DNA of 40,679 nucleotides, from the NCBI GenBank assembly GCA_964551895.1, contig CAZKEX010000001.1, forward strand, positions 5,020 to 45,698, in the 5' to 3' direction. Shown one piece after another: positions 1 through 40,679 of this stretch. Both the position numbers and the translations under genes were made by a program. The notes under the pieces are model-generated. The model ran no database searches, was not told the origin of the DNA, and saw only the letters and a program-made list of their open reading frames with translations. This DNA comes from an uncultured Caldilineaceae bacterium (GTDB lineage: Bacteria > Chloroflexota > Anaerolineae > Caldilineales > Caldilineaceae). Position 1 is the stretch's first letter, and each line of letters opens with the position of its first letter.

Positions 1-449
1 GTGCCGTCCCCCGTGCCATCCCCGGTGCCGGGGAGGGTGGCGAAGACCAGATTTTGCTCAAAACGGGGGGCAGGACCGGCGGGCAGCCACCATGTCCACC
101 GCCTGGGGAGCATGGCCGGGGTGCGGCTGGCGGCCACGGTCTGGGGCCAGTCTGGGCCGAAGAGGGGGCTGTAGTCCACGTCGACGGCCACCACATCCTG
201 CACATAGCGGGCGGAGAGGGCGGCCCCGGCCAGCCCGGCCACGGTGGCCACAGGTGTGCGCAGCCAGATCCCCAACAGACCGGACATCAGCCCGCCAACG
301 ATCATGAATGGGGCCTGCGCGCCGGCGGTCAGCTTGACAACCCAGAGGCGCAAGCCCTTTTTCGAGTTCAAATGGACCCGGCGCAAGAGGGAAAGCAACA
401 GGATCGAGATGGCCATGATGGGGACGAATAGTTTGGCAATGGGTTTCAT
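1..449 (-). CDS. Partial CDS (N-terminal ~149 codons, continues past window start): membrane-anchored hypothetical protein
   Basis: My own minus-strand translation from ATG (449-447) gives MKPIAKLFVPIMAISILLLSLL... and stays open to position 3. A GAGGA Shine-Dalgarno-like motif lies ~9 nt upstream (revcomp of 459-463). There are two N-terminal hydrophobic helices. It is absent from the ORF track because it has no in-window stop. Confidence 0.5.
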   Translation of the reverse strand, partial: MKPIAKLFVPIMAISILLLSLLRRVHLNSKKGLRLWVVKLTAGAQAPFMIVGGLMSGLLGIWLRTPVATVAGLAGAALSARYVQDVVAVDVDYSPLFGPDWPQTVAASRTPAMLPRRWTWWLPAGPAPRFEQNLVFATLPGTGDGTGDG

Positions 450-531
450 TGTAGGGTGTCCTCTACCTGTTCAAGCAGGCTGTTGGGAGGGTGGAGGGTG
501 GAGGGTGCATGATAGATGGGTCCGCCCCATT

Positions 532-1917
532 TTACTCCACCCGCCATATATGTACCACCGAGCGCTCGTCGTCGGCCAGGGGTTCCATGATGTAGAGCAG
601 CCCCCGGTCCGGGTCAAAGTCCATTGCGCCCAGGTGATATTTCTGCTGGGCGCCGGTGATGTGGAAGAGGACGTCGTCCAGGTCCAGGGTGGCATAGGGT
701 TGGGGCTGATTCGCCGCCATCGTCCCCTTGGCCACCGCGGCCAGATCCGCCGGGTCGTAGAAGAGGAGACGGCCCACGAATTGGGACGACCACCAGCCCC
801 GGTCGTCATAGGGCGGGTCGGGGACGGGCGGGAAGGGGGGATCGTCGGGCCAGACCACCCCGTTGGCGAAGCCGTACCAGCAGTCGCCCAGCCCCTTGGT
901 ACCCACAAAGAGCACCGCGCCCCGGTTGCCCGGCGCGGTCATCCACGCCGCGCCGGACCACTCGTCCGCGTGGTGATAGCCGTTCAGGGTGACGCTGTTT
1001 TCCACGGTCACGTCATCGTACATCAGCAAGGGCGTGGCCGGCAGGCTTGCGCCCGCTGACGGCGGATTGCCCTGGGTCCACGGGCCGAGGGCCAGAAGTG
1101 ACGGCCCCTGGGTGCCCTGTCCGCCGTCCCGGAAGCGGCCCGTGGCCAGCCGTTGACCGGGGGTATTGGCCGCGGCCCAGTCCTCGGGGATGGGCAGCAG
1201 ATAGTCGCTGGTCACATAGGCTCGATGGCCCGCAATCCGCCACGGCCCGGCCAGGTTAGGCGCGGCCAGATCCAGCTCGCTCCAGCCGTGGGAGGGGTCC
1301 GCGGGGTCGGCAAACTGCATGTGTTCGCCCCAGGTGAAGTATAGCTTGGCCGTGGTCTGGCTGCCCTGGGGCGGCAGGACGGCCAGCCCGGCCCGCAGGA
1401 TCTCCCCAGCCAACCCGGCCCGCAGGTCGGTGAAGGGTTGCAGCGTCGTCGCCCGGTTCAGATCCGCCGGGTCTTTGGCCGCCGAGATCACGGGCGCGGG
1501 GATGCTGACTTCACTCACATACTGATTCCAGTTGTGGCCCGTGCCGAAGAGGGAGCCGGGGAAGCCATCGTCCGGGCCGGCCGGGTCGCCGCCGGGATGG
1601 TAGGCCAAGGCCTCGCCGCTCCACTTCCAGCCGATCTCGTCCGGCCCGTCCGTGGGCAGGCGGAAGGCGCCAAGATAGGTCAGATCCGAGGGCAGGATGC
1701 GGCCCGGCTGGGGAGCGGTGGTGGGCGTGGCGGTTGGGGTGGCGGTGGGCGGCGAGAAGCCCCGCATGACTGCGGGCAGTTGCACATATTTATCCAACGT
1801 CGGGATTGGGTCCGCCGCCGCTCCTTGGGTGGGCGCGGCAACCGGGGGAGTGGTCAACAAAGCCAGCAGCAAGGCCACCGGCACGATCAAACTCAACGTG
1901 AGCAGAAGTTTGCGCAT
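532..1917 (-). CDS. Secreted hypothetical protein (signal peptide, PT-rich linker)
   Basis: ORF 532..2022. I moved the start to the internal ATG at 1917, which has GGAGG ~8 nt upstream and begins MRKLLLTLSLIVPVALLLALLTTPPVAA (a signal peptide). No family recognised. Confidence 0.75.
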   Translation of the reverse strand: MRKLLLTLSLIVPVALLLALLTTPPVAAPTQGAAADPIPTLDKYVQLPAVMRGFSPPTATPTATPTTAPQPGRILPSDLTYLGAFRLPTDGPDEIGWKWSGEALAYHPGGDPAGPDDGFPGSLFGTGHNWNQYVSEVSIPAPVISAAKDPADLNRATTLQPFTDLRAGLAGEILRAGLAVLPPQGSQTTAKLYFTWGEHMQFADPADPSHGWSELDLAAPNLAGPWRIAGHRAYVTSDYLLPIPEDWAAANTPGQRLATGRFRDGGQGTQGPSLLALGPWTQGNPPSAGASLPATPLLMYDDVTVENSVTLNGYHHADEWSGAAWMTAPGNRGAVLFVGTKGLGDCWYGFANGVVWPDDPPFPPVPDPPYDDRGWWSSQFVGRLLFYDPADLAAVAKGTMAANQPQPYATLDLDDVLFHITGAQQKYHLGAMDFDPDRGLLYIMEPLADDERSVVHIWRVE

Positions 1918-2064
1918 AGGCCTACCCTCCTTTGGGAACAAAACCAGCGTCGCTGGCACGAGTATAGCCCAAAAGGGTTGTTCTGCGGTTGGGTCTGTGT
2001 TTTCGTCACCCCCACAACGCAAAAAGCAGCGCCCCGGTCGAGGAATGACCAGGGCGCTGCTTTC

Positions 2065-2170
2065 GTAATGAGTAAGGGGTAATGAGTAAGGAGTAATGAG
2101 TAAAAATGGGTTAGACGAATCCCGTCGTGAAGAACAACCCCACGCCTTACTTCATTACTCCTTACTCATT
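2065..2170. repeat. Inverted pair of heptamer arrays (TAATGAG/TAAGGAG units) with ~41-nt spacer
   Basis: The left array 2065-2103 (gtaatgagtaaggggtaatgagtaaggagtaatgagtaa) is complementary to the right array 2145-2170 (ccttacttcattactccttactcatt). It lies 8 nt downstream of the adhesin stop and could act as a terminator-like stem. Confidence 0.85.
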
Positions 2171-2177
2171 CGTTCCC

Positions 2178-5100
2178 CTACCGAACCAACATGGGCAGAT
2201 AGACCGCCCGCACACTCTGGCGGAAGGCGAAGTTGAGGTCGCCCTGGGCGCCGTCGTTGGCCAGGGTGATGCGCTGGGAGACGACGCCGGTCGGTTCGTA
2301 GCCGGCGGGCCAGCGTTCGACCGTGGCCAGGTAGTCGCCCAGGGGCAGGTTGGGCATGGTGTATCGCCCGGCGGAGAAGGCCCCCGGCCCGGTGGTGACC
2401 AAGGCCACCCGCTGACCCTGGCTGTCCTTGATGCTGATCAGCACCCCGTTCAAGACCGGCTCCTGGTCGAAGATGCCGTCCGGGGTGGCGTCCACCCAGG
2501 TCAGGCCGTTGAGGGTGACCTCCTGACACAGGGGCAGATCTTCCGTGCCCTGGGCGGCGCGGCCCCCAGCCGAGCGGCAGGCCCCCACGTCCACGATGGT
2601 GACCCAGAAGTCTTCCACTTCGCCGCTGGTCGCATGGCCGATGGATTGGGCCACCTCGGCTCCGTTGCTGGCGATGCGGCAGCGCAGATAGCTGACCCCC
2701 GGTTTGGGCACGGGGAAGTTGTTGAAAGTCAGGTTGACCGATTGGGAGGCGGCCGAGCTGTTGATGACCGCGGAGGCCCGCTCGCCGGCATCGCCAAAGT
2801 CGCCGTTGCGGTTGAAGTCAACCCAACAGGCCACCGTGGCCGGCGCGCCCGTACCGTTAAAGGCCGTGACTATCATGTTGACACCGCCGGAGGCCGTGGT
2901 CATGATGGGCAGCAGGGAGATGCCGTCCTCGTCGTTGATGCCGGTGGTATCATCACCGTCAGCGTCCGGCCCTTGCAACACGCCGCTGTCCCCGTCCGGG
3001 GCGGTCATGCCCAGGTAGAGATCGGGCACGATCACATGCCGGGGACCGCCGTCCGCGGCGGTGGTGCGATAGTTGCCTGTGCCGGTACCCGCGCCCGTGT
3101 CCGGGGCATCCCCGTAGTCATATTGCAGTTCGGCCACGGCGTCCACGCAGACCTGGGCCGAGCTGGCGCTGGGTCCGGGCTGGCCGGGTGCGCTCAGGGC
3201 GTCGCCGGAGGAGGTGGTGGCCTGGGCGGTGACCGCGCCCACGTTGCACGTGCGGGCGGTGAGGACCGTGGAGCGGGTACAGACCCCGCTCTGGCCTGGG
3301 GCCAGGGGACCGATGGCCGGGAAGGCGCAGATGGCCCCTAACTTGTCATCGGTGACCGTGATGGCGTCCAGCCAGGTGTCGCCTTGGTTGCTCACCTGAT
3401 AGGTATAGGTGACGGTCTGGCCCTGGATGATCTGGGCGGCGCTGGCCCGTTTGGTGATGGAGACGGCCGTGCGGGCGTAGCCAAAGTCGGCAAACTCGAA
3501 GGTCTGGCTGGCGGCCAGGGCCACGGGATAGGGGTTGGGTCCGTAGGATCCGCTGGTGAAGACAAAGCCATGCAACGGATAGCCCACGCCAAAGTTGGTG
3601 GCCGCCACCCGCACCTGATAGCTGCCGGCCGGCAGGTTGTCGAAGAGATAGCCGCCGCCGCCAAAGGTGACCTTGGTGGCGATCACCGTGTTGGTGGCGT
3701 CCAGCAGTTCCACCAGCACGCCGTCGATGCCCGGTTCGCCGGCGTCCTGGATGCCGTCCAGGTCTTGGTCGTGCCAGATGAAGTTGCCGATGGTGGCGTT
3801 GGAGGCCACGCCGAAGTAGTTGGCATCATCCGCGGCGTGGACTGTGGCGGCTTGATAGACACCGCTGGCCTGGGCCGTGTTGGTGTGCTGACCGGCCTGG
3901 GCGCTGACCGGGCCGACGGTGCAGGTGTAGCTTTCGCCCGTGGCCAGGCCGCTGGGGATGTTGGCGCACAGGGTGGGCAGGTCAAAGTCGCTGTCGGTCA
4001 GGGTGACGTTGGTCAGGGGCACGTTACCCGTGTTGACCAGGATGAACTGGAAGAAGACGTCCGCGCCCACTGGGGCTTGGGGACCCGTGGCCGCGTCCGC
4101 GTCGTGCCAGGTGGTCTGGCCGTCCACAGAGACCAACTTCTCCAGGGCCAGGGCGGGCCGGGTGGGGGCGAAGTAGTTGGCGTCGTCCGTGTCGCTGACC
4201 GGCACACCGGCCCCCATGCCGCTGACCGTGGCCGTGTTGGTGTGGACACAGTCCGGCTCCACATCCTCCACCACCTGGCTGATGACACAGGTGTAGCTTG
4301 CCCCCGGGGCCAGGGGATCCGGGATGGCCCCACAGCCGGTCAGGGGATAGTGGCTGTCGCTGAGGGCAACCCCGGTCAGGGGGATGTCCCCGTTGTTGGT
4401 GACCACGAAGCGGAAGTGGACCGTCTCCCCTACCCGGGTCTGGGGACCGGGGGCCAGGTCGGCGTCATCCCAAGAGGCCTGGCCATCCACGGAGACGAAC
4501 TTCTCCACGTCGATGCCGGGCAGGAGTTGGGCGATGTAGTTGGCGTCGTCCGTATCTTGGACGGTGGTGCCTTGATATTGGCCCGTGGTGCTGGCCGTAT
4601 TGGTGTGCTGGCCAGACTGAGCGGGGAGTGGGCCAATCGTACACGTATAGGAAGCGCCTGTGGCCATTGGATTGGGTCTGGCCCCACAGCCGTTCACGTT
4701 GTAGACATTGTCTGTCAACGTGACATTGCTCAACGGCACATTGCCGATATTTGTAATCACAAAGCGGAAGTAGACATCGGCGCCGGCCACAGCTTGGGGA
4801 CCCGTGGGGGTGTCCGCGTCCTGCCAGGTGGCCCGGTTGTCCACAGAGACCAGCTTCTCGATGTCGATGGCCGGCTGGGCCGGGACGGTGAAGTTGGCCG
4901 GGTCGCTGTCCCGCACGGTGGTGCCCTGGTATTGGCCCGTGGTGGTGGCCGTGTTGGTGTGCTGGCCCACCTGGGCGGTGATGGGGCCGAAGGTGCAGGT
5001 GTGGCTGGCCGCCGGCTGCATGGGGTTGGGGGCCGGACTACAGCCGCTGACGTTGTAAACGTTGTCCGCCAGGGTGACATTGCTCAGGGGCACGTTGCCC

Positions 5101-8100
5101 ATGTTGGTGATCACAAAGCGGAAGTAGACATCGCTGCCCGAGGCGGCCGTGGGGCCGGGGGCGCTGTCCGCGTCCTGCCAGGTGGCCTGGTTGTCCACGG
5201 AGACATACTTCTCGATGTCGATGGCGGGCTGGCCCGTGGCCGTGTAGTGGGCCGGGTCCGTGTCGCTGACCGTCAGGCTGTTGTACAGGCCTGTGGCCGT
5301 GGCCGTGTTGGTGTGCTGGCCCACCTGTGCGGGGGTGGCCCCATAGAAACAGGTGTGGGACTGGCCCGGCGCCAAGGGCGAGGGCACGTTGCAGCCGGTC
5401 AACGTGAAGACGTTATCCGTGACCGTGACGTTGGTCAGGGGCACGTTGCCGATGTTGGTGACCACGAAGCGGAAGAAGACATCCCCGCCAGCCACGGTCT
5501 GGGGACCGGGGGCCGCGTCCGCGTCCTGCCAGGTGACTTGGTTGTTGACCGAGACCAGCTTCTCCACGTCGATGGCCGGTCGGGGCGGAATGGAGGTGGC
5601 GGTGGCCGTCGGCGTCACTGTGGGGGTGTTGGTCGGCGTATTGGTGGGCGTGTTGGTCGGCGTGTTTGTCGGTGTGGGGGTGTGGGTGTTGGTCGGCGTC
5701 GGCGTCGGGGCCGGCGCGTTGTAGTTGGCGTCGTCCTGGTCCCGCAGGGTGAGGGCGTTGTATTGACCCGTCACCGAGGCCGTGTTGGTGTGCTGCCCAG
5801 CCTGGGCCGGGACCGGACCGACCCGGCAGGTTTGGCTCTGGCCCGGGGCCAGGGGGTTGGGGATGGGACAGTTGGTGATGGTATAGACGTTGTCAGTCAG
5901 GGTGACATTGGACAAGGGCACGTTGCCGTTGTTGGTCACCACGAAGCGGAAGTAGACATCCGCGCCATATTGGGCCGTGGGGCCAGGGGGCGTGTCCGCG
6001 TCATCCCAGGTGGCCTGGTTGTCCACGGAAACATACTTCTCCACGTCGATGGCCGGGGCCGAAGGAATGGGGGTGCGGGTGGCCGTGGGCGTGTTTGTCG
6101 GCGTGGGGGTGTTGGTGGGGGTGTTGGTTGGTGTGTTGGTTGGTGTGTTGGTGGGGGTGTTGGTCGGCGTCGGCGTAAAGGTGGCCGAAGGCACGTTGGT
6201 GGGGGTGAGGGTGGGCGTGTTCGTCGGCGTGTTCGTCGGCGTCAACGTGGGGGTGTTGGTGTTGGTGGGCGTCGGCGTGGGCGTGGGGGCCGGCGCGAAG
6301 TAGTTGGCCGGATCGCTGTCGCTCACCGTGATGGTCAGATATTGGCCCGTGGCGCTGGCCGTGTTGGTGTGCTGCCCTACCTGGGCCGGAACCGGTCCCA
6401 AGAAGCAGGTATGGCTCTGGCCCGGGTCCAGGGGATTCGGGATCAGGCAGTTGGAGATGGTGAACACGTCGTCTGTCAAGGTCACATTGCTCAGGGGCAC
6501 CAAGCCGATGTTGGTGACCACGAAGCGGAAGTAGACATCCTGCCCGGCCACGGCCTGGGGACCGGGGGCGCTGTCCGCGTCGGCCCAGGTCTGTTGCAGA
6601 TCGATGGAGACATATTTCTCCACGTCGATGGCCGGAGGCTGGAAGAGACCGGCGTCCCACTGCAACTGGTTGTCCCCGGCGGCGATGGCGATGGAGACCG
6701 TGTTGCCGTTGGCGTCGGCGTCGCTATCCTTGGCGTCGTCGTTGCCCCGGTCTTGATAGGTCAGTTGATAGCCGCTGGGCGGGCTGAAGTTCACGTAGTA
6801 GCTGCCCACCCGCAATCCGCAGAAGAGATAGTTGCCGCTGCCGTTGGTGTTCTGGGTGGCCTGGGAGATCCAGTTGCCATCCACCCGCTTGAAGAGCTCA
6901 ACAGGCACACCGGCCACGCCGACCTCGCCGGGCTGGTCCAGATTCTGGATGCCGTCCCGGTTGGCGTCCAGCCAGACCAGATCGCCCAGACAGGCCAGGG
7001 CCGTGTTGCCAAAGTTGACCCCAGTGGCGTTCTGGTCGGTCAGGGTGACGGCGTGGGAACCGTCGCCGCCAGGATAGGTCTGGCCCCAGTCGGCCCGCTG
7101 CACCTCGCTGACCACATAGGTCCCCGGCTCCAGATTGGCGAAGCTGTAGCTGCCATCTGCACCGGTTGTGGTGGTGCGGCTGATGTTGTTGGGGCCACCG
7201 GTCAGGCGGATGGTCCAGCCGGAGAGGCCCGGCTCGCCGCCGTCCCGCACGCCGTTGCCGTTGGGGTCGCTGAACTTGGCCCCGCTCAGGCTCAGGTTGC
7301 CCCGGTTACCAAAGCGCATCTCGGCGTATTGCACCGAGCCCAGGGTGATCTCCTGGGTCAGGGGCGTGGTGTTTTCGTAGCCGGGGTGGTTGGCCAACTG
7401 CTCCACCACCCGATATTGGCCGGGCAGCAGATCCGTGAAGACGACCATGCCGTCCGCGCCCGTGGTGCCGCCCCGGAACTGGGCCCAGGCCCCGTTCTTC
7501 CAGATATAGGTGGCGAACTGCCAACCGGGCAGGGTCGGTTCCGTGGCCTGATCCCAAAGCTGGTTGCCGTTTTGGTCCAGATATTTGCGCACAGCCAGGA
7601 TCGACTGTCGGGCGTTGCCAAAGTTGGCCCGCCACTGGGTCCACGGGTCCGCCGGGGTGCGGGTGCGGCTCTGGACCAGGGGCGTGCTATTGGTCCAGCC
7701 GCTCTGCTGGGTCTCGGCCAGGCTGTACGCCCCGTCCGCCACAATGCGCCCGGAGAAGATGGCGTTGCCGCTGGCATCGGTCAGCCCGGTGAAGACGCCG
7801 TCCGGGGTGGTGAGGGTGAAGCTCCAGTTGGCCAGGTTTGGCTCGTCCTCTTCCTGGATGCCGTTGAAGTTGCGGTCCTCAAACTTGTGGGCGATGACCA
7901 GGTTGGCCGACTCTTCCCAGGTGTGGGAGGCCAGGGCCTGGACCCGCACGGGCACATTTTGGCCCAGGACCAACCGCTGCCAACTGTCCGGCGCGGCCTG
8001 ATCCGTGAAGCGGGAGCCGGCCGGCAGGTTGACATCCGCCGAGGCGGTGAGGGTGGCGGTCCCGGCGCTGCTCTTGGTCAGGGTGAAGATGGCCTCGCCG

Positions 8101-8948
8101 TTGGCGTCGGTCACCCCGCTGGTGCGGTCGAGGGCGCCCGTGCTGGCGTTGACGGTCACGGTGTAGCCGGCCAGGGGCACGGCGCCCTTGGTCAACCGCA
8201 CGGTAAAGCTGTGGGCGGGCTGATAGGGCAAAAAGCCCGTGCTGGAGGCCGGGTCCACTGTGATCTGCACGTTCCCCGGCTGATATTCCGCCGGGGGCGA
8301 GGCGGGCACCGAGGCCAGAATGGCATTGTAGGCGTTCTTGACCGCATTGTCATAGGTGGTGTTGTAGATGGTGGCGTCGGCCTGGTTCAAGTTCCAGCCG
8401 TCGGTGAAATACCAGACCGCGGCCTGGCGGGCGGCCTGTTGAATGGCATTGTTCGGGGCCGGGGGATAGTTGGTCACCAGCCAGGCCACCCGCCAATCGG
8501 AGAAGAAGCCGCTGTCCAGACAGAAGCCCCGGTTATAGGCCCGGGAGTGATAGATGTCCGTACAGAAGGCATAGGCGATGTTGCCGCCGCCAAAGTCCAG
8601 CTTGCCCAAGGGCGTGTCCAAGATCTTGGTGGCCCCATCCTTCTGCAGATAGACCGAGATGGACGAGTTGGCCTGGGGGCTGTCCGTGGGGTTGATCCAC
8701 GTAGCATTGCCGCAGATGGCCGCGTCCGTGGCGTCGGGTTGCAGCAGGGAGAGGTTGGGTAGGATCGGGGAGATCAGCGGCTCGGCCTGGGCGGGGGCGT
8801 CCACCTGCTGGGGTGTTTCAGCTTGGGCAAAGGCCGGAAATCCCCCAGCGCTCAACGCTAAAACAAGGAACGCAAAAATGGCCATTATGACCAGACGCAT
8901 GGCCGTGCCGAATGGATAGACCGATTGCTTAAAACGTTGTGAACCCAT
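2178..8948 (-). CDS. Giant secreted surface adhesin: putative thioester (TQXA-type) domain + Ig-like + SdrD-B/Cna-B-like repeats + 7 DUF11-like repeats + GEVED-motif domain
   Basis: ORF 2178..9104. I placed the start at ATG 8948, with GGAGG upstream and a signal/TM segment [27 protein letters not shown] (Cys codon 8562-8564) and [11 protein letters not shown] (Gln codon 8424-8426) resemble the thioester-domain Cys and the TQxA(I/V)W motif. DxNGNGxxDxGEPGLxG-type SdrD-B repeats are present. Seven ~110-aa repeats each begin PAIDVEK(Y/L)VS (approx 3790-6640), joined by PT/TN linkers. SGEVEDFW is at 2610-2624. There is no LPXTG; the C-terminus ends VYLPMLVR. Confidence 0.85.
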
Positions 8949-9229
8949 GAGGAACCTCCTGGTAGATTTCGGAATGTTGACTAACGAACAGAGAAGAGGC
9001 AGGATATCCGATAGAGGTGTCAACACTGCCTGCTGTTGTGAAGGATGAACTGGAGTCGTGTGAAGAACGGATTGGACGGATGTTGAAACCTTAGAGAGTC
9101 CCAAATAGTACTTATGGGGGATTGCACTAAAGCTTTGTCAATCATAGCACAACCGGATAAGCTCCGCAATGAGTTCTTGGCAACTTTTGCTTACAATTCT
9201 GAATCAAATCTAAATAAGATTCTGCTCAA

Positions 9230-9371
9230 CTGAGATTGGTTTGAAACCTGCGCTTTTACGCTCTAGCCCGGTCCGTGACCGGGCAGGTCTACCCGGGAAG
9301 ATCCTTGAAAGCACACACTGGGTCATGGGCTCGGCTAGAGCGCAAAAGTGCAGGTTTCAAACCAATCTCAG
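9230..9371. repeat. 142-bp long hairpin / MITE-like element with 39-bp inverted arms
   Basis: Arm 9230-9268 (ctgagattggtttgaaacctgcgcttttacgctctagcc) is complementary to arm 9333-9371 (ggctagagcgcaaaagtgcaggtttcaaaccaatctcag) at 37/39 positions. The 64-nt loop contains its own small hairpin cccggtc-cgt-gaccggg. Confidence 0.85.
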
Positions 9372-9672
9372 TTTAGCGCAGGATTCGCATGTGATCCTTG
9401 TATTCTCTGTGTGTTCTCTGTGGCAAATTCGACACACAGATCTGGACTTACCCCAGGAATGTAAAGAAAATGCAAGGCCTTCCCTTATCAATTCTCAGCT
9501 TTAGTGATGTATAATGCCCATACTTCAATCTGACTATATCGATTGGGAAAAGAGCGTTTTGTCAAATTTTCATCCACAAACGTTTTCGATTTTTGCATGG
9601 ACTTTTTTTCAGCCAGCCGTGGGGAGGAAAAGAGCGTCCAGTCTTGTATAATTGAAACCCACTTAGTCGCCA

Positions 9673-10536
9673 ATGTTTCAGTCACCCAAGACACTCATGC
9701 CAATAAAAACAGACATTCCCAAATCTACTGCTTTGAAGATGCTCCTATTTGCCAGGCAACCTATTACACAAACTGGGCCTTCTAAGTTTGGGCGCAGTAC
9801 GAAAACTTTTTGGATGTCCCTCCTCTTGATACTTGTTCTCGGTTCTGCTGTCTTTGCAGGTAGCGTGGTTCAACACACTGTAAAACCCGGCGAATCGGTC
9901 ACCAGCATCGCCCGCAAATATGGCGTCACCACCAGCCAGATCCTGGGCGAAAACAACATTCCCAACGCCAATCTGTTGCGGGTGGGCCAGGTACTCTCCA
10001 TCACCCTGCCGGATGCTGCTCCCACCTCCACCCCAGCCCCGACTTCAGCCCCAACTTCAGCCCCGGTCGATTCGACAGAGCCGTCAACCGCACCGACAGC
10101 AGGGGGGCAGGCACCCGCCCAGCCCACCAAGACGGCCACAACCCCACCGGTCCTGCCGACCGCCACCCCCAGACCCGCATCCAGCGGATGCAATCGCTAC
10201 AACCAAGCCGGCGATCTACGCTACACCATCCGCTCTGGAGATTCCCTCTATGGGCTGGCCAGTCGGTACGGCGTCAGTGTGGGGGCCATCAAGAGCCGCA
10301 ACTGCATGACGTCCGATGTGGTCGTGGTGGGCCAATCGATCATCATCCCCATGGGTGTTACCCCTGCGGATGCGACGCCCGCCCCCACGGCCACCCCGCG
10401 TTCGGCGAGTACCAGTCCGGCCACGGCGACCCCTACCCCCTGGCCTACGGCTACGCCCCGCCCACCGACGGCTACCCCCGTGCCCACCCCCACAGCCGAC
10501 ACACGCAGTTGGCTCGACAAGTTGCTCAATCGGTAA
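9673..10536 (+). CDS. Membrane-anchored LysM-domain peptidoglycan-binding protein (two LysM domains, PT-rich linkers)
   Basis: Two LysM signatures: HTVKPGESVTSIARKYGVTTSQILGENNI...VGQVLSI and YTIRSGDSLYGLASRYGVSVGAIKSRN...VGQSIIIP. There is a TM segment SLLLILVLGSAVFAG. The start codon is uncertain (ATGs at 9673, 9697, 9739, 9814). Confidence 0.8.
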   Translation: MFQSPKTLMPIKTDIPKSTALKMLLFARQPITQTGPSKFGRSTKTFWMSLLLILVLGSAVFAGSVVQHTVKPGESVTSIARKYGVTTSQILGENNIPNANLLRVGQVLSITLPDAAPTSTPAPTSAPTSAPVDSTEPSTAPTAGGQAPAQPTKTATTPPVLPTATPRPASSGCNRYNQAGDLRYTIRSGDSLYGLASRYGVSVGAIKSRNCMTSDVVVVGQSIIIPMGVTPADATPAPTATPRSASTSPATATPTPWPTATPRPPTATPVPTPTADTRSWLDKLLNR

Positions 10537-10556
10537 AGAATCGATCATCGAAATGC

Positions 10557-10595
10557 AAAAAGGAGGTCCCGATCTGGATCGGAACCTCCTTTTTG
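10557..10595. terminator. Bidirectional rho-independent terminator between convergent genes
   Basis: The sequence aaaaggaggtcccgatc-tg-gatcggaacctccttttt is a GC-containing stem flanked by an A-run and a T-run. It sits between the LysM stop (10536) and the phosphotransferase stop (10635). Confidence 0.75.
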
Positions 10596-10634
10596 TATAG
10601 GGATCATTCGGGTTGAGGCCAGGTGGGGCCAGAC

Positions 10635-11738
10635 TCAAAGCGTGTCGATCCTGCCCCGATCCACGGCCAGGAGAGCGGTTTGGGCGCAGGCCCGCACCAC
10701 ATGGATCAGGGGCGCGAAGCGGGGATCTTGGGTGTGGCCCAGTGTGTAGCGGCGGTAGATCTGCTGCACGATCACGGCCAGCTTGACCAGGCCGTAGACG
10801 TAGTAAAAAACGGCGTGGTCAACGTTGCGCCCGCTGGCCTGGGCATACTGCTCGACCAACTCCCGGCGGGAGGGGTTGCCGGGCAGGGTGGTGGGGCTAA
10901 ACTGGAAGGTGCGCAGGATCTCCGGGTCGTTTGGCTCCACCCAATAGCCCAGGGAGGTGCCCAGATCCATCAGGGGATCCCCCACCGTGGCCATCTCCCA
11001 ATCCAACACCGCCCGGATCTGGGTCCAGTCCGCCGGGTCCAGGATCAGGTTGTCATATTTGTAGTCGTTGTGGATCAGACATGCCCCATCCCGTTCCTGG
11101 CGAGGCGGCGGCATGTGATCCGCCAGCCAGACCACGGCCCGATCCATCTCTGGGATCTCATCTGTGCGGGCTTTGGCATAGCGGGCGGCCCAGCCGTCGA
11201 TCTGGCGCTGGACGTAGCCCTGGGGCCGGCCCAGGTCAGCGAGACCAGCCGCGGCCACATCCACCTGATGCAGCTCGGCCATATTTTGCACAAAGGCGTG
11301 GGCAATTCCGGCCATCTGCTCGGTGCCCGGGCGCATGGCCGGGGGCATCTGCGCCCGCAGAATCACCCCGGCCACCCGTTCCATGATGTAAAAGGGCGCG
11401 CCCAGGACCGACTCGTCCTCGCAGTAAAGCAGGGCTTTCGGCGCCTTGGCATAGACCGGGCGCAGGTGGGAGAGGATGCGAAACTCCCGGCCCATATCGT
11501 GACCGCCCCGCACATTGGCCCCAAAGGGCGGGCGACGCAGAACCAGCTCCCGGCCCTTCTCCCCCTGGCCCAAACGCACCAAATAGGTCAAATTGGAAAA
11601 GCCCCGGGGAAACTGCTCCACAGCCAACGGGCCGTGGATGCCCCCCAACTGTTCATACAGATAGATCCCCAGCCGCTCCAAGTCTAGCTCTTCCCCGGCG
11701 CGGACGGGGCGGGCGTGGTCGATGAATTCGTCAAGCAT
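10635..11738 (-). CDS. Phosphotransferase (APH/ChoK-like kinase) family protein, ACAD10/11 N-terminal-domain type
   Basis: ORF 10635..11864. I moved the start to ATG 11738 (MLDEFIDHARPV...) because the upstream 42 codons (HCALCIVHCALCIV) are translated heptamer repeat. Catalytic loop LIHNDYKYDNLILD and VLDWEMATVGDP are present. It lies immediately downstream of an ACAD gene. Confidence 0.85.
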   Translation of the reverse strand: MLDEFIDHARPVRAGEELDLERLGIYLYEQLGGIHGPLAVEQFPRGFSNLTYLVRLGQGEKGRELVLRRPPFGANVRGGHDMGREFRILSHLRPVYAKAPKALLYCEDESVLGAPFYIMERVAGVILRAQMPPAMRPGTEQMAGIAHAFVQNMAELHQVDVAAAGLADLGRPQGYVQRQIDGWAARYAKARTDEIPEMDRAVVWLADHMPPPRQERDGACLIHNDYKYDNLILDPADWTQIRAVLDWEMATVGDPLMDLGTSLGYWVEPNDPEILRTFQFSPTTLPGNPSRRELVEQYAQASGRNVDHAVFYYVYGLVKLAVIVQQIYRRYTLGHTQDPRFAPLIHVVRACAQTALLAVDRGRIDTL

Positions 11739-11752
11739 AGGGGTCTCCGATT

Positions 11753-11871
11753 CAATGCACAATGGACAATGGACAATGCACAATGCACAATGCACAATGC
11801 ACAATGCACAATGGACAATGGCGGGTATAGCAAGTCCACCCATTGTGCATTGTGCATTGTGCATTGTCCAT
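11753..11871. repeat. Inverted pair of heptamer arrays (CAATGCA/CAATGGA x ~10 vs CATTGTG x ~4)
   Basis: Left array 11753-11821, spacer cgggtatagcaagtccac, complementary right array 11839-11871. It fills the ACAD-phosphotransferase intergenic gap. Confidence 0.9.
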
Positions 11872-11873
11872 TT

Positions 11874-13079
11874 CTAAATTGAAATGTCTACACCGTAGTC
11901 CCGCAAGATGCGCCGGGCCACCACGCTCTTGTGGACCTCGTCCGCGCCGTCGTAGATGCGGGCGGCCCGCTCGTGGCGGAACCAGAAGGAGAGCACCGTG
12001 TCGTCCGTGACACCCAGGCCGCCGTGGACTTGGATGGCCCGGTCCAGCACCCGCTGCAACACGTTGGCCACGTGAAACTTGATCAGGGAGATGTCCACCC
12101 GGGCCGCGTAGGCCCCCGCTTCGTCGATCTTGTGGGCCGTGTTGAGGACGAGGAGGCGGGCGGCGTCGATCTCGGCCCGGCTCTCGGCGATCATGTGTTG
12201 GACGGCCTGGCGGGTGGCCAGGGGCTTGCCGGGGGCCAGTTCCCGGCGGGCGGCGTAGGCGCAGGTCATGTCCAAGGCCCGGCGGGCGATGCCCAGCCAG
12301 CGCATGGTGTGGTGGATGCGCCCCGGTCCCAGGCGTTCCTGGGCCAGGGCAAAGCCGCTGCCCTCGTCGCCCAGGCGGTTGGTCTGGGGCACCCGGCAGT
12401 TCTCGAACCGTACCTCGGAATGGCTCAGATAGCCCTCCCCCTCCTCGCCCATGATGCGCATGCGGCGCACATGCACATAGCCCGGCGCGTCCGTGGGCAC
12501 GATGATCTGGCTGGCCCGTTTGTAGCGGCTGGCCTCCGGGTCGGTGATGGCCATTGTGACCGCAAAGGCGGCGCCGTCTGCGGCCGTGGTGAACCACTTG
12601 TGGCCGTTGATCACATAGTCGTCCCCGTCCTTGACCGCCGTGGTACTCATGATTACCGGGTTAGAGCCGGCGTGCTCCGGCTCGGTCATGGCGAAGCAAC
12701 TGCGGATCTTGCCCTCGGCCAATGGACGCAGCCACCGCTCGTGCTGGGCCGGGCTGCCGAAGAGGTGGAGCAGTTCCATGTTGCCGATGTCCGGCGCGTT
12801 GACGTTGCAGACGTAGTGGCCCAGGGGCGACGTGCCCAACTCCTCGCTGATGTGGGCGAACTCGGAGAGGCTCAACCCCATGCCGCCAAACGCTGCGGGC
12901 AGATGGGGGGTCCACAGGCCGAGATCCTTGGCCATTTGGCGCTTTTTGGCCAGGATCGGCTCCAGCACGCCAAAGCCCTCCTGCAACAGGGTTGGCTCCA
13001 GGGGCAAGATTTCCTCGTTCAAAAAGTGACGAATCCGGGTCAACATGGGCGCGACACGGGGAGAGGGGTCGAAGGGCAT
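11874..13079 (-). CDS. Acyl-CoA dehydrogenase family protein (ACAD10/11 / FadE2-like)
   Basis: 401-aa ORF with typical ACAD blocks: CFAMTEPEHAGSNPV, INGHKWFTT, and the C-terminal IYDGADEVHK. Confidence 0.9.
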   Translation of the reverse strand: MPFDPSPRVAPMLTRIRHFLNEEILPLEPTLLQEGFGVLEPILAKKRQMAKDLGLWTPHLPAAFGGMGLSLSEFAHISEELGTSPLGHYVCNVNAPDIGNMELLHLFGSPAQHERWLRPLAEGKIRSCFAMTEPEHAGSNPVIMSTTAVKDGDDYVINGHKWFTTAADGAAFAVTMAITDPEASRYKRASQIIVPTDAPGYVHVRRMRIMGEEGEGYLSHSEVRFENCRVPQTNRLGDEGSGFALAQERLGPGRIHHTMRWLGIARRALDMTCAYAARRELAPGKPLATRQAVQHMIAESRAEIDAARLLVLNTAHKIDEAGAYAARVDISLIKFHVANVLQRVLDRAIQVHGGLGVTDDTVLSFWFRHERAARIYDGADEVHKSVVARRILRDYGVDISI

Positions 13080-13092
13080 GGGATGGCTCCTG

Positions 13093-13152
13093 TGGGTGGG
13101 TGGGTGGGTGGGTTGGTTGGTTTGTTGGTTGGTTGGTTGGTTGGTTGATTGG
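13093..13152. repeat. (GGGT)n/(GGTT)n low-complexity array upstream of ACAD start
   Basis: gtgggtgggtgggtgggtgggttggttggtttgttggttggttggttggttggttgattgg. The same TTGG/TTGATTGG-type arrays recur at 16435-16466, 37105-37171, 37955-37984, 39579-39640 and 39783-39805. Confidence 0.9.
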
Positions 13153-13214
13153 GGTGTGGGGGTATCTTACTCTTGGGGGGGCGGAGAGGTCAAGGTGGGG
13201 GATACGACATCACC

Positions 13215-13277
13215 TTTCCGGGAATGGGCCAACACCATCCACTTGACCCAAGATCGTTCCGGCCCTTTCCCGGAAAG
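13215..13277. repeat. ~63-bp hairpin repeat, 'CCGGGAATGGGCC' family, copy 1
   Basis: tttccgggaatgggccaa-N-acccaagatcgttccggccctttcccggaaag. The terminal ttccgggaa / ttcccggaa and gggcc / ggccc segments are inverted repeats. Related copies are at 16787-16850, 17024-17081 (inverted) and 17101-17163. Confidence 0.8.
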
Positions 13278-13447
13278 CCCAAGTGCATGGGTTTTTCAAA
13301 AGTCGAGATGACCGGTGGGGTCGCCTTGCCACAGATAGTGAACAGTGCTACCATTCTCCCATTCTCCCATTCCCTATCGAAGATAATCACAAGTTTGTCG
13401 CCAATGCCCAATGAACCAGACGACAAACCCTATGAGGAGAAACCCAT

Positions 13448-14161
13448 ATGGATTTTGACATTCATGCCCTTGACGAAGACGACGGATCTGGCGACGACAC
13501 AGAGCGCTTTGAGGCGTTTCAGGATGAGTTGCTCGAACTCTTTTTGCAGTCACCCGAGGGGATCCCTTACAACATAGATCCTGAAGAAGATCCCGAAAAC
13601 AGCGCCTTTTGGACCGCCATGTTCCTTTACTATGGATACATGTACGTGGGCGTCCCGCTTACTCAAATGGACGAGGAAGACGCGGGCGAGGTCGTCTACA
13701 ACCTCTTCCCCCGCAAGATCTCCCTGACATCGAGGGAGGAAGCGGAGGGGGCGATTGCAGAGTTGATCGCCTTTTGGACCTTTCTGAAGCGGGCGTTTGC
13801 CCTGGAAGCCGCCGATGCCATCCTGGACTATCTGAATGAGATCCCCGAGGAGATGTTCATCGAGGCCATGTTTGATCCGGCGCGGTCCGGCATGGGAAAA
13901 TCCCTCATCATGGCTGGGACTGCGGCCGGCTATGATATGAGCAACGAGGTTGAACTCAACAAGTTTATGGTTGAGTACAACGCCAGACTCATGTCCGATG
14001 ATTCGCCGGAGGACGAGGAATCGCCCTTCGATCTGTACTCAGACGAAAACCTCCCCCCAATTCGGTTCTATTCAGCGGACGAGGCCAAAAAGAAGAAGAC
14101 CAAACGCAAACAGACCAAGGCATCCCGCAAGAAAAACCGCAAGAAGAAGAAAAAGAAGTAG
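13448..14161 (+). CDS. Hypothetical protein with strongly acidic body and poly-lysine C-terminal tail
   Basis: ATG 13448 is preceded by GAGGAG. N-terminus MDFDIHALDEDDGSGDD; C-terminus KKKKTKRKQTKASRKKNRKKKKKK. Local GC is lower than the flanks. No family recognised. Confidence 0.7.
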   Translation: MDFDIHALDEDDGSGDDTERFEAFQDELLELFLQSPEGIPYNIDPEEDPENSAFWTAMFLYYGYMYVGVPLTQMDEEDAGEVVYNLFPRKISLTSREEAEGAIAELIAFWTFLKRAFALEAADAILDYLNEIPEEMFIEAMFDPARSGMGKSLIMAGTAAGYDMSNEVELNKFMVEYNARLMSDDSPEDEESPFDLYSDENLPPIRFYSADEAKKKKTKRKQTKASRKKNRKKKKKK

Positions 14162-14245
14162 ATCCGAGGTACCGATCCATTCGTGGCCAGAAAAAGGATT
14201 CTGGCCGACAACAAACAGAACCACTACACAAAAGGAGAAGAAAAC

Positions 14246-14494
14246 ATGGCATCGTTTATCGGTTGGTTGATCATCGGCGGGTTGGGCGGCTGGCTGGCAG
14301 GCAAGATCATGCGGGGCGGCGGCTTTGGCGTACTTGGCAATATCGTGATCGGTGTGGTCGGCGCGGTGGTGGGCGGCTACATCTTCGGGCTGTTGGGCCT
14401 TTCGGCGGATGGATTCATTGGCTCCCTGATCACCGCCGTGGTGGGCGCCGTGGCATTGCTCTATGTGGCAGGATTGCTGACCAAGGGAAAGTAA
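14246..14494 (+). CDS. GlsB/YeaQ/YmgE family stress-response membrane protein
   Basis: ORF 14183..14494. I moved the start to ATG 14246, which has AAAGGAG upstream. MASFIGWLIIGGLGGWLAGKIMRGGGFGVLGNIVIGVVGAVVGGYIFGLLG is the characteristic Gly-zipper sequence of this family. Confidence 0.85.
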   Translation: MASFIGWLIIGGLGGWLAGKIMRGGGFGVLGNIVIGVVGAVVGGYIFGLLGLSADGFIGSLITAVVGAVALLYVAGLLTKGK

Positions 14495-14501
14495 TAACAC
14501 C

Positions 14502-14909
14502 ATGATGGATGCCACAGACTACGCCGCCCGCCTGGGCAAGCTCCTGGGCGTGGGTGTACCCCTGACCTGGCCCAAACAAGGGGAGGACCAGATGGCCCTG
14601 ATGGGCGCGGCGGCCCTGGGGCTGGAGCCGGCCCGGCGCTATTCGGAGAAGGAACTCAACGTCGCCCTGGCCGCCTGGCTGGAACGCTTCTCCCGGCCCG
14701 GCGGGCTGGACCATGTGACCCTGCGCCGCTATCTGATCGACTTCCGCTTTGTGGACCGGGAGAGCGACGGCAGCGCCTATTGGGTGGACCGGGACGAGTT
14801 GGCCCAGGAGTTCGAGCTGTCGGTCTTTGACCTGAAGACCCAGGCCATCGTTGACGCGGTCAAGGCAGAGCGGGCCGAACGGCGGCGGCAGTGGCGGGCG
14901 GCAAAGTAG
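14502..14909 (+). CDS. DUF2087-like domain protein
   Basis: 135-aa ORF. The block YSEKELNVALAAWLERFS...DHVTLRRYLIDFRFVDRESDGSAYW resembles the DUF2087 pattern (E.E.N..L....D...LRR.L.D). Recognised by eye only. Confidence 0.6.
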   Translation: MMDATDYAARLGKLLGVGVPLTWPKQGEDQMALMGAAALGLEPARRYSEKELNVALAAWLERFSRPGGLDHVTLRRYLIDFRFVDRESDGSAYWVDRDELAQEFELSVFDLKTQAIVDAVKAERAERRRQWRAAK

Positions 14910-14912
14910 GGG

Positions 14913-16424
14913 CTATGCGGCGTCCCGCTCGTAACCGGCCTGGGGCATGACGTCGATCTCGCCGATGTCGGCGCAGGATCGGTCCCGGAAGCGGGCGAAG
15001 AAGGCGAGCAGCCGGTAGACGTCGGCGAAGTTGGTGGCCAGCCCCACGCTGACCCGAATGGCGCTGACGCTGATGTTGTGGCGCTCCTGCATGATCTCCA
15101 CCAGTTGGTTGAAGTACAACCCCTCCCCACCCACAAAGAAAGTGCGCATGAGATCCCTGGGGATGGCGTAGGTGGTCTCGCCACAGCCGGGGTTGCAGAA
15201 ACAGCCCGTGCGCAAGGAGATGCGGGCCTTGGCGGCCAGATGCTCCACCTGGCCCGAGGAGATGGCCCCGCCGTCTGGGTCCAGCAGGTTGAGGGCCAGG
15301 GTGCCACCCCGGTCCATCAGGTTTTGGGGACCGTGGATCTGCACCAAGGGCTGGCCGTTGCTGTGGCGCAGGGCGGTCAACTCGTCCAGCAGCCAGCCGG
15401 TCAGACAGGCCACCCGCTGGCCGATGGTCTCCATGCCGATCTTGTCCAAATGGCGCAGACCGATCTCCACCGCGGGCAGGGTGAGATAGTTGACCGTGCC
15501 GTCCTCGAACCCAGCTTCCCCGTCCACCAAATAGTGACCATCCCCGCCCACAGAGGCGATGGTGATGGTGCCCCCGGCAAACCAGGGCCGCCGCAGACGG
15601 GTCAAGGCCTCCCGCCGGGCGATCAGCGCGCCCACGCCGGTGGGATAGCCAAACATCTTGTAAAAGGAGAGGCAGACGAAATCTGGCCGGTGCGCGCTCA
15701 GGTCCAAAGGATTGGTGGGGGCGAAGGCCGCGGCGTCCAACAACACGTCCCAGCCCAAGGCCCGGGCCTTTTCGATGAGGCCCAAAGGATGTTTTACCCC
15801 AGAAAAGTTGGATTGGGCTGGGAAGGCCAACAACCGAGGCGTCCCCCCATTTTTCTCAGACAAAACCGCGTTCAACGCGGCCTCGTCCAAGCGCAGGTCC
15901 GTCCCGGTGATGGGCAGATAGCTGACCCTGGCTCCCTTGGCCTTGGCAAATTCCCGGATGCCGTTGACCGAGTTGTGGTCGTCGGCGCAGAGGGCATAGT
16001 GGCCCCCCGGCCCAAAGGGATAGGCCTCGCCCACCAATTTGAGGGCGTTGCTGGCGTTGGCGGTGAAGATGACCGTGTATTCGGCCGGGTCGGCGTTGAA
16101 GTAGTGCAGCACGTAGGCCCGGGCCCGCTCCACCAGCTCGGTCATGGCGCTGGAGGTGGGGTTGTGGGAGTGGGGATTGCCAAAGACGCCCTTGCGCAAC
16201 ATCTCCATGTGGGCCGTGATCTGGCTGTCGGCGTAGAGGCCGCCGCCGGTATAGTCCAGATAGATATGGTTCTCCCGGTCCAGGCGCCCGTAGTCCGTGG
16301 CCCGCAGGTCATCCAAAATTTTAGTTTGAGAAAAGGTGGGATAGCGGGTCAAGAAATCGGCAAATGCCACCTCTTTCTGCGCGGACCCATAGGTGGGGCG
16401 GACATGGGAATGGTTGGTTGTCAT
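14913..16424 (-). CDS. Class V aminotransferase-fold PLP enzyme, MOCOS/ABA3 NifS-like (cysteine desulfurase/sulfurase type)
   Basis: ORF 14913..16859. I moved the start to ATG 16424 (AGGAG upstream; MTTNHSHVRPTYG...) because the upstream 145 codons are translated repeats. Supporting motifs are LSFYKMFGYPTGVGALI and the C-terminal RTGCFCNPGCGE active-site Cys motif. Confidence 0.85.
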   Translation of the reverse strand: MTTNHSHVRPTYGSAQKEVAFADFLTRYPTFSQTKILDDLRATDYGRLDRENHIYLDYTGGGLYADSQITAHMEMLRKGVFGNPHSHNPTSSAMTELVERARAYVLHYFNADPAEYTVIFTANASNALKLVGEAYPFGPGGHYALCADDHNSVNGIREFAKAKGARVSYLPITGTDLRLDEAALNAVLSEKNGGTPRLLAFPAQSNFSGVKHPLGLIEKARALGWDVLLDAAAFAPTNPLDLSAHRPDFVCLSFYKMFGYPTGVGALIARREALTRLRRPWFAGGTITIASVGGDGHYLVDGEAGFEDGTVNYLTLPAVEIGLRHLDKIGMETIGQRVACLTGWLLDELTALRHSNGQPLVQIHGPQNLMDRGGTLALNLLDPDGGAISSGQVEHLAAKARISLRTGCFCNPGCGETTYAIPRDLMRTFFVGGEGLYFNQLVEIMQERHNISVSAIRVSVGLATNFADVYRLLAFFARFRDRSCADIGEIDVMPQAGYERDAA

Positions 16425-16466
16425 GGGATCTCCTGGGATTGGTTGATTGGTTGATTGGTTGATTTG

Positions 16467-16609
16467 TGACTCTGCTGCAAAAAGCCAATTTTCACCGCAA
16501 AGACGCCAAGGACGCAAAGATTTCAAGGAAGATTGAGAAGAGAAATCTTGTTTTTCTTTGTGTTCTCTGCGCCTTTGCGGTGAATTCTTAGTTTTTGCAG
16601 CGGAGTCAC
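16467..16609. mobile_element. 143-bp imperfect-palindromic MITE-like element, copy A
   Basis: tgactctgctgcaaaaagcc...tagtttttgcagcggagtcac. It equals the reverse complement of 39641-39782 with only 2 mismatches. Terminal inverted repeats are gactctgctgcaaaaa / tttttgcagcggagtc. It is flanked by TTGATTGG arrays. Confidence 0.85.
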
Positions 16610-16664
16610 TTGTTGATTGGTTGGGCGGGGGATTAAGAGATTGGGGGATTTGAACACGGAACAC

Positions 16665-16728
16665 GCCATTCGCCATTTGCCATTCGCCATTCGCCATTCG
16701 CCATTCGCCATTCACCATTCGCCATTTG
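16665..16728. repeat. Heptamer array (GCCATTC)x9
   Basis: gccattcgccatttgccattcgccattcgccattcgccattcgccattcaccattcgccatttg. The same unit occurs in hypF at 25889-26023 and 26818-26853. Confidence 0.9.
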
Positions 16729-16956
16729 TCCAAGCATACGCCATGAGCCGGGGGGGATGCAAACCGAGGATTCTGTGGAGCGCAGTCATTCCGGGAATGG
16801 GCCAAGGCTATTCCCTCGACCCAGGATCGTCCCGGCCCCTTCCCGGAATGCTCACACACCTAAAGCGCCGCCCCCCACCCCAGGAAGCCCGCATACTGTG
16901 TCCCGGTTCGATCTGGGGTATTATGCAGAACCCAACCGCCCACGCATTGGGGCAGG

Positions 16957-17213
16957 TTTGAAACCCATAGGCATCAAGCCAAGGAATCGGGTGTGGATCA
17001 GCGGGTTGGAAACAAGCTGGGCAATCCCGGAAAGGGCCGGTTCTTCCTGGGATCATGCAGCAGTCTTGGCCCATTCCGGGATTGGTGGGGAGATCTCGTC
17101 CATTCCGGGAAAGGGCCAACGCTAGGTTCTCAACCCAAAATGTCCCGGCCCATTCCCGGAATGCCCAATTCTTAAGCGCAAAATCCTCAGCTTGATGCCT
17201 TTGGGTTTGAAAT
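16957..17213. repeat. ~257-bp composite element bounded by ~20-bp inverted repeats and carrying two 'CCGGGAATGGGCC' hairpin copies
   Basis: Left end gtttgaaacccataggcatcaagc (16957-16979); right end gcttgatgcctttgggtttgaaat (17190-17213), with one mismatch in the 19-bp core. The internal copies are at 17024-17081 and 17101-17163, and a further copy lies just outside at 16787-16850. Confidence 0.7.
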
Positions 17214-17253
17214 CTGTCCCTACGGTGCAACATTTTCATCCAAGGAGAGAGCC

Positions 17254-17706
17254 ATGAAATCATATACCAAGCCCACTGACACGGAACTGCGCAAGAAATT
17301 GAACCCCCGCCAATACCAGGTCACCCAGCACGACGCCACGGAGCCGCCCTTCCAGAACGAGTTCTGGGATCACAAGGAGGCGGGCATCTATGTGGACATC
17401 GTCTCCGGCGAGCCCCTCTTCAGCTCCCTGGACAAGTTCGACGCCCACTGCGGCTGGCCCAGCTTCACCCAGCCCTTGGCGGCGGAGCGGGTCAAAGAGA
17501 AGCGTGATTTCAAGCTGATCATGCCCCGGACGGAAGTGCGCTCCAAGGACGGGGATTCCCACCTGGGCCATGTCTTCAACGATGGGCCGAAACCCACGGG
17601 ACTGCGCTACTGCATCAACTCCGCGGCCTTGCGCTTCATCCCCGTGGACCAGTTGGAGGCCGAGGGCTACGGCGAATTTCTGGCCCAGTTTCAAGCAAAC
17701 GGCTAG
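17254..17706 (+). CDS. msrB: Peptide-methionine (R)-S-oxide reductase
   Basis: 150 aa with GGAGAG upstream. Motifs [28 protein letters not shown] and [22 protein letters not shown] are canonical MsrB (SelR). Confidence 0.95.
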
Positions 17707-17733
17707 CGCGGAACCGGTCGGGGCGGACGGACG

Positions 17734-17874
17734 TTAGCCCCTCACCAACGAAATTCTTGCTTCTTGTGCAAGAGTTTTTACCACCAAGGCACAAAGACAC
17801 GAAGGTCCACGAAGGAAAAGATTTTAGTGTTTCTTTGTGCCTTCGTGCCTTTGTGGTGAACTTTTTTGCAGAAA
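17734..17874. repeat. Composite intergenic element: 'TTAGCCCCTCACC..ATTCTTGC' hairpin module + imperfect palindrome (cacgaaggtccacgaagg type)
   Basis: The 5' module matches 36281-36307 (ttagcccctcaccgaccagattcttgc). The palindromic part (caccaaggcacaaagacacgaagg ... ccttcgtgcctttgtggtg) shares gaaggtccacgaag with 22005-22102. Confidence 0.7.
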
Positions 17875-17881
17875 ATCAACC

Positions 17882-19129
17882 ATGCCCAAATCCACGTCCA
17901 ACCTGACCAAACCGATCCTCGCCATCCTCCTGGCCGCCCTGGTGATCGGTGGTTGCGCGGCCGGGGATCGGGTGGACAATCTGGTGCGCCGGGCGCGCAC
18001 GGAGATCAACAGCCTGCGGCCCAAGCCGGACTTTGTGCCCACGCCCCTGGCCGCCGCGCCCATCCTGCCCACGTACACGCCCACACCAATGCCGGTCCCG
18101 GCCACACCCGTCCCAGAAGCCGAACCTGCCTCTGCGCCGACACCTGCGCCCACACCGACACCGGCCCACCGCGCCGCCGGAGCCGCCGCCAGCCTCACTG
18201 GCTTCTCCCACATGTGGCAGACGTGGAACAACTGCGGCCCGGCCACCCTGGCCATGAACCTGAGCTTCTTCGGCAGCGCCTTGGACCAGGCCGCGGTCGC
18301 CGCCACCATGCGCCCCAACCCAGACGACAAGAATGTCAGCCCCCACGAGATGGCCGACTTCGCCCACAGCCAAGGCTACCTGGCCCGCACCCAGGTCAAC
18401 GGCACGTCGGATCTCCTGCGTACTCTCCTGGCCAACGGCCTCCCGGTGATCGTGGAGACCTGGCACGAGGAAGACCCCAACGACGGCATGGGCCACTATC
18501 GCCTGCTCACGGGCTACGACGATCCCGGCCAACGCTGGATCGCCTTCGACTCCTTCGACGCCAAGGATCTGATCAACCCCGGCGGCGCGTACCAGGGCAT
18601 CACCGTGCCCTATGCCAACTTCGACGAGCTGTGGCGGGTTTTCAACCGGGCGGCCGTGATCATCTACACGCCGGAGCAGGCCGATCTGGTCGCCAGCATC
18701 CTCGGCCCACAGGCGGACGACGGGGCCATGTGGACCGCATCCCTGGCCCAGGCCCAGACCGAAGCCCAGGCCAACCCGGCGGACCCCTTCGCCCCCTTCA
18801 ACCAGGGCAGCAGCCTGATGGCCCTGGGCCGTCCCGAGGAGGCCGCGGCCGCCTTTGACCGTGCCCGCCGCCTGGGGTTGCCCTGGCGCATGCTCTGGTA
18901 TCAGTTTGGCCCCTTCGAAGCCTACTTCGCCACAGGCCGCTTCGCCGAAATGGTGGCCCTGGCCGACGCCACCCTGGGCAACGTCACCCATGTGGAAGAG
19001 CTGCACTATTGGCGGGGCATGGCCCTGCAAGCCCTGGGCGACACCGACGCCGCACGCCGCGCCCTCCAAAAAGCCGTCGAACTCAACCCCCACTTCCAAC
19101 CCGCCCTCGACGCCCTCACCACCCCCTGA
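17882..19129 (+). CDS. Lipoprotein with C39-like cysteine peptidase domain and C-terminal TPR repeats
   Basis: ORF 17837..19129. I moved the start to ATG 17882 (MPKSTSNLTKPILAILLAALVIGGC, lipobox). WNNCGPATLAMNLSFFG is a C39-like catalytic Cys context. TPR-like repeats run from LMALGRPEEAAAAFDRARRL to ALGDTDAARRALQKAVELNP. Confidence 0.75.
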   Translation: MPKSTSNLTKPILAILLAALVIGGCAAGDRVDNLVRRARTEINSLRPKPDFVPTPLAAAPILPTYTPTPMPVPATPVPEAEPASAPTPAPTPTPAHRAAGAAASLTGFSHMWQTWNNCGPATLAMNLSFFGSALDQAAVAATMRPNPDDKNVSPHEMADFAHSQGYLARTQVNGTSDLLRTLLANGLPVIVETWHEEDPNDGMGHYRLLTGYDDPGQRWIAFDSFDAKDLINPGGAYQGITVPYANFDELWRVFNRAAVIIYTPEQADLVASILGPQADDGAMWTASLAQAQTEAQANPADPFAPFNQGSSLMALGRPEEAAAAFDRARRLGLPWRMLWYQFGPFEAYFATGRFAEMVALADATLGNVTHVEELHYWRGMALQALGDTDAARRALQKAVELNPHFQPALDALTTP

Positions 19130-19196
19130 CAATCTCTTAATCTCTCAATCTCCCAATCTCGCCCCGGAGATTGGGAGATTGGGAGATTAGGAGATT
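19130..19196. repeat. Inverted pair of octamer arrays (AATCTCNN x4 / GAGATTGG x4) forming a ~30-bp stem
   Basis: caatctcttaatctctcaatctcccaatctc-gccccg-gagattgggagattgggagattaggagatt. The last unit provides AGGAG 5 nt upstream of the murJ ATG. Confidence 0.9.
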
Positions 19197-19198
19197 TC

Positions 19199-20752
19199 AT
19201 GTCCACCACGCCCCACCCCACCCAGACCGAACGCCGCCGCCATATATTGGGCAACACCCTTGTGGTCACCACCGCCTTTGGTCTGGCCGCGGCTATGGGA
19301 TTGGTGCGCAACATGATCATCGCCGCCCGCTTTGGCATTGGCCCGGAGTTGGATGCCTTTTACGCCGCCTTCAAGCTGCCGGATCTGCTCTTCACCGTGG
19401 TGGCCGGGGGAGCGCTGGCCACGGCCTTCATCCCCGTCTTCGCCAGCTTCCTGGCCGACGATGACCGGATCGGCGCGTGGCGCTTTGCCAGCGCGGTCAC
19501 CAACCTGGTTGTCCTGGTCGTCGCCCTCTTCGCCGCCCTGGCCGCCCTGACCGCCCCCTGGCTGGTGCGCACCCTGATCGCCCCCGGCTTTGACCCCGGC
19601 CTGCAAGCCCAGACCGCGGAGCTCATGCGCCTGGTCCTGGTCAGCACGGTGATCTTCGGTGTCAGCGCGGTGCAGGGCAGCGTTCTCCACGGCTTCAAGC
19701 ACTTTCTCATGCCCGCCCTGGCCCCGGTCCTCTATCCGGTCGGCATCATTGTGGGCGCGGTCTGGCTGGCCCCCAGCTTGGGTGTGCGGGGCCTGGCCCT
19801 GGGCGCGATCCTGGGCGCGGCCCTCCATCTGGCCGTCAAGCTGCCCATCCTGATCCGCTACGGCTTCCGCTGGTGGCCCGTGCTGGACCTGAAGACGCCC
19901 CCCATGCGCCGGACGCTGCGCCTGATGGGACCCCGCATCCTGGATCTGGCCGTCTTCCAGCTCTCCATGCTGGCCATCACCAACCTGGCCTCCCGCCTGG
20001 ACCCCGGCAGCGTCAGCGCGCTGGAATGGGGCTGGGAGTTCATGCAACTGCCCGAAACCCTGATCGGCACCGCCTTTGGCCTGGTCGCCTTCCCCACCCT
20101 GGCCGACCTGGCCGCCCGGCGGGACATCCCCGGTCTGCGGGCCACCCTGGGCGAAACCCTGCGCACCATCCTCTTTCTCACCGTCCCCGCGGCCTGCGGC
20201 CTGATCCTGCTCGGTCGCCCCCTCCTCGAACTGCTCTACCAGCGGGGCCAGTTCGACGCCGCCTCCACCGACGCCGTCTACACCGCCCTGGTCTTCTGGA
20301 CCGTCGGCCTCATGGCCCACGCCGGGATCGAGATCGCTGCCCGAGCCTTCTTCGCCCAGGAGGACACGGTGACACCACTGCTGATCACCGCGGGCGCGGG
20401 CGTGGTGGGCATCGGCCTGGGACTGGCCCTCATGGGTCCACTGGGCCACGGCGGGCTGGCCCTGGGCAACTCCCTGGCCGTCAGCGCAGAGTTGGTGGTT
20501 TTGCTTTGGATATTGAGGAGACGGTGGGGCGGTGTTGAGGGTTGGGAAACAGCCAAATCTTTGGGTCGCACAACTTTGGGGGCCGGGGTGATGGCTGCGG
20601 TCGTCTACGGCCTGATCGGGTGGGCAGAGGGGGCCAGCATCGGGCCGCTGCTCACCCTGATCTTGGGGGCCGGGGTGGGCGGTGTGGTCTATTTGGGTGT
20701 GGGGATGGCGCTGAATCCGGCGGCATTTGGCAATTTGCGAAAATTGAAGTAA
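19199..20752 (+). CDS. murJ: Lipid II flippase MurJ (MviN family)
   Basis: 517-aa polytopic protein. The N-terminal block LVRNMIIAARFGIGPELDAFYAAFKLPDLLFTVVAGGALATAFIPVF is typical of MurJ. Confidence 0.9.
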   Translation: MSTTPHPTQTERRRHILGNTLVVTTAFGLAAAMGLVRNMIIAARFGIGPELDAFYAAFKLPDLLFTVVAGGALATAFIPVFASFLADDDRIGAWRFASAVTNLVVLVVALFAALAALTAPWLVRTLIAPGFDPGLQAQTAELMRLVLVSTVIFGVSAVQGSVLHGFKHFLMPALAPVLYPVGIIVGAVWLAPSLGVRGLALGAILGAALHLAVKLPILIRYGFRWWPVLDLKTPPMRRTLRLMGPRILDLAVFQLSMLAITNLASRLDPGSVSALEWGWEFMQLPETLIGTAFGLVAFPTLADLAARRDIPGLRATLGETLRTILFLTVPAACGLILLGRPLLELLYQRGQFDAASTDAVYTALVFWTVGLMAHAGIEIAARAFFAQEDTVTPLLITAGAGVVGIGLGLALMGPLGHGGLALGNSLAVSAELVVLLWILRRRWGGVEGWETAKSLGRTTLGAGVMAAVVYGLIGWAEGASIGPLLTLILGAGVGGVVYLGVGMALNPAAFGNLRKLK

Positions 20753-20859
20753 ACAGATACTCATGTAGCTTGGGGGACAGAGACCAGTTGCCCCCGTTCA
20801 AACAAATCGCTGGCTAGAGCCGCGATGCAATGGATCCAGCCCACAAGGAGACCACACCC

Positions 20860-21990
20860 ATGAGCGAGTACCAATACTACGAATGGCAGACCATCGACCG
20901 TCCCCTGACCAGCCAAGAGCGGGCAGCGGTGAATCGGCTCTCCAGCCATATTGATGTGACGTCAACCCGGGCCCAGGTTGACTATAGCTGGGGAGATTTC
21001 AAGCACGATCCCATGGACGTGCTGGCCGACTACTTTGATGCCTATCTCTACATCGCCAACTGGGGCAGCCGAGAGTTGGCCTTCCGCTTTCCCCAGGATC
21101 TGCTCCAGGTGGAGGCAATTCAGCCCTATCTGGTTCAGGATTATGTCACCCTGGAGCGCCGCAAAGGTCGCTGGATTCTGGCCTTCGATATGGCTGACGA
21201 AGACGATTGGTTCGACTGGATCGAACCCGGATCGGATCTGAGTGATTTCGCCTCCCTGCGTGGGGACATCCTGCGGGGAGATTATCGGGTACTTTATCTG
21301 GCTTGGCTGCGAGGGATGGAGATTCTTTCGTCATACGAGGAGGAGGAGGAGGAGCTGGAGCCCCCGGTCCCGGCGGGGCTGGGCAAGTTGACCGCGCCGC
21401 TCCAAACCTTTGTCAATTGGAGCGGGCTAGACGCGCAACTGCTCAAGGCGGCACAAAAGGACAGCCCCGCCGCCCTTTCCGCCGCCCACCCGCCCAGCGA
21501 GACGGACTGGAAAGCCGGGATCGCTCAACTTTCCCGAGAGGAATGCGAGTCGTTCCTGCTGCGGCTCGTGGCGGATGAAGCCCATCTCTCCCTGGCCCTG
21601 CGCCGTCGGCTGACGCAAGAAGCGGGCAGCCCACCCCTCGATCCATCCGTTTCTCAGCGCACCCTGGCCGAACTGATCAAGACCCAGGAGACGCTGCGCG
21701 AAGCCGAAAGTCAGCGCAGGGCCGAGGCCGCCCGCAAAAAGCAAGAGCAGACCATGGCAGATCTGGCCCAGCGGGAAGAAGCCATCTGGCACGAAGTAGA
21801 AACCCGTTTGGCCGGCTCGTACAAACCCAAAGACTACGACTTCGCCACCGCCGAACTGGCCAGACTCCACCAGTTGGCCGTATACCGACAGAGCCTGCCC
21901 ACCTTCCAGCGGCGGTTCGACGCGTTGATCGGACCTTACCGCGGCCGGTCCAGCCTCATGGCCCGCCTTGAACGCGTTGGGATACGGTGA
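20860..21990 (+). CDS. Hypothetical protein (conserved-looking N-terminal domain, charged coiled C-terminal half)
   Basis: ORF 20830..21990. I moved the start to ATG 20860, which has AAGGAG at 20845-20850. It begins MSEYQYYEWQTIDRPLTSQERAAVNRLSSHIDV. No family confidently recognised. Confidence 0.75.
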   Translation: MSEYQYYEWQTIDRPLTSQERAAVNRLSSHIDVTSTRAQVDYSWGDFKHDPMDVLADYFDAYLYIANWGSRELAFRFPQDLLQVEAIQPYLVQDYVTLERRKGRWILAFDMADEDDWFDWIEPGSDLSDFASLRGDILRGDYRVLYLAWLRGMEILSSYEEEEEELEPPVPAGLGKLTAPLQTFVNWSGLDAQLLKAAQKDSPAALSAAHPPSETDWKAGIAQLSREECESFLLRLVADEAHLSLALRRRLTQEAGSPPLDPSVSQRTLAELIKTQETLREAESQRRAEAARKKQEQTMADLAQREEAIWHEVETRLAGSYKPKDYDFATAELARLHQLAVYRQSLPTFQRRFDALIGPYRGRSSLMARLERVGIR

Positions 21991-22004
21991 GATTTTCTAA
22001 AAAG

Positions 22005-22102
22005 TAGCCACGAAGAAGCGAAGACGAGAAGGTCCACGAAGAGAGGGGATTTCTTCCCTCTTTTTCTTCGTGGACCTTCTCATCTTCGCTTCTTCGTGGC
22101 TA
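22005..22102. terminator. ~98-bp near-perfect palindrome between convergent genes (likely bidirectional terminator / repeat-family member)
   Basis: tagccacgaagaagcgaagacgagaaggtccacgaagagaggg ... ccctctttttcttcgtggaccttctcatcttcgcttcttcgtggcta, with ~40-bp arms. It lies between the stop at 21990 and the hypE stop at 22146. Confidence 0.7.
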
Positions 22103-22145
22103 TCTGATCAGCCGCTCTAAACCAGGTACCAAAGGCAAACAGAAC

Positions 22146-23210
22146 TCAACAGATCCGCGGCAACTGCTCCCCACTCAGCATGTCCACCACCCGCATGCCG
22201 CCGATGCGGCTGCGCAGGAAGACCCGGCCCAGATGCTCGTCCACCACCTCGCCGATGATGGCGGCTTCCTCGCCAAGGGGATGGGCGCGCATGATTGCCA
22301 AGGCCTCGTCCGCCGCTTCCGGGGCGACGATGGCCAGGAACTTGCCCTCGTTGGCCACGTAGAGGGGGTCGAAGCCCAGGATCTCGCAGGCCCCCCGCAC
22401 GTCCTCCCAGATCGGGATCTCCTTCTCCACCAGACGCATACCCAACCGGGCCTGGACCGCAATCTCGTTCAACGTGCTGGACAGGCCGCCCCGGGTCGGG
22501 TCCCGCAGGACGTGGACCTTCTCCCCCAGCCCGGCCAGCAGATCCCCAACCAACCCGTTCAGGGCCGCGGAATCGCTCTCCAAGGTGGTCTCAAACTCCA
22601 GCCCCTCCCGCACGCTCATGATGGCGATGCCGTGGACGGCGATGGCCCCGTTGATCAGGATCTTGTCCCCGGGCCGGGCGCGCCGGGGGGCCACGTCGAT
22701 GCCCTCGGGGATGCGCCCGATGGCCGAGGTGTTGATATAGATGCCGTCGCCCTTGCCCCGGTCCACCACCTTGGTGTCCCCGGTGACGATGGAGACCCCG
22801 GCGGCCCGGGCCGCGGCCTGCATAGACTGCACGATCTGCCACAGGGTCTGCATGGGCAGCCCTTCCTCGATGATCATGCCCACGGAGAGGACTTGGGGCG
22901 CCGCGCCGCACATGGCAATGTCGTTCACCGTGCCGTGGATGGACAGGGAGCCGATGTCACCGCCGGGGAAGAAGAGGGGGTGGATCACAAAGGAGTCGGT
23001 GGAAAAGGCCAGCCGTCCGGCCTCCACCCGCAAGATCGCGCCGTCGTTGAGCTGTTCCAGCGCCACGTTGTCAAAGGCGGGCACAAACATCTTCTCGATC
23101 AACATCTGGCTCATGCGCCCGCCGCCGCCGTGGGCCATGAGTATATGGGGATAGTCGCTGATGGGAATGGGGCAGGCCGCGCCGGTGAAGTCGGGTAGGG
23201 TACGGGACAT
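22146..23210 (-). CDS. hypE: Hydrogenase maturation carbamoyl dehydratase HypE
   Basis: 354 aa with an AIR-synthase-like fold. Motifs ILMAHGGGG and the diagnostic C-terminal PRIC are present. Confidence 0.95.
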   Translation of the reverse strand: MSRTLPDFTGAACPIPISDYPHILMAHGGGGRMSQMLIEKMFVPAFDNVALEQLNDGAILRVEAGRLAFSTDSFVIHPLFFPGGDIGSLSIHGTVNDIAMCGAAPQVLSVGMIIEEGLPMQTLWQIVQSMQAAARAAGVSIVTGDTKVVDRGKGDGIYINTSAIGRIPEGIDVAPRRARPGDKILINGAIAVHGIAIMSVREGLEFETTLESDSAALNGLVGDLLAGLGEKVHVLRDPTRGGLSSTLNEIAVQARLGMRLVEKEIPIWEDVRGACEILGFDPLYVANEGKFLAIVAPEAADEALAIMRAHPLGEEAAIIGEVVDEHLGRVFLRSRIGGMRVVDMLSGEQLPRIC

Positions 23211-23241
23211 GGTAGGGAAAAAAGTCCTTCCTGGGTTGGGG

Positions 23242-23337
23242 AAGGAGTAATGAGTAATGGGTAATTGTGGTATGGGAGAAACTTCAGCAATCTACAAGTC
23301 CCCGCCACCACCCATTACTTATTACTCCTTACTCATT
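23242..23337. repeat. Inverted pair of TAATGAG/TAAGGAG heptamer arrays between hypD and hypE
   Basis: Left array aaggagtaatgagtaatgggtaatt (23242-23266); right array cccattacttattactccttactcatt (23311-23337). The right array overlaps the hypD 3' end and encodes its last codons M-S-K-E-stop. Confidence 0.9.
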
Positions 23338-24428
23338 TCGATAGTCACGCGCCCATACTGATAATACGCCGCGCACGCGCCTTCGGACGAGACCATGGGC
23401 GCGCCGAGGGGCCGGTCCGGGGTGCAGAGGGTGCCGAAGGCGGGGCAGTCGTTGGGCTTTTGGAGGCCCTGCATGATCTCGCCGGCGATGCAGATCTCCG
23501 ATTCTTCGGCGGTGATGCCGGCGACCTGGAAGCGGGCTTCGGCGTCGAAGGCGGCATACTCCGGGCGCAGGCTGTAGCCGCTGGCCGGGATGACCCCGAT
23601 CCCCCGCCACGCCCGATCTGTGACCTGGAAGACCTGGCCCATGAGGGTCTGGGCAGGCAGGTTCCCCGCCCGGTTGACCGCCCGCACGTACTGATTTTCC
23701 ACGCCCCAACGCCCCTCTTCCAGCATGGCCACGGTCATGTAGATGCCTTGGAGCAGGTCCAAGGGTTCAAAGCCGGTGATGACCAAAGGCGTGCGGTATT
23801 GCTCGGCGATGGGCTCGTACTCCCAATAGCCCATGATGGCGCAGACGTGGCCAGCGGCCAGAAAGCCCTGGACCAGGCTGTTCGGCGATCCCAAGATGGC
23901 CTGCATGGCCGGGGGAACCAGCACGTGGGAGCTGAGAATGGAGAAGTTGGTCACGCCCAAATGGTTGGCCTGCCAGACCGCGGCCGCGTTGGCCGGGGCC
24001 GTGGTCTCGAAGCCCACGGCAAAGAAGACCACCTGTTTGTCCGGGTTCTGCTGGGCCAGCTTCACCGCGTCCAAGGGCGAATAGACCATGCGCACATCCC
24101 CGCCCCCGGCCTTGACACTGAGCAGGTCGGTGGTGGAGCCGGGCACCCGCATCATGTCGCCGAAGGAGGTGAAGATCACCTCCGGGCGCTGGGCGATGGC
24201 CACGGCCTTGTCGATCAGCTCCAGGGGGGTCACACAGACCGGGCAGCCGGGGCCGTGGACCAGGGTGATCAGCTCGGGCAACATGCGGTCGATGCCAAAC
24301 TTGATCAGCGTGTGGGTCTGCCCGCCGCAGATCTCCATCAGCGTCCACGGTCGGGTGGTGATCTGCTCGATGGCCCGGATAAATTTTTGCACATCGGCTT
24401 CGTTGCGGTATTCGTCGATGAATTTCAT
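23322..24428 (-). CDS. hypD: Hydrogenase maturation factor HypD
   Basis: 368 aa. [29 protein letters not shown] and the C-terminal [10 protein letters not shown] are canonical HypD motifs. Confidence 0.95.
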
Positions 24429-24446
24429 GGGATTCCTTATGTAAAA

Positions 24447-24530
24447 AATGAGTAAGGCGTAATGAGTAATTTTGCGTTGGAAAGCACTTGCCGACGAAAC
24501 AACGCAAATTACTCATTACGCCTTACTCGT
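24447..24530. repeat. Inverted pair of TAATGAG/TAAGGCG heptamer arrays between hypC and hypD
   Basis: aatgagtaaggcgtaatgagtaattttgcgtt (24447-24478) is almost perfectly complementary to aacgcaaattactcattacgccttactcgt (24501-24530). Confidence 0.9.
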
Positions 24531-24539
24531 TTGCCCTTA

Positions 24540-24794
24540 CTACGGTTGCGCAATCTCCAACTCCGCCAACTCCTCCATTTCGGCCAGGTATTGGAAGACG
24601 ATCTTGGCCTCCTCCTCGTCTACCTGGCTGATGGCGAAGCCCACGTGGACGAGTACATAGTCGCCGACCTGGGCTTCGGGGGTGTAGGCTAGACAGACAT
24701 CCTTCTGGATGCCGGAGAAGTTGACCCGGCCCATGGGCATGCCATCTGGGTTGGGGTCAATACGGGTGATCTTGCCGGGTACGCCGAGACACAT
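24540..24794 (-). CDS. hypC: Hydrogenase maturation chaperone HypC/HupF
   Basis: ORF 24540..24926. I moved the start to ATG 24794 (AGGAG upstream), giving the obligatory N-terminal MCLGVPG. Length is 84 aa. Confidence 0.92.
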   Translation of the reverse strand: MCLGVPGKITRIDPNPDGMPMGRVNFSGIQKDVCLAYTPEAQVGDYVLVHVGFAISQVDEEEAKIVFQYLAEMEELAELEIAQP

Positions 24795-24813
24795 GATGGT
24801 TCTCCTAAATTCG

Positions 24814-25010
24814 TAGGTGCGGTTTTTAACCGCACAAATGAGTTGGGTGCGCTCAAAATGAGTTGGCGGAGTCGGCATCCCTTCGACGGGCTCAGGACAC
24901 CGCCTCAGATGCCGAGCCGTTCGCATTTGAGAATGCTCACTCCTCGGCGTAACTCATCTTGAACACACCCAAATGAGTCAAGCGGATCGTGCGGTTGAAA
25001 ACCGCACCTA
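24814..25010. mobile_element. ~197-bp MITE-like element with 22-bp terminal inverted repeats, inserted between hypF and hypC
   Basis: TIRs are taggtgcggtttttaaccgcac (24814-24835) and gtgcggttgaaaaccgcaccta (24989-25010), matching at 21/22 positions. Each TIR is itself a small hairpin. The right TIR contains the hypF stop codon (25008-25010). Confidence 0.7.
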
Positions 25011-27434
25011 CCCAAGCCTTGCCGCGGCCACGGCCACCTGCCCCAGGCTGATCCCCCCATCGTTGGGCGGAACCTGGCGGTGGAGCAGCGCCTCAAAACC
25101 GGCCCGGCGCAAGGCCTGGGCGGTCTGCTCGGTGAGCCGTCGATTTTGGAAGCAGCCGCCGCTGAGGGCGATGCGGGGGTCGCCCACGGCTTGGGCCACG
25201 GCCACGGCCCCGGCCACCAAGCCATTGTGGAAACGTCCCGCCATGATACCGGGTTCCACGCCCCGGCGCAAGTCGGAGAGGATGGCGGCGATGGTGGGGC
25301 GCCAGTCGAGGAGGAGGGGATTGGGGATTGGGGATTGGGGATTGGGGATTGGGGGATTGGGGATTGGGGGATTGGAAGATTGGGAGATTGAGAAGGGATA
25401 GGCGCCGGTTTCCGATGGATCGGCGGCGTATTCTAGATCCATGGCGGCTTGGCCTTCGAAGGTGACCTGTTGGCGCAGGCCGATGAGGGCGGCGATGGCG
25501 TCGAAGAGACGACCGGCGCTGGTGGTGAGGGGGGCGTTGATCCCCTTGCGCAACATCTGGCCCAGGACGCGCCGCTCGGTGGCGGTCATGGCCTGGAGGG
25601 GGGGCAGGTCCATCTGATTCAACGCCTCTTCGCCCATGATCTCCCAGAGCAGGGCCAGGGCCACTCGCTTGGGCTGGCGCACGGCCGCATCCCCACCGGG
25701 CAGGCGGAAGGGGCGCAGATGGCCCACCCGCTCCACCCCCGCCGCATCCCCCAGCAGAAACTCCCCGCCCCAGATCGTGCCGTCCGGCCCGTAGCCCGTG
25801 CCGTCCCAAATGATCCCCAAGGCCGAACCGTCCACCCCGTTGTCCGCCAAACAGGCGGCCAGGTGGGCGTGGTGGTGTTGGACAGGGACCAATGGCGAAT
25901 GGCGAATGGCAAATGGTGTAGCGACTGATTGGTTAATCGGTTGATTGGTTGATCGACAATCTCCCAATCTCCCAATCTCTCCCTCGCCATTCGCCATTCG
26001 CCATTCGCCATTCGCCATTCGCGTGGACAGATAGTCCGGGTGCAGGTCGTGGGCGATGGCGGTGGGGGTGGCTGCGTAGAGGCGGAGGAAGTCGGCGATG
26101 ACGCGGTGGAAGGCGGCCAGGGACTCGGCGCTTTCCAGGTCGCCGATGTGTTGGCTGAGGAAGACGTTGCGGCCCACGCTGAGGGCGACGGTGTTTTTGA
26201 GGTGGGCGCCCACGGCCAGGATGGTGGGGGCGGGCCGGGGCAGAACCACGGGCAGGGGGGCGTAGCCCCGCGCCCGGCGCAGGAACTGGGACTGGCCGTC
26301 CACGATCCACAGCACGCTGTCGTCCACGTGCCGGGCGATGGGGCGGTTGTGGGTCAGGAAGGCGTCGGCGATGTGGCCCAGACGGTCCGCGGCCTCGTCG
26401 TTGTCGATGCAGATAGGTTCGTCGCTGAGGTTGCCGCTGGTGGCGACGAGGGGACGGTCAACCGACCGACACAATAGATGGTGGAGCGGGGTGGACGCCA
26501 CCATGATCCCGACGTTGGGATTTCCTGGGGCCACGGCACGGGCCAAGACACGGCTTTTTTCGTCCTTTTCCAAAAGAAGAATGGGGGCTTCTGCGGATAG
26601 CAGAAGCGCTTCGGCCTGTTGGGAGATGATGGCAAAGTGACGGGCCTGGGCCACGTCCCGGACCATGACGGCCAGGGGTTTGTGGGGACGGGGCTTGCGG
26701 TCCCGCAGACGTTGGACAGCGAGGGCGTTGGTGGCATCGGCCATGAGGTGGAAGCCGCCGAGACCTTTGACGGCGACGATTTGGCCAGCCTTCAACGCAT
26801 CGACTGCCCCCTGCAGTGCCTCGCCATTCGCCATCCGCCATTCGCCATTCGCCCCAAATCTGAGCGCTGGCCCGCACACCGGGCAGGCGTTGGGCTGGGC
26901 GTGGAAGCGGCGGTTGAGCGGGTCGGTGTATTCGGCGTGGCAGGCGGGGCAGAGGGGGAAGCCGGCCATGGTGGTGTTGGGCCGGTCATAGGGCAGGGCT
27001 TGGACGATGGTGAAGCGGGGGCCGCAGTCGGTGCAGTTGGTGAAGGCGTAGGCGTGGCGGCGGTCCGCGGGGTCCAACACCTCGGCCAGGCAGGCCGGGC
27101 AGGTGGCCAGGTCGGGCAGGACGAGGACGGTCTTGGGGCCGACGTGGTCGCTGTGGCGGATCTGGAAATCGGCGAAATCGGCGGGGTCGAGCTGTTCGGT
27201 GGTAAATTCCTGGATGCGGGCGTGGGGCGGGTGGTCCCGGCGGATGCGGGCCACGAAGCCGTCCAATTGGGCCGGGTCGCCCTGGGCCTCGATGAAGACG
27301 CCCCGGCTGTCGTTGATCACCCAGCCGGTGAGACCCAGATCCCCGGCCAGTCGGTAGACAAAGGGGCGAAAGCCCACCCCCTGCACCGCCCCCCGAATCT
27401 CGATCCGCACCCGCTGGGGACGCTCAACAGCCAT
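25008..27434 (-). CDS. hypF: Carbamoyltransferase HypF (acylphosphatase + 2 Zn-finger + YrdC + Kae1-like domains) carrying three in-frame repeat-encoded segments
   Basis: 808 aa with GGAGGG upstream of ATG 27434. Domain motifs: acylphosphatase GAVQGVGFRPFVYRLA; CPACLAEV...CTDCGPRFT and CPACHAEY...CPVCGP; VAVKGLGGFHLMADA; VQHHHAHLAAC. The repeat-derived peptides are ANGEWRMANGE, MANGEWRMANGEGEIGRLGDCRSTNQPINQSVATPFAIRHSP and SNPPIPNPPIPNPQSPIPNP. Confidence 0.93.
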   Translation of the reverse strand: MAVERPQRVRIEIRGAVQGVGFRPFVYRLAGDLGLTGWVINDSRGVFIEAQGDPAQLDGFVARIRRDHPPHARIQEFTTEQLDPADFADFQIRHSDHVGPKTVLVLPDLATCPACLAEVLDPADRRHAYAFTNCTDCGPRFTIVQALPYDRPNTTMAGFPLCPACHAEYTDPLNRRFHAQPNACPVCGPALRFGANGEWRMANGEALQGAVDALKAGQIVAVKGLGGFHLMADATNALAVQRLRDRKPRPHKPLAVMVRDVAQARHFAIISQQAEALLLSAEAPILLLEKDEKSRVLARAVAPGNPNVGIMVASTPLHHLLCRSVDRPLVATSGNLSDEPICIDNDEAADRLGHIADAFLTHNRPIARHVDDSVLWIVDGQSQFLRRARGYAPLPVVLPRPAPTILAVGAHLKNTVALSVGRNVFLSQHIGDLESAESLAAFHRVIADFLRLYAATPTAIAHDLHPDYLSTRMANGEWRMANGEGEIGRLGDCRSTNQPINQSVATPFAIRHSPLVPVQHHHAHLAACLADNGVDGSALGIIWDGTGYGPDGTIWGGEFLLGDAAGVERVGHLRPFRLPGGDAAVRQPKRVALALLWEIMGEEALNQMDLPPLQAMTATERRVLGQMLRKGINAPLTTSAGRLFDAIAALIGLRQQVTFEGQAAMDLEYAADPSETGAYPFSISQSSNPPIPNPPIPNPQSPIPNPLLLDWRPTIAAILSDLRRGVEPGIMAGRFHNGLVAGAVAVAQAVGDPRIALSGGCFQNRRLTEQTAQALRRAGFEALLHRQVPPNDGGISLGQVAVAAARLG
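25317..25393. repeat. (GGGGATT)n/(GAGATTGG) array inside hypF coding sequence
   Basis: ggggattggggattggggattggggattgggggattggggattgggggattggaagattgggagattgag. On the minus strand it is translated in-frame as SISQSSNPPIPNPPIPNPQSPIPNP. Confidence 0.9.
25889..26023. repeat. Composite repeat inside hypF: inverted (GCCATTC)n arrays flanking TTGATTGG and CAATCTCC units
   Basis: Order is ccaatggcgaatggcgaatggcaaatgg, then gattggttaatcggttgattggttgatcg, then acaatctcccaatctcccaatctc, then cgccattcgccattcgccattcgccattcgccattcgcg. It is read in-frame between the conserved HypF blocks HPDYLST and VQHHHAH. Confidence 0.9.
26818..26853. repeat. (GCCATTC)x5 array inside hypF coding sequence
   Basis: gcctcgccattcgccatccgccattcgccattcgcc. 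It encodes ANGEWRMANGE in the linker between the second Zn finger and the YrdC-like domain. Confidence 0.9.
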
Positions 27435-27481
27435 GATCCCACCCTCCTCTGAGGGGAGCCCATGAGACCCAAAAGGGATTG

Positions 27482-28168
27482 TCAGCTCTTGGCATGTTTG
27501 GCGAGTCCTTCCAGCTTTTCTCGATCGGAAATCATGAACTCTGTACGTTTGATCCGCACTACGCCTTCATCCGAGAACCGATACATCAATCTGCACACCA
27601 TCTCGCTTGTTGAACCGATCCGAGCGGCCATTTCGTCCAGGCTCATGTCTCGTTTCATATAGTCGCCCTCGGCATCCTCGCCGTAGTGGCTAAGGATAAG
27701 ACTCGCCAGACGGCTGGCGACGGGCTGAAAGGCCAACCCCTCGAGCATGTCGCTGGCCAGTTTCATCCGTGTGACCATCAAACGAGCCAACTCCCACGAT
27801 ACACGCCCATACTCGAACAGGATCGGCGTCAGGCTCTCTTGGGACCAGAGATGAATTTCGCTCTTCCGGTTGGTGATCAGTGCAACCTGCATGGGCATCT
27901 GTGTCTGAAAGAAGCCCATACCCCAAAAAACCTCCCCAGGTTTCATTGTAAAAAGGATCAATCTGCGCCCCTCGCTCGATTCTTTTATGGCGGTGACATT
28001 GCCACTCTCCACAATGAATAGATAAGGCCAATCGTCCCCGTGATGGCTTATCCAGTGATCCTTTGGATACTTTCGGGAGATCGCCAACTCGGCCAGGTTG
28101 CTTCTATCGGCCTCACTCAGGTGTGAGAAAACTGGGTTGTTGAGCAGTAACTTAGACAGCGACATCAT
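27482..28168 (-). CDS. Crp/Fnr family transcriptional regulator (no N-terminal Cys cluster; Dnr/NnrR-like class possible)
   Basis: 228 aa with a cNMP-binding beta-barrel region and a C-terminal HTH, MSLDEMAARIGSTSEMVCRLMYRFSDEGVV, carrying an E--(S/C)R-type recognition helix. GC is ~50%. It ends 47 nt upstream of hypF. Confidence 0.88.
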   Translation of the reverse strand: MMSLSKLLLNNPVFSHLSEADRSNLAELAISRKYPKDHWISHHGDDWPYLFIVESGNVTAIKESSEGRRLILFTMKPGEVFWGMGFFQTQMPMQVALITNRKSEIHLWSQESLTPILFEYGRVSWELARLMVTRMKLASDMLEGLAFQPVASRLASLILSHYGEDAEGDYMKRDMSLDEMAARIGSTSEMVCRLMYRFSDEGVVRIKRTEFMISDREKLEGLAKHAKS

Positions 28169-28239
28169 GGTCCCCTTCTCAGAAACTGAAAACGTCTGGT
28201 TGTTGACTTGCCTAAAGGCAAGGCATTGCAGAGAAGATC

Positions 28240-28255
28240 GTGATAAACTTCACAA
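28240..28255. promoter_or_regulatory. Candidate Crp/Fnr-family operator in divergent promoter region
   Basis: cGTGAtaaactTCACa matches TGTGA-N6-TCACA at 9/10 positions. It lies 72 nt upstream of the crp-like start and 88 nt upstream of the lipoprotein ATG. A second palindrome, CTTGCC-TAAA-GGCAAG, is at 28208-28223. Confidence 0.3.
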
Positions 28256-28342
28256 TATCGCCAACAAGCCCTTTTGTTCAGTCTTGTTGGCGAGAAATCG
28301 GGGTTTCAAACCATCAATAGTTCTTCAGAAAGGACAGGCGAA

Positions 28343-29158
28343 ATGAGGAAACCGTATCTCGTTCTTGCGATATTGCTTACTGTTGCCATGTTATTCTCGG
28401 CATGTACCCCCATTGCCCCTGGGTTGCCACCGCCTACGGCAAAGGCAGCGTCCGCCGTTGCGGTGGCCCCTGTTGACACGGCTGCGCCCCCAGCAGTAGA
28501 TGGGTTTGTATGGGATCAGGCCTATATTGCTGAAGTCCCTCCGATCATGATGATTGAACCATACTTCGGGATTTTTGGACAATCGGACGTCCCTGTTCCC
28601 TATTATTACGCAGAGGCCGTCAAATTAGCGGGTCATTCTTGTGGCGCTGTAACGGGCGCGTGGACGATTTCCCGCAAAGCGCTTGAAGTACTCTACCCCG
28701 ACGGAGAGATTCCGGTACGCGGTCAGATCGCTGTAGAGGCCCCCGGGGCCGAGGATGAATGGTTTGTCGGTGTGTTTGGCGAGGTCATTACCTTTGTCAC
28801 AGGCGCTGCGCCGAAAACAGGCTTTATCGGCGCAGAGTTTGGGAAAGCCAATCAGCTCTTTGTACGCCAAAACAAGATGGTCTACACAGAAGAGCCAACC
28901 GGCCAGCTTCATCCCATGAGAGAGTGGGTCTTCACCCGTCTTGATACAGGGGCAAAGGTGGGCGTCAAGTTCAATCTTGCCGTGATCACACCGATTGCAA
29001 CGCCTGAACGCCAGGCAATGGGACAAAAGATGGCCATAGGCGCAGCGACACCCGAAGAGGCCGCTGATTTTATCCAATACTGGAACGACAGGGCGACATT
29101 TGTATTGGAAAACGCAGATACCATGGACGGTTTCTTCACTGTCACAGTTTACGAATGA
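28343..29158 (+). CDS. Lipoprotein of unknown function (weak FmdE/FwdE-like HxCxG...TG....G...GK pattern)
   Basis: ORF 28274..29158. I moved the start to ATG 28343 (MRKPYLVLAILLTVAMLFSAC, lipobox). AGHSCGAVTGAW ... VITFVTGAAPKTGFIGAEFGKANQLF loosely resembles the FmdE-family motif order. The similarity is by eye only. Confidence 0.7.
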   Translation: MRKPYLVLAILLTVAMLFSACTPIAPGLPPPTAKAASAVAVAPVDTAAPPAVDGFVWDQAYIAEVPPIMMIEPYFGIFGQSDVPVPYYYAEAVKLAGHSCGAVTGAWTISRKALEVLYPDGEIPVRGQIAVEAPGAEDEWFVGVFGEVITFVTGAAPKTGFIGAEFGKANQLFVRQNKMVYTEEPTGQLHPMREWVFTRLDTGAKVGVKFNLAVITPIATPERQAMGQKMAIGAATPEEAADFIQYWNDRATFVLENADTMDGFFTVTVYE

Positions 29159-29184
29159 GCATAGAATGAGTGTGTCATCGTTCA

Positions 29185-29230
29185 CCCCTCGGCCCCGTTC
29201 GACATGAACTCAGCCGAACGGGGCCGGGGG
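29185..29230 (+). terminator. GC-rich hairpin downstream of lipoprotein gene (terminator/attenuator candidate, no clear U-tract)
   Basis: cccctcggccccgttcg-N13-cgaacggggccggggg, with a 12-bp perfect core stem. Confidence 0.4.
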
Positions 29231-29311
29231 ATGAGCGATGACGAATCAAGGGAGGCAGCGTCCGTGTTGTGTTGATCCAGTCTCGATTTTCTACAACCTA
29301 AGGGGCGTAAA

Positions 29312-30187
29312 ATGAGAGAAACTCCACAAAAAAACCGTATGGGCATGGCCATCGTTGCCATCGCGGTCGGTCTACTCATGATCTCAGTTATTCCGTACAT
29401 GGTACAGACTGCCCTTGAAAGAGTGCTGATCCACTTACTTGAGCATGTAAAAACAAATCCTGCCTTTTCCAGCGGTATTAAACTCTTCGACTTCTTCTAC
29501 CCGATCTGGCGAGCGCTTATCTTTGTGGCCGGCATTGCCTTGATCGTCATCTCCCCAGGGATCAAAAGAGGAGAAGAGTGGACCTATCCTCTGGCAATGG
29601 TTCTTTTCGCCCTACCCTCGATCGGCGGCATGTTCATGTTTCTACCCTATATCAGTTTTGTGCCCGGGTTCCCCCTTCCGCTGATCATCTCTGCTATTGG
29701 GTTGACAGGTTACTGGAGTTTCATCTTCTTGCGTAAGGCAGAGAAGATGCAAAAATGGACACGTTTCGGCGCATTGACCTTCATCGGCATGTTGGCCACA
29801 CATGCTTTCACCATTGGCGTCGGCGCCCAGCGCCAGATGTGGACCCGCCCTGGACACCCCCTGTACCAAGATTTCTCATGGTGGCTGTTCAATTGGGTTG
29901 GAGAGGTCAACTGGGTGGCGGTGATCCTGCTCGTCGCTTCGATTCCATTACTGGCGGTCGGCAGGCGCTCAGGCTGGTGGTTGGCAGTTATCGGCGCTGT
30001 CTCCATCCTGGCAATAGACGCCCCAACACAGTTCGTCCGCACAAGTACATTTGATTACCTTTACGGCTCGCTTCTTGCGATCGGCGTGTTGGTCTTCCTT
30101 TTGACCCCCTATTTCAAGAAACACCTGCTAAACGAAGCGGAAGCTGAGAGTCAATCTACAACCCATTCACCACTAGCAAAACCTTAA
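29312..30187 (+). CDS. Polytopic membrane protein (about 8 TM), unknown function
   Basis: 291 aa with ~8 hydrophobic helices by eye. The Trp-rich helix WWLFNWVGEVNWVAVILL is followed by GRRSGWWLAVIGAVSILA, and the next gene has the same arrangement. Confidence 0.75.
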   Translation: MRETPQKNRMGMAIVAIAVGLLMISVIPYMVQTALERVLIHLLEHVKTNPAFSSGIKLFDFFYPIWRALIFVAGIALIVISPGIKRGEEWTYPLAMVLFALPSIGGMFMFLPYISFVPGFPLPLIISAIGLTGYWSFIFLRKAEKMQKWTRFGALTFIGMLATHAFTIGVGAQRQMWTRPGHPLYQDFSWWLFNWVGEVNWVAVILLVASIPLLAVGRRSGWWLAVIGAVSILAIDAPTQFVRTSTFDYLYGSLLAIGVLVFLLTPYFKKHLLNEAEAESQSTTHSPLAKP

Positions 30188-30197
30188 GGAGCGTATC

Positions 30198-30983
30198 GTG
30201 AAAAACAACACTAAACTTGGAGCCGCTTTAGCCATCGTCGGTATCGTGGCCGGGCTACTAACATTCTATCTACTTGCCCTAACGTACAATCCGGTCATAG
30301 ACAGCCATGTCGCCGTTGGGCGGCCAGATGAGGCCAATACAGTGCGATTTGTATTTGCGTTCCTCGGTTGGCTGGGGGTAGCCGCCGGCGCACTTTGCGT
30401 ATCCGTGCTGTATGGCTTCTTAAAAAAGCAGCCGTGGGCGTGGTTTTGGGGAGTGGTGGCTGGCACTATTCTCCTGTTGTCCGGGTTTTTCCCGATGATT
30501 CCCGCTGCCGATGGCGGGGTGACGCCTATCACGGGCATCGTCTTCTTCTTGGCGGCCATCCTCTGGTTTGGGATGCTTTTCGTTGGTGGCGTCAACAAAA
30601 AGATCATTGCGCTTCTGTTCGTGACCGGATTGGCCTATGTGTTGACCTTTATCAACGGCGTGGCCCCCATCTCCAGATACCAGACCACAGAGGGTTTCTG
30701 GAACGGCTACTTTGTCATATCACAGCAGCTGAACTGGTGGAGCGCGGCAGCCTGGGCGGTCTTCAGCTTTGGTGTCCTTAAACAGAAATCCTGGGCGGTG
30801 CCCCTGGGTATCTTCGCCGGATCGTTGTCCATGATCGCCGGATTCCCAATGGCCATCAACAACATGCAGATCATGAACCGATTCTCCATGTTTTTGCCAG
30901 GCCCCATAATGAGCGCAATCATGCTCATTATTATCCTGCTGCCCAATACGCAGAAGCTTCTTGCAACCTGGCAAAACGAATAG
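30198..30983 (+). CDS. Polytopic membrane protein (about 8 TM), apparent paralog of 29312..30187
   Basis: GTG start at 30198 with AAGGAG at 30186-30191, 10 nt after the preceding stop. LNWWSAAAWAVFSFGVLKQKSWAVPLGIFAGSLSMIA parallels the upstream protein. Confidence 0.75.
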   Translation: MKNNTKLGAALAIVGIVAGLLTFYLLALTYNPVIDSHVAVGRPDEANTVRFVFAFLGWLGVAAGALCVSVLYGFLKKQPWAWFWGVVAGTILLLSGFFPMIPAADGGVTPITGIVFFLAAILWFGMLFVGGVNKKIIALLFVTGLAYVLTFINGVAPISRYQTTEGFWNGYFVISQQLNWWSAAAWAVFSFGVLKQKSWAVPLGIFAGSLSMIAGFPMAINNMQIMNRFSMFLPGPIMSAIMLIIILLPNTQKLLATWQNE

Positions 30984-31003
30984 CGTCTCTTTTCAACAAA
31001 CTG

Positions 31004-31094
31004 GAGAGAAACTGGGTTTTTGAACAATAGCTGTGCCATTCCAGAGATCGACAAAGACCCAGTTTCTCTCACCTTCCTGAGATACTGAGAAGGT
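31004..31094 (+). promoter_or_regulatory. Two consecutive hairpins in the leader of the 12-TM gene
   Basis: gagagaaactgggt (31004-31017) pairs with acccagtttctctc (31057-31070), a 14-bp perfect stem. It is followed directly by accttc (31071-31076) pairing with gaaggt (31089-31094). Confidence 0.4.
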
Positions 31095-31126
31095 ATACGA
31101 AACACTCAAGCATCGGAGTCGCGCTT

Positions 31127-32668
31127 ATGCAAGCTCTAACAACTCGTTTCAACTATCTCTTCCGCTCCACCAGGGGCTTGGCGTTGGTTGCCATCGCTGT
31201 GGTTGCTCTGATAACAGCTGTTTGGGGAACGCTATCCGGCCCGATGGTCGAGTGGGGTATACGCGATATCACAGTCAAGGTGTTGGGCATGGATCTGGTG
31301 CAGGCCGACCGTGAAGGCCGCATCATCATGCTCTATCACACCATCTCCATGACGGTTATTGCCATTGAAGTCTATTTCATGACCGAAATCCTGCCCATGA
31401 AACGCTATGAGCAGGTTTTCATCAACGCCACCATCACCGTGGGCTATCTCACTGCGGTCATCTTTGGCCTGTTCTTTGGCTATTTTGGCCACAACTTCGC
31501 CTTCCACGGTCTCTTCCTGGTTGGTCAGTCGTTGGTGTTTTTCGCTGGCCTACTGTTGGCCGCCGCCCTTTGGCCCTGGCGTAAAGAGTACCGTCTAGCC
31601 CCGGATTCGCCCTATGCCCACACCAAGAAAGGCACGGATCTAGAGCGTGCGGCCTTTTTCGTTATGGTCGTCATGACACTCATTTCCGCCACCTGGGGCG
31701 CTGTGGCTGGCTCCTTCTGGGCCAATGGACATGAGACCTTCTTGGCCGAAGATCTGATTCGCCTGCCAAACAAGGCGGCGCTTCAGAAGGCCATCATCGG
31801 CCACCTGCACATCATGCTGACCCTGGTCGCCGTCGCCATCACCTTGATTGTCGGTAGATGGATGGATTTTCAGGGCAAGCTTCATAAAGTCGCCATGCCC
31901 ATGATGATTCTCGGCACCATCGTCACCACCTTTGGGGCCTTGTCCATCGTCTGGCTTCCCTGGGGCCACACCACCATCTACGGCGGCTCGACCCTGATCC
32001 TGCTAGCCGCTCTATTCTACGTTATCTTCTCGTGGAACAAGCTGATCCAGGATCGCATCGCCGAGCAGGGCATCGAAAAGGCGACCTTCTTCCAGAAGAT
32101 CGCCGCCCTGCTGCATGACCCACTCAAGTTTGGCACTGGCTGGCAGATGGTCTTCATGAACTTCACGGTTAGTGGGATCGGCATCTTCATGGCCGTCAAG
32201 CTGACAGAGATCTTCCGTGTCTGGCCGCACCGGGAAGAGCGCATCATCTTGACCGGGCACTGGCATATTCTGGCAGGGCTCGTCGCCACGATTATCCTTC
32301 TCTACTACGGGGACCTCTCTGGTCTTAAAGGCAAGACTCGCAAATGGTACGGTTGGCTGATCATCATCGGCTCCAACATCGCCTTTGCCTCCGCCACAAT
32401 CTTCTCGATGAAGCGGCTCTTCGTCACCGAATACGAACAGCAGCCTGTGGTCAACACCCTCATGCTGCTGATGGACGGGGGGCTGGCCCTGCTTCTGATC
32501 ATACTTGCCATTTTCCTGGGATGGCGACTGATCGATCTATTCAGGAAAACCGGCGTCTGGAGCAAAGAATTTGCTGCGGAAAGGAAGTCTAACGCAGAAA
32601 TCGATCTGGCAGAACAGAAGCGCAAAATGGCAGAACTCCAGGCAACACTGGATGAGGTGTCAAAATGA
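31127..32668 (+). CDS. 12-TM His-rich membrane protein; candidate highly divergent heme-copper-oxidase/NOR subunit-I-like protein
   Basis: 513 aa with 12 hydrophobic helices by eye. His71 is in TM2 (LYHTIS). GHLH (H226/H228) is in TM6. GH281 follows TM7. GHWHILAGL (H378/H380) is in TM10. The C-terminal tail is charged and coiled. The stop overlaps the next gene's ATG (ATGA). Confidence 0.8.
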   Translation: MQALTTRFNYLFRSTRGLALVAIAVVALITAVWGTLSGPMVEWGIRDITVKVLGMDLVQADREGRIIMLYHTISMTVIAIEVYFMTEILPMKRYEQVFINATITVGYLTAVIFGLFFGYFGHNFAFHGLFLVGQSLVFFAGLLLAAALWPWRKEYRLAPDSPYAHTKKGTDLERAAFFVMVVMTLISATWGAVAGSFWANGHETFLAEDLIRLPNKAALQKAIIGHLHIMLTLVAVAITLIVGRWMDFQGKLHKVAMPMMILGTIVTTFGALSIVWLPWGHTTIYGGSTLILLAALFYVIFSWNKLIQDRIAEQGIEKATFFQKIAALLHDPLKFGTGWQMVFMNFTVSGIGIFMAVKLTEIFRVWPHREERIILTGHWHILAGLVATIILLYYGDLSGLKGKTRKWYGWLIIIGSNIAFASATIFSMKRLFVTEYEQQPVVNTLMLLMDGGLALLLIILAIFLGWRLIDLFRKTGVWSKEFAAERKSNAEIDLAEQKRKMAELQATLDEVSK

Positions 32669-33618
32669 AACGCACAATCTTCAGCCTACTCTTGATCAGC
32701 TTACTTGCAGCCGCCTGCGCGCCATCATCCGCCGTAGGCGCAATCACCCCGCCAATCATTGACACCGGTGTAGACCCGGACGCGTGGGCCACAATCCCTG
32801 CCGGGGAATTCCCCTACGGTCAGATGGACCACATGACCGCGGTGGATGAATATCAGATCATGATCACCGATGTCACTGTCGAGCAATACGTCAACTTTCT
32901 GAACGAAGCCCTGGCATTGGGTGATGTCAGCGTTGGCGAGTTTGAGGTCGAAGCCGGAGAGGTAATCCGGCGCGAGAACGGGGTCGGTGGCTACTATGGC
33001 GGCGAGCCTTTCCACGGCTATAAGCACGAAGAAGAGATCAAAGCCGGCGACCACCTCTACGTGTCCCTGGCAGAGGACAATGGCGTCCGTCTAACCTTCG
33101 ACGGGCAGACTTTCACCGGCATGGCAGCGTACGCCAACCACCCCATGAACATGGTGACCTGGTTTGGCGCCAACGCCTATTGCGAATACTATGACACACG
33201 CCTGCCAACCGAGGTCGAATGGGAGAAAGCCGCCCGGGGGACCGAAATCGTAAACGGACGTGGTCTTCCCTTCCCCTGGGGCGAAAAGATTGCGGCCAAC
33301 AACGCCAATTACTACTCTTCCTTCGATCTCTTCGAGAAGATATATGGCAAGTTGGGCAACACCACACCGGTCGGCTTCTACAATGGCCAAACCTACGATG
33401 GCTATGAAACCCTTGATTCGGCCAGTCCCTACGGCCTCTACGACATGGCCGGCAACGTGTGGCAATGGATGGGTGATGACTACCCTGACCAACACTATCG
33501 CCACATGCGGGGCGGCAGTTTCTACTCCTACGAAGTTGACCTGCGGGTTTGGAAATTCAACAGCGCTGGTCCACAGCACTACGCCCCGTCCATAGGGTTC
33601 AGGTGCGCAAAAGACTAG
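32665..33618 (+). CDS. Formylglycine-generating-enzyme (SUMF1/FGE-sulfatase, NirV-like) domain lipoprotein
   Basis: Lipobox MKRTIFSLLLISLLAAAC. FGE-domain blocks are VTWFGANAYCEYYDTRLPTEVEWEKAARG, YGLYDMAGNVWQWMGD, RGGSF and GFRCAKD. Confidence 0.88.
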   Translation: MKRTIFSLLLISLLAAACAPSSAVGAITPPIIDTGVDPDAWATIPAGEFPYGQMDHMTAVDEYQIMITDVTVEQYVNFLNEALALGDVSVGEFEVEAGEVIRRENGVGGYYGGEPFHGYKHEEEIKAGDHLYVSLAEDNGVRLTFDGQTFTGMAAYANHPMNMVTWFGANAYCEYYDTRLPTEVEWEKAARGTEIVNGRGLPFPWGEKIAANNANYYSSFDLFEKIYGKLGNTTPVGFYNGQTYDGYETLDSASPYGLYDMAGNVWQWMGDDYPDQHYRHMRGGSFYSYEVDLRVWKFNSAGPQHYAPSIGFRCAKD

Positions 33619-33810
33619 CTTGTGTCAGCAACAGGCCCCCCGGCCCCCAATTCTGGGGGAGGTCGTGGACTGTTCCCCCCAAGGTTGGGGGGCTAGGGGG
33701 GCGGGGGAGCAGGCGGTCGCCTTGCGTTAGCAACAGGCCCCCCGGCCCCCAACTTTGGGGGAGGTCGTGGACTATTCCCCCCAAAGTTGGGGGCTAGGGG
33801 GGCAGGGGAG
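33619..33810. repeat. Tandem repeat, 2 x ~102 bp (~90% identical), each with two C-run/G-run hairpins
   Basis: Unit 1 is 33619-33720 and unit 2 is 33721-33810 (cttg[t/c]gt[c/t]agcaacaggccccccggcccccaa..tgggggaggtcgtggact.ttccccccaa.gttggggg.ctaggggggc.ggggag). It is GC-rich within the low-GC island. Confidence 0.9.
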
Positions 33811-33899
33811 TGAACGATGACGATGGAGAGGCAGGAACCTAATCTCTGCCTCTCGTATTGACCAGAGATCGATTTCCAACATCAGATTGGGAGCCTATT

Positions 33900-34763
33900 A
33901 TGCCAGATTTCAAGACCAAGCTCCGCCTCTATTGGCCGCTTATCAAGAGCTTTCAGACTGCACTGCTTATCACCACTGGGTTGGCCGGGTTTATGAGTAC
34001 ACGCTGCCCAATCCTGAATTGGCAAACCGTGCTGGCTGTAACCGGCAGCCTATTCCTTGCCATTAGCGGCAGCACAGTCTTGAACATGTGGTACGATCGG
34101 GATATCGACGCCAAAATGGAGCGGACAAAAAATCGTCCCTTGCCAGCGGGCAAGATCTCTCCCCGGGAGGCGCTCATCCTCGGCCTGGTCTTGTCCACCC
34201 TGGGCGTCGGTTGGGCTGTCGCCCTCGACCCCCTCTACGGCCTCATCGTCTTCGCCGGTCTGTTCTTCGATGTGGTCATCTACACGATCTGGCTCAAACG
34301 ACGCACGGCCTGGGGCATCCTTTGGGGGGGAATCGCTGGCGGTATGCCCATCTTGGCCGGCCGGGCCTTGGGCACCGGGGAGATCGAATGGATAGGCATT
34401 CTTCTGGCGTTGGCTGTCCTCTTCTGGATCCCCACCCATATCCTCACTTTCAGCATGCGGTTCCACGACGATTACCAGCGCGCTGGCATCCCCACCTTCC
34501 CCTCCGTCTATGGCAATCGCGTCACCCAGATCACCATCGCCATCTCCAGCATGATTGCAGCCATCATGATGATCATCGCCGCATACGGTGTTGGCCTCAC
34601 CTTTGGCTATCTGCGCCTGATGGTCGTCCTCTCCTTTGGCCTGCTGCTTCTGGCCATCGGCAGCGCCACAAAGCCTTCCAAACAGACTAACTTTGGCCTG
34701 TTCAAATACGCGTCATTCTACATGCTCAGCACCATGATGCTATTGATGTTGGTTGCCGGATAA
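33900..34763 (+). CDS. ctaB: Protoheme IX farnesyltransferase (heme O synthase), UbiA family
   Basis: ORF 33858 (TTG)..34763. I prefer ATG 33900, which has GGGAG upstream. NMWYDRDIDAKMERTKNRPLPAGKIS and WIPTHILTFSMRFHDDYQRAGIPTFPSVYG match the two CyoE/CtaB signature regions. Confidence 0.88.
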   Translation: MPDFKTKLRLYWPLIKSFQTALLITTGLAGFMSTRCPILNWQTVLAVTGSLFLAISGSTVLNMWYDRDIDAKMERTKNRPLPAGKISPREALILGLVLSTLGVGWAVALDPLYGLIVFAGLFFDVVIYTIWLKRRTAWGILWGGIAGGMPILAGRALGTGEIEWIGILLALAVLFWIPTHILTFSMRFHDDYQRAGIPTFPSVYGNRVTQITIAISSMIAAIMMIIAAYGVGLTFGYLRLMVVLSFGLLLLAIGSATKPSKQTNFGLFKYASFYMLSTMMLLMLVAG

Positions 34764-34798
34764 TCAGGGTCACTGTCATCCAGCCAAAAGAGCAAACC

Positions 34799-35404
34799 AT
34801 GAAAAAAATGTCTGTGCTTGACCGAATACTCCTTCTGCTCACCGGGCTGCTTGCCGCCTATCAAATTGTTGTTGGCATTGATGAGACCGTGACCCTGTTC
34901 GTGGGGGCCTACATCATTGCCTTTGGCGTGCTGCTGATAGCTGGCCTATTGCTGATCATCATGGGGTTTGAGGTCTTGGATAGTCCACTGGTCGTCATCG
35001 TCTCCACCATCATCCCCCTCAGCCTCTCCCTGGGCCTGGTTGCCGAATATTTGCCCGCATCCACCACGCTCTATCTAGCTTTTGTTGTCGTCGGATTCCT
35101 GGCAGTGATGGTCACCCGCTACACCAACCCCGGCAAAGTTGCGACGATGGTTCTTGCCACAGTGCATGGCATCGCCGGCATGGTGATCTTTCTGCTTCCC
35201 ATCCTCTTTGTCCTGTGGGGCGAAATGGCTGGCGGATTCGCCTTGGTCGGTGTCGGCGGCGCGCTGATCGGCGTGGGAGGATTGCTGCTGGCATTTCTAA
35301 AGGCGGGAAAACCCATCTTGCCTCAAAAGACCATCCTAACCGTGCTGCCTGGCCTGTTGTTGCTGATGACAGCGGCTTTTGTGGCAGGATTTTCATTCGC
35401 GTAG
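34799..35404 (+). CDS. Polytopic membrane protein (about 6 TM), unknown function
   Basis: 201 aa, almost entirely hydrophobic helices. It starts 35 nt after the ctaB stop. Confidence 0.7.
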   Translation: MKKMSVLDRILLLLTGLLAAYQIVVGIDETVTLFVGAYIIAFGVLLIAGLLLIIMGFEVLDSPLVVIVSTIIPLSLSLGLVAEYLPASTTLYLAFVVVGFLAVMVTRYTNPGKVATMVLATVHGIAGMVIFLLPILFVLWGEMAGGFALVGVGGALIGVGGLLLAFLKAGKPILPQKTILTVLPGLLLLMTAAFVAGFSFA

Positions 35405-35448
35405 ATTGCAGATTCATTCACTTTCCTTTCGTTTCTCGATGAAACCAT

Positions 35449-35570
35449 GACGCTACTGCAAAGAGCAATTTCAACGCAAAGTGCGCAAAGAGGCACAAAG
35501 AGGCGCGGAGATGGCAGAGAAAAACCTGCCGTTCTTTGGGTTGAAAATTAGTTTTTGCAGTGGAGTCAAC
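35449..35570. mobile_element. Diverged member of the 143-bp palindromic element family, inside the low-GC island
   Basis: gacgctactgcaaagagcaatttcaacgcaaag ... gttgaaaattagtttttgcagtggagtcaac. The ends align with element A/B termini (gactctgctgcaaaaagccaattttcaccgcaaag ... ttagtttttgcagcggagtcac). Confidence 0.65.
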
Positions 35571-35597
35571 CACAAGATTCAGATAGGAGAAGATACC

Positions 35598-36284
35598 ATG
35601 TTTGGCAAATTGTTACGCATCGTTGGTCTTGTGTTGTTGGCGGTAACGGCCGTTATCACCCTGTTAAGTGGCATCGGCACAACCTGCGTCGCCCTAAATC
35701 CCACAAAATATAACATGGCAGCCATCACCCCCTACCAGTGGCTCTATATCCTCTACGTCATCGCTGGCATCATCATCGGCGTGATGGGCATCCTCGCCAC
35801 TGTGGCCCTGGCCAGAAGCAAACCCATGGCCTACCGCTCGGCGCTCATCGCTCTGACCCTGGGCCTCGTCACCGGGGGTCTGCACATGGCTACCTCCCGG
35901 GCGCTGCGGGGTAGCTCCATGCCGCTGGACTTTATCGTCTACGCAACCGTCGTCACCCTGCTCTATTTCCTGCTCCTCCGCATCCCCGGCGTCTGGAACC
36001 AGATCAACCTTGCCGACAAAGACGATAACACAACTGGGCTGGGCGCCGGCGTCGCCATGATCGTGGGCGGCATTGTTGTCCTCACCGTGCAGTTGTGGGC
36101 CGGGCCGACGCACGTGATCAACGGCATCAACTACGCGGACGTGTGGCACACACAGATGACGGTCGTCGGTGGGACGTTGACCGTGCTGGGGGCCAGCCTG
36201 CTCCTGGCCACCGTCATGAGCATTGCCCTGCCCTACCCCTTCCAGAGATTCAATGCCCAACCGGCCGAATCGTCAAATAATTAG
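35598..36284 (+). CDS. Polytopic membrane protein (about 6-7 TM), unknown function
   Basis: ORF 35481..36284. I moved the start to ATG 35598, which has AGGAGA at 35585-35590. It begins MFGKLLRIVGLVLLAVTAVITLL. The upstream part of the ORF is translated repeat. Confidence 0.7.
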   Translation: MFGKLLRIVGLVLLAVTAVITLLSGIGTTCVALNPTKYNMAAITPYQWLYILYVIAGIIIGVMGILATVALARSKPMAYRSALIALTLGLVTGGLHMATSRALRGSSMPLDFIVYATVVTLLYFLLLRIPGVWNQINLADKDDNTTGLGAGVAMIVGGIVVLTVQLWAGPTHVINGINYADVWHTQMTVVGGTLTVLGASLLLATVMSIALPYPFQRFNAQPAESSNN

Positions 36285-36291
36285 CCCCTCA

Positions 36292-36391
36292 CCGACCAGA
36301 TTCTTGCACAAAACACAAGAATCTGGTCGGCGCGAATAAGAAACGAAGGCGCAAAAAACACAGAATTCTGTGTTTTTTGCGCCTTCGTTTC
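36292..36391. terminator. Two strong hairpins between convergent genes (island end / hypB end)
   Basis: Hairpin 1 is ccgaccagattcttg...caagaatctggtcgg (36292-36330). Hairpin 2 is a perfect 52-bp palindrome, gaaacgaaggcgcaaaaaacacagaa|ttctgtgttttttgcgccttcgtttc (36340-36391). Confidence 0.75.
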
Positions 36392-36412
36392 CTAACGGCT
36401 AAATCGTTTTCC

Positions 36413-37057
36413 CTACGCCCCGCGTTTCAGCAGCCACTCCATCCACCCATCCATCCCCGCGCCGGTTTTGCACGAGAGAATGAAGAGGGGGACGCCAGGG
36501 TTGACCATCTCCAGGCCCCGGTGGAAGTAGTCCACGTCAAACTCGAAGATCTCGATCATGTCGGCCTTGTTGAGGACCACGACATGGGCGGCGGCGAACA
36601 TGCCCGGATATTTGTAGGGCTTGTCGCTGCCTTCGGGGACGCTGGCCACGACCACATTGCGGGCCGTGCCCAGGGCAAAGTCGGCGGGGCAGACCAGGTT
36701 GCCCACGTTTTCCACAAAGAGCAGGTCGATCTCGTCCAGGGGCAGGTCGGCCAGGGCGGACTGGATCATGGGCGCGTCCAGGTGGCAGCCGCCGCCGGTG
36801 TTGATCTGGACCACGGGCACGCCCCGGGCCGCGATCTTGTCGGCGTCGATGCTGGCGGCCAGGTCCCCTTCGATGACGCCGGGGCGCTGGTCCGGGGGCA
36901 GGCGGTCCAGAGTGGCCAGGATCAGGCTGGTCTTCCCCGCGCCGGGGGAGGCCATGAGGTTGAGGCCAAAGATGCCCGCCCCGGCCAAGATCTCCCGGTT
37001 ACGGTCCGCCACCGCATCGTTGGCGCTAAGAATTTGTTTGACAACGGATACTTTCAT
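36413..37057 (-). CDS. hypB: Hydrogenase nickel-incorporation GTPase HypB
   Basis: ORF 36413..37594. I moved the start to ATG 37057 (MKVSVVKQILSAND...) because the upstream part is the antisense shadow of the SDR gene and repeats. Motifs are the P-loop SPGAGKTS, GGGCHLDA, ENVGNLVCP and NKAD. Confidence 0.92.
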   Translation of the reverse strand: MKVSVVKQILSANDAVADRNREILAGAGIFGLNLMASPGAGKTSLILATLDRLPPDQRPGVIEGDLAASIDADKIAARGVPVVQINTGGGCHLDAPMIQSALADLPLDEIDLLFVENVGNLVCPADFALGTARNVVVASVPEGSDKPYKYPGMFAAAHVVVLNKADMIEIFEFDVDYFHRGLEMVNPGVPLFILSCKTGAGMDGWMEWLLKRGA

Positions 37058-37104
37058 AACTGCATTTTCCGATCCACGAATCTTCACGAATCCACACGAA
37101 TCTA

Positions 37105-37171
37105 AACCAACCAACCAACAAACCAACCAACAAACCAACAAACAAACCAACCAACCAATCAACCAACCAAC
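37105..37171. repeat. (CCAA)n/(CAAA)n array between SDR and hypB
   Basis: aaccaaccaaccaacaaaccaaccaacaaaccaacaaacaaaccaaccaaccaatcaaccaaccaa. Its right end encodes the SDR C-terminal codons Q-L-V-G and the stop codon. Confidence 0.9.
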
Positions 37172-37932
37172 TGCCCGCCATCCACCACAAACGTGGCCCC
37201 GGTGGTGAAGCTGGATGCGTTGGAGGCCAAATAGAGGGCGGTACCGGCCAGTTCCGAGGCGTCGGCCATGCGGCCCTGGGGGATGGCCCTTACCACGGCG
37301 TTGTAGATCTGCTCGTTCTGCCACAGGGCGGCGCTGAATTTGGTTTTGACAAAACCGGGGGCAATGGCGTTGACCCGGATCTGCTGGCCGGCCAGTTCTC
37401 CGGCCAGGACTTCGGTGAGCATGAGCACCGCGGCCTTGCTGACGCAGTAGACGCCCATATTCTGGATGGGCGTCTTGCCCGCCACGGAGGCCATGTTGAT
37501 CACGCTGCCGCCCCCCCGCTGGGCCATACTGGCGGCCACGGCCTTGACCATGCGGAAGTAGCCGACCACGTTGACATCCATGATCTTGGCCCAATGGCTC
37601 TCCTCCGCGGTCATGATGGGGCCGAAGTGGGGGTTGGTGGCGGCGTTGTTGACCAGAATGTCCACGCCGCCGAAGGCGCCGACCGTGCGGGCAACCAGGG
37701 CATCCACGGCCTCCACATCCCCGGTGTGGGCGGCTACGGCCAGGATCTCCCCGCCGATCTCGGCACGGAGCTGGGCGGCGGCCTCGTCCAGATCCGCCTG
37801 CTTGCGGCTGGCGATCACCACCCGCGCCCCGGCCCCGACAAAAGCCTTGGCAATCTCAAAACCGATGCCCCGGGATCCGCCGGTGACAATGGCGACTTTG
37901 CCGGTGAGGTCGAAGAGGGAGGGGTTGGGCAT
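37159..37932 (-). CDS. Short-chain dehydrogenase/reductase (SDR) family oxidoreductase
   Basis: ORF 37159..38040. I moved the start to ATG 37932 ([24 protein letters not shown]). Motifs [12 protein letters not shown] and the YCVSK catalytic Tyr-x3-Lys are present. Confidence 0.9.
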
Positions 37933-38048
37933 GGGATTGGCTCCGCAAAAAGTGGATTGGTTGATACGTTGATTGGTTGATTGTAGACCAGAAGCGGGGA
38001 ATTGGGAAAACCAGCGCCTCTCTCGGCCCTGGAAATTCACCCCTCGTC

Positions 38049-39578
38049 CTACACCCGGTACAGCACGTCCACATACCGTTTCAGCAGATCGTCCACCAAT
38101 CCGCGCAGGGGCATGGACCCAGCCAGGCCATAGACCGGGGCCATGCCGTGGCCGTCGGCCGGGGTGGACTTCACCTCGGCCACCGCGTCCCCCAGGTCGG
38201 CCAAAAACGCCTGGGCCACGCCGGGTTCCGTGTGGCGCAGGGTGAGGGCGATGTGGACGGCGGCGGGGTGGTGCAGACCGTTGAGGCTCCAGCCCCGGGC
38301 GCTCATGGCGTCCAGGACCCGATAGATGTCCAAGTCCACGCCGGGTCGGGGCGCGAAGGCGATGACCCAGAGAGGATCGCCAAGGACTTGCAGGTCCGGC
38401 ATGGCCTCAATGGTGCGCCGCACATAAGTGGCTGTTTCGAGGATGGTGGCCGTGGCCCGCAAATAGCCTTCCTCTCCCAAAGAGAGCAACGCGGCCCAGC
38501 CGGCCGCACTGAGGGCGCCGGGACGGCTGCCGGCAAAGGTGGGGGAAAAATAGAGGCCGCCAGGCCAGTCGGCCACGGTGTAGTATTGATAGCGGCGCAA
38601 CTCAGCCCCCCGATAAAGCACAACCGAGGTACCCTTGGCCGCGTAGCCATATTTGTGGGTGTCCGCGGACATGGAGGTGACGCCGGGCAGGCGGAAGTCG
38701 AAGGGGGGCACGGGGTAGCCCAGCTTCTCGGCCCAGGGCAGGACGAAGCCGCCCAGACAGGCGTCCACATGGCAGGGGAGGCCGTGGCGTTGGGCCAAGG
38801 CCGCCAGTTGGGGGATGGGGTCGATGACGCCGTGGGGGAAGGAGGGGGCGGATCCGACCAGGGCGATGGTGTTGCGGGTGATGGCCCGCTCGGTAGCCGC
38901 CACATCCGCCCCCCAATCCGGGCCGACGGGGACTTTGATCAGTTTGAGGCCGAAGTATTGGGCGGCTTTGTCAAAGGCAGCGTGGGCGGAGACGGGGACG
39001 ATCAGTTCGGGCCGGGTGATGTTGCGCTCGGCCCGGGCCCGGTCCCGATAGGTCTTCATGGCCAGGAGGATGCTCTCCGTGCCGCCGGAGGTGACTGTGC
39101 CCACGATCTGGTCGCCCCGGTCCAGGTGGGCGGTCTCCGCGCCCAGCATGTGGGCGGTCATGCTGACGAGTTCGGCCTCGTATTTGGCGGCGCTGGGCCA
39201 GACATCGGCGTGGAGGGGGTTGCTCTGGCTGTTGAGGGCGTAGACCTGGTTGAGAAAGTCGATGTGGCTCTGGTCCCCGTGGTAGACCGCGCCGGAGACC
39301 CGGCCCGACTGCCAGCGGCCCTGCTCTTTGGCCTGGAGATCCTGCATCTCGGCCAGGATCTCAGCCCGGTCCCGGCCCACCACGGGCAGGCGGGGGTAGG
39401 CGGGGAGCTGGTCTTTGTAGGGCTTGAGGTCGGCTTCCAGATCCCCCATCATGGCGTCATATTCGGCCTCCATGCGCCGATGCACCGCGGGGATACGGCG
39501 CAACACACGCTCGATCCCGGCCAACAGGCGGGGGTCCAGACGGTTGAGGGGGGTGAGAAGGGGTTGAAGTTTTTGCAT
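38049..39578 (-). CDS. PLP-dependent group II decarboxylase-fold enzyme, sphingosine-1-phosphate-lyase-like
   Basis: 509 aa. [29 protein letters not shown] and [20 protein letters not shown] (PLP-Lys context) resemble bacterial and eukaryotic SPL homologs. Confidence 0.8.
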
Positions 39579-39640
39579 GGTTGGGTTTGGTTGGGTTGGT
39601 TGGGTTGGTTGGTTGGTTGGTTTGTTGGTTTGTTTGTTGG

Positions 39641-39782
39641 TGACTCTGCTGCAAAAACTAAAAATTCACCGCAAAGGCGCAGAGAACACAAAGAAAAACA
39701 AGATTTCTCTTCTCAATCTTCCTTGAAATCTTTGCGTCCTTGGCGTCTTTGCGGTGAAAATTGGCTTTTTGCAGCAGAGTCA
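39641..39782. mobile_element. 143-bp imperfect-palindromic MITE-like element, copy B (inverted relative to copy A)
   Basis: Its reverse complement is identical to 16467-16609 except for 2 positions. It is flanked by the GGTT/TTGG arrays at 39579-39640 and 39783-39805. Confidence 0.85.
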
Positions 39783-39829
39783 TTGGTTGATTGGTTTGGT
39801 TGGGCGATTAGGGATGCTCACACATTGTT

Positions 39830-39875
39830 CCCCGATCCCCGATCCCTGATCCCTGATCCCCGGTCCCCGATCCCC
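39830..39875. repeat. Heptamer array (GATCCCC/GATCCCT)x6
   Basis: ccccgatccccgatccctgatccctgatccccggtccccgatcccc. Confidence 0.9.
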
Positions 39876-40013
39876 AAGATTGGGTTGAATATTGCAGTTT
39901 TCAGTCGCAGATGAAGTATAATTGAACCACACAACAATACCCCAAATCCTGGCGTACGCCCTATTGTCCACAGGTTGCGTTCACCGTTTGTGCAGTTCTA
40001 AGATGTGGACACG

Positions 40014-40634
40014 ATGCCAGGAGATACTTTTTCCATGCCCCATCAACTCGCTTTGACCGCGCCGCTTACCCTTGCCCAACGGTTGGTTCTGGGCGCAACT
40101 TCTCTCTTTGGTTGGCAGGTTCACATGGAGGAGCCTTTGCCTCGCCAGTGTGTGATCGTCGGCGCGCCCCACACCACCAACTGGGACCTGCTGGCCGCCT
40201 TGACCGTGCGGGGCGCTACCGGATACCATTTCAATTGGGTGGCCAAGGACGCCATTTTCAAGGGGCCGGGGAACTGGCTCTTCCGCAAGCTGGGGGGCAT
40301 TCCGGTCAACCGGCGCTCCAAGAACAACTTTGTGGAACAGATGGTGGCCGCCTTTGCCGAGAAGAAAGATATGATTCTGGCCATCGCCCCCCAGGGTACC
40401 CGCAGCCTGCAAACCCACTGGCGCAGCGGCTTTTACTACATGGCCCAGGGGGCGGGCATCCCGATTGCACTGGCCTATGCGGATTATGTCAAAAAAATCG
40501 TGGGCATTGGCCCGGTCATGCACCCCACAGGGGATCTGCACGCCGACTTCGAACGCATCAAGGCCTTCTACGCCGACATCAAAGGCCGACATCCCCACCT
40601 AGACGGGGAGATCCGCTTGCGAGAAAAAGAGTAA
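40014..40634 (+). CDS. 1-acyl-sn-glycerol-3-phosphate acyltransferase-like (PlsC family) protein
   Basis: ORF 40005 (GTG)..40634. The start is uncertain (GTG 40005, ATG 40014 or ATG 40035). The HX4D motif is GAPHTTNWD, followed by the IAPQGTRS block. Confidence 0.8.
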   Translation: MPGDTFSMPHQLALTAPLTLAQRLVLGATSLFGWQVHMEEPLPRQCVIVGAPHTTNWDLLAALTVRGATGYHFNWVAKDAIFKGPGNWLFRKLGGIPVNRRSKNNFVEQMVAAFAEKKDMILAIAPQGTRSLQTHWRSGFYYMAQGAGIPIALAYADYVKKIVGIGPVMHPTGDLHADFERIKAFYADIKGRHPHLDGEIRLREKE

Positions 40635-40679
40635 GAAATAGGCCACGGATTTAACGGATACAACGGATCAAAACGGATC

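Follow-up and report, generated by a model that had tools for sequence, protein, structure and literature searches.

The window, by which we mean the whole 40,679-nucleotide stretch of DNA analysed here, has its nearest relatives among MAGs of the Caldilineaceae and Anaerolineae (Chloroflexota). A cyanobacterial origin, which the GGGGATT units had suggested, was rejected given this closeness to the Caldilineaceae. Its genes were called from GC3 bias and Pfam matches. On the minus strand, at 25008-27434, lies hypF, an intact ORF of 808 amino acids coding for the carbamoyltransferase HypF and carrying three arrays of short tandem repeats within its reading frame. Directly downstream on the same strand are intact copies of hypC (~24540-24800), hypD (23322-24428) and hypE (22146-23210). 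The predicted HypF shows the domain order acylphosphatase, two zinc-finger motifs, YrdC/Sua5-like domain and Kae1-like domain, with all five of the five Pfam models scoring above their cut-offs, and matches both 3VTH (E = 3.6e-178) and 4G9I over the full length of the sequence. The AlphaFold2 model (pLDDT 84, pTM 0.86) superimposes on the 3VTH fold with TM-scores of 0.85/0.91. The metal-binding and catalytic motifs that we checked, namely the CxxC pairs (C112/C115, C134/C137, C162/C165 and C184/C187), KGxGGFH (K223-F228), HHHAH (Q519-H524) and NDGG (N791-G793), are invariant across an alignment of 72 HypF sequences. A pseudogene, which the preliminary description had named as an outcome that would overturn its reading, is thus extremely improbable here, given an unbroken ORF with every catalytic residue in place.

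Tandem Repeats Finder (TRF) delimits about 20 arrays of 7- or 8-nt units in the 40 kb, and these fill the intercistronic gaps. The units belong to a few related types, each with a CCAWTC core plus one or two further bases, and the arrays are frequently paired in inverted orientation, such that nearly every gap between genes contains a potential hairpin. Representative cases include a noncoding (CGCCATT)9 array on the plus strand (16664-16726), which lies ahead of an aminotransferase gene whose true start was placed by translation and Pfam; two intergenic GATTGGTT arrays, one of 3.5 copies on the plus strand at 16437-16464 and the other at 37955-37983; and an inverted pair of (CAATCTCY)4 and (GGAGATTG)4 at 19130-19196, with arms 93% complementary and 6 nt apart, that takes up the space separating two co-directional genes. 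The hyp cluster has its own examples: the hypE-hypD gap contains a (GAGTAAT)n / (CATTACT)n inverted-array hairpin (23237-23335; found by both TRF and an inverted-repeat search), and the hypD-hypC gap one with 27-nt, 96% complementary arms of AATGAGT-type units (24446-24532). Within the window, (GCCATTC)3, at up to two mismatches, occurs 14 times against an expectation of 0.00, while (GGGGATT)3 and (CCAATCNN)3-type matches number 6 and 10, respectively, each against an expectation of 0.01; chance does not explain the arrays. A scan of the window with Rfam returned no matches, and our literature search found these repeats undescribed in Chloroflexota.

TRF places the three hypF arrays almost exactly where the preliminary description had put them, and the ORF translation agrees that all three are read in frame. 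Its further claim that the same units populate hypF and the intergenic gaps stands for GCCATTC, GATTGGTT and GGAGATTG but not for GGGGATT, runs of at least three units of which occur in this window only in hypF; the sole intergenic relative of that unit in the window is the 8-nt GGAGATTG. The unit common to the first two hypF sites recurs in the noncoding array ahead of the aminotransferase gene, and that of the site-2 inner arm in the GATTGGTT array at 16437-16464. Within the window, hypF is the only real coding region to contain 7/8-nt arrays, all the others being intergenic or preceding a true start codon. That this single 2.4-kb gene should hold three arrays, when the ~30 others in the window hold none, is a striking concentration, and it weighs against the reading of them as mere passengers that we favor below.

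The first array (site 1; 26821-26853, minus strand) comprises 4.7 copies of TCGCCAT, or (GAATGGC)4.7 on the coding strand, and encodes ANGEWRMANGE. The preliminary description was right about this peptide, and it had placed it in a linker following the second zinc finger; here the evidence points elsewhere. The segment is 17 residues long against a family norm of 18, and is modelled by AlphaFold2 with high confidence as two strands (residues 191-195 and 198-202) followed by a helix, the mean pLDDT being 76-92 across the 10-residue blocks of residues 181-210. Site 1 is therefore a replacement of the native beta-hairpin that begins the YrdC-like domain by an array of about the same length, with no net insertion, and we rejected the idea that all three sites are insertions since this one has a family-typical length. 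It is not palindromic, and the native sequence at this position already contains one GGCGAAT unit.

The second array (site 2) is a composite that TRF resolves at 25891-26022 into AATGGCG x3.7, TGATTGGT x3.5, CAATCTCC x2.9 and TCGCCAT x5.6. Read along the mRNA, it starts with the 5' outer arm, (GAATGGC)5.6 (25984-26022; identified concordantly by TRF, inverted-repeat pairs and folding), which encodes MANGEWRMANGE. This is followed by two inner arms, (GGAGATTG)2.9 (25957-25979) encoding GEIGRLG and (AACCAATC)3.5 (25926-25953) encoding STNQPINQS, and closes with the 3' outer arm, (GCCATTC)3.7 (25891-25916), encoding PFAIRHSP. The arms are 96-100% complementary, and the RNA fold pairs the inner ones via GAUUGG/CCAAUC, yielding a nested architecture in which outer GAATGGC arms surround an inner GATTGG/CCAATC hairpin. 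The strong hairpin that had been anticipated for this segment is borne out by the folding energies of the full 135-bp composite (25889-26023), which are -83.6 kcal/mol for RNA (z = -9.6) and -45.2 kcal/mol for DNA (z = -7.9), and the hypF mRNA would thereby acquire a 26-bp perfect stem. Of its two orientations, the unit of this last inner arm is free of stops only as AACCAATC, the one used in hypF, its reverse complement GATTGGTT containing TGA. At the protein level, the translation contains the peptide MANGEWRMANGEGEIGRLGDCRSTNQPINQSVATPFAIRHSP between the HPDYLST and VQHHHAH blocks, as had been claimed, and this linker measures 46 residues as opposed to 12-13 in most HypF proteins and phyla. 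HMMER splits the alignment of HypF with 3VTH at residues 475/514, and the pLDDT falls below 50 at residues 487-503. Site 2 is thus a lineage-specific insertion in a low-confidence loop.

The third array (site 3; 25316-25390, minus strand) is reported by TRF as GGGGATT x10 with mixed 7- and 8-nt units. Its coding strand is a one-directional succession of AATCCCC, AATCCCCC and CAATCTCC units encoding SNPPIPNPPIPNPQSPIPNP, a peptide that is likewise present in the translation, and its G-rich strand is the template strand. It is not palindromic and forms no hairpin (MFE 0.0 kcal/mol). With a pLDDT below 50 at residues 692-701, it is a lineage-specific insertion in a low-confidence loop of the Kae1-like subdomain. 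Hence, the expectation of the preliminary description that alignment with orthologs would show lineage-specific insertions in loops holds for sites 2 and 3, whose low model confidence is consistent with flexible loops, and fails for the structured and confidently modelled site 1.

Relatives of this HypF indicate that the same places are occupied recurrently. Across 72 Chloroflexota HypF proteins sites 1, 2 and 3 are hypervariable, their lengths spanning 10-59, 12-68 and 8-52 residues, respectively, and many of these proteins bear peptides derived from repeats or palindromes, with inverted-repeat examples such as TKDEGRRTKDEG...LRPSSFV; for one such insert, in L068, we confirmed the hairpin in the DNA. 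These comparisons also bear on whether the arrays are products of faulty assembly of metagenomic repeats or relics in a decaying gene. The source is apparently a metagenome assembly, this exact protein was found only once and short repeats are hard to assemble; nevertheless, arrays also turn up at these three sites in two related lineages that were assembled independently, no catalytic residue is missing from the unbroken ORF, and hypC, hypD and hypE stand intact alongside it. We accordingly hold an artefact or pseudogene to be extremely improbable.

The three sites differ in tempo. At site 1 the copy number and an internal GGCGGAT variant are kept in L001 and L066, two relatives ~12% diverged in DNA, the array is better conserved than its flanking sequence, and a GAATGGC-type unit is present at the equivalent site in two further lineages (L067 and L034). 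Sites 2 and 3, in turn, show fast in-place turnover among three close lineages, with the frame always kept. The site-2 arms are built of GAATGGC in some and GGGGATT in others, both arms having switched unit together between lineages, and at the equivalent codon L001 has a GGGGATT-type hairpin only. L001 and L066 are ~5% diverged, yet differ by +1/-1 unit across the two arms. The site-3 units are CAATCCC in some and CAATCAAC in others: the array of L001 is reduced by 15 nt, and L066 has (CAATCAAC)4 in its place.

This turnover is the context in which to weigh the central proposal of the preliminary description, namely that hypF is a phase-variable contingency locus, in which slippage of 7/8-nt units toggles the gene ON and OFF and renders hydrogenase maturation stochastically heterogeneous. 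Part of its reasoning is sound: the units lie within the ORF and are not a multiple of three in length, so a 7-nt unit keeps the frame only at certain copy numbers and a change by a single unit at sites 2 or 3 would shift it. Moreover, copy number at these two sites has changed between lineages only ~5% diverged, therefore slippage does occur, and heptamer tracts are known to drive phase variation in Haemophilus (PMC8262952). However, the natural alleles tell against a switch. While a metagenome scan with the exact site-2 flanks gave no matches, a degenerate-codon pattern recovered 64 site-2 loci. Of the 68 distinct alleles of this region gathered from both genomes and metagenomes, which are the majority alleles of assemblies, all 68 are a multiple of three in length. 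As all 68 alleles are in frame, like every orthologue examined at the level of assembly consensus, the contingency reading is unsupported. Furthermore, the site-1 copy number is fixed over ~12% divergence, the identical protein of a relative, arrays included, is found in four MAG accessions, and the perfect runs are short (~5.6 units in the site-2 arm and ~5 in site 3, the latter interrupted by 8-nt units). HypF is also a housekeeping maturation enzyme rather than a surface or restriction-modification protein. Lastly, the arrays are mostly intergenic, and therefore their genome-wide spread accounts for the copies in hypF. Taken together, we consider an on/off switch very improbable.

A different origin could be envisaged for the site-2 composite, as a mobile palindromic element, MITE-like or akin to those of Rickettsia, that was inserted whole, perhaps within the loop of a pre-existing hairpin. 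It is 135 bp long, palindromic, in frame and situated in a surface loop of a conserved enzyme, all of which are hallmarks of the Rickettsia elements (PMC10969869). The nested GAATGGC and GATTGG-CCAATC architecture, the presence of just the GGGGATT-type hairpin in L001 and the joint switching of the two arms would all fit such an insertion, as would the inverted arrays formed by the same heptamer in several phyla. On the other hand, a BLAST search of the ~40-kb window and the fetched loci recovered no second full copy, only array-level matches of at most 40 nt. Nor are terminal inverted repeats or a target-site duplication distinct from the arrays evident: the outer arms are themselves the inverted arrays, and alignment with L001 shows no duplication apart from them at either junction. 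The unit composition of site 3 drifts in place, and the site-1 array sits on a native GGCGAAT unit. We therefore see insertion of a whole mobile element as unlikely, if deserving of some consideration.

Equally, the arrays might have been adopted for a function, with the peptides acting as flexible linkers that tune the HypF-HypE interaction or domain motions, or the hairpin serving in translational pausing or transcript processing. The repeated occupation of the three sites across the 72 Chloroflexota HypF proteins is in keeping with this, as are the conservation of site 1 above its flanks together with its structured model, and the exceptional stability of the site-2 hairpin; similar hairpins separate hypC, hypD and hypE, where they could plausibly contribute to transcript stability. 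Against it, lineages vary freely in sequence, unit type and length, and even in whether a hairpin is there; the inserts are absent from most HypF proteins, those of solved structure among them, and the AlphaFold2 model gives low confidence to the ones at sites 2 and 3. We also considered whether a site-2 hairpin is typical of hypF genes that have long inserts, and rejected this, since only 7 of 59 long site-2 inserts elsewhere reach a hairpin z-score of -3 or below. As most long inserts do without it, the hairpin is not generally under selection. An adopted function for the arrays thus seems quite improbable to us. Nonetheless, a 26-bp perfect stem is unlikely to be without any effect on an mRNA, and pausing, or cleavage by a double-strand-specific RNase, is conceivable there.

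We posit instead that genome-wide short repeats have spread into permissive places in HypF, where they are translated and held in frame by purifying selection, and regard this as the probable explanation. Under this proposal, arrays would have arisen or landed at three places in the protein that tolerate change and would simply be translated, their units being free of stops in the orientation found. At site 1 the array would overwrite a surface beta-hairpin without altering its length, possibly having been seeded by the native GGCGAAT; at site 2 it would add ~34 residues to a 12-residue linker; and at site 3 it would lengthen a variable loop in the Kae1-like subdomain by ~10-20 residues. Growth probably proceeds by replication slippage of the units favored by the genome. 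Because a 7-nt unit reads as one cyclic heptapeptide whichever frame is used, only the total length counts, and purifying selection on HypF would purge every variant of a length not divisible by three. Slippage may not suffice for the paired arms: since both arms switch unit together, they probably arise by a process acting at the level of the nucleic acid. This joint switching and the multi-phylum occurrence of inverted heptamer arrays may point to something beyond simple slippage, such as an active process or selection acting on the nucleic acid. In its strongest form, the 7-8-nt inverted arrays of the Anaerolineae/Caldilineae would constitute actively propagating or host-templated hairpin DNA that repeatedly recolonizes the three HypF loops and other proteins, possibly with attendant pausing, cleavage of the 26-bp stem or low-frequency frameshift switching; we give this more elaborate scenario only a slim chance. 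The arrays inside hypF probably have no regulatory role, and no new regulatory system is revealed by them.

If the arrays are such passengers, hypF presents a clean and well-controlled case of noncoding repeat DNA entering a conserved enzyme and then being filtered by selection, with three fates displayed in a single gene: a structured hairpin overwritten, a loop enlarged by a long palindromic insert, and an array running in one direction only. There are practical corollaries too. Stop-free arrays inflate ORFs 5' of true start codons and seed spurious protein matches across phyla, and those in HypF mark permissive sites that could be used for engineering.

Finally, these arrays find several parallels in known systems. 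They resemble the contingency loci of Haemophilus and Neisseria (e.g. PMC8262952) in being in-ORF repeats with a unit not divisible by three. They depart from them in showing no ON/OFF polymorphism in assemblies, in their short or interrupted tracts, in the housekeeping nature of the gene and in the mainly intergenic location of the repeats. Units of repeats inside the ORFs of Borgs are reportedly multiples of three, as opposed to the 7-8 nt of those in hypF. Tandem repeats in Borgs evolve rapidly and add disordered protein segments (PMC9879509), and mitochondrial genes of Nematomorpha bear inverted repeats in coding sequence with both arms translated (PMC6649704), in both cases in other genomes and with other repeat architectures than here.

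The closest likeness in terms of the units is to the STRR repeats of cyanobacteria, in which GGGGA(T/C)T arrays of Anabaena and Nostoc lie mostly between genes, less than 50 bp from gene ends, and partly in inverted pairs; in Anabaena 68% of the GGGGATT arrays are intergenic, a sizeable minority being intragenic and under-represented on coding strands, and Xanthomonas has paired GGGAATC arrays (PMC4692102). Our window, too, has dispersed tandem 7-nt units of a few types that are mostly intergenic and close to gene ends; the unit of site 3 is literally GGGGATT, and the location of its G-rich strand on the template agrees with the avoidance of the coding strand in Anabaena. It differs in that the host is a chloroflexotan (Caldilineaceae) rather than a cyanobacterium, in the mixed 7- and 8-nt units and nested two-unit hairpins, and in the translation of three arrays in one conserved enzyme at sites recurrently occupied clade-wide.

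In terms of consequence for the protein, the palindromic elements of Rickettsia offer the nearest precedent. These are ~100-150 bp long, translated in frame within conserved but unrelated housekeeping genes (Ogata et al. 2000, Science 290:347; Ogata et al. 2002, Genome Res 12:808; PMC10969869), and occupy fold-compatible positions, being read as selfish DNA tolerated in proteins (PMC10969869). Site 2 shares with them its size of 135 bp, with ~34 extra residues, and its nature as an in-frame palindrome in a low-confidence loop. Yet, whereas the Rickettsia elements form dispersed families with conserved full-length copies, the hypF composite is made of tandem 7-8-nt units and has no second full copy in ~40 kb of genome and the fetched loci; its unit type and copy number vary between close relatives, and neither site 1 nor site 3 is palindromic. 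The hypF arrays thereby extend to the Chloroflexota both the picture of selfish DNA residing in genes, drawn from Rickettsia, and that of the heptamer repeats, drawn from cyanobacteria.

The hypF gene that carries the three in-frame arrays looks functional. Its single, intact ORF (25008-27434, minus strand, 808 aa) is predicted from sequence to encode a complete carbamoyltransferase, as all the domains of HypF, namely the acylphosphatase, two zinc fingers, YrdC/Sua5-like and both Kae1-like subdomains, score far above the Pfam cut-offs, and its sequence matches to crystal structures of full-length HypF (3VTH, 4G9I and 3TSP) have E = 3.6e-178 to 2e-136. An AlphaFold2 model with a 72-sequence alignment as input (mean pLDDT 84, pTM 0.86) superposes on 3VTH with TM 0.85/0.91. 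Further, the 72-sequence alignment shows no variation at the zinc-binding cysteines or in the KGxGGFH, HHHAH and NDGG motifs, and hypC, hypD and hypE lie directly downstream. A small hairpin, GTGCGGTT(N3-4)AACCGCAC, occurs twice, at 24817-24836 and 24988-25006, on either side of the 210-nt hypF-hypC spacer. Of the two close relatives for which DNA is available, L001 (protein P0002) also has GTGCGG after the hypF stop codon, and L066 (protein P0122) has an additional gene (DUF1186/SEC-C, 312 aa) between hypF and hypC.

Tandem Repeats Finder placed the arrays where the preliminary description had them. Site 1, at the start of the YrdC-like domain, holds TCGCCAT x4.7 (26821-26853). Site 2, between the HPDYLST and VQHHHAH blocks, combines AATGGCG x3.7 (25891-25916), TGATTGGT x3.5 (25926-25953), CAATCTCC x2.9 (25957-25979) and a perfect run of TCGCCAT x5.6 (25984-26022). 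Site 3, in a Kae1-like loop, holds GGGGATT x10 with admixed 8-nt variants (25316-25390). Three unit patterns returned 14, 6 and 10 matches as against approximately zero expected from shuffled controls, confirming the arrays. A 7-nt unit read as triplets regains its phase after three units and hence yields the same cyclic heptapeptide from every frame; those of the hypF units (EWRMANG, AIRHSPF and NPQSPIP) are accordingly identical in all three frames. The units as oriented in hypF lack stop codons: only GATTGGTT has a stop-bearing orientation (TGA), and hypF uses the opposite one. Units with stop codons in one orientation, such as GTAAGGA and GAGTAAT, are exclusively intergenic within the window.

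The window (61% G+C), the nearest relatives of which are Caldilineaceae and Anaerolineae metagenome-assembled genomes (MAGs) of the Chloroflexota, has a short-repeat array or inverted array pair in almost every intergenic gap of a gene map built from GC3 bias and Pfam. Examples include the inverted pairs (CAATGCA)n/(CATTGTG)n at 11753-11872, (GTAAGGA)n/(CCTTACT)n at 2065-2167 and (CAATCTCY)n/(GGAGATTG)n at 19130-19196, and the repeats in the hypE/hypD (23237-23335) and hypD/hypC (24446-24532) gaps. The proposal that hypF shares its units with intergenic DNA holds for the last of these inverted pairs and for 16664-16726, 16437-16464 and 37955-37983, but not for GGGGATT, whose runs of at least three units are restricted to hypF within the window. 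Stop-free arrays lengthen some ORFs far upstream and are a trap for automatic start calling, whereby repeat-derived sequences (e.g. WRMANGEW) end up in predicted proteins. This is the case in the ORFs at 14913-16859, 10635-11864 and 37159-38040 (an aminotransferase, an APH-type phosphotransferase and a short-chain dehydrogenase), in each of which the arrays lie 5' of the real start codon; hypF, with three, is thus the sole gene of the window with internal arrays.

Several other repeats were observed in the window. A ~145-bp palindromic element that, from its sequence, looks like a MITE-type intergenic element is present twice (16466-16609 and 39641-39782; arms 78-81% complementary), with a common GTGACTCTGCTGCAAAAA...CGCAAAGA and flanked by GATTGGTT and CGCCATT arrays at one copy and by TTGG and TCCCCGA at the other. 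More intergenic palindromes lie at 9224-9377, 22005-22102 (38-nt arms, 97% complementary), 36337-36394, 10544-10607, 29174-29242 and 13214-13277; nearly all intergenic gaps of the window contain a repeat able to form a hairpin. Long tetranucleotide arrays mark gene boundaries: (GGTT)14.5 at 13095-13152, (AACC)16.8 at 37105-37171 and (TTGG)13 at 39587-39641. Within a 2308-aa ORF (2178-9104, minus strand) lie a 354-bp repeat (x2.9, 76% matches) and numerous G/T-rich periodicities of 12-36 nt, and a 102-bp tandem duplication (33619-33810; x1.9, 91% matches) with CCCCCAACTTTGGGGG-type palindromes occupies the gap between a gene end at 33618 and a gene start at 33858.

The suggestion that the hypF arrays are insertions in loops is borne out by ortholog alignment and low pLDDT at sites 2 and 3, but not at site 1. 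At site 2 the HMMER alignment to 3VTH splits at query residues 475/514 versus 3VTH residues 472/477, the HPDYLST-VQHHHAH spacing is 46 residues versus 12-13 in most HypF proteins of many phyla, and residues 487-503 have pLDDT below 50. At site 3, residues 692-701 likewise have pLDDT below 50, and the length of the region varies between 8 and 52 residues across the 72 Chloroflexota homologs. The site-1 segment is of family-typical length, 17 residues versus 18 in most homologs (RLALWTPAGExxAEGDEA), and the model confidently gives it a beta-hairpin, with strands at 191-195 and 198-202, followed by a helix; here the repeat is a substitute for native sequence of similar length. The homologous locus L068, which lacks the site-1 array, has GCC GGC GAA TCC at this point, i.e. 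one GGCGAAT unit, and an array of the same heptamer as in the window recurs at site 1 of two more distant HypF lineages (L067, 65% identity; L034, about 51%). Such a pattern is consistent with arrays having grown more than once from a native seed; alternatively, they might stem from a single old origin. In L034 (Anaerolineae; hypF start near position 2977) site 1 reads (ATGGCGA)5 and then (ATACGCA)n, and two or three other loops carry more in-frame repeat peptides, including EIRNTQYAIANA and PPFAIHHSPFI.

The strong hairpin predicted for the 135-bp site-2 composite (25889-26023) was recovered by folding a 156-nt segment around it both as RNA (-83.6 kcal/mol versus a shuffle mean of -45.4 kcal/mol, z = -9.6) and as DNA (-45.2 kcal/mol, z = -7.9), with a perfect 26-bp outer stem and inner arms paired via GAUUGG/CCAAUC. 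No hairpin formed on folding sites 1 and 3. Since both site-2 arms switched unit in concert between lineages, and MANGEWR and FAIRHSP are unlinked at the protein level, the pairing belongs to the nucleic acid, with the peptide as a by-product. The hairpin is no general requirement at site 2: only 7 of 59 long inserts from other HypF genes gave folds significantly more stable than those of shuffles. Significantly stable site-2 hairpins were also seen in the unrelated metagenomic alleles L086, L107 and L128 (z = -7.4, -3.5 and -3.0).

Arrays excluded, the window hypF is 87-88% identical in nucleotides (76% at third codon positions) to those of L001 and L066, which are 95% identical to each other. 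Across all three, site 1 retains the same length and internal GGCGGAT variant, with only 1-2 substitutions, below the flank level. Site 2 keeps its codon position and differs in content: plain (GGGGATT)n...(AATCCCC)n hairpins in L001 and L066 (-64.7 and -63.7 kcal/mol), which differ from each other by +1 unit on one arm and -1 on the other, and, in the window, outer (GAATGGC)n/(GCCATTC)n arms that enclose a hairpin of (GGAGATTG)n/(AACCAATC)n. Site 3 is built of CCAATC units extended by one or two bases; here the window exceeds L001 by 15 nt (7 + 8), and L066 has (CAATCAAC)4 in place of the window array. Turnover at sites 2 and 3 is thus much faster than in the rest of hypF, and all versions are in frame.

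All three sites also vary widely in length among 72 Chloroflexota HypF proteins (59-69% identity to the query, plus close relatives), many of which have low-complexity peptides of inverted-repeat type, such as GDWRLEI...PISNLQSPI, TKDEGRRTKDEG...LRPSSFV and VNGERLTVNGER...DHRSPITDH. The DNA of L068 forms hairpins from different units at sites 2 and 3 (-65 and -54 kcal/mol). In cyanobacterial HypF genes, the YrdC/Kae1 linker holds a long in-frame (TEPIPTL/TEPIPKL)n array in Microcoleus (L047 2992-5628) and an insertion sequence with a transposase gene, splitting hypF into two ORFs, in Pseudanabaena (L049 2965-6589). Inverted arrays of the heptamer seen in hypF, (CGAATGG)n - spacer - (CCATTCG)n, are intergenic in Alphaproteobacteria, Saprospiraceae, Lysobacterales and Acidobacteriota (L052-L065, including the isolate Microvirga brassicacearum, L055 3001-3153, and L057, L059 and L063 from the latter three groups), some nested with a second unit (L052), and more than 584 stretches in the genome collection match repeat-derived peptide patterns.

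The main claim of the preliminary description, that slippage makes hypF a contingency switch for hydrogenase maturation, is unsupported. We searched public metagenomes for site 2 by means of a degenerate-codon pattern built on its two conserved flanking blocks, spaced 60-120 nt apart with the frame unconstrained; in assembly majority alleles, the spacing was divisible by three in 64/64 matches, about a dozen of which show clear 7-8-nt periodicity. Together with the genome loci, all 68 distinct site-2 alleles, again majority alleles of assemblies, are in frame and none is OFF; the polymorphism including OFF alleles that defines a contingency locus is thus lacking among them. The L001-lineage protein, arrays included, is identical in four MAG accessions, and the site-1 array is fixed. 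A one-unit slip would shift the frame, so the mutational liability is real; the assemblies show no sign of its use.

The preliminary observation therefore stands and its interpretation is partly right. The most likely account, and in our judgment a reasonably probable one, is the entry of passenger repeat arrays into permissive regions of HypF, where purifying selection would keep them in frame. Our literature search found no paper on such coding repeat arrays in Chloroflexota. Heptamers are the commonest class among longer bacterial simple repeats (PMC4679880, PMC4692102); the GGGGATT arrays of Anabaena are 68% intergenic, avoid coding strands and form quadruplexes in vitro, and inverted paired arrays have been described in Xanthomonas (PMC4692102). 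In-frame palindromes within conserved genes are the hallmark of the Rickettsia palindromic elements (PMC10969869); dispersed full-length copies, a defining feature of that type of element, were not found for the composite in the window or the retrieved loci; the composite resembles these elements as tolerated coding 'junk'. The hypF arrays thus join both phenomena, heptamer microsatellite-type arrays and Rickettsia-like coding palindromes, in a Chloroflexota enzyme.

Follow-up and report, generated by a model that had tools for sequence, protein, structure and literature searches.

A horizontally acquired gene cluster in a Caldilineaceae genome encodes a membrane protein with the predicted fold of haem-copper oxidase subunit I

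Introduction

Haem-copper oxidases and NO reductases (HCOs) share a catalytic subunit I (CcoN, CbaA, CyoB, NorB, qNOR) of 12 transmembrane (TM) helices with both termini inside. Its six canonical His ligands are one His each in TM2 and TM6, an HH pair in TM7 and an HxH motif in TM10; those of TM2, TM6 and TM10 belong to the outer membrane half. The O2 reductases also have a Tyr cross-linked to an active-site His. HCO genes may be co-encoded with a farnesyl-haem synthase, as in Bacillus ctaA-ctaB-ctaCDEF and in E. coli cyoABCDE, an oxidase operon that ends in a haem O synthase gene. Two further groups resemble parts of the locus described here. NnrS, a haem/copper membrane protein of denitrifiers, is polytopic, His-rich and linked to Crp/Fnr-type regulation. 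The FGE-sulfatase (C-type lectin-like) family includes the extracytoplasmic protein pFGE/SUMF2, and NirV-type members are encoded near nirK.

We analysed a stretch of 40,679 nucleotides from the genome of an uncultured Caldilineaceae bacterium (the window), which contains an 8.8-kb island at positions 27482-36284. One island protein, X513, shares with HCO subunit I the predicted 12-TM fold, the N-in/C-in topology and, as modelled, outer-half histidines in TM2, TM6 and TM10, and its cluster shares the haem O synthase gene with cyoABCDE. Unlike an HCO subunit I it has no detectable sequence homology to this family, a single His in place of the TM7 HH pair, two extra invariant histidines (H127 and H228) and no Tyr at the aligned cross-link column. 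HCO complexes have a subunit II with a CuA cupredoxin or a cytochrome c, or a fused domain as in qNOR, and a subunit III; none of these is recognisable in the X513 cluster, where X513 is accompanied by an FGE-fold lipoprotein and by small membrane proteins of novel type. In contrast to the cyo and cta operons, the island lacks a haem A synthase and any canonical subunit, and its cluster occurs in Anaerolineae and Asgard lineages. X513 resembles NnrS in being polytopic, His-rich and linked to a Crp/Fnr-type regulator, but not in sequence. The lipoprotein has the domain and extracytoplasmic location of pFGE/SUMF2, but differs from the pFGE/SUMF2-NirV group in being lipid-anchored and translationally coupled, or in one case fused, to the 12-TM protein; unlike in the NirV-type setting, there is no nirK near it.

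Results

An island within the hyp operon

The features of the island and its flanks are listed in Table 1. GC content fell at about position 27450 and rose again at about 36300, where an earlier note, made from the sequence alone, had placed a break in composition. The island GC of 45-52% given in that note was too low: computed values were 0.49-0.60 per 500-nt segment with a mean of 0.546, compared with 0.631 in the remainder of the window. The difference between cluster and flanks was -0.085 here, compared with 0.008 +/- 0.03 for the clusters of 43 other genomes. The island separates hypB from hypF-hypC-hypD-hypE in an otherwise contiguous hyp operon. This insertion, together with the GC difference, supports the horizontal acquisition that had been proposed: the Caldilineaceae genome gained the block by horizontal transfer into the hyp operon. 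The island is a copy of a widely conserved cluster, present in Chloroflexota and Asgard archaea, of which we found no description in the literature.

Table 1. Features of the island and its flanks (positions in the window)
Feature	Position	Strand	Evidence or remark
hypF, left flank; runs on into hypC, hypD, hypE	25008-27434	-	Pfam HypF domains, HupF_HypC, HypD, AIRS
Crp/Fnr-family regulator, 228 aa, divergent	27482-28168	-	Pfam cNMP_binding and HTH_Crp_2
Candidate operator TTGCCTAAAGGCAA (TTGC-N6-GCAA)	28208-28221		divergent Crp/lipoprotein promoter region
Lipoprotein with new domain of ~215 aa	28340-29158	+	ORF opens at TTG 28274; likely start ATG 28340
TM291, polytopic membrane protein	29312-30187	+	in 33/82 loci
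TM261, polytopic membrane protein, TM291 paralogue	30198-30983	+	in 42/82 loci
Second TTGC-N6-GCAA box	30961-30974		153 nt upstream of X513 start
X513, 513 aa, 12-TM, HCO subunit I fold, presumed catalytic subunit	31127-32668	+	AlphaFold, Foldseek, invariant residues
FGE/SUMF-fold lipoprotein, lipobox Cys18, on outside of membrane	32665-33618	+	FGE-sulfatase domain PF03781, E 1.6e-36
GC-rich tandem repeat, 102 bp x 1.9 copies	33619-33810		
Haem O synthase (CtaB/CyoE)	33858-34763	+	TIGR01473; likely start ATG 33900
TM201, small polytopic membrane protein	34799-35404	+	core X513 partner
TM267, polytopic membrane protein, ~228 aa	35481-36284	+	probable start ATG 35598, not GTG 35481
Two hairpins	36292-36394		right island border
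hypB-like GTPase, right flank; parted from hypF by island	36413-37102	-	Pfam cobW/HypB/UreG

The nine open reading frames and their junctions were as previously described: TM291 and TM261 are 10 nt apart (30187/30198), the haem O synthase and TM201 genes 35 nt apart (34763/34799), and X513 overlaps the FGE gene by ATGA at 32665-32668. The right border carries two hairpins, again as described, one with a 15-nt perfect stem (36292-36330) and one formed by a 58-nt palindrome with a perfect central 52 nt (36337-36394). No tRNA was found in the region, in line with the earlier observation, and no Rfam family was found there. The tandem repeat reported downstream of the FGE gene was recovered, and each copy contains a CCCCCAAAGTTGGGGG-type inverted repeat. 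A second reported repeat, a palindromic element at 35449-35570, had no palindromy, and its sole match elsewhere in the window was 21 nt long (16588-16608).

X513 adopts the predicted fold of HCO subunit I

The absence of cupredoxins, CxxCH cytochromes and canonical oxidase subunits had been noted before. The nine island proteins indeed contain no CxxCH motif and no Pfam match to COX1, to a cupredoxin or to a cytochrome c, but a presumed cryptic oxidase-like catalytic subunit, X513, had been missed. X513 had no sequence match in Pfam, NCBIfam or the PDB, and a profile search of the PDB came back empty. Neither X513 nor 20 diverse homologues matched Pfam COX1 (PF00115), even at E 1. An AlphaFold model built on a 137-sequence alignment had a pLDDT of 92.6 and a pTM of 0.92. 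Among the Foldseek matches listed for this model, the only global PDB matches were HCO subunit I chains, from the cbb3, ba3, bo3, aa3, cNOR and qNOR families, with TM-scores of 0.45-0.58 and probabilities of 0.99-1.00 over 470-555 aligned columns; E-values were weak (best 1.8e-3). TM-scores were 0.53/0.58 against 3mk7_G, 0.55-0.58 against ba3 and 0.49/0.54 against the cNOR chain 3o0r_B, whereas all non-HCO folds scored at most 0.25. A model from a shallower alignment gave the same fold.

Profile alignment was far less clear. The best hhalign match of X513 to HCO alignments was out of register by four TM helices and had a probability of 48% (E 1.8e-4), while the in-register match reached 4.6%; with a deeper alignment these values became 12% and 0.9%. 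By the positive-inside rule, read from the sequence, X513 is N-in/C-in. The predicted fold of X513 is that of an HCO catalytic subunit, despite undetectable sequence homology.

Invariant histidines of X513

Twelve residues are invariant in X513: Y70, H71, Y119, H127, E208, H226, H228, H281, E371, H378, W379 and H380. The seven histidines are retained in all 137 sequences, down to 25% identity and from bacteria to Asgard archaea. The model places them in TM2, TM4, TM6, the TM7/8 turn and TM10, and the topology puts them in the outer half of the membrane. Candidate counterparts of the canonical HCO histidines are H71 (TM2, aligned 7 residues off), H226/H228 (TM6), H281 (TM7/8 turn) and H378-x-H380 (TM10). 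The in-register hhalign alignments, which have low probability (0.9-4.6%), pair H226 with the CuB His of TM6, H281 with a CuB His of TM7 and H378-x-H380 with the HxH of TM10. The column of the cross-link Tyr holds M230. The invariant Y70 and Y119 stand outside this column. In the model, the layout of the histidines probably resembles that of oxidase haem and metal ligands.

Haem O synthase and the FGE-fold lipoprotein

The assignment of the haem O synthase proved sound: the island CtaB scored 236.2 bits on TIGR01473, an equivalog model with a cut-off of 210.3. The order X513, FGE-like lipoprotein, haem O synthase, TM201 (and TM267) recurs in 80 species genomes, across which the membrane proteins co-occur almost universally with ctaB and FGE genes. 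Of 82 bacterial loci, 67 have ctaB downstream of the X513-FGE pair. The ctaB link reaches the Asgard archaea, which retain TM201/TM267-like proteins, X513 and haem O synthase. There, ctaB adjoins X513 in three loci, whose CtaB proteins score at the threshold (206-219 bits); none was found within 6 kb of the Odinarchaeota locus. Haem O synthesis is encoded by all Heimdallarchaeia lineages (10.1101/2024.07.04.601786).

The lipoprotein next to X513 has an FGE-sulfatase domain, as the earlier note had stated, but the analogy drawn there to NirV and copper-dependent FGE did not hold. The Cu(I)-binding catalytic Cys pair is absent, the only conserved cysteines being C18 (lipobox), C173 and C314, and the best PDB relative is pFGE/SUMF2, an inactive paralogue. 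X513 and the FGE gene overlap by ATGA or GTGA in 74 of 80 loci, and one natural X513-TM-FGE fusion was found (P0122).

TM201 has invariant residues that include R9, Y21, Q22 and H123. It lies downstream of ctaB in most loci, and a second paralogue often lies upstream of X513, as do its homologues in Hodarchaeales and Heimdallarchaeota loci (E 6e-33 and 1e-24). TM267 follows TM201 in about 37 loci, and a homologue lies upstream of X513 in the Thor- and Odinarchaeota loci.

Other genomes add redox genes to this neighbourhood: a NapH/NosH-like polyferredoxin in 28 loci, DUF4405 cytochrome b, cytochrome c and NnrS-like proteins (the last in 6 loci), and NrfA-like cytochromes near the Thor- and Odinarchaeota loci. 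The regulators associated with the cluster are of Crp/Fnr, MarR and HxlR types. The cluster was found in lineages described as anaerobes, and the Asgard lineages that carry it are generally regarded as anaerobic.

A proposed oxidase-like enzyme and its alternatives

We judge the chances slightly better than even that the island codes for a haem(-metal) oxidoreductase in the membrane, from an undescribed family, oxidase-like and with haem O, which would reduce O2 and/or NO. The earlier note had likewise suggested a self-contained, redox- or NO/O2-related haem(-metal) membrane enzyme of undescribed type, equipped with its own regulator and cofactor supply; the absence of matches to transporter families among the membrane proteins and the co-occurrence with ctaB and FGE genes support this, the substrate being inferred.

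In the proposed enzyme, X513 would be the catalytic subunit, with 12 helices in the architecture of HCO/NO reductase subunit I. Judged from the model and the conserved residues, H71 and H380 most likely hold a bis-His low-spin haem and H378 most likely ligates a high-spin haem O, beside which H226 or H228, H281 and perhaps H127 are predicted to hold a non-haem metal. These putative ligands all lie in the outer half of the membrane. Haem O would be supplied by the adjacent CtaB. Translational coupling would produce the FGE-fold lipoprotein in fixed proportion to X513, and the lipoprotein may cap the outer face at the place of subunit II in classical oxidases. TM201 and TM267 are candidate small integral subunits or assembly factors. 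Electrons would probably come from quinol, or from the NapH-like or cytochrome b partners seen in other genomes, and O2 and/or NO would probably be reduced at low concentration, in scavenging or detoxification.

An unlikely alternative is that X513 handles haem O, as a haem-modifying enzyme with CtaA-like function or as a haem O chaperone or insertase for other oxidases. Its close adjacency to ctaB recalls ctaA-ctaB pairs, and its conserved His 71, 127, 226 and 281 in TM2, TM4, TM6 and TM8 (the TM7/8 turn) recall the four His of CtaA; the occurrence in lineages described as anaerobes also fits. However, no match to Pfam COX15-CtaA was obtained, and HCO subunit I filled the list of the 50 best Foldseek matches, with structures of CtaA, an 8-TM two-bundle fold, absent. 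A haem O synthase gene likewise ends oxidase operons of the cyoABCDE type, and the additional conserved partners (FGE lipoprotein, TM201, TM267) better fit an enzyme complex.

Equally improbable, in our view, is a role for X513 as a cytochrome b-type electron conduit or sensor that has several haems but lacks a binuclear catalytic site; it would carry electrons along or across the membrane to lipoproteins on the outer face, or act as proposed for NnrS in NO stress. Seven invariant histidines would suffice for up to three bis-His haems, and the single His at the TM7 position, the missing active-site Tyr and the NnrS-like and DUF4405 cytochrome b genes near some clusters point the same way. The fold match, on the other hand, is to catalytic subunits, and high-spin catalytic sites are where a farnesylated haem is typically found. 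X513 also had no match to Pfam NnrS (PF05940) and less than 1% hhalign probability with the neighbouring NnrS-like family.

A transporter or other non-redox membrane protein, linked through lipid or envelope biology to a UbiA-family neighbour that prenylates another substrate, is very unlikely: some homologues are automatically named 'MFS family permease' or 'YfcA' and 12 TM helices are frequent in transporters, but Pfam, NCBIfam and Foldseek assigned neither X513 nor the other membrane proteins to a known transporter family, MFS, MATE, MurJ and similar structures were among the folds scoring at most 0.25, the UbiA-family neighbour scores above the equivalog cut-off for haem O synthase, and seven invariant intramembrane histidines would be unusual in a carrier.

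Beyond the proposed oxidase-like enzyme, it is possible, though we rather doubt it, that X513 and its partners form an unrecognised sister family of the HCOs, with a metal ligation of its own at the active site and an outer subunit of FGE fold, common to Anaerolineae, Calditrichota and Asgard archaea (among them Thor-, Odin- and Hodarchaeales-type lineages), and that it is the real client of haem O synthases in presumed anaerobes. Should this be so and O2 or NO be reduced, an unseen O2- or NO-consuming enzyme would exist among relatives of the eukaryotic ancestor, and the reconstruction of the origin of aerobic respiration would gain a new deep branch.

The regulator and its linked module

Both Crp domains (PF00027 and PF13545) were matched in the divergent regulator, an orthologue of which precedes the cluster in roughly half of the 82 loci. 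It had been described as a Cys-less Crp/Fnr member; the family stands, but there is one conserved cysteine, C192, in the HTH. An N-terminal Cys cluster of the FNR type ([4Fe-4S]) is absent. The likeness to the NO-responsive Dnr/NnrR class suggested in that note gained no support: no equivalog model scored above its cut-off, and no FNR box (TTGAT-N4-ATCAA) was found in the intergenic regions of the island; the conserved box of the cluster, TTGC-N6-GCAA, differs from it. The window contains three such boxes, all in the island, against 0.98 expected, a count that is not significant by itself. In 1.1 Mb of related loci the longer form TTTGC-N6-GCAAA occurred 26 times, against about 1.1 expected, nearly always either close to the 5' end of a TM291, TM261 or lipoprotein gene, on its upstream side, or in the region divergent from Crp.

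The lipoprotein encoded beside the regulator consists of a highly conserved domain with an invariant GHSCGA motif and no match in Pfam, NCBIfam or the PDB. Its orthologues show 65-78% identity, and in seven of nine the domain occurs twice in tandem. TM291 had only a sub-threshold Pfam match, to DUF7144, and is paralogous to TM261 (hhalign probability 90%). The regulator, this lipoprotein, TM291 and TM261 may form a linked module controlled through the TTGC-N6-GCAA operator. Because the box lies mainly upstream of TM291 and TM261, not of X513, the two modules may have separable functions.

Predicted fold of X513

The island, a low-GC block of nine genes at 27482-36284, most likely encodes an oxidase-like system with haem O that is conserved and has no published description. 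Only three of its nine proteins are recognised by Pfam and NCBIfam: a Crp-type regulator, a protein with an FGE-sulfatase domain and a haem O synthase (CtaB). X513, the 513-residue protein with 12 transmembrane (TM) helices that we presume to be the catalytic subunit (31127-32668, plus strand), and 21 of its homologues matched nothing in either collection, and neither phmmer nor a profile search with X513 returned any PDB sequence. A first AlphaFold model, made with close homologues (pLDDT 75), had subunit I of cytochrome ba3 as its sole global match. A distant X513 subfamily was then found by exhaustive search of 50%-identity representatives and added to the alignment; the model from the resulting 137 sequences (25-89% identity) reached pLDDT 92.6 and pTM 0.92. 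When this model was compared with the PDB by Foldseek, it matched subunit I, the catalytic 12-TM subunit, from every haem-copper oxidoreductase (HCO) family, with TM scores of 0.53/0.58 for cbb3, 0.55-0.58 for ba3 and 0.49/0.54 for cNOR; bo3, aa3 and qNOR were also matched. The matches covered 470-555 columns at probabilities of 0.99-1.00, indicating that they are full-length and in register.

Seven His residues (H71, H127, H226, H228, H281, H378 and H380) are invariant in the 137 sequences, as are Y70, Y119, E208, E371 and W379. In the predicted model these residues map to TM2, the start of TM4, TM6, the TM7/8 turn and TM10. By the positive-inside rule the topology is N-in/C-in, and all seven His lie in the outer membrane half, as they do in HCOs.

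Comparison of profiles with hhalign was less decisive. Bovine COX1 alone was uninformative. A further HCO profile was built from subunit I of nine A- and B-type enzymes with plasmid-borne genes. The top alignment of X513 with this profile was weak (48% probability) and four helices out of register, a shift expected from threefold internal pseudo-symmetry. The second, also weak, was full-length and in register, and placed H226 on the TM6 CuB His, H281 on one TM7 CuB His and H378-x-H380 on the HxH of TM10, with H71 offset from the TM2 His by two helical turns and Met in the column of the cross-link Tyr. Probabilities dropped further with the deeper alignment. As these results are weak and register-dependent, no sequence homology between X513 and HCOs is claimed; the claim is confined to the fold and ligand pattern that X513, as modelled, has in common with subunit I. 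Profile comparisons of the other polytopic membrane proteins of the island (TM201, TM267, TM291 and TM261) with subunit I gave nothing.

Partner proteins and regulator

The haem O synthase call of the earlier note was confirmed, CtaB scoring 236 bits against TIGR01473 (cut-off 210). The lipoprotein with an FGE domain also proved correct (FGE-sulfatase E 1.6e-36 in Pfam, lipobox present). It has no Cu-binding Cys pair, for which reason a role in copper chemistry as a catalytic FGE or NirV-type protein is rejected, and its closest PDB relative is the inactive pFGE/SUMF2; the proposed analogy with NirV and copper-dependent FGE is not supported. In 74 of 80 loci the X513 gene runs into the start of the FGE gene (ATGA/GTGA overlap). 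In one metagenomic representative, P0122 (785 aa), an X513 homologue ending before its C-terminal helix is followed by an additional TM helix and then by an FGE-sulfatase domain. Since the X513 C-terminus is cytoplasmic, this helix brings the FGE domain to the outer face, which is also that of the His cluster. The fusion was seen only once and may be an artefact, caused by a frameshift at the ATGA overlap.

TM291 is a paralogue of TM261, and TM201 and TM267 are distinct families. The lipoprotein encoded at 28340-29158 represents a new domain (~215 aa) in which a GHSCGA motif is invariant; no relative of it was found in the PDB or Pfam. The domain is single in the window and tandemly duplicated (~500 aa) in seven of nine orthologues (L030, L034, L038, L046, L052, L073 and L029).

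The regulator, described earlier as Cys-less, has one Cys, C192. No canonical FNR or CRP box was found in the intergenic regions of the island. De novo counting gave TTGC-N6-GCAA. The longer palindrome TTTGC-N6-GCAAA has 26 copies in the 1.1 Mb of related loci (~1 expected), nearly always upstream of the TM291, TM261 or lipoprotein gene or in the region divergent from the Crp gene. Candidate boxes of the shorter form are listed in the table.

Candidate regulator boxes and hyp genes around the island
Feature	Position	Strand	Location	Source
TTGC-N6-GCAA, shorter form, candidate box	28208		divergent promoter	motif scan of window
TTGC-N6-GCAA, shorter form, candidate box	30961		upstream of X513	motif scan of window
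TTGC-N6-GCAA, shorter form, candidate box	34140			motif scan of window
hypB	36413-37102	minus	island flank	
hypF-hypC-hypD-hypE	27434 down to 22146	minus	island flank	

The cluster in other genomes

Relatives of X513 number more than 3,000, and the best 120 are all unnamed and at least 71% identical; identity exceeds 70% across Anaerolineae. With the closer X513 alignment, a scan limited to a single genome for each species found the family in at least 311 species genomes. The best 80 of these nearly all belong to the Anaerolineae, a class of the Chloroflexota; among them are also a few Calditrichota and a single Bacteroidota bin. When the nine window proteins were searched against the ORFs of the related loci, the order [TM201-like]-X513-FGE-CtaB-TM201-TM267 was seen at nearly all of them; the lack of conserved co-occurrence that the earlier note would have taken as a refutation is clearly not observed. 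About half also have the upstream Crp(-)/TM291/TM261 genes, with or without the lipoprotein. Full-text searches, including the literature on Asgard oxygen metabolism, returned no description of the X513 family or cluster.

In many genomes extra genes lie between the Crp/TM291/TM261 and X513 modules (L029 3391-6920, L018 4776-6919 and 26 further loci). They encode a NapH/NosH-like Fer4_5 polyferredoxin (28 of 82 loci), a cytochrome b of the DUF4405 family, a regulator of MarR type and a protein of 404-415 aa, none of which is present in the window. The 404-415-aa protein has sub-threshold NnrS matches at both L029 and L018, and the L009 copy adds a faint COX1 match; X513 showed no similarity to the neighbouring NnrS-like family in a profile comparison. 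Neighbours of the cluster in other genomes further include a cytochrome c with one haem and an NnrS-like protein. Genes for a copper-type P1B ATPase and an HMA chaperone (L003 16705-18840) lie downstream of the cluster at ~3 kb in one Chloroflexota genome, with transposase and integrase fragments in between; this single occurrence hints at copper supply.

Three Asgard loci (Hodarchaeales, Thorarchaeota and Heimdallarchaeota) carry [TM201- or TM267-like]-X513-UbiA, with UbiA scores that lie at the threshold for haem O synthase. An Odinarchaeota-labelled locus has a TM267-like protein and X513, with ctaB absent within 6 kb. Thor- and Odinarchaeota-labelled contigs share an X513 block (L095 1-5970 and L097 7765-13509), in which an NrfA-like multihaem cytochrome (Cytochrom_C552) adjoins the X513 homologue, together with a GlcNAc-2-epimerase/GH76-like protein (736-743 aa), a cytochrome c assembly protein (736-741 aa) and a divergent HxlR regulator. 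Both of these Asgard loci combine NrfA-like cytochromes with genes for cytochrome c maturation near X513. Haem O synthesis is encoded in all Heimdallarchaeia lineages (10.1101/2024.07.04.601786), which fits an unrecognised haem O client.

Proposed mechanism and classification

Going by the model, H71 and H380 would ligate a low-spin haem and H378 a high-spin haem O, with a non-haem metal adjacent to the latter held by H226 or H228, H281 and perhaps H127. CtaB would supply the haem O, the FGE-fold lipoprotein would replace subunit II on the outer face, and TM201 and TM267 would be assembly factors or small subunits. As the core has no c-type cytochrome or cupredoxin, the electron donor is likely to be quinol, a NapH-like protein or a cytochrome b partner. 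We infer the substrate: the dedicated supply of a farnesyl-haem suggests a chemistry like that of O2 reductases, and the missing Tyr, N-oxide-related neighbours and stress-type regulators point towards scavenging of NO or trace O2. Although X513 would work, and is predicted to fold, like HCO subunit I, the island system lacks the sequence signature, cross-link Tyr and subunit II of HCOs and seems to lack their full ligand set, and is therefore not assigned to any described HCO family.

The same invariant His and neighbouring ctaB might be read otherwise, with X513 modifying or handling haem O, or acting as a non-catalytic multi-haem conduit or sensor; both roles are unlikely, and to a similar degree. 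A transporter is very improbable and was rejected on the fold search, in which transporters, GPCRs and complex I antiporter-like subunits had TM scores of 0.25 or less.

HCOs and NO reductases underlie aerobic respiration and denitrification, and surveys of O2 and NO users find them by sequence, a search that the X513 family escapes despite its high conservation in at least 311 species genomes and its presence beside haem O synthase in Asgard archaea. If active as an oxidase-like enzyme, X513 would change how the metabolism of the Chloroflexota abundant in sediment and sludge is reconstructed, account for the orphan haem O synthesis of anaerobes, and bear on the debate about the oxygen metabolism of the archaea from which eukaryotes arose. 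The system is a natural experiment in which an oxidase scaffold would have been rebuilt with other ligands and an unrelated outer subunit.

Composition and borders of the island

The island is real and was acquired horizontally, as the earlier note proposed. The GC drop from ~27450 to ~36300 is genuine and smaller than the fall to 45-52% reported there, going from 0.65-0.69 outside to 0.49-0.60 inside (means 0.546 for the island and 0.631 for the remainder of the window). GC3 is 0.54-0.76 in the nine genes and 0.81-0.82 in hypF and the flanking SDR gene. The cluster-minus-flank difference is -0.085 in the window, against 0.008 +/- 0.03 in the 43 related loci with enough flank. The hyp genes flank the island on the same strand, and the island therefore splits the hyp operon of its host, a Caldilineaceae MAG.

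The nine ORFs and their junctions, the GC-rich tandem repeat (102-bp unit) and the hairpins at the island end were all as described. Motif, domain and RNA searches of the island region likewise found no CxxCH motif, cupredoxin, tRNA or Rfam family. The element at 35449-35570, claimed to be palindromic, showed no palindrome in an inverted-repeat check. Other inverted repeats lie in intergenic regions at 29174-29242, after the lipoprotein gene (28-nt arms at 89%), and 31004-31070, before X513 (19-nt arms at 95%); from their sequence, these may divide the island into transcription units, as terminators, attenuators or REP-like elements.

The hypF frame (25008-27434, minus strand) contains heptanucleotide tandem repeats at 25316-25390, 25891-26022 and 26821-26853, with units GGGGATT (x10), TCGCCAT (x5.6 and x4.7) and AATGGCG (x3.7). 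These encode PIPNP and MANGEWR-type peptide repeats, and seven-base units are unusual within a conserved maturation gene. Tetranucleotide microsatellites, (AACC)n with ~17 copies at 37105-37171 and (TTGG)n with ~13 copies at 39587-39641, are sited around the SDR gene and farther downstream.

Follow-up and report, generated by a model that had tools for sequence, protein, structure and literature searches.

A heme-copper oxidase-like 12-TM protein with seven invariant histidines encoded beside a heme O synthase in an uncultured Caldilineaceae bacterium

Results and Discussion

Gene organization of the locus

The window analysed here is a DNA stretch of 40,679 nucleotides from an uncultured Caldilineaceae bacterium. 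It contains a gene for a 513-aa protein with 12 TM segments that resembles subunit I of heme-copper oxidases (HCOs). The features of this gene and of its neighbours are given in Table 1.

Table 1. Features of the 12-TM gene and the surrounding genes (window positions)
Feature	Position	Strand	Basis or remark
CRP/FNR-family regulator, divergent transcription	27482..28168	-	cNMP_binding and HTH_Crp_2
Lipoprotein-like protein, 294 aa, occasional cluster member	28274..29158	+	Lipobox; 7/81 loci only
Upstream multi-TM protein, 291 aa	29312-30187	+	Weak sub-threshold DUF7144
Upstream multi-TM protein, 261 aa	30198-30983	+	Weak sub-threshold DUF7144
HCO-subunit-I-like 12-TM protein, 513 aa (subject gene)	31127..32668	+	ORF with ATG start, translation, AF2, Foldseek, hhalign
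Repeat unit 1, residues 10-150, TM1-4	31154..31576	+	hhalign of family sub-alignments
H71 in TM2, unit 1	31337-31339	+	
H127 at TM4 start, unit 1	31505-31507	+	
Repeat unit 2, residues 165-318, TM5-8	31619..32080	+	hhalign of family sub-alignments
E208, unit 2	31748-31750	+	
H226, TM6, unit 2	31802-31804	+	
H228, TM6, unit 2	31808-31810	+	
H281, TM8 start, unit 2	31967-31969	+	
Repeat unit 3, residues 325-475, TM9-12	32099..32551	+	hhalign of family sub-alignments
E371, unit 3	32237-32239	+	
H378, TM10, unit 3	32258-32260	+	
H380, TM10, unit 3	32264-32266	+	W379 between H378 and H380
C-terminal long charged helix, residues 477-512, predicted cytoplasmic	32555..32662	+	AF2 secondary structure; K/R-rich tail
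FGE-sulfatase-fold lipoprotein, 317 aa	32665..33618	+	PF03781, E=1.6e-36; lipobox at C18
Heme O synthase (CtaB/CyoE)	33858..34763	+	TIGR01473, 236 bits vs cutoff 210
Conserved 7-TM membrane protein, 201 aa, one invariant His (H123)	34799..35404	+	tblastn, ORF clustering
Conserved membrane protein, listed ORF 267 aa, homolog median 226 aa	35481..36284	+	41/81 loci, about +4.1 kb

Through tblastn and ORF clustering, 81 loci were compared, and a conserved gene order was revealed: the HCO-like gene, the FGE-sulfatase-fold lipoprotein, the heme O synthase, and the membrane proteins of 201 and 267 aa. The 12-TM stop codon overlaps the start of the lipoprotein gene, which was found downstream in 78 of the 81 loci. 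The heme O synthase, which the initial annotation had placed two genes downstream, was identified there and is located at about +2.5 kb in 73/81 loci; a heme-O-synthase-like UbiA follows also in two distant members, P0130 and P0171, whereas the contigs of P0147, P0162 and P0204 gave too little flanking sequence for this comparison. When the ORFs of the 81 loci were scanned with an A-type HMM, none within 10 kb proved to be a canonical HCO subunit I.

The lipoprotein has the fold of FGE but not the pair of Cu-binding Cys that true FGE uses for catalysis near its C-terminus; its only Cys are C18, C173 and C314. Among 82 homologs of this protein, C18 and C314 belonged to the invariant residues, no active-site Cys pair was present, H121, E122, H159 and H277 were conserved, and no obvious redox-cofactor motif was seen. 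In P0122 (785 aa), the FGE-fold protein is fused to the 12-TM protein via an extra hydrophobic segment. Distant branches that keep all seven conserved His (see below) do not have the FGE-fold partner. We propose that this lipoprotein is a partner subunit on the P side.

tblastn located the 201-aa protein in 59/81 loci and ORF clustering in 66, where two paralogs frequently stand in tandem. It was considered as a subunit III and rejected, as its AF2 model (pLDDT 74) gave only generic 7-TM matches, all with E>0.1; the bundles matched in Foldseek included GPCRs, rhodopsins and myomaker. Neither the 267-aa membrane protein nor the 294-aa lipoprotein-like protein matched a Pfam or NCBIfam family. 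The two upstream multi-TM genes form a variable accessory module, with members in 26 and 33 of the 81 loci. A NapH-like polyferredoxin is encoded upstream on the same strand in about 17 loci and is absent at this locus. An electron-entry subunit would be marked by a cupredoxin or cytochrome c domain; Pfam detected neither in the operon partners, and neither occurred in the gene clusters frequent across the 81 loci.

The CRP/FNR-family regulator is without the FNR-type N-terminal Cys cluster. Such a regulator was located within 8 kb in 31/81 loci, and also beside the distant member P0130. In the window, the operon is a low-GC island inserted among hyp (Ni-insertion) genes. A functional link to hyp was rejected, because the adjacency comes from the insertion of this island and no hyp gene occurs among the frequent clusters of the 81 loci. 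One related locus (L001) has a Cu P-type ATPase and an HMA gene about 5 kb away.

Topology and conserved histidines

A Kyte-Doolittle scan of the translated ORF revealed hydrophobic segments at residues 18-36, 66-84, 97-115, 129-147, 175-193, 223-241, 259-277, 283-301, 341-359, 373-391, 410-428 and 445-463, in agreement with the 513-aa, 12-TM product described initially. The AF2 model is confident (pLDDT 88.8, pTM 0.90) and contains 12 long helices plus the C-terminal helix, which is variable or missing in distant homologs. The K+R count is 33 on the N side vs 12 on the P side, which points to a predicted N-in/C-in topology; all seven conserved His would then lie near the outer (P) face, where the ligands of COX1 likewise lie.

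Six His (H71, H226, H228, H281, H378 and H380) had been noted before, and their positions and sequence contexts were found exactly as quoted. For H281, said to lie just after TM7, the position was right and the AF2 model puts the residue on the first turn of TM8 (helix 280-313), beyond a TM7-TM8 turn of 5 residues. A seventh invariant His missing from that list, H127, was found at the start of TM4. Both H127 and H281 are among the first residues of their helices and lie about 7 residues less deep than H71, H226 and H378.

In an alignment of 222 homologs, with identity down to about 22%, each of the seven His was present in 220-222 sequences (H71 in 221, H127 in 222, H378 in 221 and H380 in 220), which is at least 99%. 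The other six His (122, 165, 202, 253, 330 and 368) varied freely. The conserved His pattern therefore exceeds chance, and the His named in the initial annotation are conserved among homologs. R65, Y70, Y119, E208, R212, E371, W379 and D396 were also conserved, at 97% or more of the same 222 sequences.

Internal triplication

The 12-TM protein is a triplication of a 4-TM unit that is still visible in sequence. Comparison of the family sub-alignments by hhalign matched unit 2 with unit 3 at a probability of 96.5% (P=8.8e-10), unit 1 with unit 3 at P=9.6e-6 and unit 1 with unit 2 at P=2.4e-3, where reversed controls gave P>=0.01. The His fall on equivalent positions of the units: H71 corresponds to H226/H228 and to H378/H380, and H127 corresponds to H281, with no His in TM12 of unit 3. 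Seven His on a threefold repeat suit a three-heme arrangement as well as an HCO-type one.

Fold and profile relationship to heme-copper oxidases

Foldseek comparison of the AF2 model with the PDB gave subunit I of HCO or NOR as the top 23 matches (probability 0.98-1.00, TM-score 0.40-0.57, about 512-560 aligned columns), including ba3, cbb3, bo3, aa3, cNOR and qNOR. Non-HCO folds among the 50 matches listed had TM-scores of 0.23 or lower. The model does not point to a different fold, and a reading as transporter was rejected on the same TM-scores (<=0.23 for transporter and antiporter-like folds). The 12-TM core with three pseudo-symmetric four-helix arcs, as known from HCOs, is present in the model and its Foldseek matches, and it appears in the sequence as a period-4 helix repeat.

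At the profile level, hhalign of the family against a combined A, C and NOR profile gave P=1.7e-4 with a probability of 50% over 352 columns. Reversed-sequence controls gave P=0.2-0.3; for calibration, comparing a genuine A-type profile with one NorB sequence gave P=1.2e-4. The combined profile was used since a global alignment with A-type sequences only had mis-registered TM1-4, which was corrected by adding FixN and NorB. Unit-by-unit comparison of the family with HCOs was weak and its register was not unique; the best pair was family unit 2 with HCO unit 3 (P=1.1e-3).

Single-profile searches found nothing of this kind. PF00115 (COX1) did not match the query or 25 homologs (26 members) at E<=1, the Pfam and NCBIfam searches of the query and 26 members gave nothing relevant, and phmmer and hmmsearch against the PDB, with the query and a 26-sequence profile, returned no HCO (the best hit, claudin-4 at E=3.9, is noise). 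An HMM built from eight A-type sequences detects FixN (E=1e-8) and NorB (E=2e-7), whereas it gave no signal for the 12-TM family among all ORFs of the 81 loci. The family is thus far more divergent from A-type HCOs than FixN or NorB. The protein had been suspected to be either a very divergent member of the HCO superfamily with a remodelled metal centre or a convergent di-heme protein; the first idea held at the level of fold and profile-profile comparison and failed for PF00115 and for the three-His CuB set.

Ligand register against CyoB

The profile-profile alignment of the family with E. coli CyoB is in register from TM1 to TM12. H226 aligns with CyoB H284, the CuB His of TM6, so that G225-H226 falls on G283-H284, and H281 aligns with H333, which opens the TM7 His pair. 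T282 occupies the place of CyoB H334, and the TM6 motif reads GHLHIML and has no Tyr on or close to CyoB Y288, which bears out the earlier remark that the helix VII HH pair and the Tyr of GHPEVY are missing. The CuB/FeB set of one TM6 His plus an adjacent TM7 His pair is thus absent from the 12-TM protein. H228 or H127 might stand in for the absent second TM7 His.

On TM10, H378-W-H380 aligns with CyoB H419-F-H421, so the HxH feature is present at the level of motif and alignment only; in CyoB, H419 binds the high-spin heme and H421 the low-spin heme. H71 and CyoB H106 are no more than 5 residues apart, and when the two are shifted into line without gaps both read HxxxM, again as an alignment result only. 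H228 aligns with the E286 position of canonical oxidases, which faces 'pore A' in canonical COX structures. E371 aligns on CyoB N412, which we take to be the D369 Mg-ligand position in bovine numbering. The 'MKR' at residues 428-430 aligns with the CyoB 'TRR' that holds the invariant R481/R482 pair.

Comparison with the closest known systems

The best structural match is CbaA of Thermus thermophilus ba3 (PDB 3S3B/3S8F; E=3.7e-3, TM-score 0.57/0.53, about 526 columns), which has in common with the 12-TM protein the 12-TM core and the His on TM2, TM6, the TM7/8 turn and the HxH of TM10. The ba3 ligands are H72, H233, H282/H283 and H384/H386; their numbers are close to H71, H226/H228, H281 and H378/H380. 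The identity is, however, only 13-15%, and every HMM missed the relationship. Unlike CbaA, the 12-TM protein does not have the second TM7 His and the cross-link Tyr, has H127 and H228 as extra invariant His, and shows a triplication detectable in sequence; at its locus, there is no CuA subunit II, in whose place the FGE-fold lipoprotein would stand.

The quinol-oxidising HCOs E. coli bo3 and qNOR offer another comparison. Heme O is likely the high-spin cofactor of the 12-TM protein too, its operon holds a heme O synthase as cyoABCDE does (CyoE), and no cytochrome c or CuA entry subunit is encoded, so that quinol is the likely donor. CyoB matches PF00115 strongly whereas the 12-TM family does not; no equivalents of CyoA, CyoC and CyoD were found at the 12-TM loci, and the quinol-site residues of CyoB could not be identified in the family.

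The NORs (cNOR NorB, qNOR, eNOR/sNOR/gNOR) also lack an active-site Tyr, and cNOR (3o0r_B) is a fold match with a TM-score of 0.44/0.49. The invariant Glu near the His cluster (E208 and E371) and the adjoining CRP/FNR-type regulator are further likenesses, and the eNOR operon includes a heme O synthase (bioRxiv 10.64898/2026.01.22.701106). In contrast to the 12-TM family, NORs keep the three canonical His and match PF00115 (pSymA NorB at E=1e-75). The conserved Glu of the family are off the NOR positions as far as the alignment shows, and the NorC/cytochrome c partner of cNOR has no equivalent in the 12-TM operon.

NnrS (PF05940) is also a 12-TM protein with conserved His and is tied to NO-responsive regulons; we know of no solved PDB structure of it. 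The comparison with NnrS profiles suggested initially gave no PF05940 match in 26 members and only noise by hhalign against S. meliloti NnrS (P=0.4), by which this identity was ruled out.

Proposed function and alternative explanations

We favour, with moderate confidence, the reading that the 12-TM gene encodes the core subunit of an unrecognised and very divergent branch of the HCO/NOR superfamily. The predicted fold, the conservation, the operon, the fusion and the triplication are results of the analysis; for cofactor binding, ligand assignments, electron donor and substrate, we infer the following arrangement. The 12 helices would form the three-arc fold of HCOs, in which H71 (TM2) and H380 (TM10) would be the axial ligands of a low-spin heme and H378 (TM10) the proximal ligand of a high-spin heme. 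The latter would be heme O, supplied by the dedicated CtaB of the operon; a heme O synthase gene is a frequent member of HCO operons. Beside it, H226 or H228 (TM6) together with H281 (TM7/8 turn) may hold a non-heme metal, Cu or Fe, to which H127, E208 or E371 may add; this site would be a remodelled CuB/FeB without cross-linked Tyr, as in NORs. As the operon has no gene for a cytochrome c or cupredoxin subunit, menaquinol is the probable electron donor, with the NapH-like FeS protein as another candidate in some loci. On the outer face, the exported FGE-fold lipoprotein may take the position of subunit II. The enzyme would likely reduce either O2 or NO as a small oxidant and so scavenge or detoxify it in hosts that are for the most part anaerobic, possibly under control of the CRP/FNR-type regulator. 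The hhalign probability of only 50%, the missing HMM-level similarity to PF00115 and to PDB chains, the weak unit-by-unit comparison, the absent second TM7 His and Tyr, hosts that are strict anaerobes and the lack of a subunit II, cytochrome c or cupredoxin count against the HCO reading.

The same fold could instead carry a quasi-symmetric multi-heme protein with no binuclear centre, which would pass electrons from quinol to the outer face, perhaps to the FGE-fold lipoprotein, where catalysis or substrate binding would then take place. As many as three bis-His hemes may be drawn, for example H71 with H380, H378 with H228 and H226 with H127, leaving H281 spare. The strong triplication with His at equivalent unit positions would fit such a protein, as would the TM6 HxH, which is like that of TM10 and could serve two pockets, the alignment of H228 at the pore-A-facing E286 position, the invariant H127, which has no counterpart among HCO ligands, and the FGE-fold fusion in P0122. 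However, the shallower H127 and H281 make axial ligation awkward at the same heme depth, and the FGE-fold partner has no obvious redox-cofactor motif and is absent from distant branches with all seven His. A dedicated heme O synthase also suggests an HCO-type high-spin pocket, the one place in which heme O is known to serve as a cofactor. We consider the multi-heme arrangement unlikely.

It is more doubtful that the protein handles or modifies heme O downstream of CtaB, either as a non-canonical oxygenase like heme A synthase or as a chaperone or insertase for heme O. In bacteria and archaea alike, no conserved link of the family is tighter than that to the heme O synthase, and ctaA and ctaB are classically adjacent; CtaA/Cox15, like the 12-TM protein, is encoded beside a heme O synthase. 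CtaA/Cox15 is made of 4-helix repeats whose second and fourth helices carry His; in B. subtilis CtaA, these are His60/123/216/278, to which His 71/127/226/281 are close in number. But CtaA has 8 TM instead of 12, PF02628 (COX15-CtaA) did not match any of 26 members at E<=1, and no CtaA was found among the 50 Foldseek matches listed, with HCO subunit I on top, which is also the predicted fold. A chaperone would have no canonical HCO client gene within 10 kb in the 81 loci, and cross-phylum identity of 65-81% or a fused FGE domain would be unexpected for it. The His numbering and the nearby ctaB had raised CtaA/Cox15 itself as an identity, which was rejected on the Pfam and Foldseek results.

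That the family is a convergent 12-TM protein unrelated to HCOs, either a transporter or a protein whose outer-face His/Glu cluster binds or transports Cu, Ni or Zn, is very improbable: the missing HMM-level homology to HCOs, the Cu P-type ATPase and HMA gene of L001 and the position of the island among hyp genes speak for it, but MurJ, MATE, PPase and complex I antiporter-like folds reached TM-scores of 0.23 at most against 0.40-0.57 for HCOs, the hyp adjacency is explained above, the linkage to heme O synthase is conserved, and the profile-profile match is well above the controls.

Distribution and significance

Clustering at 90% identity divides the family, which is completely unannotated, into more than 3,000 clusters; full-text searches of the literature found no earlier description of it. 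In GTDB species genomes, at least 586 stretches of sequence contain relatives, in Chloroflexota, Calditrichota, Melioribacteraceae, Spirochaetota, Thermoproteota and Asgard archaea. Strict anaerobes, for example Infirmifilum lucidum, are among the hosts.

Aerobic respiration and NO reduction both depend on HCOs, and it has long been asked how these enzymes arose and which activity their ancestor had. An HCO-fold family with a sequence-visible threefold repeat and a different set of invariant His could serve as an outgroup-like comparator for how the HCO fold and the binuclear centre arose. We might speculate, with low expectation, that it branches beside all known HCOs, as a sister or ancestral-grade lineage, and has kept the original 4-TM triplication, with a third cofactor site (H127 with H226 or H228, where the pore is side-chain-filled in canonical oxidases) and an FGE-fold outer subunit for a chemistry unseen in HCOs, and that it is the real client of 'orphan' heme O synthases in anaerobes and Asgard archaea. 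An FGE-fold partner replacing subunit II would, if true, be a new architecture for a respiratory enzyme. If the HCO-like protein reduces O2 or NO, it would be an overlooked sink in anoxic sediments and digesters.

Surveys that score cyoE/COX10 as aerobic respiration, for example in Anaerolineae or Heimdallarchaeia, may count the 12-TM operon instead, because the heme O synthase travels with the 12-TM gene. In distant archaeal members, including Asgard MAGs, the heme O synthase still adjoins it.

Conserved histidines and family distribution

Table. Positions of features in the window and in two other loci
Sequence	Position	Strand	Feature	Details
Window	2178-9101	-	Surface protein gene	2,307 aa
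Window	4561-5579		Internal tandem repeat of the surface protein gene	354-bp repeat
Window	11753-11872, 16664-16726, 39829-39875		Heptamer arrays	outside hypF
Window	22146-27434		Left flank of the cluster	GC 61-68%
Window	25316-25390, 25984-26022, 26821-26853		Heptamer arrays	within the hypF ORF
Window	27480-36290		Cluster, CRP/FNR regulator to 267-aa protein	GC 52-57%
Window	31127-32668	+	12-TM protein gene	ATG-start ORF, 513 aa
Window	33619-33810		Tandem duplication	102-bp unit, 1.9 copies, 91% match
Window	33858-34763		Heme O synthase gene	TIGR01473, 236 bits (cutoff 210)
Window	36413-37591		Right flank of the cluster	GC 61-68%
L001 (related Chloroflexi)	16705-18840, 18991-20615		Cu-type P-type ATPase, HMA protein and two CRP/FNR regulator genes	5-9 kb from the operon
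L093 (S. meliloti pSymA)	28235-29590	-	Hydrophobic membrane protein gene	452 aa, between nnrS and norB

The length and the twelve membrane segments given in the initial annotation were borne out by the ORF, a hydropathy scan and an AlphaFold2 model, which showed twelve long helices and a charged C-terminal helix (477-512). Lys and Arg residues were more numerous on the predicted cytoplasmic side (33) than on the outer side (12), indicating an N-in/C-in topology with all conserved histidines near the outer (P) face. The annotation placed each histidine that it listed correctly, but overlooked the invariant H127 at the start of TM4. Through an alignment of 222 family members (the 12-TM protein and homologs, identity down to about 22%), we found H71, H127, H226, H228, H281, H378 and H380 each in 220-222 members, ruling out chance as the cause, and the remaining six histidines were variable. 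R65, Y70, Y119, E208, R212, E371, W379 and D396 were also conserved (at least 97%).

At 90% identity the family formed over 3,169 clusters (E≤1e-3), the best 120 of which showed 71-100% identity and lengths of 510-540 aa. When 1.84 billion representatives were searched exhaustively with phmmer, only 292 clusters at 50% identity emerged, indicating a compact and self-contained family. Relatives were present in at least 586 sequence stretches when one genome per GTDB species was scanned. The best 80 loci of these (65-81% identity) were mostly from MAGs of Anaerolineae and other Chloroflexota, with others from Calditrichia, Melioribacteraceae, Spirochaetales, Marinimicrobia and one Bacteroidota MAG. 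The members with 22-43% identity, in which all seven histidines were retained, included archaeal proteins from the cultured species Infirmifilum lucidum (Thermoproteota, genome complete) and from Candidatus Hodarchaeales and Promethearchaeota MAGs.

Probable relationship to heme-copper oxidases

Sequence and profile searches of Pfam, NCBIfam and PDB with the family gave no meaningful match, even at E≤1-10. An HMM of eight A-type heme-copper oxidase (HCO) sequences picked up rhizobial FixN (E=1e-8) and NorB (E=2e-7) and found no family member among all ORFs of 81 related loci (best E=0.35), which places the family well outside the A/B/C/NOR radiation. The AlphaFold2 model was confident (mean pLDDT 88.8, pTM 0.90), with an input alignment of modest depth (26 sequences). 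In Foldseek against PDB, its top 23 matches were all HCO or nitric oxide reductase (NOR) subunits I (probability 0.98-1.00, about 512-560 aligned columns). Thermus thermophilus ba3 ranked first (E=3.7e-3, TM-score 0.57), ahead of cbb3 CcoN, bo3, mitochondrial COX1, cNOR and qNOR; transporters, pyrophosphatases, GPCRs and all other non-HCO proteins among the matches listed had TM-scores of at most 0.23.

The initial annotation had named a very divergent HCO as one of two options, and hhalign supported this option: the family matched a profile of E. coli CyoB (bo3 subunit I), seven plasmid-borne A-type subunits I and FixN and NorB of pSymA at P=1.7e-4 (probability 50%, 352 columns), versus P=0.2-0.3 for reversed-sequence controls. 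The bona fide pair of A-type profile and NorB gave P=1.2e-4. NnrS, which the annotation had also named for comparison, gave noise (P=0.4). The very hydrophobic protein from the pSymA nir/nor region had no Pfam match and was ruled out as a relative (hhalign P=0.27).

In the profile-profile alignment, G225-H226 matched CyoB G283-H284, the CuB ligand on TM6, and H228 matched E286, a non-ligand. H281 corresponded to H333, the first histidine of the TM7 pair, and T282 to the second (H334); the annotation had reported this pair as missing. H378 and H380 aligned with H419 (high-spin heme ligand) and H421 (low-spin heme ligand), E371 with N412, which we take to be the position of the bovine Mg ligand D369, and MKR (428-430) with TRR containing the invariant Arg pair R481/R482. 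The CyoB ligand numbers were supported by invariant alignment columns. By greedy extension the alignment covered TM1 to TM12; H71 lay within five residues of CyoB H106, and a gap-free shift gave HxxxM in both proteins. Unit-by-unit comparison of the family with HCO by hhalign was weak and the register not unique, so the register rests on the full-length coverage and the Foldseek alignments.

Internal triplication

The family alignment was cut into TM1-4, TM5-8 and TM9-12 (units 1, 2 and 3), which were compared by hhalign. Unit 2 matched unit 3 at P=8.8e-10 (probability 96.5%), unit 1 matched unit 3 at P=9.6e-6 and unit 2 at P=2.4e-3, against P≥0.01 for reversed controls. On these comparisons, the 12-TM protein is a sequence-visible triplication of a 4-TM unit, which is a new finding. 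The equivalent second-helix segments are REGRIIMLYH71, QKAIIGH226LH228 and REERIILTGH378WH380; H127 and H281 occupy equivalent positions where the fourth helix begins, and TM12 has no histidine. Canonical HCO split in the same way showed a weak signal above the control between units 1 and 3 (CyoB residues 50-218 and 378-522; P=9.3e-5, probability 59%) and no hhalign similarity between other units, so the 12-TM protein is a markedly more symmetric form of the three-arc HCO architecture. Two readings of the seven histidines on the repeat may be offered: two hemes plus a three- or four-histidine metal site, or up to three bis-histidine hemes.

Conserved operon

Among the 81 loci, 78 had an FGE-sulfatase-fold gene directly downstream of the 12-TM gene, often overlapping it. 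Heme O synthase followed at about +2.5 kb (73 loci), a 201-aa membrane protein at about +3.4 kb (59 loci, often two paralogs) and a 267-aa membrane protein at about +4.1 kb (41 loci). Upstream there were 261-aa (33 loci) and 291-aa (26 loci) membrane proteins, and a CRP/FNR regulator was found within 8 kb in 31 loci. In the window the heme O synthase gene is two genes downstream, at the distance that the annotation had noticed.

The FGE-fold partner is a lipoprotein that shares the fold of true FGE but not its catalytic Cys pair. In one homolog (P0122, 785 aa) the FGE-fold domain is fused to the 12-TM C-terminus via an extra hydrophobic segment, which would place it outside the membrane, over the histidine-bearing face. 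Directly downstream of each of two other homologs, P0171 (Hodarchaeales) and P0130, lies a gene of the UbiA family that matches heme O synthase best (204 and 177 bits, respectively, versus a cutoff of 210), and neither locus has an FGE gene. Heme O synthase is thus the most deeply conserved partner, and the FGE subunit is confined to the main clade of bacteria.

In about 17 loci (L035, L042, L048, L052, L059 and about twelve others) a gene upstream of the 12-TM gene and in the same orientation encodes a membrane polyferredoxin resembling NapH/NosR. This protein has about 279 aa and Cys-rich motifs of the 4Fe-4S type, and is a candidate electron donor on the quinol side. The window has no NapH-like gene, and no cytochrome c or cupredoxin gene was conserved across the 81 loci.

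The gap between the FGE gene and ctaB is filled by the tandem duplication, whose second copy contains a 24-nt G/C-rich inverted repeat (92% complementary); given the 86-91% similarity of the two copies, one is probably present in the first as well. The arrangement resembles a REP/MITE element, or a terminator/attenuator splitting the operon. At L001, two further CRP/FNR regulators accompany the Cu ATPase and HMA genes (also 5-9 kb from the operon), and at this single locus the latter could hint at copper supply.

Proposed function

The reading with the best support, towards which we lean slightly, makes the 12-TM family a new and highly divergent lineage within the HCO superfamily. H71 and H380 would ligate a low-spin heme and H378 a high-spin heme O, and a remodelled non-heme metal site may be formed by H226 or H228 with H281, to which H127, E208 or E371 might contribute. 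Quinol would serve as the electron source and the FGE-fold lipoprotein as a substitute for subunit II. Contrary to the positive-inside trend, the outer face has conserved basic residues (R65, R212 and K429) at places where heme propionates would need counter-charges, which lends support to an HCO branch. An HCO-type fold that serves as a multi-heme conduit for electrons is rather unlikely. A protein handling or modifying heme O, for which the conserved synthase might speak, we consider quite improbable given the Pfam searches of members, Foldseek, the A-type HMM on the 81 loci and hhalign; by the same four analyses, an unrelated metal-binding transporter can hardly be the explanation.

The weakest step for an HCO branch is its role. 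Scavenging of O2 or NO is suggested, in preference to aerobic respiration that conserves energy, by the missing active-site Tyr, the conserved Glu residues, a regulator of CRP/FNR type and hosts that are anaerobic. In a full-text literature search we found no description of the family. We class the fold and superfamily as known, and the family, ligand set, partner and repeat signature as new. Heme O biosynthesis has been reported for all Heimdallarchaeia lineages (bioRxiv 10.1101/2024.07.04.601786); a hidden heme O client such as the 12-TM family bears on how Asgard heme O genes are read.

Probable genomic island and other features

The cluster, of lower GC content than its flanks, is bordered by minus-strand genes, hypE/hypD/hypF on one side and a hypB-like gene on the other. 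It has the look of a horizontally acquired island of about 8.8 kb inserted in a NiFe-hydrogenase maturation cluster. The operon's identity of 65-81% between phyla is consistent with such acquisition.

The window also contains many perfect or near-perfect 7-nt microsatellites (GGGGATT, TCGCCAT, CAATGCA, CGCCATT, TCCCCGA). The 808-aa HypF ORF reads through its arrays as peptide repeats, e.g. MANGEWRMANGE and NPPIPNPPIPNPQSPIPNP, which is odd for a conserved maturation enzyme. The surface protein, with SdrD_B, DUF7507, SpaA, Big_1, GEVED and thioester (TED) domains, is probably a cell-surface protein of covalent-adhesin type.
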